Notes under the pieces: generated by a model
Seen by the model: only the letters and a program-made list of their open reading frames with translations
What the model was told of the DNA's origin: nothing
Database searches by the model: none
Source: an uncultured Gemmatimonadota bacterium
GTDB taxonomy: Bacteria; Blakebacterota; Blakebacteria; Blakebacterales; Blakebacteraceae
Length of the DNA: 64,000 nucleotides
Direction of reading: 5' to 3'
NCBI GenBank assembly: GCA_964637695.1
Contig: CAZWVF010000002.1
Location: 3,445-67,444, forward strand
Shown: in pieces, positions 1 through 64,000 of the stretch
Layout of the letters: every line of letters starts with the position of its first letter
Numbering within the stretch: position 1 is the first letter of the stretch
Made by a program: the position numbers and the translations under genes

Positions 1-511
1 GACGGGAGTCTCCTGCGCCCTGTATGTGCCGCAGTGCCAGCCAGAGGCAGAGCGCGGTAACCATCATCGAAAGTGAATAGACTTCCGCCTCAACCGCGTT
101 GAACCAGGCGGAGTTGCTGAAAGCATAGGCAAGCGCACCCGTTGCAGCGGATACGGCCTTAACCAGCGGTGAAAAGCCTTCCCAATCCCTCTTCTCCCTC
201 TCCCACAGATGGAGGAATTCAATAATTATGGCGTAGAGGAGCAGCGCTGTTGCTGCAGAGGTGATTACCGATATGTAGTTGATCTCGGCGGCAACGCTGA
301 ATGGAGTGGGCACAATGTTGAAGAGCCTGCCAAGCAGTATGAAGGTGGGCGCGCTGGGCGGGTGGGTAATACCCAGAGAAAAGGAAGCGGCGATAAATTC
401 ACCCGCATCCCAGAAAGCAACCGTCGGAGCGATCGTGATCGTATACACGATCAGAGAAAGACCCCCGACCAGCCAGGCTCCCAGGGATATCGGATCGCGA
501 GACAACTTCAT
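1..511 (-). CDS. DUF2723/TMEM260-like integral membrane protein (GT39-like). Only the N-terminal part is present; the gene continues beyond the window start.
   Basis: Manual minus-strand translation from ATG at 511..509, with GGAG 7 nt upstream: MKLSRDPISLGAWLVGGLSLIVYTITIAPTVAFWDAGEFIAASFSLGITHPPSAPTF... It is open to base 1. It is absent from the ORF track because there is no stop codon inside the window. Confidence 0.5.
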   Translation of the reverse strand, partial: MKLSRDPISLGAWLVGGLSLIVYTITIAPTVAFWDAGEFIAASFSLGITHPPSAPTFILLGRLFNIVPTPFSVAAEINYISVITSAATALLLYAIIIEFLHLWEREKRDWEGFSPLVKAVSAATGALAYAFSNSAWFNAVEAEVYSLSMMVTALCLWLALRHIQGAGDSR

Positions 512-513
512 GC

Positions 514-1662
514 TCAATCTCCTTGCGGCTTCCACTTCCGCCCGTAGATCAGGTCATCAAAACGGAGGGCAATGTACCTTATCCAGGGGTTGAGACGAAT
601 AACCGATCTCACGGAGTTGTGGAACAGATTGTTCCGGTGAGAGAAGGGACAGACCGTCATGCATATGCCGCAGTCACTCCCTGTCTGCCTCCAGAAAGCA
701 TAACACTTCTCCGCATCGGTCGGCCACTTCTCCACCCCCCTCACATCCTCCTTCTCTCCGACAGAGAGCGCCCTGGAAGGGCAGTTTTCGGCGCACTTCA
801 TGCAGATCGTGCAGAATTCATCTGCAGCCAGGCGGATCGGGAGAGATTCCGCCAGATCCATATCGGTTGAAACGGCTCCTATACGTACTCGGCTCCCATA
901 GCGGTCGGCGATCAGGATGTTGTTCCTCCCCAGCTCTCCCAGGCCCGCCTCAACGGCCAGCGGCGGCAGTATCAGGTCGTAATGGGCATCGTAGTGAGCT
1001 TTCGCACTGAATCCTGCACCCTTCAGCACATCCACAACGGTCATCGAGATAACCGCTGCACGCCGGTACTGGTGTGCCGATTCCCTGAGTACCTCAACTC
1101 CAGGTGCCTTCTGCATCTCGTCGAAATCCATTTCAACCAGAAAGAGGATTGCCCCCGGGTGATCGAGCACCACCGGCTCTCCGTAGTCCTCCGCGAATCT
1201 GCCCTTGCGTGAATAGATGTAACCCGGCCGAATGCGGGTGAATCCAACAGCCACTGCCCCCAGTGCTTTCACCATCTCCTTCACCACCAGAATCCGATCT
1301 GCACCCTCTTCCAGTCTCCTCTTCCACGTTTCAACCGATTCGATGTCCGGTTCGATCTCGTAGATGTCCCTGAAGTATTTCCCGGCTTCGAGACTGATCA
1401 CCGGGTCGTAGTGCTTCGAACCGGGCTCGAAAAGTGGTGTCATGGCACGGATCCGGTCGTCGGTCCGTTTCAGTTCCGGTCTTCGGGAGTAGTAATCTTC
1501 GTACTCAGGAGTGCCTTCAGCACGGGCCATGCGTGCGAACATGACATCGCGTTCATCGGCACGGGCATCAGGCTCCCCCGGCGCGGTTTTCGACCTGAAC
1601 AGGTCAACCGGCAGACAGAGGATCAGCAGGAGCAGAGCTCCAACTATCAGAACCGACATCAT
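514..1662 (-). CDS. Epoxyqueuosine reductase (QueG)-like / reductive dehalogenase superfamily 4Fe-4S protein with an N-terminal TM helix.
   Basis: Two ferredoxin-type cluster motifs, CTICMKCAENCP and CGICMTVCPF. The AGLGELGRNNILI segment resembles the QueG core. An N-terminal hydrophobic helix (LIVGALLLLILCL) is present. The start overlaps the fumC stop (TGATG). Confidence 0.55.
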   Translation of the reverse strand: MMSVLIVGALLLLILCLPVDLFRSKTAPGEPDARADERDVMFARMARAEGTPEYEDYYSRRPELKRTDDRIRAMTPLFEPGSKHYDPVISLEAGKYFRDIYEIEPDIESVETWKRRLEEGADRILVVKEMVKALGAVAVGFTRIRPGYIYSRKGRFAEDYGEPVVLDHPGAILFLVEMDFDEMQKAPGVEVLRESAHQYRRAAVISMTVVDVLKGAGFSAKAHYDAHYDLILPPLAVEAGLGELGRNNILIADRYGSRVRIGAVSTDMDLAESLPIRLAADEFCTICMKCAENCPSRALSVGEKEDVRGVEKWPTDAEKCYAFWRQTGSDCGICMTVCPFSHRNNLFHNSVRSVIRLNPWIRYIALRFDDLIYGRKWKPQGD

Positions 1663-3059
1663 TACGATTCCCTGCCACCCTCTGCCAGTCGCCGCGGATC
1701 GAGCAGCTTCTCCAGTTTTCCGCGCGGGATATCGGTCATTTCGGCCGCGACTTCCAGAATACTCCTGCCCTGCGATCCGGCCTCTTTCGCTATCTCGGCT
1801 GCCCTGTCGTAACCTGTCACCGGACTCAATGCTGTTACCAGAATTGGATTGGCTCCCAGCAGGTCCGATATCCTCTCCCGGTTGACCGTAAATCCCGCTA
1901 CCGCTCTGTCGGCCAGCAGTCTGGTTCCCTTTCCGAGAATCGTGATCGACTCCAGGACATTGTGCGCGATCAACGGAAGCATCACGTTCAATTCGAAATT
2001 CCCCCGGCTGTTCCCTTCAGATACGGCCACATCGTTTCCGGCAACCTGGACGCATACCATCATCATCGCTTCGCAGATGACCGGATTGACCTTGCCCGGC
2101 ATGATGCTCGAACCGGGCTGCAGTTCGGGCAGGACGATCTCTCCCAGACCGGCTCCCGGTCCGCTGTTCATCCAGCGCATGTCGTTCGAAATCTTCATCA
2201 GTGCCGAGGCCGCTGTCTTCAGGTGACCGCTCAGTTCGGTCACGGTATCCATCCCGGCCTGGGCTGCGTAGTGCTGGTCGGTCTCAGCAAAGGACAGCCC
2301 GGTTTTCAAGGAGAGTTTCTCTGCAATCCGCATCCCGAATTCCGGATGTGTGTTTATACCGGTGCCGACAGCTGTTCCACCGAGGGCAAGCCCGGCCAGC
2401 CTGGGCAGGCACGACTCCATCCTCTCGGCACTCTGGTCGACCTGATACGCCCAGCCGCTCAACTGCTGTCCCATCGTCACCGGCATGGCGTCCATCAGGT
2501 GTGTCCGACCCGTTTTAACGACATCGACCAGTTCACCGGCTCTTTTCTGCAGCGATTCAGCCAGATGCGTGAACGCCGGAAGGAGCACTTCGGCAACCTG
2601 CAGGTAACTGCTGATATGTATCGCCGCCGGGATCACGTCATTTGATGACTGGCCGAGATTGACATGGTCGTTGGGATGCACCTGCCCCACCCCTGTTTCA
2701 CCGTCGAGGACCTGGCCGGCCCGCCGTGCGATCACCTCGTTGGCGTTCATGTTGGTGGATGTGCCCGAACCCGTCTGGAAGATGTCGATCGGGAATTGCT
2801 CATCCCACTCTCCGGCAGCCACCTCCGCCGCCGCCCGGCCAATCGCTGCTGCCACCGCCGGCTCGAGCAGTCCCAGATCGAGATTCACTTCTGCGGCACA
2901 TTCCTTGATCAGTCCCAGCGCACGGATGAAAACCCGGGGAAACCTCATCCCGCTTATCTCGAAATTGTCCACGGCCCGCTGGGTCTGCGCTCCATAGAGA
3001 GCATCGAGGGGCACCTCGACCTCCCCGAGCGAATCTTTCTCGATACGATGATCAGCCAT
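1662..3059 (-). CDS. fumC: Fumarate hydratase class II.
   Basis: Fumarase/aspartase signature GSSIMPGKVNP. FQTGSGTSTNMN and RTHLMDAMPVTMGQ match FumC. Length is 465 aa. Confidence 0.9.
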   Translation of the reverse strand: MADHRIEKDSLGEVEVPLDALYGAQTQRAVDNFEISGMRFPRVFIRALGLIKECAAEVNLDLGLLEPAVAAAIGRAAAEVAAGEWDEQFPIDIFQTGSGTSTNMNANEVIARRAGQVLDGETGVGQVHPNDHVNLGQSSNDVIPAAIHISSYLQVAEVLLPAFTHLAESLQKRAGELVDVVKTGRTHLMDAMPVTMGQQLSGWAYQVDQSAERMESCLPRLAGLALGGTAVGTGINTHPEFGMRIAEKLSLKTGLSFAETDQHYAAQAGMDTVTELSGHLKTAASALMKISNDMRWMNSGPGAGLGEIVLPELQPGSSIMPGKVNPVICEAMMMVCVQVAGNDVAVSEGNSRGNFELNVMLPLIAHNVLESITILGKGTRLLADRAVAGFTVNRERISDLLGANPILVTALSPVTGYDRAAEIAKEAGSQGRSILEVAAEMTDIPRGKLEKLLDPRRLAEGGRES

Positions 3060-3121
3060 CTGAAATCCTCCAGGATGTAATGGCCTGTAATATACAGTGC
3101 CGTGCGCACTATTATTGTGGC

Positions 3122-3475
3122 ATGCAGATCGAAGAACTGGAACAGGAATGTGATATCGAGTTCACCCGGACGGGCGGACCGGGCGGACAGCACCGTAACA
3201 AGGCGGAGACCGCGGTGCGGGTGACCCACCGCCCGACCGGCATCGTCGTGGTTGCCTCAGAGAGCCGGTCGCAGTACCGCAACCGGATAACGGCACTGGA
3301 AAGGCTCGCCGGAAAACTGCAGGAGCTTGAGCAGGAGAAAGAGGCAGCCGAGAAAAAGAGACTGCGACGCCGCACAAAGCCGAGCAGAATTTCAAGACTG
3401 CGCCGGCTGGAAAAGAAGAAGAAACAGGGGCTGAAGAAGATACTGAGACGCAGGGTCGATCCATCCTCCGATTGA
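3122..3475 (+). CDS. arfB: Alternative ribosome-rescue factor ArfB (peptidyl-tRNA hydrolase, class I release-factor domain).
   Basis: GGQ motif (TGGPGGQHRNK) followed by a Lys/Arg-rich C-terminal tail. The ORF track starts at 3080. The internal ATG at 3122 places GGQ about 21 residues from the start, as in ArfB. Confidence 0.75.
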   Translation: MQIEELEQECDIEFTRTGGPGGQHRNKAETAVRVTHRPTGIVVVASESRSQYRNRITALERLAGKLQELEQEKEAAEKKRLRRRTKPSRISRLRRLEKKKKQGLKKILRRRVDPSSD

Positions 3476-3623
3476 TTCACTCTTATCAGCACTCCTCCAG
3501 AGACAATGAAATAGAAGGTCAAGTTGTATAGACGGGAGAAGCAGGCCTGCGATTCTCTTGCGCGTCAATTGGTTCGGGAATAGACTCCCCCGGAACCCAA
3601 TCAGGAAAACAGGAGTTCCTTCC

Positions 3624-6254
3624 ATGTTCGATTATCTAAGCCGGAATTTTCGTCATCTTTCAAAACTGTCGCGCAGTCTGCCGACCGTTCTCTTACTGCT
3701 GAGCAGTGCAGTCACGGTTGGGGCTCAGCAGCTGCCGAGTCCTGAAAGCTTCCTCGGATTCCCGGTCGGTGCCGACAACAAGCTCGCCCACTGGGATCAG
3801 ATCGTTGAATACATGTATATGGCCGGTGAGGCATCCGACCGGATCATGGTAACCGAACTGGGCAAATCGACACTTGGCAGGCCCTTCATCATGCTGACGA
3901 TCTCTTCCGAGGAGAACATGAGGAACCTCGACCGTCTGAAGGAGATCAACCGCCGGCTCTACGATCCCGACAGCATCACCAGCGAAGCGGAGGCAGAGCA
4001 GCTCATTGCGGAGGGGAAAGTCGTGGTGTGCGTAACCTGCGCGATTCATGCCTCCGAGATCGGCAGTACCCAGATGGCCCTTCTGGTAGTGCACCGTCTC
4101 GCCACCGAGAATTCTCCCTTCATCCAGAATATCCTGGACAACGTCATCTTCCTCTTCATGCCGTGCATCAACCCGGACGGGCAGGCCATGGAGGTGGACT
4201 GGTTCAACCAGACCTTCGGGACCGAGTACGAAGGTGCTGGACTGCCGCAGCTGTACCATTACTACACAGGGCACGACAACAACAGGGATGCCTACATGTT
4301 CACACAGGTAGAAACGCAGCTTGTCGGCAAGGTTCTCTACCACGACTGGTTCCCCGAAGTGTGGCTCGACGAACACCAGATGGGAGCTTCCGGGGCAAGA
4401 ATATTCATCATGCCGGCGGCCGGGCCGCCCAACCCGAACGTCGATCCGTGGATCTACAGGACGGCCGGCCTTCTCGGTTTCGCGCAGGCTCAGGCTCTCG
4501 ACGAAGAGGGCAAGCCCGGCGTGCTCTACGGAGAGAGATTCACCTACTGGTGGCAGGGTGCGATGGCGTGGGCCGGCTGGTGGCACAACATGGTGGGCAT
4601 GCTCTCTGAACTCGCCTCCGCACGCAACATGGCATCACCATCCGATACACCGATCGCACCGGAAGGACCTCCCGTGGTGGAAACCACGGAAGAAGCACCT
4701 ATGGGAGCCCGCCGCGGCGGTGGCGGCCCCCCCAGGGACCTGGCAGCCCGGCCCGAGTACCTCAATCCCTGGAGAGGCGGCCGCTGGGGCCTGGGTGACA
4801 TAGTCGAATACGAGTACATAATCACTTTCGCCCTGCTCGATGCCTGCGCCGATCTGCGCGAGAACATGCTTTCGGGCATCTATGCAGTGAACAGGCGCAC
4901 GGTAGAGAAAGGGAGGGCCGGCAATCCCTCGGCCATACTCATTCCGGCTCGCCAGCACGACGATCCCACGGTGATCAAATTCCTTCAAACCCTTTACATG
5001 GGCGGTCTGAAGATCGACAGGGCCACAGCAGCTTTCACAGCCGACGGCAGGCAGTACCCCGCCGGTACCTTCGTGATCCCGATGGCGCAGGTCTTCCGCA
5101 ACTACGCCAAGGACCTGCTCGAACCGCAGGTCTACCCCTCCACCGAGCGGCCCTACGACGTTTCGGGCTGGAGCCTGGGAATGCAGATGGGGATAGAGAC
5201 GATCTTTGTCGAAGCCCCCTTCGAATACAGCGGCGAAGCGGTCGGGGACGCGCCCATGCCGCCGGGATCGATTGTGGGGAACGGCAGCACCTTCCTGCTC
5301 GATCCGCGCAACAACGACAGCCACGTGGCTGCACTCAGACTGCTGAAGGCGGGTCGCAGAGTCGGGCGGCTCTTTCAGCCCTACAGCGGAAGGGTTGTTG
5401 ACCTGCCTGCGGGCGCATTCGTGGTAAGCGGCTCGGGAGCCAGAGCCGATCTCGAAGCTGCTGCCGCAGAACTGGGCATAACCGTTTACGCGGTCGGACG
5501 CGTCCCGGCTGACATCACGCTGTCACGCGCACCCAGAATCGCGCTCTATCAGGAATGGGGAGGAAACATGGATGAGGGGTGGACCCGCTTTATACTCGAC
5601 AAATTCGAATGGGAACCGATAACCATCCACCCTGAAGACATCCGCGACCAGACCGACCTGGGCAGAAAGTATGACGTCATCCTCTTTCCCGACAGCAGGA
5701 TCGGTTCGATCATCAACGGCCGCGGCGGCAGGACCACCATGCCGCAGTACCGGGGCGGCATAGACGAATCGGGTCTGGATGCCCTGAAAGCCTTTGTGGA
5801 AGATGGCGGCACGATAGCGATGCTCGGCCGCAGTACAGAGCTGGCGATTGAGTATTTCGACGTTCCCTTCAGGGATGCCCTTGCGGGAGTTGAGCGGGGC
5901 GCTTTCGTCTGTCCGGGCTCGATCCTCGAGGTTGAGGTGGATCCGACCGACCCGGTAGCCTGGGGCATGCCCGACAGGGCCGGTGTGATGTTTGCGAGCG
6001 ACCTGGTTCTGCTCCCGACGGCAGCCTTCGGTTCCTCCGTGACAAAGGTAGCGGTCAGATTCGGAGATGAGAATCCGCTGCGGTCAGGCTGGATAGAGGG
6101 TGAGCAGTACATCTTCAATACGATCGGGGCGGCCACTGTAAAATACGGGAAGGGAAATCTCGTGCTGCTGCCGCTCCGCATCCAGCGCAGGGCCCAGACC
6201 CACGGCACATTCAAACTTCTTTTCAACACGTTAATCAACAGCGTGTCCAGATGA
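3624..6254 (+). CDS. Secreted M14-family zinc carboxypeptidase with a large C-terminal extension.
   Basis: Signal peptide MFDYLSRNFRHLSKLSRSLPTVLLLLSSAVTVGAQQ after AGGAG. M14 zinc-site context HASEIGS...NPDG...HDNNRD...DEHQMG. Start chosen at the internal Met preceded by an SD-like sequence. Confidence 0.7.
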   Translation: MFDYLSRNFRHLSKLSRSLPTVLLLLSSAVTVGAQQLPSPESFLGFPVGADNKLAHWDQIVEYMYMAGEASDRIMVTELGKSTLGRPFIMLTISSEENMRNLDRLKEINRRLYDPDSITSEAEAEQLIAEGKVVVCVTCAIHASEIGSTQMALLVVHRLATENSPFIQNILDNVIFLFMPCINPDGQAMEVDWFNQTFGTEYEGAGLPQLYHYYTGHDNNRDAYMFTQVETQLVGKVLYHDWFPEVWLDEHQMGASGARIFIMPAAGPPNPNVDPWIYRTAGLLGFAQAQALDEEGKPGVLYGERFTYWWQGAMAWAGWWHNMVGMLSELASARNMASPSDTPIAPEGPPVVETTEEAPMGARRGGGGPPRDLAARPEYLNPWRGGRWGLGDIVEYEYIITFALLDACADLRENMLSGIYAVNRRTVEKGRAGNPSAILIPARQHDDPTVIKFLQTLYMGGLKIDRATAAFTADGRQYPAGTFVIPMAQVFRNYAKDLLEPQVYPSTERPYDVSGWSLGMQMGIETIFVEAPFEYSGEAVGDAPMPPGSIVGNGSTFLLDPRNNDSHVAALRLLKAGRRVGRLFQPYSGRVVDLPAGAFVVSGSGARADLEAAAAELGITVYAVGRVPADITLSRAPRIALYQEWGGNMDEGWTRFILDKFEWEPITIHPEDIRDQTDLGRKYDVILFPDSRIGSIINGRGGRTTMPQYRGGIDESGLDALKAFVEDGGTIAMLGRSTELAIEYFDVPFRDALAGVERGAFVCPGSILEVEVDPTDPVAWGMPDRAGVMFASDLVLLPTAAFGSSVTKVAVRFGDENPLRSGWIEGEQYIFNTIGAATVKYGKGNLVLLPLRIQRRAQTHGTFKLLFNTLINSVSR

Positions 6255-6326
6255 TGATGCATCTTTCGGCGGGCAGGACCGATCCTCTGATGGGGGACGG
6301 CAACTGATCAGAACGAATCGAGTCTG

Positions 6327-7034
6327 CTATTCGGGAATGCGATCGCGGGTCTTCTGGCTGGTCAGTTCTTTCAATACATCATTGGCGATCCATCGGGAGG
6401 CTTTCGAACCGCTCATCTCAATATCTCTGGCAGCCCCGATCGCCTTCCAGTAGAGCCTGATATTCCGTTTGCCTATCTGTCTCAGCGCCCAGCTGACAGC
6501 TTTCTTTACATAGTTCCTGCCGTCGCTCGAACCTTTGACAATAGCGGGAAGGAACTGCAGGAACTGCGCGTCATCGGCCTCCTTGTCATGGATTGCCAGA
6601 GATGCCATCAGAGCGAAGCCCGCTCTCTTTACGAACTCCGGTTTTCGGTTCGACCAGTCGAGCGCCTTCTCGTATGCGAAGGAGGTCTTGTCGAAGAGGT
6701 TCATGCAGACCTGGTCGCAGACATCCCACGAATCGAATTCCTTCACCCACTTATCTGCAAGGGTCTTTGTCACGCGGCGCGGGTCTCCGACGAACGCCGC
6801 CAGGATCCTGGCCTCATGAATGCCTGTTCCCCACAGGTCCATGGAAAGCTGGTGGTCCCTGCCCGTCTCCTTTGCGATCGTCCTCAACGACGGGATCGAG
6901 ATACCCAGAGTGTTTTCAGGGTTGATCCCGAACCGTGCCATTCCTTCCACGTTATCGGGATCGGCCATTGATTTCAGTTTCTTGACGATCTCCTCAGAAC
7001 GTCTCACCAGCTCTTCTCCTGTATCACGGAACAT
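6327..7034 (-). CDS. DNA alkylation repair protein (AlkC/AlkD-like HEAT-repeat glycosylase family).
   Basis: 235 aa with helical-repeat sequence typical of PF08713-like proteins (WALRQIGKRN, FALMASLAIHD). Confidence 0.7.
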   Translation of the reverse strand: MFRDTGEELVRRSEEIVKKLKSMADPDNVEGMARFGINPENTLGISIPSLRTIAKETGRDHQLSMDLWGTGIHEARILAAFVGDPRRVTKTLADKWVKEFDSWDVCDQVCMNLFDKTSFAYEKALDWSNRKPEFVKRAGFALMASLAIHDKEADDAQFLQFLPAIVKGSSDGRNYVKKAVSWALRQIGKRNIRLYWKAIGAARDIEMSGSKASRWIANDVLKELTSQKTRDRIPE

Positions 7035-7127
7035 TCATTTTTCTATACTGCATCATAATGGTTTTTACTTGATTCGTTTAGAAGATATACCCGGTCCGGG
7101 AGCCTGCTGGAGAAACGCTCCTGGAGA

Positions 7128-9881
7128 GTGAATCAAGCAGAACAGGAGAGCGGAATGCCGAAGGAAGGGAAAAAGTGGGTTGAAGTACTGGTGAAGCTGA
7201 CGGTTCACCGGCCTCGCTGGACACTTCTGGCGGTTGGCCTGGTTACGGTTGTATGTCTGATCCTGATCCAGCACCTGATGATCAGGATGAACTGGACCGA
7301 TCTCCTTCCGGAAAACAACATTCCCTCCCAGCGCTACAGGGAGATAGGAGAGAGATTCGGCGAACAGTCGCTGGTGGTTGTCCTCGAGGGAGAGAGGGAT
7401 GCAATCGTCGCCATGGCCGAGGATCTCGAACCGAAACTCCAGCAGCTCGAAAGCCTTTACAACGTCGTGGGGAAACTCCCCATCGAATACTTCCGCGACC
7501 ATGGATTCGCGCTGGTAAGACCGGATCAGTTCGACCGCATGCTGGGGATGTTCGAAGACTGGTCCCTGGTGGGTTCGATCAGGGGGATCAATGATGACTT
7601 CGAAGGTGAATACACTTCGAGCGAAGAGAATCTGAGACGGGATGAAGTGGATGTGGCCCGCAACATGCTGGGGATCACGAGAGCACTTGAACTGATGTCG
7701 GAGTGCTTCGCAGGTAACGGCGGCCCCGGGAAGATGGCCGAGGCGGCCGACGCCCTCGCTCTGGGTGAACCGTGGCTGCTGTCCCTCGACAGAGAGATGC
7801 TGCTGATCCTGTGCACGGCGGAAGCCGGCACAGACGAACTGGACCTGATCATCTCCACAGTCAAAGAGGTTCACTCCCTGGTAGATGAAGTATCACAGGA
7901 CCACCCGCAGGTCGTTGCCAGCTTCACCGGTCTGGCCCAGATAGGTCTCGACGAGATGCAGAGTGTCGGACTCTATACACAACTGCTCTCCCTGGCAGCC
8001 CTGGTTCTGATCTATATCCTCCTCGCCAGGGAATTTTCCGGCAAGGTTATCCCCCTGCTCGCACTTCTCCCTCTGCTGGTCGGTGTAATATGGGCGCTGG
8101 GTGCCATTAAGATCATTTACGGCAGTCTCAACATAATGACCGCGATGATGATGCTGGTTCTGATCGGTCTGGGTATCGATTTCTCGATCCACCTGATCAC
8201 TCGCTTCAGACAGGAAATCGATGCCGGCAGAGACCTGGAGAATGCGGTTCGCATAACTCTCGGAGGCAGCGGTGTGGGTGTCATGATCGGAGCCTTCACG
8301 ACCGCACTGGCATTTTTCACCCTGATGGTCGGAGATACCAGGGGCGTCCACGAATTCGGTCATGCCGCCGGTCTCGGAGTACTGCTCACCCTGATTACCG
8401 TCTTCCTCATGCTGCCCTCCATGCTGGTCATACGCCAGCGACGCCTGATGAAGAAGATGGGTGAGAAAGACGATGGTGCAGAAGTTGCGGAGCGCTCCTC
8501 ACTCTCGACAAACAACGCCTACAACTGGATCGGTGTTGTGGCCGAAACAGGGTACAGACACCCCCTCCTCTTCCTGTCAGTAGCGGTGATCGTGGTAGCT
8601 GCTTCCGCCTGGGGAAGCCAGCATACCGCCTTCGAATACGATTTCATGGAACTGGAGGCAAAGGGCCTGCGTTCTGTGGAGCTGCAGCGGGAGATCCCCG
8701 ACAGGTACGGCATGTCCGAGCATGCGGCATGGCTCATAACCGATTCGATAGAAGAGAGTCGCGAGATGAAGGAGCTCTTCCGCAACCTGCCCGATGTAGG
8801 TGGAGTGGATGCGATCAGTGATTACCTGCCCTCTGAGGAAAGACTTGTCGAATATGCTCCCAGGCTGACTGAATTCCGGACAACAACGCTTCAACGGAAC
8901 GTCACAGCCTGGCGTGCCGGAGACAGTGAAGCGCTTGCCCGCGAAGTAGAAAGGCTGTGGGACAATCTCGACCTGATGTCCAACCTGGCTTTCACCGCCG
9001 GTCTTGACAGGATCGTAAAAGTGATCGACCAGGTGACCGGTGTGGATTCGGAGACCGGAGAGACAGATCAGAACGCACTGCTGCCCGGCATCTCCCGCCA
9101 GCTTGAGGGCGGCATAGATGATCGCCTGGCACTTCCTTTTGCAGCAGCATGGGCCGGCAGAATGAAGGAGAACCTCCAGCGAATGTCAAATCCGGCCCCT
9201 GTTTCGCCTGACGAACTGCCCCCCCGGGTTCAACGTACATACATGGCCAGGGAAGGCGACGGCTACCTTTTGAACATCATTCCGCGCGGCTACCTGTTCG
9301 AAAAAGAGAGTCTCGATCGATTTGCCGAACAGACCGAAGCGGTCGATCCCGACGTCATCAGCACCGAGAAGCTGTTCCTGGTCATGATGGAGGAGACCCT
9401 GGCCGACGGCAAGAATGCGGCAATACTCGCCCTGCTGGTGATAGCGCTTCTCCTCATCTTCCATTTCCGGGGTTTTGTGGGTTTGCTGGCGATGGTACCG
9501 CTGGTCGTCGGATCGGTTTCGATGCTCGGCCTGATGTACGTGTTCGGAATGAAGTACAACTACATAAACCTGATTGCCACGCCTATCATCCTCGGGATCG
9601 GCATCGATGACGGTGTCCACGCCCTGCACCGGTATCGAGAACAACCGGGAAAAGGTCTTGATCGCGTCTCTTCGAGTTTCCGGCTCGTGGGCAAAGCGAT
9701 CTTTCTGACCTCTTTGACCACGATGATCGGATTCGGCAGTGTTGGTTTCTACGAGATGAGAGGAATGGCCAGTTTCGGTCAGGTGCTCTTCATGGGAGTA
9801 GGAACCTGCTTCATCGGTACGATATTCGTACTGCCTCCCCTGTTGAGGCTGTTTCACCCCAACCGGACGGAGGCTGTCTGA
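7128..9881 (+). CDS. MMPL/RND-superfamily membrane exporter with two transmembrane blocks.
   Basis: 917 aa with two 5-6 helix hydrophobic blocks separated by large soluble domains, the hallmark architecture of RND/MMPL transporters. The exact start is uncertain; MPKEG at 7155 is possible. Confidence 0.65.
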   Translation: MNQAEQESGMPKEGKKWVEVLVKLTVHRPRWTLLAVGLVTVVCLILIQHLMIRMNWTDLLPENNIPSQRYREIGERFGEQSLVVVLEGERDAIVAMAEDLEPKLQQLESLYNVVGKLPIEYFRDHGFALVRPDQFDRMLGMFEDWSLVGSIRGINDDFEGEYTSSEENLRRDEVDVARNMLGITRALELMSECFAGNGGPGKMAEAADALALGEPWLLSLDREMLLILCTAEAGTDELDLIISTVKEVHSLVDEVSQDHPQVVASFTGLAQIGLDEMQSVGLYTQLLSLAALVLIYILLAREFSGKVIPLLALLPLLVGVIWALGAIKIIYGSLNIMTAMMMLVLIGLGIDFSIHLITRFRQEIDAGRDLENAVRITLGGSGVGVMIGAFTTALAFFTLMVGDTRGVHEFGHAAGLGVLLTLITVFLMLPSMLVIRQRRLMKKMGEKDDGAEVAERSSLSTNNAYNWIGVVAETGYRHPLLFLSVAVIVVAASAWGSQHTAFEYDFMELEAKGLRSVELQREIPDRYGMSEHAAWLITDSIEESREMKELFRNLPDVGGVDAISDYLPSEERLVEYAPRLTEFRTTTLQRNVTAWRAGDSEALAREVERLWDNLDLMSNLAFTAGLDRIVKVIDQVTGVDSETGETDQNALLPGISRQLEGGIDDRLALPFAAAWAGRMKENLQRMSNPAPVSPDELPPRVQRTYMAREGDGYLLNIIPRGYLFEKESLDRFAEQTEAVDPDVISTEKLFLVMMEETLADGKNAAILALLVIALLLIFHFRGFVGLLAMVPLVVGSVSMLGLMYVFGMKYNYINLIATPIILGIGIDDGVHALHRYREQPGKGLDRVSSSFRLVGKAIFLTSLTTMIGFGSVGFYEMRGMASFGQVLFMGVGTCFIGTIFVLPPLLRLFHPNRTEAV

Positions 9882-9910
9882 CCGGAACCTGTTTCTGCCT
9901 GAACCGATCG

Positions 9911-11137
9911 TTACAGAACAACGAACCGGCCGAGCAGAAACGACATGATGAAACCGATGACTCCTACCAGGAGTGCGCCTGCGAGTCCTACCGCAAAGGG
10001 CTTAATCCCCACACCCTTGAAGACTTCGAATCTGGTTCCGAGTCCCACTCCTGCCATTGCCGTTCCGAGCAGATACCGGGAACCCCACACACTGCCTATC
10101 TGCTTCGTCAGGCCACTCCACGCTTCGGCGTCGAAAAGACCGAAGGCGGCGCCACTGCCGACGGTTGCATCACCGATTGAGCGGATGATGGTCATTCCCA
10201 CAAAACCGAGCACAAAGATCGGGAAGAGCTTGATAATGCTGACCCTGCCCCCTCTTTCTCCACTGCTGCCATCTCTGGAACGCAGGTGGTAGAATGCCAG
10301 TATCGGCACTACCGCGGCCAGGAAGAGATTACGGGTGAGTTTAGTCACCGTGGCTGCCTTGAATGCAACCTCGTCGTTGAAGACTTCACGGTAGGTCAGC
10401 GCAGCTCCCATTACCTGCGCGGTTTCGTGAATGGCGGTTCCCAGGAAGATCCCGATCTGCTCCGATGTCTGAAGCAGGTATGGAGCCAGATAGGGGTAGA
10501 GGAACATGCCGATAAGTCCGAAGAGAGTGATATTGGCAACCGCATAGGCGACCTCATCCTCTTCAGCTTCAATTGCCGCTGCGGTTGAAACGATGGCCGT
10601 CACACCGCATATGGCGGTACCCGATGCTATCAGCGTACCCAGGCGCTCCGGCAGGTTGAGCATCCTGTTGAACCAGCTGACCAGAATGAGTCCGCCGCTG
10701 ATCGAGGCGACCACTATCGGAATCCCCCATATTCCCAGCTTCACAACATCCATCAGACTCAACTTGATGCCGACCAGTATGATCCCCAGCCGGAGCAGTT
10801 TCGTGACGCTGAACCTGATGCCGCCCTGAAACATTTTCGGAAGGGGAACCATGTTGCCCACGAGCATCCCGACAACGATGGCCATGAGTACCCCTGATAC
10901 CGGACTCGACTTGCCTGCCGGATCGATGCCCTGAAGGCTCAGGAGCTGACGGCCCAGCATTTCTGCCATCGGAACCGCGACCAGCATGATAACCAGAGCC
11001 AGCAGAGCGCCGGGCAGAAGCCCTGGAACGTTTCTCAGGCTTTCCACACCGAACGTACCTTTAACCAGCCTGCTTCCAGAGCTGTCAGAACTCATGCAGG
11101 GGATTTCCTTCCGGAGAAAGATAAAAACCTGTTTCAA
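9911..11137 (-). CDS. yeiH: YeiH/UPF0324-family putative sulfate exporter membrane protein.
   Basis: Polytopic membrane protein with a Cons_hypoth698-like sequence. The real start may be the internal Met at about 11095. Confidence 0.6.
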   Translation of the reverse strand: MKQVFIFLRKEIPCMSSDSSGSRLVKGTFGVESLRNVPGLLPGALLALVIMLVAVPMAEMLGRQLLSLQGIDPAGKSSPVSGVLMAIVVGMLVGNMVPLPKMFQGGIRFSVTKLLRLGIILVGIKLSLMDVVKLGIWGIPIVVASISGGLILVSWFNRMLNLPERLGTLIASGTAICGVTAIVSTAAAIEAEEDEVAYAVANITLFGLIGMFLYPYLAPYLLQTSEQIGIFLGTAIHETAQVMGAALTYREVFNDEVAFKAATVTKLTRNLFLAAVVPILAFYHLRSRDGSSGERGGRVSIIKLFPIFVLGFVGMTIIRSIGDATVGSGAAFGLFDAEAWSGLTKQIGSVWGSRYLLGTAMAGVGLGTRFEVFKGVGIKPFAVGLAGALLVGVIGFIMSFLLGRFVVL

Positions 11138-11144
11138 TAACTAT

Positions 11145-11330
11145 CTAGGAGCCTGTCGGAGTAAGCCACCGGCTGCGGTCTGCGCCGGCAACCGGCCGAC
11201 GGCGTTGGCTTTCGCCGGATGTCCTCAACGTAGCACAGTGGCTACGTTTCCGGGCCTCCGGCTCAGCCGCCTGGTCGGGCCGGCGCCAGAGCAAACCTCG
11301 CGTTCGCCGGTTACTCCGACAGGCTCCTAG
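11145..11330. repeat. MITE-like element copy 1, about 184 bp with perfect 20-bp terminal inverted repeats.
   Basis: TIR CTAGGAGCCTGTCGGAGTAA ... TTACTCCGACAGGCTCCTAG. Identical to 34958..35142 over the full length. Internal palindromes are present, for example cgtagcacagtggctacg. It has no coding capacity. Confidence 0.8.
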
Positions 11331-11426
11331 CCCAATAATTTAGCTTCACTCTGTCTGTTTCGCCACGCTCTATATTCATCACATTTTCACGCATTCAACG
11401 TCTTCCGTGGCTGAGCTCATCCAATC

Positions 11427-11621
11427 TCACTTCGCACGCGCCTCATAGATTACAGCAAGGATACTCTCCGCTACGAGATCCGGCACATCCACATAAAGGT
11501 AATGCGAGGCCCCTTCCGCGACTGTGATCTTGCCATAGCCACCGCTATGCCTCGTCGCCGCGCCTTGCAGGCCGGGCCCGGCATCACTCTCGGTGCCGAC
11601 GTTTGTCACCTGACATGACAC
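11427..11621 (-). pseudogene. C-terminal remnant of an alpha/beta-hydrolase-like gene (truncated).
   Basis: The 64-aa ORF ends ...GASHYLYVDVPDLVAESILAVIYEARAK, resembling the C-terminus of alpha/beta hydrolases (GHF..E.PE.V...I..FL pattern). No N-terminal catalytic part is present. A related fragment lies at 24163..24215. Confidence 0.4.
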
Positions 11622-12361
11622 TAGGCAGATATCTTATCCAACCATTTCTCAATATTCGATGGAACATGAAGTACCAATGCGCGACCCTGTGCTCTCTTCT
11701 TGAGTAATCCTCTATCGCACAACCTTGACGCAGCTTCATGGATTGAAGCATATGTATAGGGCAGCCTATTCTTCAATGCGGTTGCTGAAAGAGGCTGGAG
11801 CAGAACCTGATGCATTATTTCTGCATCAAGTGAAGCACCGAGGATTGAACGGATCCTGAGGTCAGGACAAGCTTTAATGATCCATGAAACAGGACGAATT
11901 GCATCCCTCTTATCAGAAATCTGGTTATGCCAGAAGCCCCATCTCTCGAACAGCTCGAAAGATTCTCTCCGGGCATATTCTGTCAGTATTGGATTGATCG
12001 CGTATTGTGCAAAGAGGACACGTTTACCCTTGAGTGGGCTACAATGTGAAATTGCCTGATCTAACGTTGATGCTGTTGGATTCAATTCAATAGCCACACT
12101 CAAGATTGCTCCTGCAACTGCTGAAAACTGATTTTCAAGAGTCTTCAATTCTTTTGCCAGAAGACGGCCATTTACCAGTTGATGATGTATCGCCAGCCAG
12201 CTCGCGGCAGCCCAGAAGAGACGAGGAGAATCAGAAGCTGCTGAACAAGTACGAGCTAATAGAGATTCCGCAGAGACCGTCACCTGAGCAGGATCCACAT
12301 CAAATCCGACTCCAATCCTGGCCCATTGGGAATAAAGGCAATCTTCAATCGATGATTTCAA
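11621..12361 (-). CDS. HEPN-like protein with an Rx4H motif and a C-terminal wHTH; putative toxin/effector partner of the upstream nucleotidyltransferase.
   Basis: 246 aa containing ERWGFWHNQ (R-x4-H) and a C-terminal helix-turn-helix-like segment (YASIHEAASRLCDRGLLKK). The start overlaps the stop of the upstream NTase (ATGA). Local GC is markedly lower than the surroundings. Confidence 0.4.
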   Translation of the reverse strand: MKSSIEDCLYSQWARIGVGFDVDPAQVTVSAESLLARTCSAASDSPRLFWAAASWLAIHHQLVNGRLLAKELKTLENQFSAVAGAILSVAIELNPTASTLDQAISHCSPLKGKRVLFAQYAINPILTEYARRESFELFERWGFWHNQISDKRDAIRPVSWIIKACPDLRIRSILGASLDAEIMHQVLLQPLSATALKNRLPYTYASIHEAASRLCDRGLLKKRAQGRALVLHVPSNIEKWLDKISA

Positions 12362-12885
12362 TGTTGTTCTAAATAGAGTTCCATCTTATGTGCAGATGGA
12401 GCATCGAACTTAGCAATGCGATCCAACTGCGACCGGACATACTCTATCTCCTCCTCCGTCGGTGACAGCTCCTGCAGATCCGCAATATCTTCTGGTCTGA
12501 GTGAATGGAACTTCAGAAGTATCAGATCCTGTCTGCTCACCGATGAGATTAGAAAGCCACCAAATCGTCCAATTGATTGCAGACGATCGCAGAAATCTGA
12601 AGGAAGCACATCACGCCAGGCTGCTGCTGCATCATTCATCCATTTCTCAGGCAAACCCAGCTCTTCTGCAATTTCCATGATTTCTCTTTGGTACACTGAA
12701 AGCTTGGGATTGGAATAGACTACATCCACATCCAGGGTCCCTCGAATAATCCACCCTGAGAGAATTGCTGCAGCGCTGCCCACAATTACGCATTCCAGGT
12801 CTTCGCAGCGCTCCCCGAGCGCTCGAAAAGCTGTTTCAATCTCATCTTTTAGCATAGTTTTATTATATACTTTTTCCGATAACAA
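12358..12885 (-). CDS. Minimal nucleotidyltransferase (MNT/MntA-like).
   Basis: Pol-beta-type NTase motif VGSAAAILSGW...GTLDVDVV (hG[GS]...DxD) in the N-terminal half. 175 aa. It lies immediately upstream of, and translationally coupled to, the 246-aa HEPN-like gene. Confidence 0.55.
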   Translation of the reverse strand: MLSEKVYNKTMLKDEIETAFRALGERCEDLECVIVGSAAAILSGWIIRGTLDVDVVYSNPKLSVYQREIMEIAEELGLPEKWMNDAAAAWRDVLPSDFCDRLQSIGRFGGFLISSVSRQDLILLKFHSLRPEDIADLQELSPTEEEIEYVRSQLDRIAKFDAPSAHKMELYLEQH

Positions 12886-13195
12886 TCAATGAAAATTCCC
12901 TTCGTTCCACGGATCTGAGGATTTTCCCATTGCTGCAGCACTGGGGGACTGTTCAATCTGCCATCGCAATCCATCCAGAACCTGACCCGGGGAAAATGCT
13001 TTGCCGTATCGATAGTTACGGGCCGGACCTCTCTGCCAGATGCAGATATATAGATCGCGCCCGGCGGCAGCACCAATCCCCTGAATCACAGGTCTATCAC
13101 CTGTTCAGAGACATGAAAAGGACCTGCATCGGCCCGGTGATCACCCGTTCGGACATATGCCCACCATGAGGACACCAGCGCGTGAGTCGCGTGCC

Positions 13196-14098
13196 TTATC
13201 TTCTCTCGGCACTGTATGCCGCCATTTTGTAGACGAGCCTGGCAGCGATGGAATCGGAACTGTGGAATCCTTCGCGCGGGCTCAGCTCGACTACGTCGGT
13301 CCCAACTACATTCTTCTCCCTGAAGAGAGACCGGAGCAGTCTGAGCGTTTCGAACCAGTCGAAGCCACCCGGTACCGGAGTACCCACTGCACCCACCACC
13401 GAAGGGTCGAGACCATCCAGATCGATGGTTATGTAAAGATCCTCCCCCGGCAGAGATCGGAGGATCTGATCGATCTGCTCCCCCACCCTGCCCACAACCT
13501 GGTGAGCCAGGAAGGTCGTTCGCAGGTCACCTTCCAGAAGATGAGCTTCGCTCGAATCCACCGATCTGATGCCCAGAGCAGTCACATGCACGCCCATATC
13601 GTAGATCCTGCGCATCGGACAGGCGTGATTGAAGCGGGAACCGTGATAGGTGTCTCTCAGATCTGCATGTGCATCGATCTGAAGAACACACAGATCGGGC
13701 CAGATTTGCCGGTGCGCCCTGACGAGAGGATAAGTGATAGAGTGTTCTCCCCCCAGAGCCACCAACATGCGTTTTTCATTTATCAAGCCTGCTGCAGTCT
13801 CTTCGACCACCAGTGCGGCAGCTTCCGGATCTGTCGGCAGATCGGGAGCGGGATGGGTTGCAATTCCCCCCACCTCTTCGACCGGCACGAATCCAACCTC
13901 CTCGTCGTAGAACTCTATATGATGACTTGCCTCCACAATAGCGGCCGGTCCTTCCGATGTCCCTCTTTTCCAGGAGCAGGTTATGTCGAGCGGCAGCGGC
14001 AGGACCTGGATCGTACTTTTCTGTGGATCGGACAGATCGGGAGGCAGGTTCAGAAAGTTCGGGAAGGATAGATCGGGAGCCCCTGTCAGGTCGTTCAT
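13196..14098 (-). CDS. speB: Agmatinase / ureohydrolase family.
   Basis: Arginase-family Mn-binding motifs GGEHSIT, DAHADL and DLDGLDP. Confidence 0.8.
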   Translation of the reverse strand: MNDLTGAPDLSFPNFLNLPPDLSDPQKSTIQVLPLPLDITCSWKRGTSEGPAAIVEASHHIEFYDEEVGFVPVEEVGGIATHPAPDLPTDPEAAALVVEETAAGLINEKRMLVALGGEHSITYPLVRAHRQIWPDLCVLQIDAHADLRDTYHGSRFNHACPMRRIYDMGVHVTALGIRSVDSSEAHLLEGDLRTTFLAHQVVGRVGEQIDQILRSLPGEDLYITIDLDGLDPSVVGAVGTPVPGGFDWFETLRLLRSLFREKNVVGTDVVELSPREGFHSSDSIAARLVYKMAAYSAERR

Positions 14099-14189
14099 CG
14101 TCTTGACTCAAAGGTTTCGGGTGGTCGATGGCCTTCCGGTCCAGGACACCAAGTTAACCCGCTGGACAGGTGAAATGTCTAATTCTTCC

Positions 14190-14218
14190 TTGACCGTATC
14201 ACGATTGCCCATTAGCCT
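14190..14218 (+). promoter_or_regulatory. Sigma70-like promoter candidate for the aro leader.
   Basis: TTGACC (14190..14195), a 17-nt spacer, then TAGCCT (14213..14218). This would place the transcript start at about 14225. Confidence 0.3.
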
Positions 14219-14228
14219 GTCCCGCCTG

Positions 14229-14339
14229 ATGCGCACTTCGAACCTGCAGATGACGGCTCTCCGGAGCCTGACGAGCGGCTGCTGCTATTATTATCAGCCA
14301 CAGGGAGAGGTACGCGGATTCCGGAGGTCCGAAGGCTAA
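14229..14339 (+). CDS. Putative Tyr-codon leader peptide of an aro-operon attenuator.
   Basis: ATG 14229 ... TAA 14337..14339 encodes MRTSNLQMTALRSLTSGCCYYYQPQGEVRGFRRSEG, with three consecutive TAT codons at 14286..14294. The stop lies 28 nt upstream of the intrinsic terminator. No SD is present; it may be leaderless. Confidence 0.4.
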   Translation: MRTSNLQMTALRSLTSGCCYYYQPQGEVRGFRRSEG

Positions 14340-14366
14340 CTTGGGATAAAACGGAAAGCCCTTAAG

Positions 14367-14414
14367 GCGGGCGCGCTCCTCTCGATAACGGGAGGGACGC
14401 GCCCGCTTTTTTTT
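14367..14414 (+). terminator. Rho-independent terminator/attenuator hairpin immediately upstream of the chorismate mutase RBS.
   Basis: GC-rich stem GGCGGGCGCGCTCC / GGAGGGACGCGCCCGC with an approximately 10-nt loop, followed by T8 (14407..14414). Then AGGAGAGAG and ATG at 14429. Confidence 0.7.
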
Positions 14415-14428
14415 AGGAGAGAGTCAGG

Positions 14429-14689
14429 ATGCACGGAACGATTACACAACTGCGGGAAGATATCGATCGCATAGATCGATTCCTCGTCGAACTGCTGAAC
14501 CAGCGGGCCACTGCGGTCGTGCGGATCGGTCAGATCAAGAAGAGGGAAGGTCTGCAGGTCGAAGACAGCTCCCGGGAAGCGGATGTCGTGAAGCGGGCGG
14601 AAGACTCAAACCGGGGCCCGTTCAGCAGAAACGCAATTCGCAATCTCTTCAAGGCGATCATGTCGGAATCGCGCAAACTCCAGGCATAG
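14429..14689 (+). CDS. Chorismate mutase (AroQ class, CM_2).
   Basis: 86 aa all-helical, with the LREDIDRIDRFLVELLNQRA pattern typical of AroQ-type chorismate mutases. Confidence 0.75.
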   Translation: MHGTITQLREDIDRIDRFLVELLNQRATAVVRIGQIKKREGLQVEDSSREADVVKRAEDSNRGPFSRNAIRNLFKAIMSESRKLQA

Positions 14690-14711
14690 AGAACTTAAGA
14701 AGGCGGATCAA

Positions 14712-15725
14712 ATGGTCATCATCATGTCCCCCCATGCCACCTGTGCAGAGATCGAATCTGTGATCGACATCATTCACCGCGATGGCTACCAGACACATCG
14801 CTCCGCCGGTCAGAGCCGCACGATCATCGGTGTGATCGGTACAAGTATCGATCTGGATCCAAGGGATTTTGAACTGATGAACGGGGTCACCGAAGCGGTC
14901 AGGGTCACCGAACCTTATAAACTCGCCGGCAGGACCTTCAAACCTGAATCAACCATCGTCGAAGCCTCGGGTGTCGCATTCGGTGGAAATACGATCCCGA
15001 TTATCGCAGGTCCCTGCTCGGTAGAGAACAGGGAACAGATCATAATGGTGGCCGGGCTGGTGGCGGAGGCAGGTGCGAAAGGACTGCGCGGCGGAGCATA
15101 CAAGCCACGCACCAGTCCCTACTCCTTCCAGGGCCTGGGAGAAAAGGGCCTGCAGCTGCTGCGCGAAGCAGCCGATGAATTCGATCTCATTGCCGTAACA
15201 GAAGTATTGGAATCGGGCCGCATCGGGCTTGTGAGCCAGTATGCAGATATCCTGCAGCTCGGTGCCCGCAATATGCACAACTTCACCTTCCTCCGGGAGC
15301 TGGGGGAGCAGCAGAAGCCCGTTCTGTTGAAACGGGGCATCTCCGCCACCATCGAGGAATGGCTTCAGGCTGCTGAATACATCCTGGCCGGCGGAAACAG
15401 CAAAATCATCCTGTGCGAGCGCGGTATCAGGACTTTCGAGACCTATACCAGGAACACAATGGATATCAGCGCCATACCGGTTATTCACAAACTGAGTCAC
15501 CTGCCGATCATCGCCGATCCGAGTCATGGGACCGGCCGCCGCGACAAGGTTCTTCCGATGGCCAGAGCGTCAATAGCAGCCGGTGCCGACGGATTGATGG
15601 TCGAAGTGCATTCCGACCCCGATAACGCCCGCTCCGATGGAGCGCAGTCGCTCCGTCCTGAACAGTTCGAAATACTGATGAGTGAAATCAGACAGATGGC
15701 CGCTGTTCTCGACAGGAGTATCTGA
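14712..15725 (+). CDS. aroF: 3-deoxy-7-phosphoheptulonate (DAHP) synthase, class I-beta (Thermotoga type) with an N-terminal regulatory domain.
   Basis: IIAGPCSVEN, GAYKPRTSPY.F.GLG and DPSHGTG motifs of KDSA/DAHPS I-beta. Has an approximately 70-aa N-terminal ACT/FL-like domain. Confidence 0.85.
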   Translation: MVIIMSPHATCAEIESVIDIIHRDGYQTHRSAGQSRTIIGVIGTSIDLDPRDFELMNGVTEAVRVTEPYKLAGRTFKPESTIVEASGVAFGGNTIPIIAGPCSVENREQIIMVAGLVAEAGAKGLRGGAYKPRTSPYSFQGLGEKGLQLLREAADEFDLIAVTEVLESGRIGLVSQYADILQLGARNMHNFTFLRELGEQQKPVLLKRGISATIEEWLQAAEYILAGGNSKIILCERGIRTFETYTRNTMDISAIPVIHKLSHLPIIADPSHGTGRRDKVLPMARASIAAGADGLMVEVHSDPDNARSDGAQSLRPEQFEILMSEIRQMAAVLDRSI

Positions 15726-15727
15726 AG

Positions 15728-16819
15728 ATGCCCTTCGAAAGGATATCTATCTGGGGGCTGGGACTTATGGGTGGTTCGCTGGCGGCGGCGCTGAAGGCGA
15801 AAGGATATGCCGGTACGATCACAGGCATCTCCAGCCCTGATTCTCTCCGGAAGGCCCGTGATGCCGGATTCATAGACCACGGGTATCCGCACGACCGCTT
15901 CGATGAAGGCACCAGAGGTGCGAATCTGATCGTCCTGGCTTCTCCCATTTCAACGATACTCGAGAACCTTGACCGGCTGGGGGATTGTGTCGAGGATGGA
16001 GCAGTTGTCACCGACGTCGGATCGACCAAGAGCGCTGTCGTCGAAAAGGCCGCAGGAGTTCTGCCGGATAGCGTGGAATTCATCGGCGGGCACCCGATGG
16101 CCGGATCTGAGGCTAAGGGAATATCAGCGGCAGACGCGTATCTGTATGAAAATGCGGTCTGGGTGCTGACACCGGATCGGGAGAGCGACTCTACTGGAGA
16201 ACTCGCAGCTCTGGCGGAATCGGTTGGTTCCAAAGTTGTCATCACCGATCCGTACACCCACGACCTTATTGCTGCCCGGATAAGTCACCTCCCCCAGCTG
16301 CTGGCCACTACCCTTATGAATGTGGCCGGCGACTGGAATGAGGACGAAGATCTCACCCTGCGTCTGGCCGCCGGCGGATTCAGGGATCTCACGCGGATTG
16401 CATCGAGCCCCTATGAAACGTGGAGTGATATTTTCGAGACGAACAGGGTCGCGATCCTCGAATCACTCGACACTCTGATAAGAGGTCTGGAAGATACCCG
16501 CGAGAAGGTCTCCGCAGGCACGCTGGCCGGTGATTTTGAACGGGCTAATCTGCTGAGGCTTTCGATCCCGCGGGACACGAGAGGATTTGTAATCCCCCTT
16601 CACGACATCCTGGTGGTCGTCAGGGATGAGCCGGGAGTTCTGGCAACCATCGCAGGCTGCCTTGCTCCTCACTCGATAAATATCCGTGACATAGAGGTAT
16701 TGAAGGTCCGTGAAGGTGAAGGGGGAACCATGCGGCTGGCCTTCTCGACTCCAGAGGAAGCCGGAACCGCCGTAAGGCTCCTCGCAAAAGAGGGTCTCAG
16801 GTCGTGGGTCGAGGAATGA
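15728..16819 (+). CDS. tyrA: Prephenate (arogenate) dehydrogenase with a C-terminal ACT domain.
   Basis: Rossmann GLGLMGGS N-terminus, PDH domain and C-terminal ACT-like domain. Confidence 0.8.
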   Translation: MPFERISIWGLGLMGGSLAAALKAKGYAGTITGISSPDSLRKARDAGFIDHGYPHDRFDEGTRGANLIVLASPISTILENLDRLGDCVEDGAVVTDVGSTKSAVVEKAAGVLPDSVEFIGGHPMAGSEAKGISAADAYLYENAVWVLTPDRESDSTGELAALAESVGSKVVITDPYTHDLIAARISHLPQLLATTLMNVAGDWNEDEDLTLRLAAGGFRDLTRIASSPYETWSDIFETNRVAILESLDTLIRGLEDTREKVSAGTLAGDFERANLLRLSIPRDTRGFVIPLHDILVVVRDEPGVLATIAGCLAPHSINIRDIEVLKVREGEGGTMRLAFSTPEEAGTAVRLLAKEGLRSWVEE

Positions 16820-18174
16820 TGACCACCGATCTGAAAATGAGGATAAGACCCTCCCCGGCCTTGAGGGGAAGAGTGAAACCGCCCGGAGACAAGTCGATAA
16901 GTCACCGTGCGTTGATGATCGGTGCGATCTCGGAGGGCGAAACGGTCATCCGGAAAATCGCACCGGGCCACGATGTTGCCCATACATCTGCATGTCTGCA
17001 GACCCTCGGTTCGGTGATCGAGAGAAGCCGTGACAACAGGGAGATGCGTGTAACAGGAAGTGGAGCATATGGAACCGGATCGGACAGGTATGCCGGTAAC
17101 TCTGTCCTGAAGGTCCCCTCCCGGGACCTTTACTGTGGCAACTCCGGCACAACCGCCCGTTTGCTGGCGGGGCTGCTGACCGGCCTGGGCCTGCCTGCAA
17201 CGATCACCGGTGATGAGAGTCTAATTGCCCGCCCGATGGAGAGAGTTGCCATTCCCCTGGAGTTGATGGGTGCCCGGATAAATCTGGCAGCCGGTGGAAC
17301 CCTGCCGATCACGCTCACCCCCGGCGCTCTCTCCGGTATCACATATGAGAGCCAGGTGCCCAGCGCACAGGTGAAATCGTGTGTCCTTCTGGCCGGTCTC
17401 GGTGCCGACGGGATAACGGATTATCATGAAGCGATACGCAGTCGCGATCACACCGAAAGGATGCTGGCCGGCTTTGGAGCCTCTGTCACCGGCAGGGATC
17501 TGGATGGAGAAACCGGTCCATGTTCTGTAACACTCGTGCCGGGTGATCCACTTACAGGCAGAGAAGTGAATATACCGGGTGACATTTCCAGCGCTCTCTA
17601 TCTCGTGGTTGCGGCCCTGCTGCTTCCCTCTTCAGAACTCCTGCTGGAGGATGTCGGACTCAATCCGGGCCGCCGCCGGGCCCTCGATGTTCTCATCTCC
17701 ATGGGAGCTGATATCCAGATCCTCGATGAACGTTCCGTCTGTCATGAACCGAGAGCCGACCTTCTGGTCAGACATTCCGGTTTGAAAGGTACCGGGATTT
17801 CGGGTCCGACCGTCACCTGGCTGATTGACGAGGTTCCGATCCTGGCGGTAGCAGCGGCCTTTGCTGAAGGGGAATCTTATTTCAGAGATGTCGGTGAGCT
17901 TCGCCTGAAAGAGAGCGACCGGATATCGGCGATCACCCGAAATCTGAAGGCACTCGGTGCTGAGGTTGAGGAATACGACGATGGATTCTCTCTGAAGGGA
18001 GGAGACGGGTACGGCGGTGCTGAGTTCATCAGCTCTGGTGACCACAGAATCGCCATGGCCTTCCACGTTGCTGCTCTTGCCTGCAGCGGCGAGAGCACTA
18101 TTCACAACTACGATTCGATTTCAGTTTCGTGGCCCGGTTTCAGGGAAACGATTGAAGCCCTGGGAGCAGGTTGA
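16804..18174 (+). CDS. aroA: 3-phosphoshikimate 1-carboxyvinyltransferase (EPSP synthase).
   Basis: LRGRVKPPGDKSISHRALM and LCGNSGTTARLL motifs. Confidence 0.9.
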   Translation: MGRGMMTTDLKMRIRPSPALRGRVKPPGDKSISHRALMIGAISEGETVIRKIAPGHDVAHTSACLQTLGSVIERSRDNREMRVTGSGAYGTGSDRYAGNSVLKVPSRDLYCGNSGTTARLLAGLLTGLGLPATITGDESLIARPMERVAIPLELMGARINLAAGGTLPITLTPGALSGITYESQVPSAQVKSCVLLAGLGADGITDYHEAIRSRDHTERMLAGFGASVTGRDLDGETGPCSVTLVPGDPLTGREVNIPGDISSALYLVVAALLLPSSELLLEDVGLNPGRRRALDVLISMGADIQILDERSVCHEPRADLLVRHSGLKGTGISGPTVTWLIDEVPILAVAAAFAEGESYFRDVGELRLKESDRISAITRNLKALGAEVEEYDDGFSLKGGDGYGGAEFISSGDHRIAMAFHVAALACSGESTIHNYDSISVSWPGFRETIEALGAG

Positions 18175-18175
18175 G

Positions 18176-19063
18176 ATGACCGGATTGAAACTGATCTACC
18201 TGCTGGGAGATCCGGTCTCCCACAGCCTTTCACCCGACTTCCAGAACGCCGGCTTACAGGCACTCCGACTGCCCTTGAGATACCTTCCGAGACAGGTCGC
18301 CGCAGACGAACTGGCCGCCCTTCTCAATGGATTGGGGCAATCCGGCATAGCCGGTGCCAATATCACCATTCCGCACAAGATCGCTGCTCTTTCCCTGCTT
18401 GACACCCTGGATGAAGAAGCCGCGATGATCGGGGCTGTAAACACGATCGTCGTTCGGGATGGAACACTGACGGGGTACAACACCGACATTGAGGGATTCC
18501 TGCGCGCATTCAGGGAGAGAAGGCCGGAAGGACCCGCCGGACGCGGTGTGCTTCTGATGGGGTCCGGAGGAGCGGCCCGTGCTGCCGCCGCGGGGATAGT
18601 GCGAGAGGGGCTGGCCGATCAGATCTATCTGCTTTCGCGCACGAGAGAGAAAAGTGCGCGGCTCATCGATATGATCAACAGGCACAGAAAAAAGGAAAAC
18701 CTTCTCGAAGTAACCCTGCTTGAGGATTTCGGTGATGTCGGTCCGGGTATCCGGGAATCTGTGGGGCTGATCGTCAATGCCACACCCGCTGGACTGAATG
18801 AAGAGAAGGAGACCGCTCCCCTCCCCCCGCTGGCGGGATTTTCCCCTCAAACCCTCTTTTTCGACTTCGTGTACAGTCGCACTCCAACCCGGCTCCAGCG
18901 CCACGCTGCGCAGGCCGGTCTCGATGTTGAAGATGGATTAAACACGCTTCTTTATCAGGGCATGAAATCCTTTTACCTCTGGACCGGTTCCGCTCCCCCC
19001 GAGCGGATCATGAGAGAAGCCCTGGAAAAAGCCCTGAAAGGAAGGAAAGGGGAAGAGGCCTGA
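18176..19063 (+). CDS. aroE: Shikimate dehydrogenase.
   Basis: LIYLLGDPVSHSLSPDFQNAGL and LLMGSGGAARAAA. ATG at 18176 lies 1 nt after the aroA stop and is in frame with the 18017 ORF. Confidence 0.85.
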   Translation: MTGLKLIYLLGDPVSHSLSPDFQNAGLQALRLPLRYLPRQVAADELAALLNGLGQSGIAGANITIPHKIAALSLLDTLDEEAAMIGAVNTIVVRDGTLTGYNTDIEGFLRAFRERRPEGPAGRGVLLMGSGGAARAAAAGIVREGLADQIYLLSRTREKSARLIDMINRHRKKENLLEVTLLEDFGDVGPGIRESVGLIVNATPAGLNEEKETAPLPPLAGFSPQTLFFDFVYSRTPTRLQRHAAQAGLDVEDGLNTLLYQGMKSFYLWTGSAPPERIMREALEKALKGRKGEEA

Positions 19064-20262
19064 TGCTGAGGTTCTTAACCGCCGGTGAAAGCCATGGACC
19101 GGCCCTCACGGGCATTATAGATGGTATACCGGCGGGTCTGGAGATCGGAGCTGATTATATCGATCGGCACCTGGCGCGCAGGCAGATGGGACACGGCCGG
19201 GGTAAACGAATGGAGATAGAACAGGACAGGGTCGAGATCGTATCGGGCATTCGATTCGGGAAAACGATCGGCAGTCCTGTGGCACTGAAAATCGAGAACA
19301 GGGATTGGATCAACTGGAAGGACAGGATGGCCGTCGACTATCACAACAACGATCACGGCAGGGTGACAATGCCGCGACCGGGCCATGCAGATTTTACAGG
19401 GGGTATCAAGTACGGCCACACCGCCGATTTGAGGAATGTCATGGAGAGATCAAGCGCCAGGGAGACGGCCATGAGAGTGGCGATCGGATCGATAGCCCGC
19501 CGGCTGCTGGAAGAATTCGGGACTGCAATCGGCAGTGTGGTAGAGAGTATCGGAGAAATCGATGCCGGGGAGTTGTTCGGAAATGACGGCAGGGAATTGC
19601 CCGACCTCGCTGCCATCGACAACTCCCCGGTACGCTGTCCGGCGGCGACCGGCGAGGAGGCCATGATCGAGGCAATCGATGAGGCAGGAGAGGATGGTGA
19701 TACCCTCGGCGGCTGTTTCGCCGTATGGGCGGAAGGTGTGCCGGCGGGGCTCGGATCATACGTGCAGTGGGATCGCAGGATAGACAGTCAGCTTGCTCGT
19801 GCGGTCATGAGCATTCCGGCCATCAAGGGAGTGGAGATCGGACGGGCATTTGAAATGACCCGCAGCCGCGGATCGGAATCACATGACGAATTCCGGCTTC
19901 AGGCCATAACAGGGGAACCGGGAATTATCAGACGTCCGACCAATCGCGCAGGCGGAATTGAGGGAGGAATCACAAATGGTGAACATGTGATCATCCATGC
20001 GGCAATGAAGCCCCTTCCCACACTCCGCCGGCCGACAGGTTCCGTCGATCTGGTTACAGGCAGGGAGAAGAGTGCGCATGTGGAGCGCTCCGATGTATGC
20101 GCTGTTCCCGCAGCTGCGGTGGTAGCCGAATCGGTAGTGGCTCTGGTTCTGTGCAATGCCCTGCTGGAGAAATTCGGCGGTGATACAACGGGCGGGATCG
20201 AGGCCGCTCTGCAGAGGTACACGGAATCACAGCCACCTCACCTTCGGGAACCGGAGGCATGA
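19063..20262 (+). CDS. aroC: Chorismate synthase.
   Basis: MLRFLTAGESHGPALTGIIDGIPAGL and GRSSARETAMRVA motifs. Confidence 0.9.
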   Translation: MLRFLTAGESHGPALTGIIDGIPAGLEIGADYIDRHLARRQMGHGRGKRMEIEQDRVEIVSGIRFGKTIGSPVALKIENRDWINWKDRMAVDYHNNDHGRVTMPRPGHADFTGGIKYGHTADLRNVMERSSARETAMRVAIGSIARRLLEEFGTAIGSVVESIGEIDAGELFGNDGRELPDLAAIDNSPVRCPAATGEEAMIEAIDEAGEDGDTLGGCFAVWAEGVPAGLGSYVQWDRRIDSQLARAVMSIPAIKGVEIGRAFEMTRSRGSESHDEFRLQAITGEPGIIRRPTNRAGGIEGGITNGEHVIIHAAMKPLPTLRRPTGSVDLVTGREKSAHVERSDVCAVPAAAVVAESVVALVLCNALLEKFGGDTTGGIEAALQRYTESQPPHLREPEA

Positions 20263-20801
20263 TGAACCTGGCGGCGCAGATCCGGGAAACCGGGAGACTC
20301 TATCTGACCGGTTTCATGGGAGCCGGCAAGACTGCGGCGGGCCGGGAACTGGCTGTTCGTGCCGGATGGTCGTTTTGCGATCTGGATGACGAGATCGAAA
20401 ACAGCACAGGACGGACTGTTTTCGAGGTTTTCAAAGAGGGTGAGGAGAAATTCAGAATGCTCGAGAGAGAGGCCCTTGAAAGAACCCTGGAATACAGCCG
20501 GAGGGTAATCGCACTGGGAGGCGGAGCCATCGCCTGGAGGGATAATCGCGAATATCTGGCAGATAAGGGAGTCGTGGTTTATCTGGACGTTGCGGCAGAT
20601 GTTCTCTTCGAGAGGGTACGGCACAGCACATCTGAAAGACCACTCCTGTCCGGATTTCAGGACATAGACCTGCTCAACCGCATTGAAACAGTACTGGAAA
20701 TGCGGCTCCCATTCTACGAAAGGGCGGATTTGATAATCGACTGCCTTCAGGCGAAAACAGCCGGCGACATTGCCGAGGAGATATATGGCCATTTCCAATG
20801 A
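20259..20801 (+). CDS. aroK: Shikimate kinase.
   Basis: P-loop GFMGAGKT. 180 aa. Overlaps aroC by 4 nt. Confidence 0.85.
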   Translation: MMNLAAQIRETGRLYLTGFMGAGKTAAGRELAVRAGWSFCDLDDEIENSTGRTVFEVFKEGEEKFRMLEREALERTLEYSRRVIALGGGAIAWRDNREYLADKGVVVYLDVAADVLFERVRHSTSERPLLSGFQDIDLLNRIETVLEMRLPFYERADLIIDCLQAKTAGDIAEEIYGHFQ

Positions 20802-21900
20802 CAGAACGGTTGAGATCCCGGTAGACCTCGGCAACTGCAGTTACCCGATCATCGTCGGGCACGGGCTGATCGATTCGATCGGCCGGCTTATGGTCAAACA
20901 CTCGCTTGAAGGCAAAGCCGCAGTGATCAGCAACCGTACGGTCGTGGACCTGTTCGGAGAAAAGGTTGAGGAGAGTCTCCGGCGAAGCGGATTCAGGAGC
21001 ACTTTCCATACAGTCGGTGACGGGGATGAATTCAAGAATCTGGATTGTGCCAGGGAGCTTTACGATGCCCTTCTGGACCTCAAGATCGAACGGGGAGATA
21101 CGGTCATCGGTCTGGGCGGAGGGGTTGTCGGTGACATTGCGGGATATGTTGCCGCCACACTGCTCAGAGGCATCAATTTCGTACAGGTCCCCACCACACT
21201 CCTCGCCCAGGTGGATTCATCGGTGGGGGGTAAGGTGGGAGTCAACCACGAGAGAGGCAAGAATCTTATCGGCACCTTTTATCAGCCCCGATTCGTCCTG
21301 GCCGACACAACGACCCTGGAAAGCCTGCCTGAAAATCAGATGAGGTCGGGACTGGCCGAGATAATCAAGTGCGGCTGCATCGGTAGCACCGCCCTGTTTC
21401 AGCTTGTGGAAACCGGGTACCGGGAACTCCTGAATCTGGATAACGGCATTTTGACCGGGGCGATCTCCTCCAGCTGCAGGATCAAGGCTGAAATAGTAGA
21501 AATGGATGAGCGAGACATGACCGGGGAGAGAGCTGTTCTGAATTTCGGTCATACTGTAGGACATGCGATAGAATCACTGTCAGGCTATACGGATTACCTC
21601 CACGGTGAAGCCGTCGCTACAGGAATGATCGCTGCGGGCTATATGGGAACAGAGATGACCGGCTTCCCCCAGGAAGATTTCGACAGACTCGTTACACTGA
21701 TAAAGGCAGCAGGTTTTCAGACAGACATCGGAAACTTCTCGGCCGCAGACATTATCGATCGCACGTACATCGACAAGAAAGTCACAGCAGGCAGGGTCGA
21801 GTACGTACTGCCTGAAAGGATAGGTTATGCTGTTTCGGGCAGGAAGGTTCCCGATGAACTTGTACGTAATGCCATCGGATTCATAAGGACCCTGCGGTGA
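20785..21900 (+). CDS. aroB: 3-dehydroquinate synthase.
   Basis: GGGVVGDIAGYVAAT and HTVGHAIE motifs. Start set at the internal Met (MAISNDRTV) adjacent to the aroK stop. Confidence 0.85.
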   Translation: MAISNDRTVEIPVDLGNCSYPIIVGHGLIDSIGRLMVKHSLEGKAAVISNRTVVDLFGEKVEESLRRSGFRSTFHTVGDGDEFKNLDCARELYDALLDLKIERGDTVIGLGGGVVGDIAGYVAATLLRGINFVQVPTTLLAQVDSSVGGKVGVNHERGKNLIGTFYQPRFVLADTTTLESLPENQMRSGLAEIIKCGCIGSTALFQLVETGYRELLNLDNGILTGAISSSCRIKAEIVEMDERDMTGERAVLNFGHTVGHAIESLSGYTDYLHGEAVATGMIAAGYMGTEMTGFPQEDFDRLVTLIKAAGFQTDIGNFSAADIIDRTYIDKKVTAGRVEYVLPERIGYAVSGRKVPDELVRNAIGFIRTLR

Positions 21901-22355
21901 CAGCCATCGTGAAACGTTTCCTCGTCCTGAACGGGCCGAATCTCAACCTGCTGGGTGAGAGGCAGCCGGAACTGTACGGATCGGCTGCTCTGGAGGAGAT
22001 CATCGAGAGACTTCACGATCATGCTGAAGATCTCGGGGTTAAGATCATCCATGTACAGTCGAACCATGAGGGAGAGCTGATCGAGGCGCTGCATGATGCG
22101 CGCAGATGGGCCGCAGGTGTCATAATCAATCCTGCTGCCCTGACCCACTATTCATATGCCCTCAGAGATGCTATCGCATCCACCGGCCTGCCGGCAGTCG
22201 AAGTACATCTGACCGATATAGATAAAAGGGAGGATTGGAGGCGTATTTCGGTAACCCGGGATGTCTGTATAGATCAGATCGCCGGGCACGGAGGGGATAG
22301 CTACCTGATGGCTCTGGATCGCCTGCTGCAGTACCTGTTACGACCCTCCGGGTGA
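21897..22355 (+). CDS. aroQ: 3-dehydroquinate dehydratase type II.
   Basis: [21 protein letters not shown] and the [12 protein letters not shown] segment of type II DHQase. Confidence 0.9.
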
Positions 22356-24008
22356 TCCTGCCTGTATTTTCTGCGCTTCTCTTTCATCAACCATGTCGCT
22401 GTGACAGGTGGCCTTTCCGTCATCATCAGCGCTGACGGCAAGAAGGGTCTTTTCGGCCAGTTCAGCGATTTCACCGATCTCCTTCGCTTCACCGGCACCG
22501 AAGAGCTCCAGGTCGCGATTGATCCTGACGGCGCACCAGTCATGACCGCACATCGAGCAGAAGTCTTCATCGACGTCATGATCTTCATCGTGAAACTCTC
22601 TGGCCGTTTCCGGATCAAAGGAGAGTTTTACGTGCTCGCTCCAGTCGAGAGCAGCACGGGCCCTGGTCAAGGCGTCATCCCTGTCACGGGTACCCGGAAT
22701 CCCGAGAGCCACGTCGGCGGCGTGTGCGGCTATCTTGTAGGCGATGCACCCCTGCTTGACATCATCCTTCTTCGGTAGGCTCAGGTGTTCCTTCGGAGTG
22801 ACATAGCAGAGCATCGCCGCACCGTGATAGGCGGCCGCCGTTGCCCCGATGCACGACGTGATATGGTCGTACCCCGGGAAGATGTCGGTCACCAGCGGCC
22901 CCAGAACGTAGAATGGAGCTCCGTGACAGATCCTGCGTGCGTATTTCATGTTGAATTCGATCTGGTCGAACGGAACGTGCCCGGGACCCTCGATCATGAC
23001 CTGGCACCCCCTGGCCCACGCACGCTCGGTCAGTTCCCCGAGCGTCTCCACCTCTCTCAGCTGTGCTTCATCGGTAGCGTCTGAAAGGCCGCCGGGGCGC
23101 AGGCCGTCACCGAGTGAAAAGCCGACATCGTATTCGCGCATGATGTCGCATATTTCGTCGAAGACCTCGTACATTGGATTCTGTTTGTTATGCGCCAGCA
23201 TCCATCTGGCCAGCAGAGATCCGCCCCTGCTAACTATGCCGATCAGGCGATCTTTGAGATATGGCAGGTGCTCCTTCAGCAGTCCCGCATGGATCGTGAA
23301 GAAATCGACACCCTGCCCGGCCTGCTTGACGATCTCGGTAAGAATGTCATCGTAGGTGAGCTCCTCGACACTCCGGCCGATTATCATGGAATAGATCGGC
23401 ACGGTACCAATCGGGACTGTCGCAGTCCGGATGATCGCTTCACGACATTCATCCAGATTCCCGCCCGTAGAAAGGTCCATAGCCGTATCAGCGCCCCACC
23501 GGACCGCCCATTCCAGCTTTTCGACTTCCCTGTCTGTATTGGAGGAAAGAGGTGAAGCCCCCAGGTTTGCGTTGATCTTTGTAGTAGCAGCCCTGCCGAT
23601 GCACATCGGGTCCAGGTTGTAGGACAGGTGCACTTTGTTTGCCGTAATGAGCATTCGACCCGCGGCTATTTCATCCCGGACCTGTTGCGGGGAGAGATGG
23701 GTTTCCCGTTCTGCTGCACGTTCCATCTCCGGAGTAATCATTCCCAGGCGGGCGTATTCGAACTGTGTAACGGCTTTAAACCGATCTGGTGCAACTGCAA
23801 ACTCCTCCCCCCTTTCCCACCCTTCGGGCAGAAAATCCCACGCGGTCCTGTCCGATGGCTCGGGCATCCCCGGCGTATCGGGAGAACTGAACGTATAAGG
23901 TGTACCGATTCGGGGTGGATTGGCAAAACTGCCCGGAGTCGTTCCCAGTTTATCTGTTGAGGGATTATTGCCGTGTGCCGGAATGTTCGTGCTCACAGAG
24001 CACCTCAT
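22338..24008 (-). CDS. thiC: Phosphomethylpyrimidine synthase ThiC (radical SAM).
   Basis: [17 protein letters not shown] and the C-terminal CSMCGHDWC motif. The ORF-track start (24044) lies inside the riboswitch. ATG at 24008..24006 follows the AGGAAAG of the riboswitch 3' end. Confidence 0.85.
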
Positions 24009-24090
24009 GCTTTCCTGCGCCGGTATGATCCGGATCAGGTTCAAGGGTATGCTCTCAGTCCCGCTCCCTGCAGGACACCCCTAGCCTTCT
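24008..24090 (-). ncRNA. TPP riboswitch (THI element) in the thiC 5' leader.
   Basis: Minus-strand sequence cuaGGGGUGuCCugcaGGgaGCgggaCUGAGAgcauACCCuugAACCUGAUCCGGAUcAUaCCGGCGcAGGaAAGC matches the THI-box consensus (GGGGUGC, CUGAGA, ACCUGAUCYGGAUAAUGCCAGCGNAGGGA). The SD-like AGGAAAG lies inside the 3' side. Confidence 0.85.
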
Positions 24091-24162
24091 GATACCTGGT
24101 GCCCTGAATCATAAATCCATCGTAATTCATCCTCCGCTGCATCCGCACCTGCTGCGTTGCGC

Positions 24163-24215
24163 CTCCTCGCCATAGCAACCGCTATGCCTCGTTGCCGCGC
24201 CTGGTCGGAGCGGCG
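24163..24215. repeat. Short fragment duplicated from the alpha/beta-hydrolase remnant at 11427..11621.
   Basis: The 32-nt stretch gccatagcAaccgctatgcctcgtTgccgcgcc matches 11540..11571 with 2 mismatches. The minus-strand translation GAATRHSGCYG parallels GAATRHSGGYG, then diverges to a stop. Confidence 0.45.
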
Positions 24216-24537
24216 CAGCGAAGTTCTCAGTTATGCAACGGACTTCTGACTCAGGACACACGCACTATACAAGATAGAGATTTATCACTGATCGGGCAAC
24301 CATCAGGAGTCCTATCTAGTTCCCGTCTGGAGGTTTCCCGCCGGCAACAGCCGGACTGCTCATCCTTTGATGAGGACTCCGGATGGGTATGACCCATAAT
24401 AATGATCTCGATTTCGGGAGCAGCGGGTGCAGCAGGAAGGCCTTGCCTGCTGCAACTCTTTTTCACAGTGTCATACCAGTATACACAATTATATTCCAGC
24501 ACTTCATTCTGCCATACTACATCAAACGAGGTCGCCC

Positions 24538-25800
24538 GTGCACGATATCGTCGAAAATCCAGATGGTGTTAAGTCTGCAGACATAATCGTAGGAATCCCG
24601 TCATACAACGAAGCAGACAACATCGCCTATCCGACCGACATGGTTTCGAGGGGTTTGAGGGAATTTTTTCCGGAGGCCAGATCGGTACTCATCAACGTCG
24701 ACAATAATTCTTCAGATGGCACTCGGGAAGCCTTCATGGGCACTCCCACACAGCAGCCGAAGATATATATCTCCACACCGGAGGGAGTCCTCGGCAAGGG
24801 CAATAATTTCCGAAACCTCTTCCGGGCCTGCGTGGAACTGAACGCCAAATTCGTAATTGTCGTGGATGCCGACCTCAAGAGCATCACTCCGGGCTGGATC
24901 AGGTATCTGGGCGAACCCTTGATGGGGCGATTCGATTACGTCACCCCTATCTACGTGCGCCACAAATACGACGGAACGATCACCAACCATATAGCCTATC
25001 CCCTGCTGAGAAGTCTTTACGGCCTGCGGGTGAGGCAGCCGATCGGAGGGGATTTCGGATTTTCAGGCAAGCTGGCCAGAGCCTTTCTGGCAGAGAAGAG
25101 CTGGAACAACAAGGTCGCCAATTTCGGCATAGACATCTGGATGACCACTATCGCCATCGCACGCGGTTTCAATGTGTGCCAGGCATTCCTGGGTACTCCG
25201 AAAATCCACCGCGCAAAGGATCCGGCCGAAGACCTGAGCAAGATGTTCATAGAGGTGGTATCCACCATTTTCGATCTGATCGTGGACTTCGAATATATCT
25301 GGATGGACCTGGCAGAGAGCCGGCCGAGCAGTATTTACGGGTTCGGTCTCGGTGTGGATGAAAAGCCTCCCGAGATCAATGTCAACACCGGTAAACTGCT
25401 GGACAGCTTCAAAAGCGGCTACAAGGAGTTCAGAGAGCTGTGGGAGGATGTGCTTCCACTCCCCGAAATGACTCAGGTCGTGAAGCTGGTGGAGGAATCG
25501 GAGAAGGAATCGTTCTTCTACCACAGCGATGTCTGGGCGAGGATTCTCTTCAGTTTCGCGGTTGCATACAAACAGGACGTGATCGATCACGATCATCTGA
25601 TGGAAGCGCTTATACCCTTCTATCACTCCAGGGTACTCTCCTTCGTGAACAAGACACACGCCTTCGGCACGCTCGACACAGAAGAGTACCTGGAGAACAT
25701 CATCCGGATATTCGAGAGGGAGAAGTTTTACCTCATAACACGCTGGGAAGAAACGAAGAACAGGCACGACAGAGCACTCTTCGTCCAGAGCGAGCAGTAA
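24538..25800 (+). CDS. Family-2 glycosyltransferase (glucosyl/mannosyl-glycerate synthase-like GT2).
   Basis: IVGIPSYNEADNI and the VIVVDADL (DxD) motifs. The ORF track gives ATG 24427. GTG at 24538, preceded by GAGG, gives an N-terminus typical for the family. Boundaries are uncertain. Confidence 0.6.
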   Translation: MHDIVENPDGVKSADIIVGIPSYNEADNIAYPTDMVSRGLREFFPEARSVLINVDNNSSDGTREAFMGTPTQQPKIYISTPEGVLGKGNNFRNLFRACVELNAKFVIVVDADLKSITPGWIRYLGEPLMGRFDYVTPIYVRHKYDGTITNHIAYPLLRSLYGLRVRQPIGGDFGFSGKLARAFLAEKSWNNKVANFGIDIWMTTIAIARGFNVCQAFLGTPKIHRAKDPAEDLSKMFIEVVSTIFDLIVDFEYIWMDLAESRPSSIYGFGLGVDEKPPEINVNTGKLLDSFKSGYKEFRELWEDVLPLPEMTQVVKLVEESEKESFFYHSDVWARILFSFAVAYKQDVIDHDHLMEALIPFYHSRVLSFVNKTHAFGTLDTEEYLENIIRIFEREKFYLITRWEETKNRHDRALFVQSEQ

Positions 25801-25885
25801 TAAATACCGGGAAAACCATCGCCGCCCCGCCGGATGTCATCGCAAGCCGCAGCCGGAGCGTTTCTCCGACAGACCCCTGAGATCG

Positions 25886-27325
25886 CTAAATACCTGCAAT
25901 AAGTCTCCAGACATTGGCAACCAGGAAGCAGACCGCGAATGCTATCGTAAGCGGCATCAGGGCACCCACTACCGTCCACTTCATGCTTCCGGTTTCCTTC
26001 CAGATGGTAAAGATGGTCGTGGAGCATGGATTGTGCAGCAGGCTGAAGAGCATCAGGCTGACGGCGGTCAACAGGGTCCAGCCCTGATCTCCTATCAGCA
26101 GGGCTTCCAGATCGGCACGTCCGGCGATATCGATCATCTGTGCCGCTCCCGTATAGGCCATCAGGATAACAGGAACAATGATCTCGTTGGCCGGAATCGC
26201 GATTACGTAGGCCATCAGGATGACACCGTCGAGCCCTATCGATCTTCCGACCGGATCGAGCAGACCGGCAAACAGGCCTGCCAGGTTCTCTCCGCCAACA
26301 TTTACCGCACTCAGGATCCAGATAACGGCACCGGCCGGTGCCGCCATCACCACGGCCCGCCACAGCACGAAAATCGTCCTGTCTATCAGGGATGTGTAGA
26401 TGATCTGACGGATATTCGGACGCCTGTAGGGGGGCAGTTCCAGCGTAAAGCTCGAGGGCTCCCCCTTCAGCACCGTCCTGGAGAGGAACGTCGAGACCAC
26501 CAGTGTGACTATCACTCCTATCATGACGATGATCACCACGGCCCCTGCCGCTGCAGCCGAGGCCACGGCGGGATTGAACCTGGCGCCGACGAATATGGAA
26601 GCCAGCAGGATCAGCGTCGGGAACCTGCCGTTGCAGGGCACGAAATTGTTCGTGAGAATAGCAATCAGTCGCTCCTTCGGGGAATCGATTATCCTGGTTG
26701 CGATGACGCCGGCGGCATTGCATCCGAAGCCCATGCTCATCGAAAGCGCCTGCTTGCCGTGAGCACCTGCGAACTTGAAGAGCCGATCCATATTGAATGC
26801 CACGCGCGGCAGGTAGCCCAGATCCTCGAGGAATGTGAAGATCGGAAAGAAGATCGCCATCGGGGGAAGCATCACGGAAATAACCCACGCGAGAGCTTTG
26901 TAGACACCGTGCCAGACAAGGCCGGTCACCCACCATGGCAGCCCGATCGAATTGAAGAGCACCACCCCCTGCTCTTCTATCCAGAAGAGCCCTGTGGCCA
27001 GTATCTGGGAAGGATAGTTGGCGCCGGCAACCGTAATCCAGAATGTTACGGCCAGTCCCAGAGCCATCAGGGGCAGACCGAAGAGGCGGCTGGTGAGTAC
27101 GCGGTCCAGCTTCTGATCCCAGCCCCGGCTCTTCTCTGAAGTCATGGAGACGTGCCGCTCCGCCAGGGAGGCCGCGTTCGAAAAGATGTCGTCAACCAGG
27201 CGATCGCGCAGGTTCGCTCCCAGACGCCGCTGAAGCAGATCGGCCTGCGACAGGATCTCTCCGGCGTTCTTCGCAGATCGGGATGCCGCCGCCGGGTCAC
27301 TCATCGAACTTCCCCGGCATATCAC
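25886..27325 (-). CDS. feoB: Ferrous iron transporter FeoB, membrane (permease/gate) portion.
   Basis: Polytopic nucleoside-recognition/gate-type membrane domains. The N-terminus aligns with the region after the FeoB GDI domain. The likely start is ATG (MSDPAAA...) overlapping the upstream stop as ATGAGTGA. Confidence 0.75.
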   Translation of the reverse strand: MICRGSSMSDPAAASRSAKNAGEILSQADLLQRRLGANLRDRLVDDIFSNAASLAERHVSMTSEKSRGWDQKLDRVLTSRLFGLPLMALGLAVTFWITVAGANYPSQILATGLFWIEEQGVVLFNSIGLPWWVTGLVWHGVYKALAWVISVMLPPMAIFFPIFTFLEDLGYLPRVAFNMDRLFKFAGAHGKQALSMSMGFGCNAAGVIATRIIDSPKERLIAILTNNFVPCNGRFPTLILLASIFVGARFNPAVASAAAAGAVVIIVMIGVIVTLVVSTFLSRTVLKGEPSSFTLELPPYRRPNIRQIIYTSLIDRTIFVLWRAVVMAAPAGAVIWILSAVNVGGENLAGLFAGLLDPVGRSIGLDGVILMAYVIAIPANEIIVPVILMAYTGAAQMIDIAGRADLEALLIGDQGWTLLTAVSLMLFSLLHNPCSTTIFTIWKETGSMKWTVVGALMPLTIAFAVCFLVANVWRLIAGI

Positions 27326-27989
27326 CGTTCACGAGCGCCTGACGGACCGCGTAATCGCCATCCAGCAGCCTGAGCGCCACCCATCTGGAATTGGGCAGCT
27401 CCGGATACTCTTCCTCTATAAGGGGAATGAGTTGATCGAGGGCCTCCTGCAGTTCTCCCTTAATCCTGATTCTGTAGGGCTGTGTATCAACATTTCCTTC
27501 TATTACATCAGCCACGGCCCTCATCAGCGAATCTAGACCCCTGCCATACCGTGCCGTAGTCGGGATTACAGGCACTCCCAGATCTCTGGAGAGCCCCTCA
27601 TGGTCCACCTGCAGACCTTTCCGCCCGGCTTCATCCATCAGGTTCAGACAGACCACAACCCTGTCTGTGATCTCGAGTACCTGCATGGTGAGGTTCAGAT
27701 TCCGCTCCAGCGATGTGGCATCGACAACCACAATCGAACAGTCAGGTCTTCCGAAGAGGAGAAAATCGCGGGCAATCTCCTCATCCAGCGACGCCGAGAG
27801 GAGCGAATAGGTTCCAGGCAGATCGATAAGTTTGTACTGACGGCCGTCGAACTCAAAGAATCCTTCGGCGCGGGTCACCGTCTTGCCCGGCCAGTTGCCG
27901 GTGTGCTGTTTCAGGCCTGTCAGGGCGTTGAAAACCGTACTCTTCCCTGTATTGGGATTTCCTGCCAGCGCAATAATCCGGTCAGGCAT
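27297..27989 (-). CDS. feoB: FeoB N-terminal GTPase (G-domain plus GDI) encoded as a separate ORF.
   Basis: G1 [10 protein letters not shown]3 DLPG and G4 NLMD motifs. 230 aa. Its stop overlaps the start of the permease ORF, which is in a different frame. Confidence 0.8.
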
Positions 27990-29025
27990 CGTCTTGTTTT
28001 TCTGCCGCCTGCACCGCCGGTTCGATCAGAATATGTTCTGCCTGTTCATGCCTGAGAGCAACCAGGGTTCCGCGTACTTTATAGGCCCGGGGGTCTCCGA
28101 ATGGTCCGGTCCTCTCCACCTCAACTCTGGCTCCCGGAGTGAATCCCAGATCGAGCAGACGCCTTCGCGTCAGGCCCCTGCACTCATCGCCGATGGCCTT
28201 CACAACACTCTCCGTCCCCATATCCAGATCAGAGAGAAGCATGAAGGGACCTTCTACCGCAGTTACCTCCGGCAGTGGCGCCACGGTGATGTTGGCAGCC
28301 ACGACAGTAGCCACAACAAATTCACGGTCCCTGGTGAAGAACCGGACATGTTCGTCGGTCCTCTCCATTATCCGAACATCTTCACCCAGCCTGAATCCTT
28401 CGGCCACCAGTTGTGCGAACACCTCGGGGGGCTCATCCTCCAGGTGCACGATCCTGCCTGGAGTGTCGAGCGGCCACCGGGTGAGCGTTACACCCTCGGG
28501 TTCGGCGATCTCTCCATAGGCAGTCGGAATCGGATCGCCGTGAGGATCGTAGGTGGGATGGCCCAGCCGGGCTTCCAGTTCATCTGCTTCGGCCGGCGAG
28601 AGATTGTGTTCCGCTCTCTCGGCGCGTGCATGTATCTCTTCCTCTTTAACCTCTGTTTCGTCTGCAAGATATCGCTCCCACAACCTGTGGGCGCGCACAA
28701 CCTGAAGCGCATAACTCCGCCCTTCCACCGTAAGCACGTACGCGTCTTCAGCGGGACGAACGTAGCCATTTCTGATCAGCTCGGCGATCAGTTCTGTCGC
28801 TTCCCCAACAGTAATTCCCAGAACCCCTGCCAGGGTCTGGACGGTCGCAGGTTGCTCCTGATACTCACTCTCGTGCAGATGTTTGAGCGCATCTTCACGC
28901 CGCACACGGATGTTTATTTCACGGCTGAGTCGCCACTGCCAGAACCATCCCGATCCCGGGTGAAAGAGGGCCCAGAGGATGATCCCGACCAGCAGTGCCG
29001 TCAGGAGTGAATTGAGAGGATTCAC
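27982..29025 (-). CDS. DtxR-family metal-dependent regulator fused to FeoA domain(s), with a predicted N-terminal TM helix.
   Basis: DtxR HTH plus metal-site region ([20 protein letters not shown]). C-terminal SH3-like FeoA ([15 protein letters not shown]...[11 protein letters not shown]). N-terminus [15 protein letters not shown]. Overlaps the feoB G-domain ORF by 8 nt. Confidence 0.7.
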
Positions 29026-31445
29026 CTGAGGATGATCGCCTTCCTGACCCTTCTGAATTCTCCGACCCGGAGCTCGATCAGGTAGATGCCTGACGGTACC
29101 CTGACGCGGTTCATATCGTAGCCGTCCCAGTTAAAGTAATTCCTGTATATCTTGTTCTCCACGCTCCCCTCATGGATATAGTCGATAAGCCGGCCGCGGG
29201 CATCATACACCGATATCGTCAGGTGACTCCAGGTACCGGGAAGCTGAGAGAGATCGACGTCTATCCGGATCGGATCGGCCGTACCCGGATTGGACGGATT
29301 CGGATATGGTGCACCCAACAGATTACCGATATCCGGACCCCGCTCCGGCTGCTCAGTAACGGTCGCGGTCCAGGCTTCTATCCGTATGTCGTCTATCTCC
29401 CATCCACCACCCTGCGAGAAGTAATAGTTGGAGTACCAGCCGAGCCATAACCGGGGGGTTCCGGCATAGGGAGTCAGATCGATCTCCACCTCTTCCCACT
29501 CATTGCGCCAGCCGGTGGTGAAATAAATCAAAGGATCGGGCGGATTAACATTCGGCCTGGGATTAGGCGACGGAGCGATCGTGACCATCGCGAGATTCCT
29601 GGCTCCTATGGCGGGACGGCTGCGGAATTTGAGCACCGCACCATCGAATCCGTTGAGGCTGAATGGTGAATTGAGATCGAGCCGGTTCTCAAACTGACTT
29701 ATCACCCCTCCCGGAGCATCCGTAACAAGATGGGTTCCGGGCGGATAGCTCGAATTCGCGAGTTCGAAACCGCTCATCGTCCACCTGTCTGTGCCCTCTT
29801 CCCACCCCTCAGTGAAGACCACGGACGGTCTTCCTATCAGAACGCCAATCGTATCTGTCCGTGTATACCCATTGTCGGCATCCACCCTCAGAGCGAACTG
29901 CGCCTGCCTGCCAAGCGACATCGAACCGATCTGAAGTGTGAATCCTTCCGCAGCCTGCCGGCTCTCACCGGGGGCATAATCACCCAGATCGACGGTGGCA
30001 TCGGCAACAGCAGCACCGGTACCCAGAGCTTCAAGTGTGGCGACCGCTCCGGTGACCGGCTCGGAGAAACCGGCATTCGTCCACGTAAGATTCAGGAGAA
30101 CCGTTTCACCCGGTTCGGCGTATCCGTCACCGTCACCGCTGCTGTCATCTACATCGATGTCATCGGCCAGCAGTACACCGCCCGACATCCAGGCTGTCAG
30201 GTAGTTGGGTCCTATATGTTCCCCCACCAGAGGCGATATCCGGCTGGTCGGCGGCCAGAAATTGTCGAAATATGTTCCTACCTCCGGCACCATCGACAGC
30301 ACCCCTTCAGATCCGTATTGCCAGTCGACGGCATCCCCGTTCGTATGGTAACCGATCATCTCGGTTCCGGTACCGTAGGGGTAGTGGTTAAATCCAGATA
30401 ACCGGGTCGCCCACGCCCTGAAATCCTCGAACCTGTCCACCTGGGCCGGTGTATATCCCCAGGGGATGAGGTAGACGTTGCTGTGTGCATGATAGTTGAG
30501 TATAAACTGGAAGGGTCTGCCCAGCACGACATCGCGGACCGCCTGCGTTTCGGGCTCGCTGAAGGGAGCAGGACCCCGATATGTGCTTCTGGAGGGATCG
30601 GGGCTCGATCCCTGATCATCTTCCCCCCAGTGGAAACCGAAATTCCTGTTGAGATCCACTCCATCCTGGTACTGCTCGAAGGCCCCGCTGCCGTTGTTGT
30701 CCCGCTTGTTCTTCCTCCACATGCCGCCACCCCCGGGATCAGTTGCCTCGTTGTAGTAGTAACCGTCAGGATTGATGATCGGTACGAACAACAGCTCGCG
30801 AGAGGAGAGGAGATAATCCACGTCGGGATCACCCCCGGCGTACTTCCCGGCGATGTCTTCGGCGAAACCGAGCAGAAGCATCATCGCGATCGGCTCACGG
30901 GCGTGGATCATTCCGTTATAGAAAACAGCCGGGCGGTTCGGATCTGAAACCGAGGGAGAATCGGAAATGCGAAATGCCCAGATCGACCTGCCCTCGACCG
31001 AGGTACCGATGCTGAATTTCCGGCTGATGACAGCGGGATAGGCGTCAGCAAGCTGATCCATTACGGCTTCCGCTTCGGCCAGGGTGTAATACCCGCCCAT
31101 GCTGCCGGGTCCCAGAGATGCGTCGAGGCGGCTCGCAAACCAGGCTGCTGCATCGGGGTGAATGATTTCGGGTATCAGACCTATTGAATGAAGAGCCTGC
31201 AGTTCATCGGCGGTAACGAAAAGAGTGGCCTCACCGGCCAGCAGTCCCGCCCGGAAATCGATACCGAGCCGGGCCACTCTGTCCAGATCCTCCCGGCTCG
31301 CATCGGACAATCTGACCATCGCCACCGGCTCCCGCGTCACCTGAGCGGAAACCGGCGATGATGAAATAGCTTCTGCAGTTAAGACAGCAAGAGAGAGGCA
31401 TGCAGCCGGCCAGATGGATCTGCTGCCTCTGTGTATCTGCACCAC
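29022..31445 (-). CDS. Secreted M14 zinc carboxypeptidase with a T9SS type-A C-terminal sorting domain.
   Basis: Signal peptide. M14 motifs HAREP...NPDGY. The C-terminal approximately 80 aa ([18 protein letters not shown]...[23 protein letters not shown]...AIILR) match the Por/T9SS CTD pattern. Confidence 0.75.
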
Positions 31446-31452
31446 GTCAATC

Positions 31453-33213
31453 TCAATTTCCGGCTACTTCGTCCGCGTACCTGTTATAGCCGGCGATCTC
31501 TTCATCGATGGCACTGCGCACATACTCAACAACCTCTTCGAACGGGATCTCCGTCATCTTTTTAGTCGAACGCTGAACCACCTCGGCGACCCCCTTCTCG
31601 TACCCCTTCATGCCGACATTCACCCTGTAGGGCAGACCGAGCATGTCGGCATCCTTGAATTTCGTACCCGCCTGCAGATTGCGATCATCGTAGAGGACCT
31701 CAAGACCTGCCGCCTGCAACTGATTGTACAGTTCGTCAGCCTTTTTGACGATGCGTTCCTCCACCACATTTATCGGCAGCAGGTGAACATGATAGGGAGC
31801 GATAGAGGCGGGCCAGCAGATACCATCGGCATCGGCACTCTGCTCCATCGCCGCCACAGCAATCCTCTCCAGACCTATCCCATACGAGCCCATGACGACC
31901 GGTTTTTCTTCACCCTGCTCGTCCTGAAAGGTGCATCCCATAGACTCGGAGTACTTTGTACCCAGCTTGAAGATGTGTCCCATCTCGATAGCGGTAATAA
32001 TCCGGATTTCAGATCCGCATTCGACACACGCCTCCCCCTCCCTGACTGCACGCAGGTTTACATACTCCGTGACCTTCACATCTCTTTCCAGATTGATATG
32101 CGTGAGGTGGTAGTCGTCCCGATTGGCACCGGTGGCACCATCGAGAAGACCCTGCATTGAGTTGTCGACATATATCTTTACGGTGCCGGGAGCTTTGACG
32201 GGTCCTATGAATCCTGCCCGCGCCCCCATGATCTTCGTCACCTCTTCAGGCACGGCCGGCCTGACGGCCATTCCGGCAACCTTCATGGCCAGGCCCTCGT
32301 TGAGATCGTGACTTCCGGGAACGAGGAACATCACCGGTTCTTCCTCCGCAGTCATATAGAGCAGACTCTTTATCAGGTGTTGAGGTTCTATGGAGAGGAA
32401 TGCGGACACCTCGTCAATGGTACGCTGATCGGGTGTATGGACCTCTTCCAGCTCTCCATCACTGCCCTGATCGACTTTCCAGCTGGTGGCGGCCACCTCC
32501 ACGTTCATTACGTACCCGCAGTTATCACAGACGACTGCCCGATCTTCGCCGGCCTGGCTTTCAACCAGGAACTCCTGTGATCCTGTGCCCCCCATCAGTC
32601 CCGATGAAGCTCCCGCAACGAAGAACTTCAAACCGCAGCGTGCAAAGAGCCGGCGATAGGCCAGGGCGTGCAGATCGTAGCCCCTGTCGAGTCCCTCCTG
32701 CGATGTATCGAGGGTATAGGAATCCTTCATAATGAACTGCCGCGATCTAAGAAGCCCAGACCTCGGCCTCGGTTCATCCCTGAACTTGGTCTGGATCTGG
32801 TACCAGATCTGGGGCAGATCGCGGTACGACCTTATCTCATTTCGCACGATATCGCTGACAACTTCTTCGTGAGTGGGAGCCAGCAGCATGCCGCGGCCCT
32901 TCCGGTCCTTGAGCCTGAATACGTCATCACCGAAATCGTCGTTTCTGCCGGTTTCATCCCACAGGTCGATCGGGTTCAGTGCGGGGAAGAGGAATTCCTG
33001 GCCACCGATGGCGTTCATCTCTTCCCTTATTATCTGCTGAGCCTTCAGAAGGCTCCTCCAGAGAAAGGGGAGATAAGAATAGATGCCGGCCGCAAGCAGT
33101 CGTACCATCCCTCCCTTGAGCATGACTCGATGGCTGGTCACTTCGGCGCCCGCAGGATCTTCTTTTAGAGTAGGAATAAAACCTCTGCTCAACCGCATGC
33201 TGCCTCCACTCAT
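31453..33213 (-). CDS. proS: Proline--tRNA ligase (bacterial type with editing domain).
   Basis: 586 aa with class II aaRS motifs, the ProRS-specific N-terminus (FIPTLKEDPAGAEVTSHRVMLKGGM) and the anticodon-binding C-terminus. Confidence 0.85.
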   Translation of the reverse strand: MSGGSMRLSRGFIPTLKEDPAGAEVTSHRVMLKGGMVRLLAAGIYSYLPFLWRSLLKAQQIIREEMNAIGGQEFLFPALNPIDLWDETGRNDDFGDDVFRLKDRKGRGMLLAPTHEEVVSDIVRNEIRSYRDLPQIWYQIQTKFRDEPRPRSGLLRSRQFIMKDSYTLDTSQEGLDRGYDLHALAYRRLFARCGLKFFVAGASSGLMGGTGSQEFLVESQAGEDRAVVCDNCGYVMNVEVAATSWKVDQGSDGELEEVHTPDQRTIDEVSAFLSIEPQHLIKSLLYMTAEEEPVMFLVPGSHDLNEGLAMKVAGMAVRPAVPEEVTKIMGARAGFIGPVKAPGTVKIYVDNSMQGLLDGATGANRDDYHLTHINLERDVKVTEYVNLRAVREGEACVECGSEIRIITAIEMGHIFKLGTKYSESMGCTFQDEQGEEKPVVMGSYGIGLERIAVAAMEQSADADGICWPASIAPYHVHLLPINVVEERIVKKADELYNQLQAAGLEVLYDDRNLQAGTKFKDADMLGLPYRVNVGMKGYEKGVAEVVQRSTKKMTEIPFEEVVEYVRSAIDEEIAGYNRYADEVAGN

Positions 33214-33246
33214 CGTAGTATCTGGACTTACAAGACTCTTCCTGAA

Positions 33247-34770
33247 TCAAAACCGGGATGCAACCAGCATCCCTTCGGCATCGATAAAAAAGACTCTGTT
33301 CTTTTCGCTGTCGACAGAGAATGCCGGCAATTCCGTATTAATCTGAACCGAACCACCGATATTCCCCGCCGGAAGATCCACCATCTGTATCGCGGCATTC
33401 CCCTCCAGGGAGGTTACCAGCCACAGTACCGCGGGATCGCCGTCACTGCCGGCACCTGAAAGATGGAAAAGATCATCTCCCGTCAATCTATTCCCTGAGG
33501 AAAAGAATGACCGGGGTGGAGCGGCGATCTGGAGCGACCAGGAGGTTTCCCCCCTCTCATTTACCCGCAGCAGTTCGCTCCCCCTCGATCCGATCTTCAC
33601 GAATAGTATTCCACCGGACAGGACTTTCGCATATTCGTAATCGTTTCTGGAGGGCGCCCTGTACCGGTTTGATTCCCTGGCGATCCTTCTGCCGTCGATC
33701 ATGGCCCAGAGAGTGGTACGCCCCCTGCTTTCGCCGATCAGAATCCCGCTCTGCGTCCAGCAGATGGCCAGAGGATTATCGGATGCAATCCTCGGAGCAG
33801 AGCGCCAGCGCTCTTCACCTGAATTACGGTGAATGAGCTGGATCCGACTTCCATCGGAACGCAGTGCAAGCAGCCATGGATTCTGTTCCTTCACAGGCAG
33901 CCATGGATCGTCGAGCATCCACTGCACCCCACCGCTGCCGCGATCGATCCTGAAGATCTTCTCACCGGTGGCAAAGAGCAGCTCGCCTGTTGTGCTCAGC
34001 CTCAAATCCTCCTCTTCCCCTTTTAAATACCCGACCCATTTCAGATCCCCGTTTTCGAGATCGTGCGACGAAACAGAGATCGTTCTTTCCCTTCGATCGA
34101 CACGGAAAAGGCGATCGGAGATGATCGAGTAATGCCTGTCGGTTGAAATGACGTGTTCGGAGTCCGCTTCCTCTATTTCCCCAAGATCGAGACGCCACTC
34201 CCTCTGCCCGCTCGAAAGCGACAGGGCCTCAATAGAACCAGAACCACTGTCACTCCGGAAGATGGTTACAACCCTGTTCTTCTCTGCAACGACCTGTACC
34301 GACAGGCACCGGCCTGAAACGATACCCGTATTCCAGAACATATTCCCCGTGTCGGCGTTCAGGTAATGCAGGCCGTATGAGGAGCCATCCCTCAAACCGG
34401 ATGAAGGCGGAGGCCGGTCGAAGTTACGCATGACAATGATATTTGATGAACCGGGTATCTCTTTTATCAGCACCGACGAGGCACCATCTCTGGCCACCGA
34501 CCACTTCGGCTGTCCGTTTTCGGAATCGTAACCATCGATAGTGCGCGACCCGATACGCACAACGGTCGCTTTCGAAATACTCTCTATCTTCTCAGTCCGG
34601 TCTGCTACGGCCCGCTCCCAAAGTCGTGTAACCTGCCGGGGAGAGCTCCCTCTGTCTGAAGAATGATCCCCTGAGTAAATATCAGGCCATGAAGAAACCG
34701 CCAGCAGGGGAAAGAGAAAAATCGCCATTTGCGTGGAGCATCTCTGTCTGATCCGGGATATCATCTGCAC
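33247..34770 (-). CDS. Secreted PQQ-like/BamB-like beta-propeller repeat protein.
   Basis: Signal peptide with repeated G..W-containing blades (PKWSV, REWRL, LKWVGY, VQWMLD, ERWRS, TSWSL). Confidence 0.45.
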   Translation of the reverse strand: MQMISRIRQRCSTQMAIFLFPLLAVSSWPDIYSGDHSSDRGSSPRQVTRLWERAVADRTEKIESISKATVVRIGSRTIDGYDSENGQPKWSVARDGASSVLIKEIPGSSNIIVMRNFDRPPPSSGLRDGSSYGLHYLNADTGNMFWNTGIVSGRCLSVQVVAEKNRVVTIFRSDSGSGSIEALSLSSGQREWRLDLGEIEEADSEHVISTDRHYSIISDRLFRVDRRERTISVSSHDLENGDLKWVGYLKGEEEDLRLSTTGELLFATGEKIFRIDRGSGGVQWMLDDPWLPVKEQNPWLLALRSDGSRIQLIHRNSGEERWRSAPRIASDNPLAICWTQSGILIGESRGRTTLWAMIDGRRIARESNRYRAPSRNDYEYAKVLSGGILFVKIGSRGSELLRVNERGETSWSLQIAAPPRSFFSSGNRLTGDDLFHLSGAGSDGDPAVLWLVTSLEGNAAIQMVDLPAGNIGGSVQINTELPAFSVDSEKNRVFFIDAEGMLVASRF

Positions 34771-34803
34771 ACTCCGGCAGGAGAAGAAATAAATAGAGGA
34801 AAT

Positions 34804-34880
34804 CTGGTACCCCGAACAGGATTCGAACCTGTGACCTCATGCTCCGGAGGCATGCGCTCTATCCAACTGAGCTACCGGGG
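34804..34880 (-). tRNA. tRNA-Arg (anticodon CCG).
   Basis: Minus-strand GCCCCGGTAGCTCAGTTGGATAGAGCGCATGCCTCCGGAGCATGAGGTCACAGGTTCGAATCCTGTTCGGGGTACCA forms a cloverleaf with anticodon loop CUCCGGA and an encoded CCA. The acceptor stem has G.U pairs at 1:72 and 7:66. Confidence 0.85.
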
Positions 34881-34957
34881 CAGGTTTCTGTTTATCGAGG
34901 GAGCCAATTAACTGCCATATGCAGTGATTAGAAACATTCAATTATTATTTATAGTGT

Positions 34958-35142
34958 CTAGGAGCCTGTCGGAGTAAGCCACCGGCTGCGGTCTGCGCCG
35001 GCAACCGGCCGACGGCGTTGGCTTTCGCCGGATGTCCTCAACGTAGCACAGTGGCTACGTTTCCGGGCCTCCGGCTCAGCCGCCTGGTCGGGCCGGCGCC
35101 AGAGCAAACCTCGCGTTCGCCGGTTACTCCGACAGGCTCCTA
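34958..35142. repeat. MITE-like element copy 2 (identical to 11145..11330).
   Basis: The same 184-bp sequence with 20-bp TIRs. It lies between the 3' end of the HTH gene, whose TAG stop overlaps the element terminus, and the 5' side of tRNA-Arg(CCG). Confidence 0.8.
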
Positions 35143-35373
35143 ACGCGGTAGTACTTCTGACGCAGTTTCAGATTGAGCAATATTCAGCTCACTCTCCCTC
35201 TCACCACCCGTAGACAGGAATTCCTCGAATTCGTCCTTCATAATCAGATAGCGGCCGCCGACCCGCAGGCCGGGCACAATTCCGCTCTTGATATACTTCA
35301 GTACTGTCTGGCGCGACACACCCAGTATCTCTGCTACTTCGCTGACGAAATAGACCCGCCGCTCGACATCCAT
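35140..35373 (-). CDS. Excisionase-family (HTH_17/MerR-like) DNA-binding protein.
   Basis: VYFVSEVAEILGVSRQTVLKYIKSGIVPGLRVGGRYLIMKDEFEEFL. Start taken at the internal Met (MDVERR). The ORF track gives 35433. Confidence 0.6.
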   Translation of the reverse strand: MDVERRVYFVSEVAEILGVSRQTVLKYIKSGIVPGLRVGGRYLIMKDEFEEFLSTGGERESELNIAQSETASEVLPR

Positions 35374-35553
35374 CGTGCGACTCCCTTTCGTGTTCTTCAA
35401 CAGACTACACTCACAAATGGTCGTGAGGGTCACTGTATCGTAAAGATGAAACGTTTACAGCGCTTTTTCTAACTTGTCAATCTTATTTTGACATAAATAA
35501 ACGTAGTTGAACCTCAGTGCACCATTCCGTGATTACGGTTGATATCCAGACAA

Positions 35554-36939
35554 CTACACCTGTGTTGAAGCCTCCACAACGGCTCCCAGGGCCCCGAGTA
35601 CTTCCGGGTCGAAATACCTGTTGACTTTCCCTTCCATGAACCTGACTGCAGCAACAGGATCAAGGCCTCTTCGATAGGGCCGGTCGGAAATAAGCGCATC
35701 GTAAACGTCTGCCGTGGAGAGAATTCGTACCTCGCGGCTCAAATTATCCTCTTTCAGCCGATTGGGATATCCGGAACCGTCGAGTCTCTCATGATGATTA
35801 TCTATCCAGGCCCCAATTTCATTAAATACACTGCCGGCGTACCCAATTATCCTCCTTGTATAGTCTATATGTTTCTTTGCCTGTTCGTACTCGGGTCCGG
35901 TCAGCCACTTCGGCTTGTCAAGCACCTGGTTGCTCACACCGGCTTTGCCAAGGTCGTGCGCCATGCCCGCTATTCCGAGCGAAGCCGCCAGGTCTTCTGC
36001 CATTCCCAGCTCAAGAGATATCAGATAAGCAGTACGTGCAACATTCCATGAGTGGTTCTGCCTGTAGGGTGATTTGCCGTCTACAAGGCCGACCAGCATG
36101 GATAAGAAGGCAGCCAGCTGACCATATGTGACAGCCAGCTTCTCATGAGGTATCCGGCTGAGCAGCTGCTTACTCACCTGACCGCCGGTGAAAATCCCCC
36201 AGAAACGGACATTCTGGCTGATGTCCACCAGCACCTTTGCTTCAGCTGGTCCGATCTGTTTTCCGGAGAGTTTCATCGATTCCGACCGAACGAATTCCGG
36301 ACTGTGTCCTCTTTCACCAGCCGATGCTATGGCAGTCTCCAGACAGTCTGCAGCCGTCATGACCCTCTGGACCAGGGGGATATCGTCACCCCTTATCCCG
36401 ACCGGGTACCCGTGTCCGTCATATCGTTCGTGATGACCCTGAACGAGGGTTGCGACGGAAGGCGGCAAGGGCAGTTCCTCCAGAATGGCACTGCCATCTG
36501 TGACATGCTGGATCAGGAGTTCTGATACCTTCTCTATACTCCCTTTGCGGACGTGGATTGCCAGATCCTCAACTGCGTCGAGAGGGTGATTCACCAGCAG
36601 TTCCGACTCGAGAGAACTGGTTATTTCTGTCAGTTCGTGGGTAATCTTGAAGAGGCCGACGTCATGGAAAAGTGAAGCCAGAGTGACATCAACCACATCT
36701 TCGGCATCCAGTTTCAGACCGACGGCCAGTTCCTGAGCTATATAAGCAGTCCGCTGGGCATGTCCGAAGGCGTGCCCTTCCACAAGATCGATAGCGGCGC
36801 CATAGATAAACCCGATATCGGCCAGATTCAGTTCAGTCGCAACTTTCTGATCTGTTCCTGCCTTACTGCCTGCAGGCAATTCTCCTTCGCCTTCCTCGTA
36901 AATGAGGTTCCAGATTTTTTTCAGAAAATCACGGCTCAT
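35554..36939 (-). CDS. Tandem HD-GYP domain protein (putative cyclic-di-GMP phosphodiesterase).
   Basis: Two HD domains, each with an HHERxDGxGYP motif (HHERYDGHGYP and HHERLDGSGYP) and HD dyads (FHDVG, AHDLGK). Confidence 0.75.
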   Translation of the reverse strand: MSRDFLKKIWNLIYEEGEGELPAGSKAGTDQKVATELNLADIGFIYGAAIDLVEGHAFGHAQRTAYIAQELAVGLKLDAEDVVDVTLASLFHDVGLFKITHELTEITSSLESELLVNHPLDAVEDLAIHVRKGSIEKVSELLIQHVTDGSAILEELPLPPSVATLVQGHHERYDGHGYPVGIRGDDIPLVQRVMTAADCLETAIASAGERGHSPEFVRSESMKLSGKQIGPAEAKVLVDISQNVRFWGIFTGGQVSKQLLSRIPHEKLAVTYGQLAAFLSMLVGLVDGKSPYRQNHSWNVARTAYLISLELGMAEDLAASLGIAGMAHDLGKAGVSNQVLDKPKWLTGPEYEQAKKHIDYTRRIIGYAGSVFNEIGAWIDNHHERLDGSGYPNRLKEDNLSREVRILSTADVYDALISDRPYRRGLDPVAAVRFMEGKVNRYFDPEVLGALGAVVEASTQV

Positions 36940-36954
36940 GGCAGTTCAAACTGA

Positions 36955-37050
36955 TCAGCGTACCTTCTTCTTGTGACGATTGGCCCTCATCCGCTTCTTT
37001 CTTTTGTGTTTTGCGATTTTCTTTCTCTTACGCTTCTTGCCGCATGGCAT
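36955..37050 (-). CDS. Small highly basic protein, bS22/AURKAIP1-like ribosomal protein candidate (31 aa).
   Basis: Manual translation MPCGKKRKRKKIAKHKRKKRMRANRHKKKVR with GGGAGGA about 10 nt upstream of the ATG. It is below the ORF-track size cutoff. Composition resembles bS22 of Bacteroidota/Actinobacteria. Confidence 0.45.
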   Translation of the reverse strand: MPCGKKRKRKKIAKHKRKKRMRANRHKKKVR

Positions 37051-37140
37051 TACAACTCTATCCTCCCATTGAATTTCGAACCTATATCCTTCCTTAAAGA
37101 CGTGATAAGGTAGGAAGTGTCCGTGGGAGATGAAAGCCCT

Positions 37141-37434
37141 TTATATCAGTGGCCTCTCCCTGTCTGCCACCGCATCCTTCAGATCCCGCGAGGGTTTGAA
37201 GGTGGGAACAAACTTGGCCGGAATATCTACAGGCTCCCCCGAACGGGGATTTCGAGCCCGGCGTGCCGCCCTCTCCTTGATCTTGAACGTACCGAAGCCG
37301 CGGATCTCGACCGTCTCACCCGAAATCATTGCCGCCTTGAGGGTCTCCAGCATTCCCTCGACAACAAGTGCGGTGTCAGTCTTGGTCAAACCGGTCATTT
37401 CAGCTATAGCTTCGACGATATCGGCCTTAGTCAT
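37141..37434 (-). CDS. hup: HU/IHF family DNA-binding protein.
   Basis: MTKADIVEAIAE...RGFGTFKIKERAARRARNPRSGEPVDIPAKFVPTFKPS, a classic HU fold sequence. Confidence 0.9.
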   Translation of the reverse strand: MTKADIVEAIAEMTGLTKTDTALVVEGMLETLKAAMISGETVEIRGFGTFKIKERAARRARNPRSGEPVDIPAKFVPTFKPSRDLKDAVADRERPLI

Positions 37435-37452
37435 GCCGAATTTCTCCTTCGG

Positions 37453-38361
37453 TTAGCGCATAAGATAGAGCACTCGGGGCCCGTCCAGCGGACCCAGTCC
37501 AAGCTCCGTTTTAATCTCATCAACTCCCGCCCTGCCCATTATCAGATCCCATATTGTCAGCCTGCGCGGCCTGCCCGGGCGGATCAGATCGGGATCCTCC
37601 CCCAATCCGGCCATCGTTCCAACCAGAGCCCGTGCGTCGTGCATATCCCCGGTCCGGTCTGCAAATCCCCATTCTACAGCCTGCCGTCCGGTAAAGACAC
37701 GCCCATCCGCGTACACTTCGAGAACTCCGTCTTCCAGATCCCGGCTCGTGCGAACGACTTCGAGGAATTGATCGTAGCTGTCATTGATTACTTCTTCAAA
37801 CCACGCGCGATGGCTTTCAGTCGGTTCCTCGAAGGGATTCCCCATATCCTTGTAAGGCCCGCTGGTAATCGTTTCCCACCTCACCCCCACTTTATCCATT
37901 ATCCCCGTGAAAACCGGATACTGCAGGATCACTCCGATACTGCCTGTCAAACTGCCTGGATGGGCTATGATGGTATCGGCGGCACACGCCACGTAGTATC
38001 CACCGCTGGCGGCAACGGCTCCCATATAAGCCACGACAGGTTTATTGTTTTCATGCCTGGCCCGCAGGAGTGCCCGATAGATTTCGTCGGATCCTACAAT
38101 CGTGCCGCCGGGGCTGTTGATCTTGACCAGCAGACCCTTGATATCTTTCCTCGATGCGTAATCGTCGATAAGCTTGACGATGCGTTCCACGCTTTTAATC
38201 TGTCCCTCAACCTCTATCAGACCAATCGCCGGAGACCAGCGGAATTCGAAACCACCCATCAGCGAAGCCGCTCCCCTGATCGCGATCAGAAAGAGGGCAA
38301 GGAAAAAGACTGCAGCAGTACCGATCAGAAGTGTCCTGTATGTGGAATGTCTGCCTGCCAT
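37453..38361 (-). CDS. sppA: Signal peptide peptidase SppA (36K type).
   Basis: N-terminal TM anchor, a ClpP/crotonase-like fold, and the GYYVACAADTIIAHPGSLTGSIGV segment of SppA. Confidence 0.8.
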   Translation of the reverse strand: MAGRHSTYRTLLIGTAAVFFLALFLIAIRGAASLMGGFEFRWSPAIGLIEVEGQIKSVERIVKLIDDYASRKDIKGLLVKINSPGGTIVGSDEIYRALLRARHENNKPVVAYMGAVAASGGYYVACAADTIIAHPGSLTGSIGVILQYPVFTGIMDKVGVRWETITSGPYKDMGNPFEEPTESHRAWFEEVINDSYDQFLEVVRTSRDLEDGVLEVYADGRVFTGRQAVEWGFADRTGDMHDARALVGTMAGLGEDPDLIRPGRPRRLTIWDLIMGRAGVDEIKTELGLGPLDGPRVLYLMR

Positions 38362-38397
38362 TTTGTCCTCAGGTCGGAGCTGCTCATCTGAAGATGA

Positions 38398-40593
38398 TCA
38401 GCTTTGATTACCTCCCATGCCTGCCTGCCTGGCTGCTTCTTCTGTTACGATCAATTTTCTGCCCGGATAGATCGTGTTCCCTGTCAATCCGTTCCACTTT
38501 TTCAGATCGGTCACGCTGACTTTGTATCTCTGCGAGATATCCCAGAGGGTATCGTTGCGGCCGATTGTATACACACCATCGGCCGGCAGGTTTGCCGTGG
38601 CAACAGCCGGCCTTGCCGCAACGCGGTTCCGTCTCGGGTAGATGGTCAGGGTCTGGCCGATGTAGATAGTGTTGTTCCTCAGGTTGTTCCAGCCGCGTAT
38701 CTGAATCCAGGTCACTCCATATCTGGTTGCCAGGCCGCTGATGGTTTCACCTCTGCGAATCCTTACACGGATCGGTGTTCCGCTGCCCTCCACAACCCTC
38801 TGCCTGGTCAGACTGCTGATCTCCTCTTCGGTCAGGTAACGTGATTCCTCGTATTTCGGAATCCGCAACTCGGTTCCAACCTGGAGATTCCGGTCGTTCC
38901 TGATATTGTTGTGTTCGCGGATCAGGTTCCATGCCACACCCCAGTTATCGGCGATTTCGCCGCCTGTATCTCCGCTCCGGATCAGATGTGTCGCGTAACT
39001 GACTCTCGGTTCCTCCGGTATCTGCTCCAGTTGTGTTATGAAGGCATCGGTCGTACCCCTGGGCAGACGCAGCTCCCACCCGTCGCGCGGAGTGATCCTC
39101 CAGCGAAGCTGGGGATTGAGTTCGACCAGTTTGCTTTCAGGAACATCGATCCATTTCGCTGCGTCTGCGAGTTTAAGCGGCCTTGGAATATGGACCGTCT
39201 CATAACTGTCCGAGAACTTCGTCTGGTAGGCTATATCTGTGAACCCGAACCTGGCAGGGTTCTTCGAGATCGCCAGTGCCGCCAGAAAATACGGCACGTA
39301 GTTCTTGGTCTCTCCTGGTAACCTGTTATAGATAGACCAGTAATCGAGTCCTCTGCGGTTCCTTTTTGCCCACCGCTGTGCGCTGCGGACCCGGCCCTCA
39401 CCGCTGTTGTAGGCCGCCATCGCAAGCGGCCACGACTGGAATTCTTCGTAAAGAATCTTCAGATAGGCGGAGGCGGATACTGTGCTCATGGCGAAATCAC
39501 GTCTCTCATCCACAAGACCCTGAGCCGCAGATGTCTCAAGACCGAATTTCCGCGCCGTATAGCTCATGAACTGCCACGGCCCCACGGCACTGGCCCTCGA
39601 ATATGCCCGGGGGCTGAAGCCGCTTTCGATCATGCAGAGGTAGACCATATCCCTCGGCAGACCCTCCGAAACCAGAAGCTCTTCCACCATCGACTGGTAT
39701 CGCCCCGATCGCTCGAGCCAGACCTTGAAGTTGTTCTTACCACGGCCCACATAATAGGAGAGCGAGCTGTAGATCCTCCTCCACGCCGAAGCGGGATAAT
39801 CATCCAGTCCCATCTCTATGTCAATCTGACCCTCCGCCCTCATCTGAAGAAGCAGATCCCTGATCTCCTGCCAGGAACCGGGAGCGGGTTCCACCGCTTC
39901 ATCCATTGCATCGTTCATGGCTTCCAGGTCGATAATCATTCCATCCTGATCGAGACCGGATTCGAAGATCATGGTATCCAGGTAAGGCAGGAGCTGGTCG
40001 TAAAGGATGTTCGACCTGTTCCAGAGACTCTCGAACTCGTCACGCAGCCGCAACAGCGCCTCGTGCCTGATCAGTTCCTCTTCGTTCTGTGGGTATTCTG
40101 TTTCCAGAAAAGTGCGGGAAGGGATGAGCAGATCTGCATCGAAAAGCACCCTCTGCGCTTCCTTGACATCGAATTCAGCCGACTGGAAATCCCCGACGTC
40201 GAAACTCGATTCGCCTTTCTCCAGCAGGAATCCGGCCTCGTCCAGGAATACCCGTGCACCAGTAACAGGCGTCTGCTCTGTGCCTCCACTCTGCTCTGCT
40301 GAATCGATCCGTTGCCGGTCCACTGCGACAGCCTCAGGTTGAACCGATCCTCCGGAGAGGCCATCAAAAGGCTCAGTGCCGGTACCCGAAATAAAGGGAA
40401 GTGACTCAACAAAAGAACAGCCCGCCAGCAGCAGGGCCGGCATGAGAAGAGACAGTCTATTCAGGCATTTCCTGGCAGATACATACAAACTCGTGTAACT
40501 CCTTGTAGCATATGGAGTTTCTGGCAATCGAATATAACCGGGTTGGGAAGGTGGTGTCAACCGGTGTCCCGATTCAGAACACTCACCCACCAT
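38398..40593 (-). CDS. MltD-like membrane-bound lytic transglycosylase with C-terminal LysM repeats.
   Basis: SLT domain (MIESGFSPRAYSRASAVGPWQFM) followed by four LysM-like repeats (e.g. IRSGDTGGEIADNWGV, VRIRRGETISGLATRYGV, YTIGRNDTLWDISQRYKV). Confidence 0.8.
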   Translation of the reverse strand: MVGECSESGHRLTPPSQPGYIRLPETPYATRSYTSLYVSARKCLNRLSLLMPALLLAGCSFVESLPFISGTGTEPFDGLSGGSVQPEAVAVDRQRIDSAEQSGGTEQTPVTGARVFLDEAGFLLEKGESSFDVGDFQSAEFDVKEAQRVLFDADLLIPSRTFLETEYPQNEEELIRHEALLRLRDEFESLWNRSNILYDQLLPYLDTMIFESGLDQDGMIIDLEAMNDAMDEAVEPAPGSWQEIRDLLLQMRAEGQIDIEMGLDDYPASAWRRIYSSLSYYVGRGKNNFKVWLERSGRYQSMVEELLVSEGLPRDMVYLCMIESGFSPRAYSRASAVGPWQFMSYTARKFGLETSAAQGLVDERRDFAMSTVSASAYLKILYEEFQSWPLAMAAYNSGEGRVRSAQRWAKRNRRGLDYWSIYNRLPGETKNYVPYFLAALAISKNPARFGFTDIAYQTKFSDSYETVHIPRPLKLADAAKWIDVPESKLVELNPQLRWRITPRDGWELRLPRGTTDAFITQLEQIPEEPRVSYATHLIRSGDTGGEIADNWGVAWNLIREHNNIRNDRNLQVGTELRIPKYEESRYLTEEEISSLTRQRVVEGSGTPIRVRIRRGETISGLATRYGVTWIQIRGWNNLRNNTIYIGQTLTIYPRRNRVAARPAVATANLPADGVYTIGRNDTLWDISQRYKVSVTDLKKWNGLTGNTIYPGRKLIVTEEAARQAGMGGNQS

Positions 40594-41152
40594 CTGGTGT
40601 GATCGTAACGGGGATGATCATTGCACCGGTGTATCCCAGTTCATGGAGTTTATTCAGAAGCAGGTCAGCTTCCTCCTTCTTTCTCTTGTGGCCGACGCGA
40701 ATACGGTAATATGGACTGGTAAAGACGACGAAGACCTCTTCTCCCTCCAGAAGTTCACCCAGCCGATCCTTGAAATCCTCCGCCTCGTCTGCCGACGGAG
40801 TTATCGCCACCTGAACCTGATACTCCTTTCGGGGCCCTCTCAACGGCTCTACAACGACAACCTGAGAAGTATCCGGCATGGGGGGAAGAGTGTTGAGCAG
40901 TACGACCTGCGTTGATTCCGCCATACCTGCGAGCGACAGGACCGACTCGGGATTCTCCCTGATCACCTGTTCACCGCGCCGTGCGGGCGGAGTCACGAGC
41001 AGTTCGCCGGCAAGGTCCTCCTTCTGGACCAGGGGCATCTCATCCTCCTGCACCTGCTCGGGAGGATTGGTGAAACGTGGTATTCCTCCGGCACATGCCG
41101 ACACGATCAACAGGAGGATCGGCAGGGCAGCTCCTTTCCGGATTATCGACAT
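40583..41152 (-). CDS. SPOR-domain lipoprotein.
   Basis: Lipobox (LLIVSACAGG). C-terminal SPOR domain (YQVQVAITPSADEAEDFKDRLGE...YYRIRVGHKRKKEEADLLLNKLHELGY). Confidence 0.7.
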   Translation of the reverse strand: MSIIRKGAALPILLLIVSACAGGIPRFTNPPEQVQEDEMPLVQKEDLAGELLVTPPARRGEQVIRENPESVLSLAGMAESTQVVLLNTLPPMPDTSQVVVVEPLRGPRKEYQVQVAITPSADEAEDFKDRLGELLEGEEVFVVFTSPYYRIRVGHKRKKEEADLLLNKLHELGYTGAMIIPVTITPDGG

Positions 41153-41162
41153 ACAAGGCCTC

Positions 41163-42164
41163 TCAATCGTCCTCGACTGTGACCGGCGCGGGCTCGGCTA
41201 CGATCAATTCGTATAGAACCGGAAGCAGCAGTTCATGCTGCCCGATAAACACATCACCCGTTCCGCCGGAGATCGTGGGACGCGCAACAACATTTACACG
41301 CGGCCTGTAATGATCGTACATGTCAAAGTTAGCCGCATGAAAGTCCTTTGCATCATCACCGGCGTTTCTGGCCATGGCCAGTGCTTTGACAAATACTTCC
41401 GGCATGAGTACGGCTGACCCGACATTCAATACTGCGGAACCTGCATTCAGGTTCGCGACATGAGCGGTAAAAATCAGGAAATCACGGTAGGTCAGAGCAC
41501 CTACCAGCGCCCCGTCCATGGCCGGGTGCTGATGTATTATCTCCGTTCCTATCGCCGAGTGAATTGTAACAGGTACACCGGCCTTCCACGACCGCCAGAG
41601 GATGCTCGACTCCTTATGAGGCAGCCCGAGCCGGTCTATATAGCGCCCCACTCCTTCACCGTATCCGAGACTATCTTCCTGAGCCTGGCGACCGGCCTCA
41701 TGCAGGTGGGCACCGGTTTCCTCCCACATGCCGAAAACACCCTTCTGGAGATTCTCGGCCACATCTTCGCTGGTCTCGCCTATCAGTGCTATTTCAAAAT
41801 CGTGGATCATGCCCGCACCATTGGTGGCCACACAGGTGACAATGCCCCTTTCTACCAGATCGATCACAAAGGGTGAGCAACCTACCTTGATGACATGAGC
41901 CCCCATCATCCAGATGACGGTGCGACCCGATTCACCAGCCATCCGGACCCTGCGGGAGAAATTTTTCAGCGCGCGGCCGCCCAGGATATCCGGCAGACGG
42001 TTTTCGGCCACCTCCCTTGGCTGCGCCTTCGGCAGGGGGATGAAGTCATCCACCGACACCCTGTTCTGCCTCTCTGACAGGGGTCTCGTATTGAGCCTGG
42101 AGAGATCGAATATCGGAAATTCGCTCATGGAGTGGCCAGAGGAGTGGAGGTGGAGCCTTTCCAC
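41163..42164 (-). CDS. Deoxyhypusine synthase-like protein (homospermidine-synthase-like family).
   Basis: DHS-family core (MGAHVIKVGCSPFVIDLVERGIVTCVATNGAGMIHD). 333 aa. Confidence 0.65.
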   Translation of the reverse strand: MERLHLHSSGHSMSEFPIFDLSRLNTRPLSERQNRVSVDDFIPLPKAQPREVAENRLPDILGGRALKNFSRRVRMAGESGRTVIWMMGAHVIKVGCSPFVIDLVERGIVTCVATNGAGMIHDFEIALIGETSEDVAENLQKGVFGMWEETGAHLHEAGRQAQEDSLGYGEGVGRYIDRLGLPHKESSILWRSWKAGVPVTIHSAIGTEIIHQHPAMDGALVGALTYRDFLIFTAHVANLNAGSAVLNVGSAVLMPEVFVKALAMARNAGDDAKDFHAANFDMYDHYRPRVNVVARPTISGGTGDVFIGQHELLLPVLYELIVAEPAPVTVEDD

Positions 42165-43222
42165 CTGGTTCGTAAGGGAGACTGGGCGATGATACCCTCT
42201 GCAACTTCAAATACTTCCTCGGGTGAGATTCCGGCCAGGCAATTGCAGGCCGGGCAATTCTCCCACTCACACTCAAGCCTGCCGCACTCCTCTTCAGAGC
42301 AGGAGAAGACCTTGTGTCCCGGTCCGAAGGGTCCCCACCGGACGGGACTGCTGTTGCCTGCAGGAGGATAGATGCCGATCACCTTCGTCCCGACCGCCGC
42401 CGCCAGGTGCAGGGTTCCCGTACTGTTTCCCACCATCGAATCACATTCCTTGAGAACCCATGCCAGCTGGCCCAGTGTAGTGTGTCCTGTCAGATCCACG
42501 ACTCCGTCAACAGCGGCTAACGGGGAGGCCAGTTCGGCATCCTCGCTCATCCCGGTTATTATCACCTGGTAATCCTTCTGCCGGAGCAGTCGGACAAGGG
42601 AGACGAAGTTTTCCAACGGCCAGGGAAGGGTTGAATAGCGGTCCTCGGAATCCACCCTGCTGGCCGGATGTATGGCCACAAGAGGTTTATCCTCGCGGAC
42701 TCCCCGCTCTTTCAGGAGTGCAAGGGCCGGTGCCTGATCGGCGGGCGGTGGAGGCAGGTAATTCTCAGGATTGCCTGGCATTGTACCGGTCAGCAGGCTC
42801 AGCATCTCCAGGCTGTACTCGATTTCGTGTTTCTCATTCTTCCTGCGCCTGCCGTACCAGCGTACGTTGAAGAGTAATCCATATGCACGGAAAACCGGCC
42901 CCACCCTCATCGGGATGCGCGCGCGGAATGCAGCCATTGCGTTGCGCAGATTCGGTTGAAGCAGTATGAGGGCATCGTATCTGTGACTCTTCAGAAGAAG
43001 AGTGAGCTCGGCTGAAGACCCGCCGGTGTCGGCCACAACATCGTCCAGATCGGGGTGGGCTTCCAGCAGCTGTGCATACGCACTGTCGCAGATCAGGTCG
43101 ACCTGGATAGCTCTATCATACTGTTTGGCGGCAGTTGCCACGGCAAGAGTCAGCACCGTCTCCCTCAGCGTGTCGCTGCTCAGCAGACCCAGCCGCTCCA
43201 GAGGCTTTTCTCCGACCATCAC
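42125..43222 (-). CDS. GT9-family heptosyltransferase (ADP-heptose:LPS heptosyltransferase-like).
   Basis: GT9 fold with HPASRVDSEDRY...WPLENFVSL and the MVGNSTGTLHLAAAVG motifs, plus a Cys-rich C-terminus. Confidence 0.65.
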   Translation of the reverse strand: MMVGEKPLERLGLLSSDTLRETVLTLAVATAAKQYDRAIQVDLICDSAYAQLLEAHPDLDDVVADTGGSSAELTLLLKSHRYDALILLQPNLRNAMAAFRARIPMRVGPVFRAYGLLFNVRWYGRRRKNEKHEIEYSLEMLSLLTGTMPGNPENYLPPPPADQAPALALLKERGVREDKPLVAIHPASRVDSEDRYSTLPWPLENFVSLVRLLRQKDYQVIITGMSEDAELASPLAAVDGVVDLTGHTTLGQLAWVLKECDSMVGNSTGTLHLAAAVGTKVIGIYPPAGNSSPVRWGPFGPGHKVFSCSEEECGRLECEWENCPACNCLAGISPEEVFEVAEGIIAQSPLRTRWKGSTSTPLATP

Positions 43223-44448
43223 AGGCTTGCCTCGCTTCCATTCTGTATTCCGTAGCCTGCAGATGCGACATGTGTCCGTCTTTTCGCTGCAAAGGCGATC
43301 AGGGAGTCAAAGCTCCTGCTCAATTCTTTCTGCATCTCCTTGAGGACTTTCCGGTAAACTGCCTGTGAGCGCCCTATCGGATCTTCGATTTTACGATAGC
43401 CTGCTGATCCGCGTCCCGACAATTCCGCTTTGAGGCCCTTCAGAATGAAGGTGCGATCCCGGGAACCGGGATCGATAAGCCCGACCCTGTTTCGATGCTG
43501 TTCGCTCATCACAATGATGATATCCGCCTCGCGAGCCATCTGAGGGGTAAGCTGCCGCGGCTTGTGGACCGATATATCGATCCCTTCATTCCAGGCTGTC
43601 ATCTGAGCTTCTTCAGTTGACGATCCCCAGTTCACTGCAGCTACTCCAGCCGAGGCAACGTCCACCTGATCTTCGAGACCCTTCTCCCGCAGCAGAGTCC
43701 TTAAGACACCCTCCGCCATCGGGCTCCTGCATGCATTGCCTGTACAGACGAGGAGCACCAGCGGAATTGCCTTTCCCCCTTCTACCTCCACTCCTGTCAG
43801 TCTGGCAATGCTGTTCTTCGTAACTGCCCCCTCTCTCACCACCTTCAACGGCAGGGAACGCCCATCCACGATCGAGCTGGGTGAACTGAGGGGCAGAACC
43901 CCTCCATCGATTATCAGTTCCAGCCGACCTTTGAATGTCGATGCGATTCCCGCAGGATCGACCAGGGGGGGATGTCCTGCAAGATTGGCACTCGTTGAGA
44001 TTATCGGTTTTCCCAGCATGGCGGGCAGGCGCAGGGCTGCCTCGTAACTCGATACCCGGGCGGCGACCAGTCCCTCCTCCCCCACAATGGCAGATGGCAG
44101 ACCATCCCTTGCCGGTGTCATGAGAGTCACCGGCCCGGGCCAGCATGTCCGGGCCACTATCTGAGCCGGTTCAGGTATACCGTCGGAGATTGTATCCAGT
44201 GCGTCGACGCTTTCGATAAGCACCAGAAAGGATCCACCGAACCGTCTCTCCTTGATCTCATCCAGATGAGCAATAGCATCCGGGTTCAAAGCGTCGGTGC
44301 CCAGGCCGTACTGGGTCTCGGTGGGATATGCAATCACCAGTCCCGACCGAAGAGCTGCTTCGGCTTCCCTCAACCCGAGGTCATCGGGTCTTACTTTCCT
44401 AACTACGCTGCTGTTCACGGAATTTTGCCCATGATTCTGCAATCGCAT
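43219..44448 (-). CDS. Threonylcarbamoyl-AMP synthase (TsaC/YrdC domain) fused to a low-molecular-weight protein tyrosine phosphatase domain.
   Basis: N-terminal YrdC (LVIAYPTETQYGLGTDALNPDAIAHLDEIKERR). C-terminal LMW-PTP P-loop VLLVCTGNACRSPMAEG (C-x5-R). The N-terminus overlaps purE by about 50 nt, so the true start is probably later or uses a non-ATG start. Confidence 0.65.
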   Translation of the reverse strand: MRLQNHGQNSVNSSVVRKVRPDDLGLREAEAALRSGLVIAYPTETQYGLGTDALNPDAIAHLDEIKERRFGGSFLVLIESVDALDTISDGIPEPAQIVARTCWPGPVTLMTPARDGLPSAIVGEEGLVAARVSSYEAALRLPAMLGKPIISTSANLAGHPPLVDPAGIASTFKGRLELIIDGGVLPLSSPSSIVDGRSLPLKVVREGAVTKNSIARLTGVEVEGGKAIPLVLLVCTGNACRSPMAEGVLRTLLREKGLEDQVDVASAGVAAVNWGSSTEEAQMTAWNEGIDISVHKPRQLTPQMAREADIIIVMSEQHRNRVGLIDPGSRDRTFILKGLKAELSGRGSAGYRKIEDPIGRSQAVYRKVLKEMQKELSRSFDSLIAFAAKRRTHVASAGYGIQNGSEASL

Positions 44449-44845
44449 TGTCCTGAAGCGAGAGTATGCAGACCGCCAGATATGCGGCGTTGCGTGAGTT
44501 GTTCACACCGACACAGGCCACCGGTACGCCGGGGGGCATCTGTGCAATAGACAGCAGGCTGTCCAGCCCGTCGAGCGCGGCATCGAGGGGAACGCCGATT
44601 ACCGGCAGGTCTGTATGCGCCGCGACGGCACCGGGAAGAGCCGCCGAAAGTCCTGCACCACATATAAACACCTTTACGCCGCGCTCCGGCGCCCCGTTGA
44701 CGAATTCCACCATCTTCCCGGGTGTCCTGTGAGCCGATATGACCTCCAGGTCATATTCGATCCCGAACTCGTCCAGAACAGCAGCCGCCTTCTCCATGGT
44801 CGGCAGATCGGACCTGCTCCCCATCATGATCGCAACTCTGGGCAT
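44399..44845 (-). CDS. purE: N5-carboxyaminoimidazole ribonucleotide mutase.
   Basis: MPRVAIMMGSRSDLPTMEKAA...AHRTP...GAGLSAALPGAVAAHTDLPVIGVP. Start taken at the internal Met with GAAAGGAAAGGA upstream. The ORF track gives 44968. Confidence 0.85.
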   Translation of the reverse strand: MPRVAIMMGSRSDLPTMEKAAAVLDEFGIEYDLEVISAHRTPGKMVEFVNGAPERGVKVFICGAGLSAALPGAVAAHTDLPVIGVPLDAALDGLDSLLSIAQMPPGVPVACVGVNNSRNAAYLAVCILSLQDNAIAESWAKFREQQRS

Positions 44846-44855
44846 TCCTTTCCTT

Positions 44856-46142
44856 TCAGCTTTCAGACTCACGTGCCAGTGCACGCCAGCCGATGTCCCT
44901 TCTGTAGTAGACACCCTCGAAATCGATCTCGGCACAACCACTGTATGCAAGATCAACCGCAGAGGCAATAGTATCGCTCATGGCAGTGACGCCCAGAACG
45001 CGTCCGCCGGCAGTGATGACCTGTCCATCACACCCGGCGGTGCCGGCGTGGAAAACTACCAGATCCTCCCTGCCTGACAGATTCTCCAGGCCGTTTATCT
45101 GAAAGCCCTTTTTATATGAACCGGGATAACCACCTGAGGCCATCACCACGCAAACGGCAGCACCCCGGTCAACCGAGAGTGCATCGGGTGAGAGTTCACC
45201 ATTGGCTGCATCGAGCAGGGCCACGGCCAGATCGCCCTTCACGAGAGGCAATACTACCTGCGATTCCGGGTCTCCAAAGCGGCAGTTGAATTCGATCACG
45301 TATGGATCTCCCAACTCATCAATCATCAGGCCGGCATAGATCACCCCGCGATAGTCGATGCCTTCGGCGGTAAAAATATCGAGCAGAGGCTTCATGACCC
45401 GAGAGTTGGTTTTTTCCATCACTTCCGGTGTGACGACCGGTGCGGGAGCATAAGCACCCATCCCGCCCGTATTGAGTCCGGTGTCCCCTTCGCCGACCGC
45501 TTTGTGATCCTGGCTCGAGACGAGGCTTACCAGATTGATGCCATCGGTAATCGCCAGGATCGATGCCTCTTCACCCTTCAGCATCTCCTCGATTACAACC
45601 ATATCACCGGCATCTCCGAACTGTCTTTCATCCATGATCTCACGGATGCTTCTGACCGCCTCCTGCCTGTCGGCGCACACGATCGATCCTTTCCCCGCGG
45701 CCAGACCCGAGGCCTTCACGACAATTCCCCCTTCACCCTCCTCCAGCCAGGCTATCGCCCGGGCGGAATCTGTGAATGTACGGTAAGCCGATGTCGGGAT
45801 TCCTGCACGATCCATCAGATCTTTTGCCCACGCCTTCGATCCCTCCAGCCGTGCTCCTTCAGCACCGGGACCGAAGCAGGCGATCCCCGCATCACGGATA
45901 CGATCCGAGAGCCCCAGGGTCAGGGGCAGTTCGGGGCCGACTACGACGAGGTCTACCTCTTCCTCAATAGCCAGGGAGGTGATGCCGTCCAGATCATCAA
46001 CAGCAACATTTCTGAGTGCGGCATCCGGGGCCATGCCCACGTTGCCGGGAGCTGCGATTATGGAAGAGACAGAAGGACATCGAGCCAGGCTCCAGACGAG
46101 CGTATGCTCACGGCCGCCGGAGCCGACAACCAGAACTTTCAT
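44856..46142 (-). CDS. purD: Phosphoribosylamine--glycine ligase.
   Basis: MKVLVVGSGGREHTLVWSL N-terminus, ATP-grasp domain. 428 aa. Confidence 0.9.
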   Translation of the reverse strand: MKVLVVGSGGREHTLVWSLARCPSVSSIIAAPGNVGMAPDAALRNVAVDDLDGITSLAIEEEVDLVVVGPELPLTLGLSDRIRDAGIACFGPGAEGARLEGSKAWAKDLMDRAGIPTSAYRTFTDSARAIAWLEEGEGGIVVKASGLAAGKGSIVCADRQEAVRSIREIMDERQFGDAGDMVVIEEMLKGEEASILAITDGINLVSLVSSQDHKAVGEGDTGLNTGGMGAYAPAPVVTPEVMEKTNSRVMKPLLDIFTAEGIDYRGVIYAGLMIDELGDPYVIEFNCRFGDPESQVVLPLVKGDLAVALLDAANGELSPDALSVDRGAAVCVVMASGGYPGSYKKGFQINGLENLSGREDLVVFHAGTAGCDGQVITAGGRVLGVTAMSDTIASAVDLAYSGCAEIDFEGVYYRRDIGWRALARESES

Positions 46143-46186
46143 GCAGGCACCATCTTGTTGAGAGGGATCGTTAAGGTCACCCTGTT

Positions 46187-46813
46187 CTACTTGCCAAAGC
46201 CTATCCCCAAACGAACGATCGGTCCAGTACTCGATACCTGGTTGAATGCAGGAGGCACGCCAGACACTGACAATGCATTGCCGTTATACTGAGCATATCC
46301 GGCTTCGAGCATGAGACTGAGCGGCAGTGCATCGAGGCTGATAATGAATCCGAGGTAGGCCTGGAATCCGATATCACCATTGGCCTCCAGGGTGTAACCG
46401 GCCGACACAGATTGAGGCAGGACATCCCAGAACGTAAAGTTCAGTCCGCCTGCGAAATACAGACCGAACCTCTCTCTTGCCCCCAGATTGATATATACAG
46501 AAGTGTATTGCAGATCGAAGGTTTCATTCCCGTCAGGACTCTCCCACTGAACCTTATCCATTGCCATGAAGCCGGGGCTGATAGTTAGCCCGAATATGTC
46601 GAATCCCACTTCGACTGACTTTATTCTTCGCCAGTCGAGTGATTGCGAATCGAAACCTCGGGACCAATTCCCCTGAGACTGACCGGCGAACACAGCGATA
46701 TAAGGATTGAAGATCTGAGCTTTCGCCGGCGCAGGAATCGATAAGGCAATGAAAAGAAGTGCGGCAGCGAGCGATGCTTTCACTTTATAACTGTTAAAAT
46801 GACCTCTGAGTAT
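46187..46813 (-). CDS. Outer-membrane beta-barrel (OmpA-like N-terminal/porin family) protein.
   Basis: Signal peptide (ASLAAALLFIALSIPAPAKAQ). Alternating amphipathic beta-strands with a C-terminal aromatic residue pattern (GIGFGK). Start set at the internal Met. Confidence 0.5.
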   Translation of the reverse strand: MLRGHFNSYKVKASLAAALLFIALSIPAPAKAQIFNPYIAVFAGQSQGNWSRGFDSQSLDWRRIKSVEVGFDIFGLTISPGFMAMDKVQWESPDGNETFDLQYTSVYINLGARERFGLYFAGGLNFTFWDVLPQSVSAGYTLEANGDIGFQAYLGFIISLDALPLSLMLEAGYAQYNGNALSVSGVPPAFNQVSSTGPIVRLGIGFGK

Positions 46814-46999
46814 CATGCATTCCTCGATGATTGTCGGGCCCTGTCGGGTGGCCCTTTTGGAAATAACGGATAACAATCGAGTTATTCCATTTCTTTAAAG
46901 CTATCCCATTGTCACATCGACCGCAACGAACCCTTCAAAACGGCTGCGATCATAAGGTAAACGGTTGAAACGGAGTAGTTGTGCACACTTGAAGAAGAA

Positions 47000-47076
47000 T
47001 GGCGGCCCTAGGAGGACTCGAACCCCCGACTCGCGGTTTAGGAAACCGCTGCTCTATCCACCTGAGCTATAGGGCC
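47000..47076 (-). tRNA. tRNA-Arg (anticodon CCU).
   Basis: Minus-strand GGCCCTATAGCTCAGGTGGATAGAGCAGCGGTTTCCTAAACCGCGAGTCGGGGGTTCGAGTCCTCCTAGGGCCGCCA. A perfect 7-bp acceptor stem, anticodon loop UUCCUAA and an encoded CCA. Confidence 0.9.
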
Positions 47077-47620
47077 ACGTAGGTTTTATGCGGGTTTGCG
47101 AGGCACTGTGGTCCTCGCGATTTCCCATTACACGTCTATTACACATTCGAATCCAGCCCCAGAGCAGCGGTCTCCGTTACACGTTGAGATCCCGTGCCGA
47201 ACTGAATCCGGTCCATAGCATCCACTAAGGACTCATCAGTAAGATGTGCATAACGTTAGGTAGTGGTCAACTCCTTGTGTCCAAGAATCTTGGCCATCTT
47301 GGTCAGTGGCACTTTTGCCTGACCAAACAGGAAGCACATGTGTGCCTCTTATGCCGATATCAGCATAATGCCTCAGGTCATGAAAGCTCCAATCTGCTAA
47401 AATTGAATGAGCAGATGGGCTCGTGCAAACGGCAGCAGCGTGGACATACAAGTTCATAGTCATTGTATTGACCAAGCACATTCTTTCCAGTAGGCTCTCC
47501 AGGTTCAACAGGTGCGGGCACACTATCAAGGATTCTCTTATTGCTGATATGAATCATTGTGTCCTGCCGCTTTCCCTGTAAAACACCTCTGAAACCATAA
47601 CATAGCATGGAGTAAATCCC

Positions 47621-48223
47621 ATGGAAAATATCGCAAGTATAGTTGCTGTTCTGGGAGTGTGGTTTGCCCTCATGGCCGTCCTGGCTCTTTGTGTTGAGGC
47701 TGTGATTGCAGGATTGAAACTTCCATTAACTGGTCTACGGGGAACAGCTTCCCCGGATGATGTACTTAATGAGGTCAGTGTTTGGCTTCCAAAGGATGAA
47801 ACAGATGCACATCAAGCCAGGATTAAAGCACTCAATAGTGCCCTCGAGGCTATTAAGGCAACGGTATTACCTGCCACTACATCACAAGAAGATTTTCCAT
47901 CTGAGGTTAATAAAGCCGTAGGTAAATATGTCAAAAGTGAAGCAAATAGAAGAGCCTACATTCGACTATTAGCTGTTGTATTTGGAATTGGATTCGCCTT
48001 CCTGTTCCGAATTGACACTGTTCAAATTTTATCTCCCCTAATTGATTTCAAATCAACATTCAGCATCTGGAAAGAAGCATTAACATCAGAATCAACCTTT
48101 GTAGTGGGTGTGATTCTGAGTGGAGTTGCTGCCAGTGCTGGGTCGAGTTTCTGGCACGATAAATCCGCCCAGTTGCGGCTGTTGAAAACTGCCAGTGAGG
48201 AGATAAAAAAAGTAACTAAGTAG
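47621..48223 (+). CDS. Hypothetical membrane protein in a low-GC region.
   Basis: 200 aa with three predicted TM segments and no recognisable family. Local GC is lower than the flanks. Confidence 0.4.
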   Translation: MENIASIVAVLGVWFALMAVLALCVEAVIAGLKLPLTGLRGTASPDDVLNEVSVWLPKDETDAHQARIKALNSALEAIKATVLPATTSQEDFPSEVNKAVGKYVKSEANRRAYIRLLAVVFGIGFAFLFRIDTVQILSPLIDFKSTFSIWKEALTSESTFVVGVILSGVAASAGSSFWHDKSAQLRLLKTASEEIKKVTK

Positions 48224-48288
48224 CTTTAGCCTATGGACCGTGAGTCAAACAAACTCGGTATACTTACAGGAATAATGGACTCGGTTTA

Positions 48289-49626
48289 TTACTCACCGGT
48301 TATGCCCTGCGATCCTGATTCAACTGCTTCCAGGATTGCTCTGATATTCTCTGCCGGAGTATCAAGGGCGATGTCGGCACCAGATGTAGAGAGTATGAAG
48401 CGAGGATCATCCTGCCTGTCTTCAAGGATCTTCTTGCATTGGCTCTTTATCTCTTCAGGTGTGAATTTCCCAATGTTCGGACCATCAAGACCACCCAGCA
48501 TTGTCAACTCATCCCCTATTATCTCGCGAGCAACGGAGAAACTGTCACGATGGTCAATGACGAATCCCAATACATTCGGCAGGTCAATTAAAAGTTCCAG
48601 AGCAGAGAGGAATTTGGCGCCTGTATGGTGAATAACAACCGGGCCATTGATTTGCGGCAAAACTTCATTAAATACCGGAAGAGAAATTGTCTCTGCAATC
48701 TCAAGGCTGACCACTGATGGATTGAGAAAGACAACGGGCAGAGCTATAAAATCGGCCCCGCGAGCAAACTGGGCATTTGCCCAGTTGATGAAGAAAGTTC
48801 GTGTTATCTCAAGAAGACTTTCAGTTCCTGCGTGATTGAACAGAATTGTCTGCAGCCATCCTTCCAGCCCCATTATCATCATAGGAAGATCAACCGGACT
48901 CATGGCTATTCCTGCAACCATGGTCTCCTTGCCATGTTCCGAAACGAGAAGATCGAGTGCTTCAAGCATATACTGGAGTCCAGGGCAGGAATCGATATCA
49001 GGCACAGTTAGATCTGCAATTTCGTCTGAAGAAGATATTGCGGGTTGCCGGAGATTCGGAGGCTGGGATTCAAAATGTTCACACCGTGAACCAAAAGCCT
49101 CTCCTTCATATGGCAGTACGAAAGGCATGAAGACGATATCCGCCCTGAGTAATTTGATGTTCTCGGCCGAAGTATACATCATGGCCGATGCGCCTATGAT
49201 TTTGGCTCCGACTTCGACCGCTTTATTGACGAACTCTACAGGTGGTACGTCGTTGCCCAGATCGTGAACCTCCCACCTTGTTGCTTTCAGGAACATGACA
49301 ACCATACGGCGGCCGAGAGCGTGGAAGTCAGCCTCGATATTCCCCAGAACGACCGGTCCCAGCAGCAGATCTGGTTTCGAATCAGCAGCTCGATCGCTCG
49401 CTATCTGTTCGAGTATATCCCCGGCGATTTTTGCAGCAATGTAACTTTGAGCAAGTGAAATATCCTCCCTCATCCACCGTTCACCTACTTCTTTGAGCAC
49501 CGGATCGAGGATTTCATCCATAAGCCGGTCATACCCATTGATTCCTGCCCACTCCTTCATCCGTTCGACTGCTGTCGACCTGTCTCCGGCATCTATTTTC
49601 TGGATCAGTTCTTCAATTAGTTCCAT
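48289..49626 (-). CDS. Fusion of a cobalamin-binding corrinoid domain and a URO-D-like (MtaA/CmuA-family) methyltransferase domain.
   Basis: N-terminal B12-binding cap plus Rossmann domain with DxHxxG (EADFHALGRRMVVMFL...GASAMM). C-terminal uroporphyrinogen-decarboxylase-like methyltransferase fold. Confidence 0.6.
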   Translation of the reverse strand: MELIEELIQKIDAGDRSTAVERMKEWAGINGYDRLMDEILDPVLKEVGERWMREDISLAQSYIAAKIAGDILEQIASDRAADSKPDLLLGPVVLGNIEADFHALGRRMVVMFLKATRWEVHDLGNDVPPVEFVNKAVEVGAKIIGASAMMYTSAENIKLLRADIVFMPFVLPYEGEAFGSRCEHFESQPPNLRQPAISSSDEIADLTVPDIDSCPGLQYMLEALDLLVSEHGKETMVAGIAMSPVDLPMMIMGLEGWLQTILFNHAGTESLLEITRTFFINWANAQFARGADFIALPVVFLNPSVVSLEIAETISLPVFNEVLPQINGPVVIHHTGAKFLSALELLIDLPNVLGFVIDHRDSFSVAREIIGDELTMLGGLDGPNIGKFTPEEIKSQCKKILEDRQDDPRFILSTSGADIALDTPAENIRAILEAVESGSQGITGE

Positions 49627-49991
49627 CGTGGAACCTCATGAAAAGGACAGATTTGAGGTGCCTTTTCAACCGCGGGATAATAGAAGATGATAACTTACAT
49701 AACTTCGTTATTCCAAATCCGTTGTCATCAACGGACCGGAAAAAGATGGTACCGGAAAAGAGTCAGGAATTCATCAGTTCCTCTCATATATGCATGATTC
49801 CCTTTTACATGCATAATCCGGCCCGGACATTGAACCTCTCCTGATCGCATATGAGCACTTCTTCACTCTACCGAGAGAAGGGAGTGTCGTGGCCATGGAA
49901 TATTAATAAAAAGACTTTAGAGTCTGATTTGCAGATTGAGCCATCTGCTGTTATGTTCAGAGTAACTTTTACACTGAAAGGCAAACTGGAG

Positions 49992-51365
49992 ATGAGTGAG
50001 GAAAGACAACCTACAGTTGATGAACTGCTGGCCAAAGCATACCAGCCGGCCAAAGACGCCATGCGACTCCACCCCTTTTACCGGGGCAAGATCGAGGTCG
50101 TCCCGAAGTGCCAGATCCGCGACTTCAATGACTTCGCTATCTGGTATACCCCGGGAGTGGCCGAGCCGTGCAAGGACATTGCAGAGAATCCCGACAAGGT
50201 ATTCGAGCACACGAACAAGGCCAACATGATCGCCGTGGTGAGCGATGGCTCGCGGGTACTGGGTCTGGGCAACATCGGGGCCGAGGCCGCCATCCCGGTC
50301 ATGGAGGGCAAGGGGATCCTCTTCAAGTACCTGGGCGGTGTTGACGCTTTCCCCATCTGCTTGAATACGCAGGACAAGGAAGAGATCATCCAGATCGTCA
50401 AGGCCATTCAGCCCTGTTTCGGCGGTATCAACCTCGAAGACATCGAGAAGCCGAAGTGTTTCGAGATCCTGGACACGCTGCGCGAAGAGTGCCACATTCC
50501 GGTCTGGCACGACGACCAGCAGGGCACGGCGACGGTGACCGTGGCCGGTGTCATCAACGCACTCAAGGTTGTGGGCAAGGATAGAGAGAAGGTCAAGACC
50601 GTCCTCTACGGCGCCGGTGCCTCCAACGCACGGATCGCCCGGATGCTTATCACATGGGGCCTCAACGCCGACCAGATGCTCCTCTACGACTCGAAGGGCC
50701 CCCTCCACATGGGTCGGACCGAGTTCCAGGAGACCGAGCCGGAGAAGTGGTATCTCTGTCAGAACACGAACGCCGAGAACATAGATGTCCCCTTCGAGGA
50801 AGGGATCGAAAACGCTGACATGCTGATAGCCCTTTCCCGCTCCGGCCCCGACATCATCGACAAGTCGGCCGTGGCCAAGATGGCCAAGGACTCGATCGTC
50901 TTCGCCTGTGCCAACCCGATACCCGAGATCTGGCCGTGGGACGCGAAGGAAGCCGGTGCCCGCATCATGGCAACCGGTCGTTCCGACTTCGACAACCAGG
51001 TCAACAACTCTCTCGGGTTCCCGGGCATCTTCCGCGGCACCCTCGATGTGGCCGCCTCAACGATCACCGACGAGATGTGCATCGCGGCCGCCGATGAACT
51101 GGCCAGATGCGCCGAGGACAAGGGGATTCACGAGGGTTACATCATTCCGACGATGGATGACTGGGAAGTCTTCCCGCGTGAAGCTGTGGCCGTAGGTCAG
51201 AAGGCCATCGAACAGGGCCTTGCCCGTATAGAACTCACACCCGAGCAGGCCTATGAGACTGCCGAACGGATCATCAAGCGGGCACGTGAGGAGACTATCT
51301 GGCGGATGAAGGAAGGATTCATCCCCACAGCCCCGGAGGATGCGAAGCTGACAACCGGGGGTTGA
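49992..51365 (+). CDS. maeB: NAD(P)-dependent malic enzyme (short type).
   Basis: Malic enzyme motifs WYTPGVAEPC, VSDGSRVLGLGNIGA and FEDI.KP.CFE.LD. The ORF track starts at 49851. An internal start at 49992 (MSEERQ) or 49953 (MFRV) gives the canonical N-terminus. Confidence 0.8.
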   Translation: MSEERQPTVDELLAKAYQPAKDAMRLHPFYRGKIEVVPKCQIRDFNDFAIWYTPGVAEPCKDIAENPDKVFEHTNKANMIAVVSDGSRVLGLGNIGAEAAIPVMEGKGILFKYLGGVDAFPICLNTQDKEEIIQIVKAIQPCFGGINLEDIEKPKCFEILDTLREECHIPVWHDDQQGTATVTVAGVINALKVVGKDREKVKTVLYGAGASNARIARMLITWGLNADQMLLYDSKGPLHMGRTEFQETEPEKWYLCQNTNAENIDVPFEEGIENADMLIALSRSGPDIIDKSAVAKMAKDSIVFACANPIPEIWPWDAKEAGARIMATGRSDFDNQVNNSLGFPGIFRGTLDVAASTITDEMCIAAADELARCAEDKGIHEGYIIPTMDDWEVFPREAVAVGQKAIEQGLARIELTPEQAYETAERIIKRAREETIWRMKEGFIPTAPEDAKLTTGG

Positions 51366-51645
51366 TTACCGTATAACAATTCGGGCTGATTTCCGATTGC
51401 AGTGATCGACATAGGTAGACCCTCACGGGTTTTCCCTGTCACACCACCGTGCGTACGGGTCCGTACACGGCGGTTCGGTTGGTTACTCGAACAGCGTGTC
51501 CTTCAGAGAAGGTAGGCCGAGGGACCGGAAGAAGTCGTTGGGCAGGGCAAAGCTGAGAGCGGGACTCCGGCAGAGGTGCCACATACTGTGGCAGCTGCCG
51601 GCGGTCTGAGCCGCCAGATCACGGCTGACACCGCGTTTGACCAGC

Positions 51646-53931
51646 TCACCGAACCGGGTCCTTCCCCGCTTCCACAGCCTTACGGATAGCCGCGCCCAGC
51701 TCTTTCAGTATAAAGGGCTTCCTTATATAATCCCTGATACCCAGTTCTCCCATTTTCTCGGGTGTAACAACCTCGCTGAAACCGCTTGTGAGAATAACCG
51801 GTATATCATCTCTCAATTTCATGACCTCCTCAATTAATTCCGTGCCTGTCATGTCCGGCATGATCTGGTCGGTTATGATTAAATCAAATCGATCGGGAGA
51901 TTTCTTGAACATTTCCAGAGCTTCTACACTGCTGATCATGACAGTGACGTCATAACCGAAATCCTGGAGCATTTCCCTGCCAAGATCAGCGATCGCCTCT
52001 TCGTCGTCCACAAAGAGAATCCGTTCCTGTCCTTTCAGATCGACTTCTTCTTCGGGGTCTTCGACTTCCGTTTCGATATCAACCCACGGCAAATAGACCT
52101 TGAAAGAGGTACCTTCTCCCGGTTCACTGTTAACAGTGATCTCTCCGCCGTGGCTGGCAACTATACCGTGAACCACGGACAGCCCCAGACCCGTACCTTC
52201 GCCTGTTTCACGTGTAGTGAAAAACGGCTCGAAAATCCTGTCTGCTATCTCCTTTTCCATACCACAACCAGTATCACTGACGGTCAGTCTGACATGCCGG
52301 CCTTCTTTGAGGTTCGGATGTGTCGTTATAAAATCTGCATCCACGTCAAACCGTTCCAGTTTTACTTCCAGCACTCCACTTGTATCGCGCATCGCCTGGT
52401 AAGCATTCGTACAGAGGTTCATCAACACCTGGTGCATCTGTGAAGGATCAGCGAGAATGGCACCTGCATCGGGACTGATATCCTGGCGAATCTCGATTGT
52501 CGACGGCAGAGTTGCATGAAGCAGTTTCAAGACCTCTTTGATGAGGAGCTGGAATTCAACGATAGTCTTCTCCTGTTCAACCTCCCTGCTGAAAACCAGG
52601 ATCTGTTTCACCAGATCCCTTGCGCGGTTGGCAGCTTTGTTCACATTGCTGAGTTTGGCATAGGCATCACTGTCCGGTGCCAGCTGGCTCTGAACCATCC
52701 CGAGGTATCCGAATATGGGTGTGAGGATATTGTTGAAGTCATGTGCGATACCGCCTGCCAGAGTACCTATTGTCTCCAGTCTCTGCGATCTTCTCAATTG
52801 GGTTTCAAGCTGTATTTTCTCCTGCGATGTTTTCTCTCTCTCGGCAACCTCCCTTTCAAGTTTGGCCAATACCTGTTCGAGCTCTTCGGTGCGCTCTCTC
52901 ACCTTCATTTCAAGTTGCTCCCGATGGTACTTCAATTCCTCTTCGGCCTGTTTCCTTTCGGTGATATCACGGATGATACCTACTGAACCGAGAAATTCCC
53001 GTGAATCCGCATCGTCCCCGCTCACATACAGTCCTGAACTGCTTACTTCCATAACTCTGGCACTATCCACCACAGTTGAAAGCTGGCCCTGGATAGTATC
53101 GATATCTCCCTTTATCTTTAACATTACTTCCAGGTTCCTGGTCCTGCGGTCATCGGTTCTTCTTTCATCGAACAGTTTGGGAGCCAGGGTATCACCTGTT
53201 TCACTGCCTCTGAGTGAAGGTAGAAGATCTGAGCGACCGGGAGGTGTTTCTTCCGGGGCTGCTATCAGCTCTCTGAAGTTCTTCCCGATTAATTCCTCAG
53301 GTGTATAACCGAGGTTCTGTATTGCATCATTCAAAAATGTGAAATTCCCATTCTTATCTATCCTGTAAACAATATCCGGGATGGTCTGGACTACAGTTCT
53401 GAACCTTTCTTCGATTGCCTTTAACTCACTCAACTTTGTTTCGAGTGTTGTGTTGGCCTGTGCCAGTTGGTCCTGTATCTCCACCAACTGACGATTATTA
53501 GTTACCGAATTGATGTATGTTGAGAGGAGGATATTGAGAATACGGTCACGATCAGGAAGAGAACCAGGCACAGGTACGGTGCAGTCGAGACAATCGATCA
53601 CGATTTCACTGCTGTACGGTCTGAACAGCAGGCCGTCCGCTCCGCATTCCAGGCTCTTTACAATTTCTGAAGTTTCCAGCAGCGGCATGACAAGTATCAC
53701 ACGCAGATCTTTTAAACAGTTGTTCCCTTTTATTTCGCGGCAGAGTTGAAAACCGTCCATACCGGGCATTTGCAGATCACTGATGACGATATCGGGCTTG
53801 ATCCTGTCCAGACAGGCAAGCGCCTCCATCCCGCTATGGGTGGCATGAACCTTATATCCAATCCCTTCAAGCAGAGATTTGAGCTTCACCGCCTGCGCAG
53901 GGCTGTCCTGGATTATCAGTACATGTTTCAT
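51646..53931 (-). CDS. Hybrid sensor histidine kinase with N- and C-terminal receiver domains and PAS.
   Basis: REC ([12 protein letters not shown]), PAS, HisKA ([14 protein letters not shown]), HATPase_c, and a C-terminal REC ([13 protein letters not shown]). Confidence 0.8.
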
Positions 53932-53979
53932 TCACATATCTCCCAGGACTCCTGTATCACCCGATCGAATTTTTAAGTG

Positions 53980-55089
53980 TCAGACCACAACTCTGTCGTT
54001 GTCGCTCATGTCCTGATACCGGTGCTGTATCTCATACACTTTTTCCAGGTTATCCAGAAACAGATCGACTACCTGAGGGTCGAAATGGCTGCCCCTCTTG
54101 TTTTTTACTATCTCACACGCAGCTTCATTTGGCATTGCTTTTTTATAGGGACGTTTCGTCGTGACAGCGTCGAATACGTCGGCAACTGCACAGATGCGTC
54201 CCATAATGGGGATATCCTCACCTTTCAACCCGTTAGGGTACCCATTTCCATTCCACTGCTCATGATGTGAAATGGCGATCACTTCACCCGCTTTCAATAA
54301 CTCCGATCTGGAATCACCGAGTATCCTGGCCCCCATGATTGTGTGCTGCTGCATGATCCCCCACTCTTCGGCATCCAGTTTACCGGGTTTAAACAGGATT
54401 TCTTCGGGGATGCCTATCTTCCCTACATCGTGCATCGGGCTGGCATGCTTCAGAGCCTCTGAATCACCGGGGGAGAGGTTCATGGCATTTCCCAGCATGG
54501 AACAGTAGTAACTGACACGGTTGATATGCGCTGCCGTGTTGGTGTCTTTGTATTCCGCAGCAACCGCCAGACGGTGGATCGTCTCCAGATAGGCTTCGTG
54601 GGTCTGGCGCTGTGCTATCGCCATTTCATCGAGCGTTTTACGAAGGGCTTCGGTCCTCTTGTCTACCAGAGCCTCCAGCTCAGCCTGGTATCGTCTCAGT
54701 TCATCCTGGTGTTCCTTGACTTTGAGAAGAGAGGCAGTCCGCACCTGCAGTTCGGTCAGGTCCACCGGCTTGGCGATAAAATCATTTGCACCGGCTTTGA
54801 CGGCCCTGAGACGGTCTTCTTTCCCGGAGAGCGCCGTTACCATGATAATGGGAAGATCCTGTGTTTCGGGGTGTTCCCTGATCCTGCGGACTACTTCAAA
54901 CCCGTCCATGCCCGGCATGTTCACATCCATAAGGACCAGGTCGATGTCCAGCTTCGACATTGCCAGAGCTCCTACACCATCAGAGGCGACCTCAGCACTG
55001 TGGCCCAGGGACTCAACCATCTCCTTGAAGACCGCCCTGTTCAGCTCTTCATCATCAACGATCAGGATACGATGCCGGTTTTTCTTCAC
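53980..55089 (-). CDS. Response regulator with an HD-GYP output domain (RpfG-like).
   Basis: REC (LVLMDVNMPGMDG) plus HD-GYP (MHDVGKIG...HHEQWNGNGYP). Confidence 0.8.
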   Translation of the reverse strand: MKKNRHRILIVDDEELNRAVFKEMVESLGHSAEVASDGVGALAMSKLDIDLVLMDVNMPGMDGFEVVRRIREHPETQDLPIIMVTALSGKEDRLRAVKAGANDFIAKPVDLTELQVRTASLLKVKEHQDELRRYQAELEALVDKRTEALRKTLDEMAIAQRQTHEAYLETIHRLAVAAEYKDTNTAAHINRVSYYCSMLGNAMNLSPGDSEALKHASPMHDVGKIGIPEEILFKPGKLDAEEWGIMQQHTIMGARILGDSRSELLKAGEVIAISHHEQWNGNGYPNGLKGEDIPIMGRICAVADVFDAVTTKRPYKKAMPNEAACEIVKNKRGSHFDPQVVDLFLDNLEKVYEIQHRYQDMSDNDRVVV

Positions 55090-55502
55090 CCTTGAACCTG
55101 TTTCTCAGCTCCTTCAATTCTCAATTGATCCAGAACACCGGGTATTTTATCGAACTCGGTCGATTTGTCGAAGAAATAACCGGCACCAAGTTCGAAGCAT
55201 TTGGTTCTGTACTGTTCGTACGGATAGTTGGTCAACACTATGACTGTTGTCTTAGGGTTGCTCCTGCTGATGTTCCGCAAAACATCCAGACCACTGCCAA
55301 GGGGCATTTTGATGTCCAGGATGACCACCTCCGGTGCCATTTCCCTGACAACCCTGGTTCCATCCAGTGCGTTCTCCGCTTCACCGACAACGCACACCTC
55401 GTCGAGACTGGATAAGAGCTCTGTTAATCTTGTCCGGATGATTTCAGAATCGTCTATGACAACTACATCCATCACACTCTCTCTGGCTCTGGTCAGTATC
55501 AA
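55086..55502 (-). CDS. Single-domain CheY-like response regulator.
   Basis: 138-aa receiver domain (VVILDIKMPLGSG). Overlaps the upstream gene by 4 nt. Confidence 0.75.
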   Translation of the reverse strand: MILTRARESVMDVVVIDDSEIIRTRLTELLSSLDEVCVVGEAENALDGTRVVREMAPEVVILDIKMPLGSGLDVLRNISRSNPKTTVIVLTNYPYEQYRTKCFELGAGYFFDKSTEFDKIPGVLDQLRIEGAEKQVQG

Positions 55503-55649
55503 GAATCTCTCTTCCGTCGCTGGATTTCATCTTTTCCGTGAACTCCCTCACCGGATCATACCCGGCTCATGCTGTGCGGAGTATCAGACGGATTCTGAAA
55601 TTGATGTAGGATAATCGCCCACGTACTTGTAGGGCTTTGTCCTACAAGT

Positions 55650-56282
55650 TTACTCAATCAGGTCATTCTGAATCGCGTAGTAAGTCAGCTCTGCGTTTGT
55701 CTTCAGGTTTAATTTATCCAGGATCCTCGCTCTGTAAGTACTGATGGTTTTGGCACTCAGGGAGAGCTGTTCAGCGATTTCCTTGTTTCCGACCCCAGAG
55801 GCGATCATACGCAGAACTTCATACTCCCTGTCTGAGAGTTGTTCGTGCAGCGGCTTGTCACTATCGACCTGGATATAGGCCGCCAGCCTCTGAGCAAGAT
55901 TGGCGCTGACATATTTCTGGCCGGCCAACACCTGCTGAATCGCGGATATCAGTTCGTCCGGAGCAGTATCCTTTGTAACGTACCCTGAGGCTCCTGATTT
56001 GAAACAGCGTACGGCATACTGCTCTTCCGGATGCATGCTCAGCATCAGGATATTCTGTTCCGGCTTCATCTCTTTCACCTGCTTGAGTATTTCTATTCCA
56101 CTTCGGCCGGGCAGGGAAATGTCAAGAAGGACCAGATCGTATTCATTCTTGTCTACCAGGCTGATTACCTCTTCACCTGTGGAAGCCTCATCGATGCTGC
56201 TGATATCTTCTATATCACTGAGGATCTGTTTAAGTCCCTCACGTATAAGCGTGTGATCATCTGCCAGAAGAATATTGATCAC
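55650..56282 (-). CDS. NarL/FixJ (LuxR)-family response regulator.
   Basis: REC (LVLLDISLPGRSG) plus a C-terminal LuxR HTH (LSDREYEVLRMIASGVGNKEIAEQLSLSAKTISTYR). Confidence 0.85.
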   Translation of the reverse strand: MINILLADDHTLIREGLKQILSDIEDISSIDEASTGEEVISLVDKNEYDLVLLDISLPGRSGIEILKQVKEMKPEQNILMLSMHPEEQYAVRCFKSGASGYVTKDTAPDELISAIQQVLAGQKYVSANLAQRLAAYIQVDSDKPLHEQLSDREYEVLRMIASGVGNKEIAEQLSLSAKTISTYRARILDKLNLKTNAELTYYAIQNDLIE

Positions 56283-59200
56283 CCGCTGTATCCCTCTTCG
56301 ACCATCGGGATCAGCATCCTGACCGTCGTTCCCCTGCCTCTTTTAGCTTCAAAGGAGACACTCCCACCCAGCAACCGGGCTCTTTCCTTGATGCTGACAA
56401 TGCCGAATGAAGTCTGCTTGCCGATTTCCTCATCTTTGATGCCCCTCCCATTATCGCTGATTTCCAGGACTAGCTGATTATCCACTAGTCGGAAAACAAC
56501 CTTAACCTGAGTAGCTTTTGCGTGACGAGCGACATTGGTCATGATTTCCTGAAATACTCTGAACACGATAACCGATGTGTCTTTATCCAGTTTGGGGATC
56601 TGCTGGTCGACATCCATTTTGCATTTGATACCGGAAGCTTTATGAAATTCATCGGCATGCCATTCTATCGCTGCCACAATTCCCAGATCGTCCAGAAGTC
56701 CCGGTCTGAGCTCGGCGGAAAGTCGCTTCACTCTCTGAAGGGTTTCGTAAATCAGACCTGCTATGCCGTCTGCTTTTTCCTTAACAGCTTCCTGCTCTGG
56801 AAGCAGGTTTTTTTCAATCCACGAAATATCCATGTTCATTGCTGTCAGATTCTGTCCCAGTTCATCATGGATCGTCTGGGCAATCGAGGCACGTTCTCCT
56901 TCTCTGGCTGCCTGGATATGAGCTGACAGCATTCGCAGCTGTTCGTGAGATCGCAGAAGTTCATGTTCAATCATTTTCCTGTTGGTAATGTCCCACATAT
57001 ACAAGCGCTGTCCAACAACCACTCCATCCTTATCCATGTCAGCTAAATCACATTCAATAGTACGTTCTGTACCGTCCTGGCTTATACCTCTAAACTCGAA
57101 TCGCGTTGTCAGTTCTGCACCTTTGATCCGATCAGAAAGAAAAGCACTTAACCCATGCCAGTCATCAGGATGGACCAGCGAGTTCAGTGATTTCGATGTA
57201 ATTCCATCAACAGAATATCCAAACAGATCTGCGAATTTATCATTAAAGAATGTAATCTCGTCCTCAGGCTGGTAGATCATGATGGCAATCCCGGCCTTCT
57301 CGATAAGTTCTCGATACTTCTCTTCAGAAGTGATTAAAGCCTCTTCCATCAACTTCCGTTCAGTTATATCAACAAAAATAACTGCGAAATGGCCTTCTCT
57401 GGGGCAGAAGGCATGTGCGTTGTAATGTTTTTCCAGTTGCGCATTGAATCCTTCGAAGGTGACTGGTTCACCAGTTATCGCCACTTTGCCGTAATTCTGT
57501 ATCCAGTCATCTTCGATTCCCGGGAGAACTTCCTTCACAGTCCGGCCGATAATGTCGCTGGCCTTCAGTCCGGTCAACGATTCAAAGGCAGGATTAACCT
57601 CCAGGAAGCGGTAATCGATTGGATTCCCCTCCTCATCCAGGATTATTTCATGCAATGCAAATCCGTTGAGCATTTCAGTGAAGAGAGTTCTGAATTTCGC
57701 TTCGCTTTCTCTGACAGCATCCTGGGCCTTTTTACTCTCCGATGAATCCCGGGCAAGCACGATTATGCCGTCAACATCTCCTTCAGGAGACCTCAGAGGG
57801 TAATACGATTCTGATGTAAATACTTCACTGCCATCCTGTAGCTGATGACGAGCGTCCTCAATTCCTGTGTACTGACCATCCATCGCTCTCTTCATGAGGA
57901 TATCCATTCCCTGTTCCTCCATATACGGGAATATCTCCCATGGAACCCGCTTCTGATTGACTACCTCCTCCCTGGTAACTCCACGAATGTCCTCCATAGC
58001 TCTATTCCAGTAGGTTATTTCGAAATCTTTATTGAGAACAGCCAGACCATCGGTCATCGATTCAACGATGCTGCTGTAGAGCTTTTCTCTTTCCTTCAGA
58101 GCACTTTCCATCGCCTTGCGCTCGGTTATATCCTGTGCCTGGGCAATAAGACCGATCGGGGATCCATCAATATCCATCAGGACAGTACAGTCGGTTTCAG
58201 CCGGGAAAATTGTTCCATCTTCACGGAGCATCGAATACTCAACCAGTCCAAGGTTTTTCACCGTTTCGATAGTCCGTTTTATCCTAGAAGCAAGATGTTC
58301 ATGTTCTTCCGGCGGAAAAAATTCCGCAACATTGCGTCCTATCTGCTCCTGTATATCACCTTTTGTGGCATGCAGTTCAATAAACCTCTGGTTGCACATA
58401 CGAATGTTGCCTTCCAGATCGGTGTATACCGTTGAGGAAGGAGACAACTCGAACAGCGTTCTGAATTTCTCTTCGCTCTTCTTCAACTCCCCCTCTGCTT
58501 TCAACCGTTCAGTTATATCCCGCCCTGTTGCTGCAATGAAATATTCCCCTTCATTTTCGCCTGGGATCATACTGCCGCTAAACTCGAATGGTATCTTCCT
58601 GCCATCCTTTGTAATGAGCTCCATTGTGAATATATAATCTTCTCCTGCCAGTATTTTTTCTGCAGCGGCTATTGCCTTTTGAAGATCACGTGGAGTGCAA
58701 TATGAATCCGGGACTTTGAGTTCAGCGATTTCTTCATCAGAATAGCCGCTGATGTGATTAAAAGCCTGGTTCCATTTGACAGCTTTTCCAGAAGCTGGAT
58801 TAAAAATAAAAAATGTATCTTTTTGTACATTGAGAACCAGATCAGTGAATCCTACACTGGCTGACAGAGCCCTCCTGGTATTGTGCAATTCTGTTATATC
58901 ATTGAAGGTAGTGAATACCTGGTATGGCTTTTCCTCGCCTTCTCTGAACTGTGGTGTAGCATTTATCAGAATCCACCTGTGTTCTTCTTTGCCGGGATGG
59001 AATACACCCATAACAACATCCCGGACTGGTTTTCCTGAACTCAACGCGATCATCGACGGGTGAGTTTCGCCTGGAAAATCACTGCCATCTTCGTGAATCG
59101 CTTTCCAGCGGGAGTCGACAGAAGTCCTGCCCTGCATCTGGTCGATGGCGAGTCCCAGGATGTCCTCAGCAGCAGGATTTGCAGATATTATCGATCCTTC

Positions 59201-60121
59201 AGAATCCTGGTATACAACACCCTGCAGCATCGTTTCGAATAGAGTCCGATACTTTTTCTCATTTGTTTTTAATGCATCAACAGCTTTATGCCGGTCGGTC
59301 ACATTAATTAAAGAGAGCACCAATCCAGATACTGTGCCGTCTTTTGCCTTCGTTGGCACGAGGCTCCAATCCCAAAAGGTGATTCCACGTTCGGGATTGT
59401 TTGCATATTCAAATGGCTTGGCATGAACCATGAAGGGTTCACCAGTGTTTACGACATTGGTGAAGATTTCCTCGTTTTCGGCATTCGGGTACAGGTCGAA
59501 GTGATTCTTGCCGTGGAAAAATCCGGGGTCCTTCTCGTCGGCATCTGCATATGCCCTGTTTACCTCGATGAAGTTGAAATCAGTGTCCAGGAAGGCAGCA
59601 AGAACGTGGGTGCTGGTCAGAATAGTTTCGAGCAACTCAACTGTTTCGTGCAGAGCATTCTCTGTACTTTTTTTCTCGGTGATATCAATCACATACTCGA
59701 TCATATGAGTAACATTATTGTCATCGTCAAAGACGGGATGCGCATGTACTTCTACCTCTCCCGGTTGGCCATCTTCATTAAAATGGGTGTGTTCCGTTAC
59801 CACGGGTTGATGAGTTTCAACGACCTTACGGAGTGGACATATGTGGTCTTCACCCTCACACGGTTTATCGCCCCTGTGGAACAGTGAATAACAGGTTACA
59901 CCCTTCATTTCAGGTTTGAATCTTGTTGCAGTATTGGCCATTTGAATCGTGTAATCGGAGACATCAATCACATAGATGGGATGATTAAGCGATTCGATCA
60001 CTTTGTAGAGAAATGAATCCTTCGTAATCCCCGGTTCTTGCGATCCCAGTTCTTCGATCTTCTGTTCGAGTTTCGAGATCTCCTGCAGAAGTTCTGCTTT
60101 ATTGCTTTTTTTAACAGCCAT
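56279..60121 (-). CDS. Very large multi-PAS sensor histidine kinase (HisKA_3/NarX-type kinase core).
   Basis: 1280 aa with at least 7 PAS/PAC modules and a C-terminal HisKA_3 (ASIAQTIHDELGQNLTA) plus HATPase. Overlaps the LuxR-type RR by 4 nt, suggesting a cognate pair. Confidence 0.8.
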   Translation of the reverse strand: MAVKKSNKAELLQEISKLEQKIEELGSQEPGITKDSFLYKVIESLNHPIYVIDVSDYTIQMANTATRFKPEMKGVTCYSLFHRGDKPCEGEDHICPLRKVVETHQPVVTEHTHFNEDGQPGEVEVHAHPVFDDDNNVTHMIEYVIDITEKKSTENALHETVELLETILTSTHVLAAFLDTDFNFIEVNRAYADADEKDPGFFHGKNHFDLYPNAENEEIFTNVVNTGEPFMVHAKPFEYANNPERGITFWDWSLVPTKAKDGTVSGLVLSLINVTDRHKAVDALKTNEKKYRTLFETMLQGVVYQDSEGSIISANPAAEDILGLAIDQMQGRTSVDSRWKAIHEDGSDFPGETHPSMIALSSGKPVRDVVMGVFHPGKEEHRWILINATPQFREGEEKPYQVFTTFNDITELHNTRRALSASVGFTDLVLNVQKDTFFIFNPASGKAVKWNQAFNHISGYSDEEIAELKVPDSYCTPRDLQKAIAAAEKILAGEDYIFTMELITKDGRKIPFEFSGSMIPGENEGEYFIAATGRDITERLKAEGELKKSEEKFRTLFELSPSSTVYTDLEGNIRMCNQRFIELHATKGDIQEQIGRNVAEFFPPEEHEHLASRIKRTIETVKNLGLVEYSMLREDGTIFPAETDCTVLMDIDGSPIGLIAQAQDITERKAMESALKEREKLYSSIVESMTDGLAVLNKDFEITYWNRAMEDIRGVTREEVVNQKRVPWEIFPYMEEQGMDILMKRAMDGQYTGIEDARHQLQDGSEVFTSESYYPLRSPEGDVDGIIVLARDSSESKKAQDAVRESEAKFRTLFTEMLNGFALHEIILDEEGNPIDYRFLEVNPAFESLTGLKASDIIGRTVKEVLPGIEDDWIQNYGKVAITGEPVTFEGFNAQLEKHYNAHAFCPREGHFAVIFVDITERKLMEEALITSEEKYRELIEKAGIAIMIYQPEDEITFFNDKFADLFGYSVDGITSKSLNSLVHPDDWHGLSAFLSDRIKGAELTTRFEFRGISQDGTERTIECDLADMDKDGVVVGQRLYMWDITNRKMIEHELLRSHEQLRMLSAHIQAAREGERASIAQTIHDELGQNLTAMNMDISWIEKNLLPEQEAVKEKADGIAGLIYETLQRVKRLSAELRPGLLDDLGIVAAIEWHADEFHKASGIKCKMDVDQQIPKLDKDTSVIVFRVFQEIMTNVARHAKATQVKVVFRLVDNQLVLEISDNGRGIKDEEIGKQTSFGIVSIKERARLLGGSVSFEAKRGRGTTVRMLIPMVEEGYSG

Positions 60122-60357
60122 CTTTGATCACACTCCTGTATCAAGATCCATATAAATCCTTGTTTCTATAATTACTGTGATTTTACATCAGGTACGGGCT
60201 TATGACAATTGGCCGAAAAATCGCAGTGTGAAGATGTAATCGCATGGTTGCATTGAGTAGCAAATGATATGAAAATCTGTATCGGTATTGCGAAATAGAC
60301 TGTCGTCACTTACTTGCTTTATTGCGATGAAACATCCACTTATGGGAGCACCAGGAA

Positions 60358-62649
60358 ATGAAACAGGCCCGCTCTAAAAAGAAGAGCAGAGTCAGCATCG
60401 ACCGAAGACAGCAGGAATCATCCGGATTCGTTTATGAAGGATCTTTGAACGCTATCTTTGTCTTCTCTCTTGACGGGAAACTTCTTGATGCAAATCGGGC
60501 CGCGGCTGATTTCTACGGTTATTCAACGAAGGAGCTGACTGGACAGAAGCTCGATAATCTTTTCCATCGCGACTACAGACATACACTCCCAACAATTCTG
60601 GACAGGTTGACGAGCGGCGAATCAATCAGGCTCGATTCTCTCCACAGCAGAAAAGATGGAACACACGTCGATGTTGAAGTCGAAATCTCACCAGTGGCGT
60701 TTCGGGATGAGCCGTGCGGCCTGATGATTGTCAGGGATATAAGCGAAAGGAAACAGGTTGAGAAAACATTAAGAGAGAACGAGCAGAGATTCAGGCAGCT
60801 GCTGGACAGCATGAGCAGCGGAGTGGCGATTTATGAACCGGTCGATGATGGTAATGATTTTGTCTTCATAGATTTCAACAAGGCCGCGGAACATATCGAA
60901 GGTGTCCGCAAGGAGAACCTTGAGGGAAAAAGTGTACAGGTAGTGTTTCCTGGTGTGCACGATCTGGGATTATTCGAAGTTTTCCGGCGTGTTTATGAAA
61001 CAGGCAACCCGGAGCACCATCCGGCCTCCCTGTATCAGGATGAGAGAAAAAGTGGATGGCGGGAAAATTATGTCTTCAAGCTTCCGACGGGTGAGATTGT
61101 TGCTGTATATGATGATGTAACTGAGTTGATGAAAGCAAGGCGGGAACTGGAGGATTCCGAGAGAAAATACCGCGACCTGTATGACAACGCCCCTGACATG
61201 TTCGTGTCAATCGACGCTGAAACGGCAAATATCCGCGAGTGCAATGATAGACTGCTGAAAGCTCTCGGTTATCAAAGAGATGAGGTTATAGGGCAACCCG
61301 TTTTCATCCTTTATCACCCTGACTGTCATGAACAAGCTCAAAAATACTTCGATGCCTTTGTGGAAACAGGCGAAGTACACGATGCTGAGCTTCAACTGAA
61401 ACGTAAAGATGGCAGCAGGATAGATGTTCTGCTGAACGTATCAGCCCATCGAGATAAAGATGGCAAAGTTATATACAGCAGGTCGGTGCTCAGAGACATA
61501 ACCGAAAGAAGGCGTGCACAGGAGGACCTGCGGCAATACGAGAAGATCGCCTCTGCTACCAAGGACCTTATGGCGCTGGTTGACAGCAATTACATCTATC
61601 AGGCCGCCAATCAGGCTTATCTGACTGCATATGCAGTCGATCGGGAAGAACTGACCGGCAAGGCATATAAAGACCTGGTCGGCGAGGATGTATTCCAGAA
61701 CAGGATTAAAAACAGATTTGAACGCTGCCTGTCCGGTGAAGATGTCAGGGTTGAAACGTGGATCGATTACCCCGGAAGCGGCCGTCGATACATGGAGGTT
61801 GCCTACAATCCATTCTACGAACCCGATAGATCAATAACCGGAGTCGTTATCTCGGCCCGCGACCTGACCGAATGGAAAGAAGCGCAGGACGAGAAAGCAA
61901 ATCTTGAGGAACGTCTGCAGCAGGCCCAGAAACTGGAGAGCCTGGGAGTTCTGGCCGGTGGTGTAGCACACGAATTCAATAATCTTCTTACAACAATTCT
62001 CGGCAATGCCGATATGGCACGTTCGCTGACTCCGTCTGCATCCCCTGTTTCCTCAAATATAGATCGGATCTGCCAGGCATCACAGAGAGCCGCCGACCTG
62101 GTGAGCCAGATGCTGGCATACGCAGGCAAGGGAGCATTCCTGGTAAGAGAACTGGATCTCTCGGAAACCATCCGGGGAATGGTTGAAATCCTCGAATCAA
62201 TGATCCCTGAGGGCACGGAATTGAAACTCAACCTGACAGCCGACCTTCCTCCCCTGAAGGCCGATCAGGCCCAGATTCGTCAGGTGGTGAAAAACCTTGT
62301 AGCCAACTCGGCTGAATCTCTTGGGAGTAAGGGGAATATCATTTCGGTATCGACCGGCAGTTTAACCATCGATTCTGAGAATGCTTCTGAATACACAACG
62401 TATACAGCATCAGAACTGGTTGAAGGGGAATATATATTTGTTGAAGTAGCTGACTATGGGGAGGGCATGGAAGAAGATACTATCCTGAGGATCTATGAAC
62501 CATTCTTCTCAACCAGGTTTGCCGGCAGAGGTCTTGGACTGCCCGCCGTACTGGGAATAGTCCGCGGTCACAACGGGAACATAATCATCAACAGCGAACC
62601 GGGAGTCGGAACTAAAGTAAAGGTGCTTTTACCGGTTGAATCGAGTTAG
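60358..62649 (+). CDS. Multi-PAS sensor histidine kinase (HisKA/HATPase).
   Basis: Four PAS/PAC modules, HisKA (LESLGVLAGGVAHEFNNLLTTILG), HATPase_c (GRGLGLPAVLGIVRGHNG). Confidence 0.8.
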   Translation: MKQARSKKKSRVSIDRRQQESSGFVYEGSLNAIFVFSLDGKLLDANRAAADFYGYSTKELTGQKLDNLFHRDYRHTLPTILDRLTSGESIRLDSLHSRKDGTHVDVEVEISPVAFRDEPCGLMIVRDISERKQVEKTLRENEQRFRQLLDSMSSGVAIYEPVDDGNDFVFIDFNKAAEHIEGVRKENLEGKSVQVVFPGVHDLGLFEVFRRVYETGNPEHHPASLYQDERKSGWRENYVFKLPTGEIVAVYDDVTELMKARRELEDSERKYRDLYDNAPDMFVSIDAETANIRECNDRLLKALGYQRDEVIGQPVFILYHPDCHEQAQKYFDAFVETGEVHDAELQLKRKDGSRIDVLLNVSAHRDKDGKVIYSRSVLRDITERRRAQEDLRQYEKIASATKDLMALVDSNYIYQAANQAYLTAYAVDREELTGKAYKDLVGEDVFQNRIKNRFERCLSGEDVRVETWIDYPGSGRRYMEVAYNPFYEPDRSITGVVISARDLTEWKEAQDEKANLEERLQQAQKLESLGVLAGGVAHEFNNLLTTILGNADMARSLTPSASPVSSNIDRICQASQRAADLVSQMLAYAGKGAFLVRELDLSETIRGMVEILESMIPEGTELKLNLTADLPPLKADQAQIRQVVKNLVANSAESLGSKGNIISVSTGSLTIDSENASEYTTYTASELVEGEYIFVEVADYGEGMEEDTILRIYEPFFSTRFAGRGLGLPAVLGIVRGHNGNIIINSEPGVGTKVKVLLPVESS

Positions 62650-62705
62650 AGTTTCTGGATATCGGGGTTTCTACTGTTTCCCAATTGACGACTGTGTAAT
62701 AACCT

Positions 62706-63596
62706 TTATTTACTAATACTTAATAGAATGTTCTCAAGTAATACTTTAGCTTCCTCCAGCTCAGAGAACTCAACCACTCCAACTACAAAATTGGAACAGG
62801 ATTTCGCGATTATTCTGCCATAATACTCTGTATCTGCAATCAGGTTTGAGGGGTCCCCCGCTCCACCCTGTTCTGAGTATTGTCCCTGGCGAATCAGGCT
62901 TTCTCTGAACTGGTTGAGGGCCTGCAGCGCCTGTTCTTCACTCTCCTTGAGAACTATGAATGCCCTGCACTGACCCGAAGGCAGATTGTAGCCGGCCTCC
63001 ATTGCATGTTCGAATGCGGCCTGCGCCAGCAGTCCCCTGGCGAGATACTTGAGAGTATTGGGAACCTGGCCCTCCGCAGGAAGCAGTGCGAGTTCCACAG
63101 GTGGCGCTGCTGCTTCAATCCTGGATGCAAGCTGCTCGGCCTGTTTTTTTATGGCTGATGTAACAACTTCTTCCATCGATCCAGCACTCACTTGAACGAA
63201 GAACCTGCCCTTGTAGAACATTATGTTCAGCTCGGAGACAATGGCCTCTTCTCCGATCTTTTCAAATGTCAATTCAGGTCGGCGATGGCTGCTGTAGATA
63301 CCAAACGCATTAAGGGAACTGCCCATGTCGTAGATGTCGATAGTGAAAGACGCGTACTGATCTTCAACACGTGAATGGGAGGCTGATACCATCTCGACGA
63401 AATTGTAATCGTTGTAGTGTTCAGCTTCTCCATCGATGTACTCGAACAGCGTCTCCGGATAATATATTTCCGGTTCCAGATCCCACTGCCAGCCAGCGGC
63501 ACCTTCCGGACGAGGAATCAGAGACATGACATCCTGTCCGGGCTGGCTGACTGCCGGGTTCAACAGACAACAAATCGCCAGAACCTGAAGCAACAT
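62706..63596 (-). CDS. Hypothetical secreted protein.
   Basis: Start set at the internal Met that gives a signal peptide (MLLQVLAICCLLNPAVSQ), and whose ATG overlaps the upstream stop. No recognisable domain. Confidence 0.4.
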   Translation of the reverse strand: MLLQVLAICCLLNPAVSQPGQDVMSLIPRPEGAAGWQWDLEPEIYYPETLFEYIDGEAEHYNDYNFVEMVSASHSRVEDQYASFTIDIYDMGSSLNAFGIYSSHRRPELTFEKIGEEAIVSELNIMFYKGRFFVQVSAGSMEEVVTSAIKKQAEQLASRIEAAAPPVELALLPAEGQVPNTLKYLARGLLAQAAFEHAMEAGYNLPSGQCRAFIVLKESEEQALQALNQFRESLIRQGQYSEQGGAGDPSNLIADTEYYGRIIAKSCSNFVVGVVEFSELEEAKVLLENILLSISK

Positions 63597-64000
63597 TACC
63601 TGCCTGTCGGATTCGAGCCGGCATCCAGGTTGTTGTAGTTCAGCAGAGTATTGAATACCAGGAAGTACGATCCGAGTGTCTGGCCTCTCCACATCGGGTT
63701 CATGCTGAACATCACGATATGCCCGTCACCCAGGGGTGCATCCACGACCGCTGCGGTTCCGGCAAGCTCTTCACCGCCGGCCAGGCCGCCACTGATCAGC
63801 AGATCATCCGCATTCTGGCTGAACCTGACGACCGTCCTGGTTCTGGCGGTTGAACCACTGAACTGTCCGCGACCTCCCGGTCCGCCGGCAGCCTGTTCGC
63901 CCTCTTCCTGCTGCAGGCGATACTCCTCAATGCTTCTCTGGCCCATGTCACGTGGTCGACCCTGTACCCTGTCAGGGTCGTTCAGACTGCCTCGACCTGA
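63596..64000 (-). CDS. Hypothetical protein, C-terminal part only; the gene continues beyond the window end.
   Basis: The reading frame is open from the window end to the stop at 63596..63598. Gly-rich low-complexity segment. No family recognised. Confidence 0.3.
   Translation of the reverse strand, partial: SGRGSLNDPDRVQGRPRDMGQRSIEEYRLQQEEGEQAAGGPGGRGQFSGSTARTRTVVRFSQNADDLLISGGLAGGEELAGTAAVVDAPLGDGHIVMFSMNPMWRGQTLGSYFLVFNTLLNYNNLDAGSNPTGR

Follow-up and report, generated by a model that had tools for sequence, protein, structure and literature searches.

A 180-bp non-coding repeat with IS1182-type termini at two sites in an uncultured Gemmatimonadota bacterium

A short, GC-rich sequence occurs twice, letter for letter, in a 64,000-nucleotide stretch of DNA from an uncultured Gemmatimonadota bacterium (GenBank assembly GCA_964637695.1, contig CAZWVF010000002.1; the whole stretch is hereafter the window). 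The locus raises three questions: what kind of element this is, whether the identity of its copies reveals a recent jump, and which enzyme could have moved it. A sequence-only reading had described two identical 184-bp MITE-like copies with perfect 20-bp terminal inverted repeats (TIRs), and took their identity to imply recent mobilization by a transposase encoded elsewhere.

Anatomy and identity of the two copies

A MAFFT alignment and a repeat search of the whole window gave 100% identity over 186 nt, between 11144-11329 and 34957-35142, and the search returned a single 186-nt family with two members. The full identity read earlier is therefore upheld, while its length is not: the identical stretch is 186 nt long, and the element proper, which runs from GGAGCC to GGCTCC with TA on either side, measures 180 bp. 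Outside the 186 nt, similarity ends at once, and the flanks are unrelated on both sides. Because the flanks diverge immediately, a larger segmental duplication, named by the sequence-only reading as an alternative, was rejected. A chance origin of the repeat was also rejected: the 20-mer CTAGGAGCCTGTCGGAGTAA has four occurrences in the window, one for each end of each copy, versus 0.01 expected by chance.

This 20-mer matches copy 1 at 20/20 positions at each end and copy 2 at 20/20 on the left and 19/20 on the right, figures that take in the CTA/TAG flanks besides a 17-nt core. Perfect 20-bp TIRs thus describe copy 1 but not the right end of copy 2, while the core, GGAGCCTGTCGGAGTAA, is perfect at all four ends. 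The flanks read CTA...TAG for copy 1 and CTA...TAA for copy 2. The element is non-coding and GC-rich, as had been noted (69% GC versus 54% for the window); its sole open reading frame, of 49 amino acids (49 aa), is an artefact of the GC-rich hairpin. A length of 180 bp, inside the range of ~50-500 bp for such elements, and the lack of a gene are those of a MITE. The features of the two loci are as follows.

11148..11327, + strand: MITE copy 1, 180 bp, defined by its identity to copy 2, its long hairpin and its presence in sibling assemblies
11148..11164, + strand: left TIR of copy 1 (GGAGCCTGTCGGAGTAA), identical to the left TIR of a full-length IS1182-family element (L103, see below)
11311..11327, - strand: right TIR of copy 1, from the TIR match
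11146..11147, no strand: left TA of copy 1, putative target-site duplication in a CTAG target, read from the sequence and flank statistics
11328..11329, no strand: right TA of copy 1, putative target-site duplication, from the sequence and flank statistics
34961..35140, + strand: MITE copy 2, 180 bp, between the HTH_17 gene and tRNA-Arg(CCG), from the alignment and repeat search
34961..34977, + strand: left TIR of copy 2, from the TIR match
35124..35140, - strand: right TIR of copy 2, from the TIR match
34959..34960, no strand: left TA of copy 2, read from the sequence
35141..35142, no strand: right TA of copy 2, which with base 35140 forms the minus-strand TAG stop of the HTH gene, from the sequence
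9911..11095, - strand: yeiH-family (PF03601) gene, downstream of copy 1 (context)
35140..35373, - strand: HTH_17 (excisionase-family) gene, 77 aa, whose stop codon is the insertion target (context)
34805..34881, - strand: tRNA-Arg(CCG), on the minus strand downstream of copy 2 (context)

Exact-protein look-ups turned up several sibling assemblies, and all of them have both insertions. The HTH copy was recovered in L001-L003, L129, L130, and L146, in contigs that break at or before mid-element; in L001, L002, and L129, it equals the window sequence as far as the contigs reach, i.e., to the element center. Relatives with 81-92% protein identity carry no element at either locus. Copy 2 is absent between HTH_17 and tRNA-Arg in L122-L126, and copy 1 is absent upstream of yeiH in L148 and L149, in each case with diverged junctions. 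The insertions therefore post-date the splits from those relatives.

In four siblings (L119, L120, L121, and L127), three bases of the yeiH copy (G/A, G/A, and C/A) depart from the window sequence within identical flanks. The HTH copy, as read in L001, L002, and L129, agrees with the window, so that the two copies are not identical in these assemblies. The claim that perfect identity implies recent mobilization does not survive this comparison, and, given the three SNPs in the sibling yeiH copies, the identity seen in the window is no robust evidence of a very recent jump. It may instead reflect gene conversion, a strain difference, or assembly repeat collapse. We regard it as an even call whether the repeat, real in itself, owes its perfect identity to an assembly or polishing artefact (repeat collapse) or to gene conversion, in which case the identity would say nothing about recent transposition. 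The sibling SNPs speak for such an origin, as do the short-read contigs, which in 5/5 assemblies get no further than the middle of the HTH copy; against it, the window may stem from another strain with truly identical copies. This reading concerns the identity of the copies alone and is compatible with an IS1182-derived MITE as the explanation of the element itself. As a separate matter, the two copies form a pair of direct repeats with a spacing of 23.8 kb and could mediate deletion or inversion-free recombination of the segment between them.

Neighboring genes and the long hairpin

Copy 1 lies in the 5' region of yeiH, where the sequence-only reading had placed it: it starts ~50 nt upstream of the ATG at 11095 and lies downstream of a low-GC stretch with three small co-directional genes. 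This islet (11331-13204, 47-53% GC) encodes a DUF6036 nucleotidyltransferase, a 246-aa protein, and a 64-aa protein. In L148 and L149, whose YeiH is 92% identical, an arginase gene lies 98 nt from yeiH, and both the islet and copy 1 are missing. The far edge of the islet was examined for a second TIR, which a MITE-bounded composite would have, and none was found. A short segment of ~80% identity (11529-11582 and 24166-24219) links the 64-aa reading frame beside copy 1 with a spot ~75 nt from a TPP riboswitch (23995-24092, minus strand, 65 bits in Rfam); its 37-nt core, GCCATAGCCACCGCTATGCCTCGTCGCCGCGCCT, contains a CATAGC/GCTATG hairpin. Further along, a second tRNA gene, tRNA-Arg(CCT) at 47000-47076, is followed by long stretches of 44-51% GC (about 46000-63000) in a ~56% GC background; a genomic island may have integrated at this tRNA.

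Copy 2 is separated from the downstream tRNA-Arg(CCG) by 76 nt and not by the 78 nt given earlier, and its other end meets the HTH_17 gene exactly at the stop codon. Read on the minus strand, the gene ends ...CCG CGT TA|G GAG CC..., so that its TAG stop is made of the flanking TA, i.e., the target dinucleotide, and the first G of the element. The homologues of the HTH protein are 76-77 aa long (11 aligned), and 10/11 end in LPR at the same aligned position, like the window protein; the exception, P0002, ends in LPL. Given this shared length and ending, the stop codon pre-existed, and the 77-aa protein was left unchanged by the insertion; at least one TA is, therefore, target DNA. The earlier statement that copy 2 provides the stop codon is overstated: the element supplies only the G of TAG, while the TA belongs to the target. 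Copy 2 is a neat example of an element that inserted into a stop codon and restored it.

In two relatives, L123 and L126, the HTH_17 gene runs into the tRNA gene: its final 10 nt (CCC CGG TAG) double as the first nucleotides of tRNA-Arg(CCG) (L123 3225-3234). In the window lineage, 258 nt separate the two genes (34805-35152). The 3' end of the HTH gene (CTACCGCGTTAG) resembles a degenerate duplicate of the tRNA 5' end. In L122, the gap between HTH_17 and tRNA-Arg holds a C-terminal remnant of a response regulator.

The element as a whole is a near-palindrome that folds into one long imperfect hairpin. The single-stranded DNA fold has a dG of -68.1 kcal/mol (z = -9.9), and the RNA folds reach -121.8 kcal/mol for the plus strand and -126.9 kcal/mol for the minus strand (z about -10). 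The internal hairpins described earlier are represented by a small central hairpin, although the fold extends to the whole element and not to the center alone. In an alignment of seven diverged copies, the center (columns 63-107) and an outer stretch at each end do not vary, apart from three changes in the left end that each affect one copy; substitutions are concentrated halfway along each arm.

Could the element have been kept for this fold? As a selected RNA or DNA structure, it would act as a REP-, ERIC-, or Correia-like regulatory element, a terminator, an insulator, or an sRNA, with mobility secondary or extinct. The stability of the fold and the invariance of the center and both termini agree with such a role, as does the position of both copies, directly upstream of a same-strand gene (yeiH, tRNA-Arg) and downstream of co-oriented genes. 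Searches for a known structured RNA, the alternative offered by the sequence-only reading, gave a different answer: at the gathering threshold of Rfam, neither copy matches any family, and the best permissive hit, BjrC68, scores 16.3 bits versus a gathering score of 39. RNAalifold found compensatory changes in 0/69 predicted pairs, with 10 cells broken, a weak test on only seven close copies. An intrinsic-terminator scan around both copies detected no U-tract terminator, and a scan for the sigma-70 consensus in the same regions gave one promoter-like match versus 0.4 expected, i.e., chance level; this lone site has its -35 in the TIR and its -10 in the flank and points at tRNA-Arg. Selection for the fold is, in our judgment, decidedly unlikely. 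The simplest account of the long hairpin is a palindromic origin of the element, which yields such a fold without selection. Effects of the copies on the expression of yeiH or tRNA-Arg are possible but speculative.

Termini, target site, and source of mobility

The family is dispersed well beyond the window. A metagenome scan with one element end retrieved 16 stretches, and, since known copy-1 contigs were missed, the counts that follow are lower bounds. At least nine further distinct flanks were found in the VAOY, VAPA, VAPB, and VAPC sediment assemblies, so that the element is not limited to the two copies in the window; counting these two, the family occupies at least 11 different sites. 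Two additional copies each were found in Ga0315534 and in SDBT01, whose accession is cited in papers that deal with metagenomes of deep-sea and marine sediments. Metagenome copies differ from the window sequence by 0-5 substitutions, with more in the SDBT01 and Ga0315534 copies, and include internally deleted derivatives of 91 and 88 bp. Among genomes, a Zixiibacteriota MAG (L074) carries a ~95% identical copy flanked by CTA...TAA, and a Gemmatimonadota MAG (L007) carries a 64-bp deleted derivative. The earlier identification as a MITE is borne out: the element is small, non-coding, bounded by TIRs, flanked by TA, and present in multiple copies at unrelated sites.

The TIR itself is more widespread than the element. 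A search for exact GGAGCCTGTCGGAGTAA in one genome per species returned at least 115 stretches. Among the matches listed, exact TIRs are preceded by CTA in 84/116 cases, and complete elements of at least 62 bp are followed by TA in 34/37. Mostly, a second, inverted TIR lies 33-270 nt away, followed by TAG or TAA, and the internal sequences are mutually unrelated. The labels of the MAGs concerned cover more than ten phyla: Pseudomonadota, Myxococcales, Desulfarculales, Dehalococcoidia, Methylomirabilia, Rokubacteria, Gemmatimonadota, Zixiibacteriota, Planctomycetota, Leptolyngbyaceae cyanobacterium, and Acidobacteria. One distinct family of ~170 nt was observed in dozens of contigs of the JAZDHW MAG (L011, L022, L034, L037, and others) and of Desulfarculus/Deltaproteobacteria MAGs (L023, L030, and L083); it opens with a 33-nt TIR-inverted-TIR mini-palindrome, followed by three further hairpins and, at its end, a degenerate TIR (TCTCCGACACRCACYTAG).

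The family assignment comes from a full-length element with the same termini in an Acidobacteria MAG (L103). Here, the 17-nt TIRs (17/17 and 16/17) bound a 1645-bp element flanked by CTA...TAG, the insertion signature also seen at the window copies (CTA...TAG and CTA...TAA). Its 470-aa reading frame reaches 368 bits against the NCBIfam model NF033551, IS1182 family transposase, for which the cutoff is 270, and also carries Pfam DUF772, DDE_Tnp_1, and DDE_Tnp_1_6; its closest annotated relatives are IS1182-family genes at ~50% identity. Supporting evidence that the TIRs match those of an IS1182-family element comes from L056 and L147. In L056, the remnant of an IS1182-like transposase N-terminus begins 63 nt after a TIR, and the source MAG holds dozens of TIR-bearing short elements. 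Similarly, an annotated IS1182 on a Bradyrhizobium septentrionale plasmid has related ends, CTAGGAGCTTGTCTGG... and ...CCAGACGGGCTCCTAG (in longer form, CTAGGAGCTTGTCTGGATA and TATCTGGACGGGCTCCTAG), and in 14/14 full-length copies on plasmids the alignment runs from the first C through to the last G; the element is flanked by CTAG...CTAG. The window and the 16 family-bearing metagenome loci yielded neither an IS1182 transposase (by tblastn) nor any full-length element bounded by these TIRs. With no transposase in the window, the element would need one supplied from elsewhere, in agreement with the sequence-only reading. A blastn search of the element against plasmids gave no match, and a TIR scan of viral contigs gave one chance match, without CTA and without a partner TIR.

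The flanks allow the target to be read in some detail. TA is found at both ends of both window copies and of nearly all complete relatives; some older copies have TG or TT in its place. Where the flanking tetranucleotides differ (CTA...TAA in copy 2, L074, L117, and L092; TTA...TAT in L072; GTA...TAG in L118), the outermost base alone varies, and the inner G and C never do, a pattern that fits a 2-bp TA duplication with a preference for CTAG and not a 4-bp duplication. At CTAG targets, both fit, i.e., a 2-bp TA around an element GGAGCC...GGCTCC or a 4-bp CTAG around an element GAGCC...GGCTC; the Bradyrhizobium copies, all in CTAG, are uninformative on this point. TA and CTAG are also palindromic and formally readable as an extension of the TIR. 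At the HTH and YeiH homologue loci of relatives, the element is absent, and the junctions have diverged or hold other insertions, and no clean pair of filled and empty alleles was obtained from them. On balance, the flanks point to a probable 2-bp TA duplication. Regarding the IS1182 target-site rule, we found only tables of direct-repeat lengths in the literature, which give 4 bp for ISPse1, an IS1182 member of Paracoccus (PMC3281130), and 4 bp for an ISMac2-derived MITE (PMC3852290). The published 4 bp and the 2 bp suggested here would be reconciled if CTAG were read as the direct repeat. In one contig (L111 122-160), two abutting TIR-bearing elements share a single TA (...GACAGGCTCC TA GGAGCCTGTC...), as expected if one element had inserted into the TA flanking the other.

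The explanation that best fits these observations, and that we consider very probably correct, is that each copy is a non-autonomous MITE derived from, and mobilized in trans by, an IS1182-family DDE transposase. Such a transposase would recognize the 17-nt TIRs (GGAGCCTGTCGGAGTAA), move the 180-bp element, and integrate it at TA, preferentially in CTAG (more loosely YTAR), with the TA duplicated on integration. The window would then hold two old insertions common to the population, one in the spacer upstream of yeiH and one in the TAG stop of HTH_17, which was regenerated. Of this account, the anatomy, the TIR identity with a full-length IS1182-family element, the TA/CTAG flanks, the dispersal, and the absence from orthologous loci of relatives are observed; mobilization in trans, the 2-bp duplication, and any present-day activity are inferred.

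A derivation from IS630/Tc1-mariner elements, with an IS630-family transposase as the mobilizing enzyme, is highly improbable: TA duplication within CTAG is the classical IS630 signature, and the TA flanks and strong CTAG context agree with it, but in L103 the gene physically bounded by the identical TIR encodes an IS1182-family transposase, and in L056 the TIR precedes an IS1182-like N-terminus, the annotated IS1182 has related ends and CTAG flanks, and an incidental look beside the TIRs revealed no IS630-type gene. A more ambitious combination of ideas, built on the IS1182 assignment, is unlikely as a whole. It holds that the CTAGGAGCCTGTCGGAGTAA terminus would define an undescribed MITE superfamily, with short elements of 33-270 bp in many phyla driven by one IS1182 clade that integrates at TA in CTAG like IS630/Tc1, and that the window copies, with their invariant center and outward-facing ends beside yeiH and tRNA-Arg, would have been co-opted as insulators or hybrid-promoter elements.

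Significance and comparison with known systems

The two repeats are an ordinary kind of bacterial repeat and represent no new type of system, and the element opens no new biological question. What is gained over the sequence-only reading is the assignment to the IS1182 family and a target signature for the element. The main weight of the finding falls on annotation and assembly. The element breaks short-read contigs, which end mid-HTH copy in every short-read assembly examined, and it can lend repeat copies a false appearance of identity. Gene callers, too, can be misled: they may call the 49-aa reading frame or apparent C-terminal extensions. In addition, an IS1182 clade with a wide distribution among uncultivated bacteria of sediment and groundwater gains a concrete signature, with GGAGCCTGTCGGAGTAA as the TIR and TA in CTAG as the target.

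Comparable short elements are known from other bacteria. The Correia repeat-enclosed elements of Neisseria and IS630-derived MITEs such as RUP are ~100-160 bp long, with TIRs, TA duplication, and hairpins, are often intergenic by gene starts or ends, and can alter expression. Both the termini and the probable transposase family of the window element differ from theirs.

Full-length IS1182-family elements have the same type of TIR (GGAGCYTGTC...) and CTAG flanks, e.g., the pBs1S1b element encoding WP_166202952.1 (Bradyrhizobium septentrionale) and ISPse1 (Paracoccus), and the L103 element combines the exact 17-nt TIR with an NF033551 transposase. Unlike these, the window element is 180 bp long, geneless, and cannot move by itself. 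The L103 transposase shares only ~50% identity with the annotated plasmid IS1182 transposases, and the direct repeats of ISPse1 are 4 bp long (PMC3281130), versus the 2 bp suggested for the window element. The nearest parallel in kind is found in Methanosarcina acetivorans, where IS1182-derived MITEs of 160 and 169 bp, with inverted repeats of 25-26 nt, are partnered by ISMac2 (PMC3852290). Like the window element, they are non-coding IS1182 derivatives of ~160-180 bp with long TIRs and multiple copies; they differ in their archaeal host, their unrelated sequence, their direct repeats of 4 or 0 bp, and the presence of the partner IS in the same genome (PMC3852290).

Follow-up and report, generated by a model that had tools for sequence, protein, structure and literature searches.

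A translationally coupled DUF6036 nucleotidyltransferase and winged-helix gene pair in an uncultured Gemmatimonadota bacterium: a possible compact relative of AbiE/MenAT modules

What is the function of two small, overlapping genes of foreign composition in the genome of an uncultured Gemmatimonadota bacterium? In an initial annotation of the window, i.e., the whole stretch of 64,000 nucleotides that was analysed, a nucleotidyltransferase (NTase) and a 246-aa partner protein were proposed to form a HepT/MntA-like HEPN-MNT module. We have asked to which families the two proteins belong, how stably their genes are linked, and which of the two products, if any, could be a toxin.

Organization and composition of the locus

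The segment from 11621 to 12885 is filled, as initially annotated, by two ORFs of the same orientation, which lie on the minus strand. The features of the locus are:

12862 to 12889, minus strand: sigma-70-like promoter, consensus match
12358 to 12855, minus strand: NTase gene, 165 aa, Pfam DUF6036
12358 to 12361, minus strand: TTGA start/stop overlap, where the partner TTG start shares bases with the NTase TGA stop
11621 to 12361, minus strand: partner gene, 246 aa, unnamed family
11620 to 13000, no strand: low-GC segment, coinciding with the cassette and the promoter region
11145 to 11330, no strand: MITE-like element of 186 bp with perfect 20-bp terminal inverted repeats

The maximal NTase ORF, which starts with a TTG at 12885, would encode the 175 aa reported initially. 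This TTG falls within the -35 box, however, and the conserved start is the ATG at 12855, resulting in 165 aa as in all close homologues. The overlap of the two genes was annotated correctly, but its letters are TTGA (partner start TTG at 12361, NTase stop TGA at 12358) and not ATGA, which like GTGA is used in relatives. Together with the lack of a Shine-Dalgarno sequence upstream of the partner TTG, this overlap implies translational coupling. Overlaps of 4 to 14 nt were also found at eight loci of relatives (L007, L010, L013, L014, L015, L022, L023, and L026). In the window both ORFs are full-length and intact and retain all family-invariant residues, and an identical cassette was found in five assemblies.

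The promoter (-35 TTGATT at 12889-12884, a 16-nt spacer, -10 TATAAT at 12867-12862) matches the consensus at 10 of 12 positions. As the -10 box ends 6 nt ahead of the NTase ATG, the mRNA of the pair is probably leaderless, judging from the promoter consensus. The same geometry, a -10 box followed after 5-6 nt by the start codon and no Shine-Dalgarno sequence, occurs at L007, L010, L013, L015, L020, and L026. A search for operators at the promoter revealed no clear palindrome, and a search for att sites around the cassette no convincing flanking direct repeats.

The GC content of the segment from approximately 11620 to 13000 is 0.38-0.50, compared to about 0.57 in the flanks, and the GC3 values of the two genes (0.446 and 0.389) are below those of their neighbours (0.61-0.68). 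The MITE-like element, which has a near-identical second copy at 34958-35143, flanks the module and lies outside it. A 64-aa ORF at 11427-11621, the putative pseudogene remnant of the initial annotation, has a host-like GC content, forms a singleton cluster, and lacks a Pfam match. The low-GC islet and its MITE-like neighbour, both noted initially, were thus confirmed. Foreign composition, coupling, and the conservation of the pair as a unit (see below) also agree with the proposed acquisition of an accessory islet, and support the view that the gene pair is a horizontally acquired, translationally coupled cassette resembling a toxin-antitoxin (TA) or defence module.

The NTase belongs to DUF6036 and shares motif geometry with AbiEii

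The assignment of the first protein to the pol-beta NTases, made from a GS...DxD signature, was borne out (G25-S26...D42-V-D44). The protein is a bona fide member of DUF6036 (E 5.8e-16; 59.2 bits, gathering cutoff 23.6 bits), one of the DUF6036/DUF2204 families of COG4849-like predicted NTases, and the NTases of eight diverse family members also score above the cutoff (46-73 bits). A weak DUF2204 match of the window NTase is located in its C-terminal motif region. None of nine family NTases matches NTP_transf_2 (Pfam) at E<=1. MntA-type minimal NTases comprise approximately 100-140 aa and contain only the motif GSx10-13[DE]xD. The window NTase differs from this type in its x15 spacer and in an additional conserved C-terminal motif. 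The MntA-type classification was therefore abandoned in favour of DUF6036 with AbiEii-like spacing. The two motifs are:

12724 to 12783, minus strand: catalytic core G25-S26-x15-D42-V-D44 with R38-G-T40-L-D42 (alignment A3)
12475 to 12513, minus strand: C-terminal motif K115-x4-R120-x2-D123-x2-D126-L127 (alignment A3)

The catalytic core is conserved in 7/7 full-length sequences of this NTase alignment, in which D110, K115, R120, D123, D126, and L127 are invariant. AbiEii proteins contain the motifs I/II (hG[G/S]x15DhD), III (KLxAaxxR), and IV (+DxxD) (PMC3985639), and of the AbiEii residues R63/T65/D67/D69, T65 is an autophosphorylation site (bioRxiv 10.64898/2026.01.19.700257). The spacing of motifs I/II is identical in the window NTase (V-G25-S26-x15-D42-V-D44), where T40 occupies the position of T65 (R-x-T-x-D-x-D). 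Further downstream, K115-F-H-S-L-R120-P-E-D123-I-A-D126-L resembles AbiEii motifs III/IV in residues and order, with a K-to-R spacing of 5 instead of 7 and with usually E or Q, not a basic residue, preceding the D of the +DxxD-like motif. By this similarity, the C-terminal motif may be a compacted counterpart of AbiEii/COG4849 motifs III and IV.

In the PADLOC models, six of eight diverse family NTases have weak matches (4e-5 to 5e-2), which are essentially all to AbiEii (best E 4.1e-5; one unrelated match at 0.028); in the L015 NTase, it is the C-terminal motif region that matches an AbiEii model. The window NTase itself matches no PADLOC AbiEii model, Pfam AbiEii (PF08843) is unmatched by this protein and by diverse relatives, and hhalign of the NTase against a single AbiEii was not significant. 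In the PDB, the NTase sequence had no match and its profile only a marginal one (5uvd, "nucleotidyltransferase-like protein", E 0.33). In the literature searched, no paper mentions DUF6036, PF19502, or HVO_A0114.

The partner combines an unmatched helical domain with a winged helix

An AlphaFold model of the partner (pLDDT 96.8, pTM 0.92) consists of two domains:

11837 to 12361, minus strand: all-alpha N-terminal domain of about 11 short helices, residues 1-175 (AlphaFold model)
11633 to 11830, minus strand: C-terminal winged helix-turn-helix (wHTH), residues 178-243, MarR/ArsR-like (profiles and structure)

The C-terminal wHTH of the 246-aa protein, already recognised in the initial annotation, is evident from MarR_2 and HVO_A0114 matches in relatives, from profile-to-PDB matches to AdcR/ArsR (E 1e-5), and from a Foldseek probability of 1.0 to MarR/ArsR. 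Sequence and profile searches of the PDB with the partner gave nothing but wHTH, and Foldseek against PDB and BFVD retrieved winged-helix proteins only, via the C-terminus; MenT/AbiEii structures were not among the listed PDB matches. Similarity to PADLOC PDC-M05A is limited to the wHTH (residues 180-231) and includes no catalytic domain. The N-domain is covered by no Pfam, NCBIfam, or PADLOC model and has no structural match. Invariant in the family are E32, R47, W141, and R171, and at the position of T38 Ser or Thr is found in 63 of the 65 relatives, among which no invariant Tyr acceptor exists.

Two other identities of the N-domain were considered and rejected. Foldseek listed Fic+wHTH proteins, and H59-H-Q-L-V-N64-G-R66 is loosely reminiscent of the Fic motif HxFx[DE]GNGR, but the TM is only 0.2 at an rmsd of 17 Å, and H59, N64, and R66 vary in the wider family. 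No support was found either for a split AbiEii whose C-terminal domain would be the N-domain of the partner.

Distribution and linkage of the gene pair

The partner has 14 close homologues of about 246 aa. Word-indexed homology searches gave 14, 18, and 9 proteins, and an exhaustive profile search was needed to reveal the family: 560 representative clusters match at E<1e-3, and 248 still do so at E<1e-10. Most of its members come from uncultured lineages, e.g., Raymondbacteria and Wallbacteria. A scan of GTDB genomes yielded one locus and a scan of metagenomes five, the latter mostly already known, and the viral contigs scanned contained no family match.

A DUF6036 NTase is encoded directly upstream of the partner in 12 of 13 independent lineages, and this linkage persists down to 22-25% partner identity. 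The gene pair is thus conserved, and a wide occurrence of the partner without an NTase, which had been considered as an objection to a module, was not observed. The two proteins diverge in parallel, and in 34 of 36 lineage pairs the NTase is the better conserved of the two. Across lineages the neighbourhoods of the cassette are unrelated and share no conserved third gene. They frequently include TA, Abi, or mobile genes, such as Fic, HigB, and AAA_14 (L006/7), AbiEi/AbiEii and an integrase (L010), a canonical HepT/MntA pair 2 kb from the relative (L013), AbiEii (L026), or Prim-Pol (L021). Several loci, e.g., L023 (Raymondbacteria), L025, and the window, have housekeeping neighbours and are not defence islands. 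As generally expected of TA modules, the pair is an autonomous, conserved two-gene operon found in varied contexts, which are often mobile or defence-related.

At some loci the NTase is disrupted beside an intact partner. In L006/L008, which are otherwise identical to the intact L007, a clean in-frame deletion of 183 nt removes NTase residues D110-D126, and with them the C-terminal motif; the 104-aa product (P0173) is recorded from three contigs. NTase frameshifts occur in L025 and L021, and L012 is a solo partner. These alleles were found via the partner protein, so that the reverse case would be invisible, and two of them, both frameshifts, are each known from one assembly and might be errors. 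An apparent NTase-partner fusion (P0090, 421 aa) was dismissed, as it results from a shift of the reading frame by 1 nt, beyond which the C-terminal part of the NTase is encoded in the +1 frame, up to the usual ATGA overlap.

Possible functions of the module

AbiE/MenAT systems, which contain DUF1814 toxins, were assigned to type IV and have recently been reclassified as type VII. We tentatively regard the gene pair as a compact, toxin-first AbiE/MenAT-like module with an unrelated antitoxin/repressor, and assign a probability of roughly 0.45 to this interpretation. It is based on the overlapping NTase-partner arrangement in almost all lineages, the foreign GC3 and the unrelated, often TA-, Abi-, or mobile-rich neighbourhoods, the AbiEii motif geometry together with the weak PADLOC AbiEii matches of relatives, the NTase-null alleles with intact partner, the DNA-binding domain of the partner, as in autoregulating antitoxins, and the stronger conservation of the NTase combined with co-divergence. 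Like AbiE/MenAT, the pair is a bicistronic, overlapping, mobile cassette; it shares the spacing of hG[G/S]-x15-D-h-D and R-x-T-x-D-x-D and has a similar K..R..D..D motif after the core, and the winged helix of the partner would be suited to autorepression.

In such a module, the promoter whose -10 box abuts the start codon would give rise to a leaderless bicistronic mRNA. The 165-aa DUF6036 NTase would be the growth-inhibiting enzyme and, by analogy with AbiEii/MenT, might extend an RNA, for instance the 3' ends of tRNAs, by nucleotide addition. The partner, which would be made by termination-reinitiation at the TTGA overlap, could use its N-domain to neutralise the NTase, which it might either bind or cause to autophosphorylate at the conserved T40. 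Its C-terminal winged helix may repress the operon. A role of the module in phage defence is conceivable.

Compared to known AbiE/MenAT systems, the NTase is a DUF6036 protein of 165 aa that has no PF08843 match and lacks the C-terminal domain of DUF1814, and the two genes stand in the opposite order, NTase first. AbiEi has an N-terminal wHTH and a C-terminal AbiEi domain, whereas the wHTH of the partner is C-terminal (178-243). The partner has no AbiEi match in Pfam or PADLOC, its hhalign probability against an AbiEi is 1.4%, and neither AbiEi/COG5340 nor MenA1 is similar to its 175-aa helical domain.

Several observations count against an AbiE/MenAT-like module. The window NTase lacks a PADLOC AbiEii, PF08843, or significant hhalign match, and, unlike the DUF1814 toxins of 250-300 aa, it has no helical domain at its C-terminus. 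The NTase-first, overlapping order is that of HEPN-MNT pairs, where the NTase is the antitoxin. Housekeeping flanks at several loci, the lack of a match in viral contigs, and the lack of a clear operator palindrome belong here too, as does the discovery of the NTase-null alleles via the partner, two of which could be errors.

The HEPN-MNT interpretation assigns the opposite roles: the NTase would be a type VII antitoxin that nucleotidylates and thereby silences the 246-aa protein, a HEPN-type RNase toxin. The gene order and coupling on which it was founded do exist, as the gene of a minimal-size NTase precedes that of a larger helical protein, overlaps it by 4 nt, and is translationally coupled to it, like in MntA-HepT. 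The HepT/MntA pair near the relative in L013 indicates a shared ecological niche, and T38 of the partner could in principle be a modification site, although an invariant Tyr acceptor is missing. The proposed R-x4-H motif, the string RWGFWH, is present at residues 140-145 of the partner, but a catalytic meaning is not tenable: among 65 relatives position 140 is K or R in 50 and position 145 is His in 11, both R and H are found in only 6, and in any aligned column at most 8 of the 65 show Rx4-6H. R-x4-6-H is expected by chance, as it arises in 77% of composition-preserving shuffles, and in the model the motif lies in a non-helical coil. A HEPN fold is an up-down bundle of four helices, with the motif opening a long helix; the N-domain with its numerous short helices is no such bundle, the 65 members have no HEPN/HepT match in Pfam, NCBIfam, or PADLOC, no HEPN appeared in Foldseek against PDB or BFVD, and hhalign of the partner against a HepT gave a probability of 0.2%. 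The partner thus differs from HepT, and from the HEPN protein of PADLOC PDC-M05 (NTase + HEPN), in having neither a HEPN fold signal nor a conserved Rx4-6H, and the NTase is outside NTP_transf_2. Moreover, with the partner as the toxin, loss of the NTase beside an intact partner would be expected to kill the cell. The HEPN identity of the partner was therefore given up, and a HEPN-MNT module is very improbable.

Alternatively, the two proteins may form a regulatory or enzymatic unit that is no TA module. The partner could be a wHTH transcription factor whose helical sensor domain recruits the NTase or is under its control, e.g., by nucleotidylation of the regulator or of a small ligand. In another version, the helical domain would bind the substrate of an NTase that is split into two subunits, comparable to small-molecule NTases of the KNTase or Lnu type. 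Strict pairing and co-divergence would fit any obligate complex, loci such as L023, L025, and the window lie among housekeeping genes, E32, R47, W141, and R171 might make up an interface with a ligand or a protein, and loss of the NTase is tolerated. However, foreign composition and neighbourhoods that are unrelated and offer neither a conserved third gene nor a regulon to control are typical of selfish or defence cassettes rather than dedicated regulators, the geometry of the NTase motifs is that of the toxin-type AbiEii, and a small-molecule-modifying enzyme needs no DNA-binding domain. We consider such a unit rather unlikely. Inert remains of an acquired cassette, non-functional in this genome, would explain the non-canonical TTG start of the partner and agree with the defective NTases of several relatives, but the intact ORFs with all invariant residues, a promoter with 10/12 consensus matches, and the identical cassette in five assemblies make decay highly improbable.

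Implications

If the NTase of the AbiE/MenAT-like reading is indeed the toxin, DUF6036, a family for which the literature searched describes neither function nor partner, would gain a function, in addition to the obligate partner identified here, whose N-domain has no Pfam, NCBIfam, or PADLOC model. The finding is incremental and not surprising, since various antitoxins have already been described for NTase TA systems. Nevertheless, the locus might be the first recognised example of an undescribed and fairly widespread family (at least 248 clusters at 50% identity) of toxin-first NTase TA or abortive-infection systems, although we propose this with even more reserve than the module itself. Such systems would combine a miniaturised AbiEii-like DUF6036 enzyme, an antitoxin made of a structurally unmatched helical domain and a C-terminal winged helix, and a leaderless mRNA. 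With the NTase as toxin, they would add a cassette unrecognised by current TA and defence finders (PADLOC, Pfam, NCBIfam) and extend the AbiE/MenAT tRNA-modifying class to a minimal enzyme of 165 aa with a new antitoxin and inverted gene order. They would also offer a compact system to learn which parts of an NTase toxin are essential, and how unrelated antitoxins silence one catalytic core.

Gene structure and expression

The two overlapping ORFs that the initial annotation had given at 11621-12885 stand, with a correction of strand: both are on the minus strand, and the nucleotidyltransferase (NTase) gene lies upstream of the gene for its 246-aa partner. Features of the cassette and its surroundings are as follows.

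12889-12862, minus: sigma-70-like promoter (TTGATT, 16 nt, TATAAT; 10 of 12 consensus positions)
12885/12855 to 12358, minus: NTase ORF, upstream gene
12361 to 11621, minus: partner ORF (246 aa, TTG start), downstream gene
11427-11621, minus: 64-aa ORF, GTG start overlapping the TAG stop of the partner
11145-11330: MITE-like element, 186 bp, perfect 20-bp terminal inverted repeats CTAGGAGCCTGTCGGAGTAA
34958-35143: second, essentially identical copy of the MITE-like element, boundaries sharp at the repeats

The longest NTase ORF starts with TTG at 12885 and would yield the 175 aa originally annotated. All close homologues, however, begin at the position equivalent to the conserved ATG at 12855 and are 165 aa long, and the TTG falls within the promoter; the protein is thus assigned 165 aa. 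The gene overlap, previously read as ATGA, is TTGA, in which the partner's TTG start overlaps the NTase stop. The partner ORF contains no ATG before residue ~190, and its TTG start is right, since relatives overlap at the same place (ATGA or GTGA) and close relatives all have 242-246 aa.

In the window, 6 nt separate the end of the -10 box from the NTase ATG, and a Shine-Dalgarno sequence is absent. The same geometry (5-6 nt) occurs in L007, L010, L013, L015, L020 and L026, loci with cassette relatives in other genomes, and thus in at least seven lineages; L022 and L014 differ in having a Shine-Dalgarno sequence. Because the -10 box abuts the start codon in this recurrent arrangement, a leaderless, bicistronic mRNA is suggested, from which the partner would be translated through reinitiation at the gene overlap. 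A possible operator is the spacer sequence TATCGGAAAA (12855-12889 region), which is conserved among the three closest lineages. A search around the cassette for an operator palindrome or flanking direct repeats gave nothing convincing.

The NTase

The annotated pol-beta NTase with a GS...DxD motif was recovered as a member of Pfam DUF6036 (E 5.8e-16; 59 bits, cutoff 23.6), a family without mention in the literature searched. DUF2204 matched weakly in the C-terminal motif region, and neither NTP_transf_2 (MntA-type) nor PF08843 (AbiEii) matched in Pfam. In an alignment that includes relatives as distant as 33% identity, the conserved residues are G25-[SG]26 followed after 15 residues by D42-x-D44, R38-x-T40-x-D42, W72-x-N74, D110, and K115-x4-R120-x2-D123-x2-D126-L127. 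AbiEii is defined by hG[G/S]x15DhD, motif III KLxAaxxR (common to COG4849) and motif IV +DxxD, and its R63, D67 and D69 have been mutated (Dy et al., 2014; PMC3985639); its T65 is the autophosphorylation site by which AbiEi silences it (2026 preprint, bioRxiv 10.64898/2026.01.19.700257). The window NTase has the exact x15 spacing, the R-x-T-x-D-x-D register and what look like compacted forms of motifs III and IV, without belonging to DUF1814. PADLOC returned weak matches for 6 of 8 diverse family NTases (4e-5 to 5e-2), all to AbiEii models except one Type I specificity subunit (E 0.028), and one AbiEii match spans the motif III/IV region; the window NTase itself had no match. By hhalign, neither a single AbiEii nor a single MntA sequence gave an informative alignment. 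Given this motif register and the PADLOC and Pfam results, the NTase is, as a working assignment from sequence, a miniature AbiEii-type enzyme outside DUF1814.

The partner protein

A word-indexed search found just 14 relatives of the partner. Exhaustive profile searching recovered a family of 560 representative clusters at E<1e-3, 248 of them at E<1e-10, with lengths typically near 240 aa. In a 65-sequence alignment E32, W141 and R171 are invariant, and W13, G17, R47, L48, W55, L68 and G84 are conserved in at least 90%. With this alignment as input, AlphaFold gave a model of pLDDT 96.8 and pTM 0.92 (just 75 pLDDT with a shallow alignment), in which residues 5-174 form ~11 short helices and residues 178-243 a winged helix. 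The C-terminal wHTH of the initial annotation is thereby confirmed. Foldseek matches (PDB, BFVD) are restricted to this domain (MarR, ArsR, SmtB, CzrA; target-normalised TM-scores ~0.4-0.7, none at E<=1e-3), and it is the sole region matched in PDB sequences by the partner profile. For all 65 members, Pfam, NCBIfam and PADLOC returned HTH families alone; a weak match to PDC-M05A also falls on the winged helix. Neither protein is named in any source checked.

Conservation and genomic surroundings

Loci of partner relatives spanning 80% to 22% identity were collected, and both HMMs were run on all stop-to-stop ORFs. The pair is kept as a unit: in 12 of 13 independent lineages the partner gene is immediately preceded by a DUF6036 NTase gene, with overlaps of 4-14 nt (the window, L007, L010, L011, L013, L014, L015 [Candidatus Wallbacteria], L020, L022, L023 [Candidatus Raymondbacteria], L025, whose frameshifted copy is counted, and L026). 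On L012, a 1.4-kb contig, no NTase lies within 412 nt upstream of the partner. L021, a further lineage, likewise has an NTase immediately upstream, here frameshifted. The two proteins co-diverge, the NTase being more conserved in 34 of 36 lineage pairs. Neighbourhoods are unrelated to one another, and the pair is conserved and mobile as a unit.

Neighbours of the cassette and its relatives
Window: agmatinase, YeiH-like
L006/7: KatG on one side; AAA_14, Fic, HigB on the other
L010: AbiEi/AbiEii, integrase
L013: HepT/MntA
L026: wHTH-NTase, AbiEii
L021: DUF669, Prim-Pol
L023: housekeeping genes

L026:2215-4344 and L010:4360-5822 place cassette relatives within 1-3 kb of canonical AbiEii-AbiEi pairs, and L026 has an additional wHTH-NTP_transf_2 fusion resembling PADLOC PDC-M05A; these regions look like small TA/Abi clusters. 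L021 is likely a mobile element because of the adjoining DUF669 and Prim-Pol/DUF5906 genes. Its 421-aa NTase-partner "fusion" in the public collection (P0090; L021:2225-3490) is no evidence of a fusion: a 1-nt frameshift joins what is otherwise a usual overlapping gene pair.

Composition agrees with the low-GC islet initially described: GC is 0.38-0.50 at ~11620-13000 against ~0.57 in the flanks, and GC3 values of 0.446 (NTase) and 0.389 (partner) contrast with 0.61-0.68 in the agmatinase, YeiH-like, MMPL and DAHP-synthase genes. The bounding MITE-like element is likewise real, and its essentially identical copies with sharp repeat boundaries suggest recent transposition. The 64-aa ORF, a putative counterpart of the pseudogene remnant in the initial annotation, has a host-like GC of 0.595 and is a gene call in three assemblies; it has no Pfam match and forms a singleton cluster in the protein collection. 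Further low-GC stretches (46000-50000 and 52000-63000; 0.44-0.50 against ~0.57) encode a corrinoid/URO-D-type methyltransferase, multi-PAS histidine kinases, response regulators (HD-GYP-like, LuxR-type) and a DUF6599 protein, which are signalling rather than defence genes. Across the agmatinase gene from the cassette (14429-15725 onward; L001:1-7933) lies a compact shikimate/aromatic amino-acid operon, which is core metabolism (chorismate mutase, DAHP synthase, prephenate dehydrogenase, EPSP synthase, shikimate dehydrogenase, chorismate synthase, shikimate kinase, DHQ synthase, DHQase II).

Function of the cassette

The initial annotation saw an acquired, TA-like cassette, which stands, and proposed for it the HEPN/MNT type (HepT/MntA-like, type VII TA), which does not. 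The supposed Rx4H catalytic motif RWGFWH is present as a string, but its catalytic status is not borne out: among the 65 aligned partners R140 is matched by K or R in 50 and H145 by His in only 11, R and H coincide in 6, and Rx4-6H occupies any one column in at most 8. Rx4-6H also arises in 77% of shuffles of the partner, and the stretch lies in a mostly non-helical segment of the model. HEPN entries were absent from the Foldseek matches listed; Pfam, NCBIfam and PADLOC gave none, and hhalign comparisons with a HepT, an AbiEii and an AbiEi yielded no match. A HEPN partner was rejected on this chance-level motif and on searches returning only winged helix or HTH. If the partner were a toxin restrained by the NTase, NTase-defective alleles beside intact partners should moreover be counter-selected. 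Such alleles exist: L006:7690-8004 and L008:217-531 carry, relative to L007:7507-8004, a clean in-frame 183-nt deletion that removes NTase residues ~75-135, including D110, K115, R120, D123 and D126. Their DNA is otherwise 100% identical to L007, the partner is intact, and the alleles come from different samples; the difference is a population polymorphism. Three contigs are recorded with the 104-aa deletion product (P0173). The NTase is also frameshifted in L025 and L021 and absent in L012, although single-assembly frameshifts may be errors and, as these loci were found through the partner, the reverse case is unobservable. A HEPN-MNT-like arrangement is very improbable.

The AbiEii-type motif set, the DNA-binding domain and faster evolution of the partner, and the defective NTase alleles beside intact partners lead us to favour the NTase as the putative toxin. 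The cassette may tentatively be read (probability about 0.45) as an AbiE/MenAT-like NTase module that puts the toxin first and pairs it with a new antitoxin/repressor, the helical domain of which has no detectable relatives. A regulatory or split-enzyme pair outside toxin-antitoxin biology is rather unlikely. An inert remnant is very improbable. The toxin-first NTase module holds no major surprise; the cassette is useful in annotation and in comparative work on NTase toxins.

Follow-up and report, generated by a model that had tools for sequence, protein, structure and literature searches.

A promoter, a short open reading frame with a run of tyrosine codons and a strong terminator precede a nine-gene operon of the shikimate pathway and tyrosine biosynthesis in the window (the whole 64-kb stretch of DNA analysed here). 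Does this leader allow a translating ribosome to sense tyrosine and to decide between termination and expression of the operon? An earlier note on this DNA had proposed such a leader-peptide attenuator. Our computational analysis supports the proposal: an antiterminator exists, the Tyr ORF is present in four of the four other leaders that were recovered, and the element follows the operon. The leader is likely to be an attenuator that senses tyrosine through the ribosome; its transcript is probably leaderless. The elements are listed in Table 1.

Table 1. Features of the leader and the operon (positions are those of the window).
Feature	Position	Strand	Details	Basis
Promoter	14190..14218	+	-35 TTGACC (14190-14195), 17-nt spacer, -10 TAGCCT (14213-14218)	read from sequence
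Putative transcription start zone	14224..14228	+	predicted 5' UTR of at most ~5 nt, effectively leaderless, without Shine-Dalgarno sequence	conserved -10-to-AUG distance
Leader ORF	14229..14339	+	36 codons + TAA (14337-14339), MRTSNLQMTALRSLTSGCCYYYQPQGEVRGFRRSEG; 35-37 codons in L171, L177, L180 and L183	
Region 1	14229..14246	+	5' strand of the anti-antiterminator, includes the AUG; pairs with 14301-14317; 91% of cells paired	
Small hairpin	14255..14268	+	GGCUC-UCCG-GAGCC, inside the ORF	folding
Hairpin with Tyr codons	14277..14299	+	GGCUG...CAGCC, Tyr codons in its loop	folding
Putative regulatory codons	14286..14294	+	UAU UAU UAU (Tyr20-22); shuffle p ~3e-4 to 6e-4	sequence
Region 2	14301..14317	+	CAGG GAGAGG UA CGCG G; alternative partner is region 1 or region 3	
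P3 hairpin	14319..14356	+	between regions 2 and 3; last ORF codons and stop (14337-14339) near its tip	
Region 3	14364..14384	+	5' arm of the terminator and 3' strand of the antiterminator (14372-14383)	folding
Region 4	14389..14414	+	3' arm of the terminator and U8 (14407-14414)	sequence, folding
Chorismate mutase start	14415..14431	+	Shine-Dalgarno sequence AGGAG (14415-14419) and ATG (14429); first operon gene	
Nine-gene operon	14429..22355	+	CM_2, DAHP synthase (FXD + type I), prephenate dehydrogenase + ACT (tyrA), EPSP synthase, shikimate dehydrogenase, chorismate synthase, shikimate kinase, DHQ synthase, DHQase II	Pfam

The promoter is found in the sequence where the earlier note had placed a TTGACC-17-TAGCCT pair directly upstream of the operon. 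Its -10 hexamer is weak by E. coli standards, and a generic promoter scan missed the promoter, as TAGCCT shares just three of six positions with the E. coli consensus TATAAT. The distance from the -10 hexamer to the leader AUG at 14229 is 10 nt and is constant in all five leader variants compared below. There is no Shine-Dalgarno sequence within the 20 nt upstream of this AUG, and chorismate mutase (CM) has its AGGAG. The constant distance would fit a leaderless start and, with the missing Shine-Dalgarno sequence, supports the suggestion that the leader peptide is probably leaderless. One fold contained a pairing between UCCCGCC (14220-14226) and a GGCGGGA-like sequence (14365-14371). It was set aside because it would start upstream of the likely transcription start and because its register shifts in L183, the most distant of the variants.

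The leader ORF was likewise as described, with 36 codons from the ATG at 14229 and three consecutive TAT codons. An open frame of ~36 codons is common by chance (11-28% of shuffles). An open frame that also contains at least three Tyr codons in five is not: this combination arose in ~3e-4 of the dinucleotide shuffles of the window ORF, and the corresponding probability for L183 was ~6e-4. Over all six frames, YYY has just two occurrences in the 64-kb window. When the 36-aa peptide was compared with 1.84 billion protein representatives, no credible homologues were found; the matches were spurious and to long repetitive proteins. Folding predicts two hairpins within the ORF, the second with the Tyr codons in its loop, and at the position of this second hairpin (14277-14299 in the window) L183 has a different one (GUAUACC/GGUAUAC).

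Downstream of the ORF, the terminator (14364-14414) is formed by a 12-bp lower helix with nine G-C pairs and an 8-bp upper helix with a 1x1 internal loop between them. The resulting 20-bp interrupted stem has the loop AUAA, is followed by T8 (14407-14414) and has a folding energy of -36.9 kcal/mol. The strong terminator with T8 claimed for this site is therefore there, but its stem is not the simple 13-bp helix that had been described. That it follows the ORF stop was also right, with the spacing of about 28 nt corrected to 24-27 nt between the stop and the beginning of the stem. No other strong hairpin in the window precedes a run of at least six T. The T-run ends at 14414 and the CM ATG is at 14429, exactly the 14 nt that had been given. 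A separate promoter would not fit after the terminator, because this gap is only 14 nt long and contains the CM Shine-Dalgarno sequence. Pfam confirmed the nine genes of the operon, and with them the chorismate mutase, DAHP synthase (DAHPS), tyrA and whole shikimate trunk that the earlier note had named. The operon thus combines tyrA and CM with the common pathway, and Pfam detected neither pheA nor trp genes in it. No further amino acid biosynthesis operon was found within the window.

The leader fold has a z score of -3.96 against dinucleotide shuffles. Mutually exclusive antiterminator and terminator helices, for which the earlier note had suggested a fold check, were present both when single sequences were folded and in the RNAalifold consensus. 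In the antiterminator (2:3), GAGAGG..CGCG of region 2 (14305-14316) pairs with CGCG..CCUCUC in the 5' arm of the terminator (14372-14383), interrupted only by a 2x2 internal loop. In the anti-antiterminator (1:2), AUGCGCACUUC (14229-14239) pairs with region 2 instead. Which of the helices prevails depends on how much of the leader is included. In a transcript ending after region 2, 1:2 was the minimum free energy structure in all five variants, and in a transcript ending after region 3, 1:2 and 2:3 differed by 1.7-5.6 kcal/mol (five variants). For the full-length leader, the terminator state was ahead by ~19-20 kcal/mol. The 2:3 helix was the minimum free energy structure in four of five truncated transcripts. 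The RNAalifold consensus of the full-length leaders showed 1:2 together with the terminator, and 2:3 when regions 1 and 4 were removed. In L171, 1:2 was still the thermodynamic optimum when the ribosome footprint was masked. Across the five variants, 91-96% of the cells in the 1:2, 2:3 and 3:4 helices are paired, and the core of region 2, AGAGGU.CG.G, is invariant. Because the pairs are almost invariant, there is no covariation for or against any of the three helices. P3 has three compensatory pairs in L183.

The five leader variants (the window, L171, L177, L180 and L183) represent two deep lineages, with four closely related variants and the distant L183. The CM proteins of the three close variants are ~80% identical to that of the window at the amino acid level, and L183 has 38% identity in CM and 70% in DAHPS. 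All five variants retain both promoter hexamers, 17 nt apart; the L183 promoter reads TTGACC-17-TAACGT and has an unrelated spacer. The 5'-terminal AUG and an open frame of 35-37 codons are also kept in all five, and the indels in the ORF are all whole codons. In its central part, the L183 ORF is 40% identical to that of the window at the nucleotide level, with both the ORF and the Tyr cluster retained. This cluster is YYY in the window and WYYYY, WYYY, WYSYY or WSYTYGY in the relatives, that is, at least three Tyr in five codons, and it ends four codons upstream of a conserved GAG GUR CG in every variant. UAU and UAC are both used, and selection therefore appears to act on codon meaning and not on RNA sequence. 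The Tyr-run ORF, which had been expected in orthologous leaders, has a Tyr-rich counterpart in every other one recovered, the distant L183 included.

The leader also stays with its operon. The operon gene order of the window is repeated in L171 and L183, and although the upstream neighbour in L183 is different, the leader element is present there. In a sister lineage without tyrA in the operon, the leader is absent as well. Among the close relatives, 92% of the leader sequence is conserved, compared with 84-87% for the neighbouring CM gene.

The arrangement of these elements suggests how the leader may work. The signal would be charged tRNA-Tyr, read out by the ribosome that translates the leader ORF. 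Transcription would begin a few nucleotides before the AUG, and the ORF would be read as a leaderless or near-leaderless message. If it is not translated, region 2 would pair with region 1 (AUG included) as it emerges, leaving region 3 available for the highly stable 3:4 terminator, and RNA polymerase would stop at U8 (14414). When tyrosine is scarce, a ribosome would stall between regions 1 and 2, with a UAU codon (14286-14294) in its A site. Its leading edge would lie at about 14299-14305, where it abuts region 2 and leaves 14305-14316 free, and following ribosomes may occupy the 5'-terminal region 1. Region 2 could then pair with the 5' arm of the terminator to form 2:3 around P3, the terminator would not form, and RNA polymerase would continue into CM, DAHPS, tyrA and the shikimate genes. 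When tyrosine is plentiful, the ribosome would pass region 2 and halt at the UAA (14337-14339) within P3. This places it in the loop that 2:3 must close, so that 2:3 would be blocked, 3:4 would form and transcription would terminate. Region 1 is ~40 nt upstream of the Tyr codons and would therefore not be covered by the stalled ribosome, and the terminating ribosome would not cover region 2 because the stop codon is 21 nt beyond it. Steric effects may reconcile these ribosome positions with the model.

The layout resembles the enterobacterial attenuators trpL, pheL/pheA, hisL, thrL, leuL and ilvL in having a short ORF in which codons for the end product form a run, 1:2, 2:3 and 3:4 helices that overlap, a Rho-independent terminator just before the first gene, and termination as the predicted default without translation. 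It differs from them in its presumed specificity for tyrosine, the lack of a Shine-Dalgarno sequence, an AUG at or near the 5' end and the length of the ORF (36 codons). Unlike in the trp paradigm, region 1 coincides with the initiation region and precedes the putative regulatory codons by ~40 nt, and the stop codon is found within the loop of the antiterminator (P3) whereas in the enterobacterial leaders it is next to region 2. The phylum is also different, and there is no sequence or Rfam similarity. An Rfam cmscan of positions 13900-14700 with E values up to 10 gave only terminator-like chance matches and no family, and no Rfam family matched the L183 leader. These results rule out a T-box (RF00230) and the curated leader families, among them Trp_leader, Phe_leader, His_leader, Thr_leader and Leu_leader.

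Closer parallels come from other phyla. According to the account of Neshat et al (2014) given in PMC11802643, the aroR leader peptide upstream of aroF in Corynebacterium glutamicum contains Phe-Tyr-Phe and responds to Phe and not to Tyr. It too is a leader-peptide attenuator with aromatic codons at a DAHP synthase operon outside the Proteobacteria; compared with its description, our leader has a Tyr cluster with or without Trp, and its operon includes tyrA and the whole shikimate trunk. In Deinococcus deserti, 14 leaderless leader peptides have been predicted (PMC4007540), and polycysteine leaderless sORFs occur in mycobacteria (bioRxiv 10.1101/834739). These mini-ORFs likewise begin the transcript, have no Shine-Dalgarno sequence and precede amino acid biosynthesis or tRNA synthetase genes; they belong to other phyla and concern other amino acids, and the 5' end of our leader is a prediction. 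T-box leaders occur at tyrS and aromatic genes of Firmicutes, as mentioned in PMC1262725. They share with the proposed mechanism the charging of tRNA-Tyr as the signal and the choice between terminator and antiterminator, but the leader lacks a T-box sequence, a Stem I and the specifier architecture, and sensing would be via the ribosome.

Could the switch between terminator and antiterminator be set by a factor in trans, with the ORF being incidental? Candidates for it, as in riboswitches or T-boxes, would be uncharged tRNA-Tyr, a small metabolite or an RNA-binding protein. The leader AUG has no Shine-Dalgarno sequence, the 5' end and region 2 close a multi-stem domain with a riboswitch-like layout, and the conserved blocks fall on RNA helices, so that the conserved ends of the peptide (MRT..., ...EVR..RR) need no coding explanation. 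Within the window group, the Tyr codons are in a hairpin loop, superficially like a displayed specifier; in L183, however, they are in a stem. An aptamer core would lie between helices 1 and 2, where the lineages share only 40% identity while retaining the frame and the Tyr codons; the indels are always whole codons, and UAU and UAC interchange. The antiterminator also lacks a bulge to which an NCCA end could bind, and no Rfam family, T-box included, matched at E = 10. We regard control by a trans-acting factor as unlikely. Highly improbable is a new non-coding sensor of tyrosine status, in which uncharged tRNA-Tyr or a metabolite would bind the domain closed by 1:2 and the Tyr codons would be displayed as anticodon-pairing sites.

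The region from promoter to terminator could also be a free-standing gene for an sRNA of ~190 nt or a small protein, with the operon transcribed either from a different promoter or by leak-through that is not regulated. A promoter and a very strong terminator delimit this region, it is better conserved than the CM gene among close relatives, and attenuator-derived sRNAs with functions in trans exist, such as rnTrpL. This reading is difficult to reconcile with the short gap between U8 and the CM start, in which no promoter fits beside the Shine-Dalgarno sequence, and with an element that accompanies the operon even beside a different upstream neighbour. An energy balance between 1:2 and 2:3 is not required of a plain sRNA, and for a functional small protein the middle of the peptide is unconserved except for Tyr and the database search gave no credible homologues. 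A free-standing gene is, in our view, quite improbable. Chance could have placed a random ORF with a Tyr run beside an ordinary terminator, given how common open frames of this length are and how readily such patterns appear, as the off-frame WWW and YFW mini-ORFs described below illustrate. But the features recur jointly in the L183 lineage at a CM identity of 38%, the spacing of promoter, AUG, Tyr cluster and region 2 is fixed, the shuffle probability of Tyr cluster and open frame is 3e-4 to 6e-4 in each lineage, and YYY is found only twice in six frames of 64 kb. Chance juxtaposition is very unlikely, and the least probable of these readings.

With a tyrosine-sensing attenuator as the preferred reading, what would be new? 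The earlier note had stressed the novelty of an example outside the Proteobacteria. This was overstated because leader-peptide attenuators have already been described or predicted in Actinobacteria (C. glutamicum aroR/aroF), Firmicutes, Deinococcus (leaderless) and Flavobacterium. The class of mechanism, ribosome-mediated attenuation, is 45 years old, and no concept is overturned, as the class is already known outside the Proteobacteria. The leader looks like a known mechanism with a new amino acid specificity, tyrosine. We found no leader peptide with a Tyr run in the literature searched; if confirmed, this would be, within that literature, the first case of attenuation by a leader peptide that depends on tyrosine codons. 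It would also place an example of ribosome-mediated attenuation in an uncultured Gemmatimonadota-like (FCB) lineage, and be further evidence that this type of control originated repeatedly across bacterial phyla. Unusual in its layout is that translation of a leaderless message would initiate at its 5' end on the anti-antiterminator strand, and that the stop codon is inside the antiterminator loop. At ~190 nt, the leader would, if confirmed, be a compact candidate part for tyrosine-responsive control.

The genome had been described as FCB-type, and the best named relatives of its ProS and DAHPS are indeed labelled Gemmatimonadota. Two relatives with this label, L181 and L182 (DAHPS identity 72%), and one further relative, L189 (71%), have a different, non-homologous conserved element in place of the leader, which weighs against the attenuator. 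It lies between CM and DAHPS; the mini-ORFs of these loci have at most two, spaced Tyr codons and are not homologous to the leader ORF. A covariance model built from the five leaders (R1) detected no further homologues among 170 other loci. A scan of genome and metagenome contigs with DAHP synthase gave, among the matches listed, sequences of ~60-65% identity that were mostly from Acidobacteriota, and no close relatives. In Acidobacteriota, mini-ORFs with WWW (MRWWWAARLWR...) or YFW (MIWRRYFW...) are found upstream of CM. Such WWW/YFW mini-ORFs were present on the plus strand in 48 of 122 loci compared with 4 of 122 on the minus strand, a count that takes in repeat fetches of the window's own lineage and of close relatives. 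We rejected them as support for the attenuator, despite their seemingly striking conservation: they are the 3' end of trpA read off-frame, where GCG GTG GTG GTG GGC encodes VVVGS in the trpA frame and appears as WWW in the other.

The 330-nt gap between the divergent arginase-family and chorismate mutase (CM) genes holds every leader element (see table). Reading of the sequence bore out the promoter, the 36-codon ORF with three TAT codons and the T8 tract described in the earlier note, and Pfam assignments confirmed the nine-gene aro/tyr operon: CM_2, DAHP synthase (DAHPS), prephenate dehydrogenase-ACT (tyrA), EPSP synthase (EPSPS) and shikimate dehydrogenase, with chorismate synthase, shikimate kinase, DHQ synthase and type II dehydroquinase as the remaining genes. 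A strong hairpin does precede T8 and CM as claimed, but its stem is 12 + 8 bp rather than 13 bp. Because the operon combines CM, tyrA and the common pathway and lacks pheA and trp genes, tyrosine is a sensible signal. High conservation among close relatives extends to the segment beside the arginase-family gene, presumably the promoter or 5′ UTR of that gene.

Features of the leader, of compared loci and of the remainder of the window
Feature	Position	Strand	Remark
Arginase-family gene	13196-14098	-	divergent neighbour of leader
Conserved segment	14099-14189		e.g. GGTGAAATGTCTAATT at 14170-14185
Promoter -35, TTGACC	14190-14195	+	17 nt to -10; sequence reading
Promoter -10, TAGCCT	14213-14218	+	AUG ten nucleotides downstream; sequence reading
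Leader ORF, MRTSNLQMTALRSLTSGCCYYYQPQGEVRGFRRSEG	14229 (AUG) to 14337-14339 (TAA)	+	36 codons
Region 1	14229-14246		AUGCGCACUUC...CCUG; partner of region 2
UAU UAU UAU	14286-14294	+	in leader ORF; sequence reading
Region 2, CAGG GAGAGG UA CGCG G	14301-14317	+	two complementary partners
Terminator hairpin	14364-14409	+	12 + 8 bp, loop AUAA, continues into U8; folding
Terminator 5′ arm, CGCG and CCUCUC	14372-14375 and 14378-14383		partner of region 2
U8 tract	14407-14414	+	sequence reading
CM SD, AGGAG	14415-14419	+	sequence reading
CM ATG	14429	+	sequence reading
CM-DAHPS spacer element	L181 2706-3000; L182 257-490; L189 2230-2500		core CCGATATACCC...GGTCGGGCACCGATGGC
Two integrase genes	L185 1-2216		upstream of CM
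DAHPS-EPSPS gap	L185 3515-3673		160 nt
DAHPS-CM-DAHPS	L188 1126-3514		other lineage
thiC ORF as called	22338-24044		TTG start
TPP riboswitch (RF00059)	23995-24092	-	65 bits, above gathering score
Histidine kinase/response regulator cluster	51646-62649		large multi-PAS kinases
1280-aa protein	56279-60121	-	at least seven PAS domains

A CM search returned three proteins at 80-81% identity, and their contigs (L171, L177 and L180) share the window's arrangement of arginase, leader and CM-DAHPS-tyrA. The leader is 92% identical across these loci and the window, whereas the CM gene is less so (84-87% at the nucleotide level); the leader peptides are MRTSNLQMMALRSLTSGWYYYYQPETEVRVLRRSAD, MRTSNLHMEAHRSLTGGWYYYQPKREVRVLRRSIG (one whole codon deleted) and MRTSNLNMMALLSLTSGWYSYYQPETEVRVLRRSEG, respectively. 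A DAHPS search gave a tier at 68-72% identity, one member of which (P0015) lies on L183/L184. At this distant locus CM is 38% identical to that of the window and a different gene lies upstream; the leader is homologous, with TTGACC, 17 unrelated nt, TAACGT, 10 nt to the AUG, a 37-codon ORF (MRTETPHKTACSVIRTWSYTYGYTDSGEVREVRRLRS) and the terminator core as in the window. Identity between window and L183 is 78% in the 5′ end and region 1, 40% in the ORF middle, 65% in region 2 (core AGAGGU.CG.G invariant), 55% in P3, the hairpin between regions 2 and 3, and 76% in the terminator. Frame, start and stop positions and the cluster of three Tyr codons are kept where the nucleotide sequence is otherwise randomised. 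The L183 codons are UAU, UAC and UAU, with UGG just before them, and the end of the cluster is always four codons ahead of GAG GUR CG. The Tyr-rich ORF recurs in all four other homologous leaders, a comparison suggested by the earlier note. When the other 170 loci were searched with a covariance model of the five leader variants, no further match was found, and as far as seen the leader family is confined to this clade.

Pure chance is a very unlikely explanation of these features. In 19 window genes 2.9% of codons specify Tyr, and the six frames of the 64 kb contain YYY only twice. An open frame with at least three Tyr in any five codons arose in ~3e-4 of 100,000 dinucleotide-preserving shuffles of the window ORF, and for the L183 ORF alone the same test gave a probability of ~6e-4. 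This rarity speaks against chance, as does persistence of the cluster in L183. The leader RNA is also far more stably folded than dinucleotide-shuffled versions of it (z = -3.96). When we scanned the whole window for runs of at least six T preceded by a stable hairpin, the one strong site was the leader terminator (-36.9 kcal/mol); the others were weak and within genes. No other gene end in window 1-64000 has a strong hairpin and T-run, and canonical intrinsic terminators appear rare in this genome.

Region 2 is complementary both to region 1 and to the terminator 5′ arm. Its likeness to the terminator 3′ arm (GGGAGGGACGCG) is the classic attenuator signature. Full-length RNA of all five variants folded into 1:2 (the anti-antiterminator), two small hairpins, P3 and the terminator (3:4). 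With the transcript ending just past region 2, 1:2 was adopted in 5/5 variants; past region 3, the 1:2 and 2:3 (antiterminator) states differed by 1.7-5.6 kcal/mol across the five, and at full length the terminator state was ~19-20 kcal/mol better than any state containing 2:3. RNAalifold, which is independent of the proposed model, gave 1:2 plus terminator from the full alignment and 2:3 enclosing P3 once region 1 and the terminator 3′ arm were omitted. Mutually exclusive antiterminator and terminator helices were found by single-sequence folding as well as from the alignment. Pair counts gave 91-96% paired cells. The three switching helices hardly vary, as would be expected of segments that each have two partners, and so allow no test by covariation; in L183, P3 carries three compensatory pairs.

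Conservation and alternative folds support in silico the reading first put forward from the sequence, and we consider it likely that the leader is a ribosome-mediated tyrosine attenuator. In untranslated RNA, 1:2 would form first, leaving region 3 free for region 4, and transcription would stop at U8. With a Tyr codon in the A site, a stalled ribosome would lie over ~14271-14305, between regions 1 and 2, with the region 2 pairing core (14305-14316) free at its leading edge. The 1:2 and 2:3 helices are so close in energy that any penalty on 1:2, whether steric or imposed by a following ribosome on the 5′-terminal region 1, should move region 2 to region 3 and block termination. When Tyr-tRNA is plentiful, the ribosome would cross region 2 and halt at UAA within P3, covering ~14322-14349 in the loop that 2:3 must close, so that 3:4 would form and transcription terminate. 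In the trp paradigm region 1 is the stall site, whereas here it would be the initiation site, and, again unlike trp, the stop codon lies 21 nt past region 2; this proposed stall/stop geometry is the least secure part of the argument.

The leader AUG has no SD; CM has AGGAG. The conserved 10-nt distance from -10 to AUG implies a predicted 5′ UTR of ~2-5 nt, which would make the ORF effectively leaderless. In Deinococcus deserti 14 leaderless leader peptides have been predicted (PMC4007540), and leaderless Cys-responsive sORFs have been reported as leader peptides in mycobacteria.

The same terminator/antiterminator switch might instead be read by a trans-factor or in riboswitch fashion. We disfavour this, as the ORF middle is unconserved, ORF indels are whole-codon, UAU and UAC interchange, the L183 Tyr codons lie in a stem and the leader gave no T-box match and no Rfam family match, even at E = 10. 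Likewise disfavoured is a free-standing sRNA or small-protein gene, given the gap to CM of only 14 nt, the two partners of region 2 and a search that found no homologues of the leader peptide.

Tyrosine attenuation, the preferred reading, agrees with five defining sequence features of classical leader-peptide attenuators, all present in the window leader; none of the curated Rfam leader families includes it. In function the closest precedent is aroR of C. glutamicum, which precedes the aroF operon, contains Phe-Tyr-Phe and is reported to respond to Phe, not Tyr (PMC11802643). The earlier note called the mechanism classically proteobacterial. The 2010 view placed leader peptides only in Proteobacteria and Actinobacteria (PMC2965389); they were later found or predicted in Firmicutes, Deinococcus (PMC4007540) and Flavobacterium. 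The searched literature held no description of a Tyr-run leader. The mechanism itself is known; new would be the amino-acid specificity, the lineage and the unusual arrangement of helices and stop codon.

Among named relatives, the best for ProS (72%) and for DAHPS (72%) carry the label Gemmatimonadota and the next tier (~55%) is Zixibacteria, KSB1, Latescibacteria and Ignavibacteria; calling the genome FCB-type was therefore reasonable. The leader is absent from the Gemmatimonadota-labelled L181 and L182 and from L189, where CM and DAHPS are 230-295 nt apart and the spacer contains a different conserved element. This spacer includes a short ORF in which Tyr codons number two at most and are spaced apart; it lacks a U-rich terminator, matches nothing in Rfam and is a separate candidate regulatory element of this operon. 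L185-L187, sister of L183, have two tyrosine-recombinase (integrase) genes upstream of CM and lack both the leader and tyrA between DAHPS and EPSPS, which fits a leader-tyrA link in this single rearranged case. At L188 (DAHPS 70% identical), CM lies between two DAHP synthase paralogues, with a glutamine amidotransferase gene ahead of them; no leader is present.

DAHPS scans of genome and metagenome collections returned, among the matches listed, proteins at ~60-65% identity, mostly from Acidobacteriota. Many such loci have highly strand-biased WWW or YFW mini-ORFs upstream of CM. We rejected these as artefacts that arise when the conserved 3′ end of trpA (...FADAVVVGSAIVE, encoded by GCG GTG GTG GTG GGC) is translated out of frame. 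Gene order there is trpA-CM-DAHPS, and the spurious ORFs lie 130-440 nt upstream of CM in L003, L006, L014, L026, L077-L079 and many other Acidobacteriota loci. Strand asymmetry is an invalid control where a gene lies underneath, and off-frame trpA is a pitfall for automated leader-peptide searches.

Elsewhere in the window, a TPP riboswitch lies directly upstream of thiC. Because the called thiC ORF overlaps it, translation probably begins at a site further downstream; cluster members are 549-556 aa long, whereas the ORF has 568 aa. Large histidine kinases with multiple PAS domains form a cluster with response regulators, the 1280-aa protein among them.
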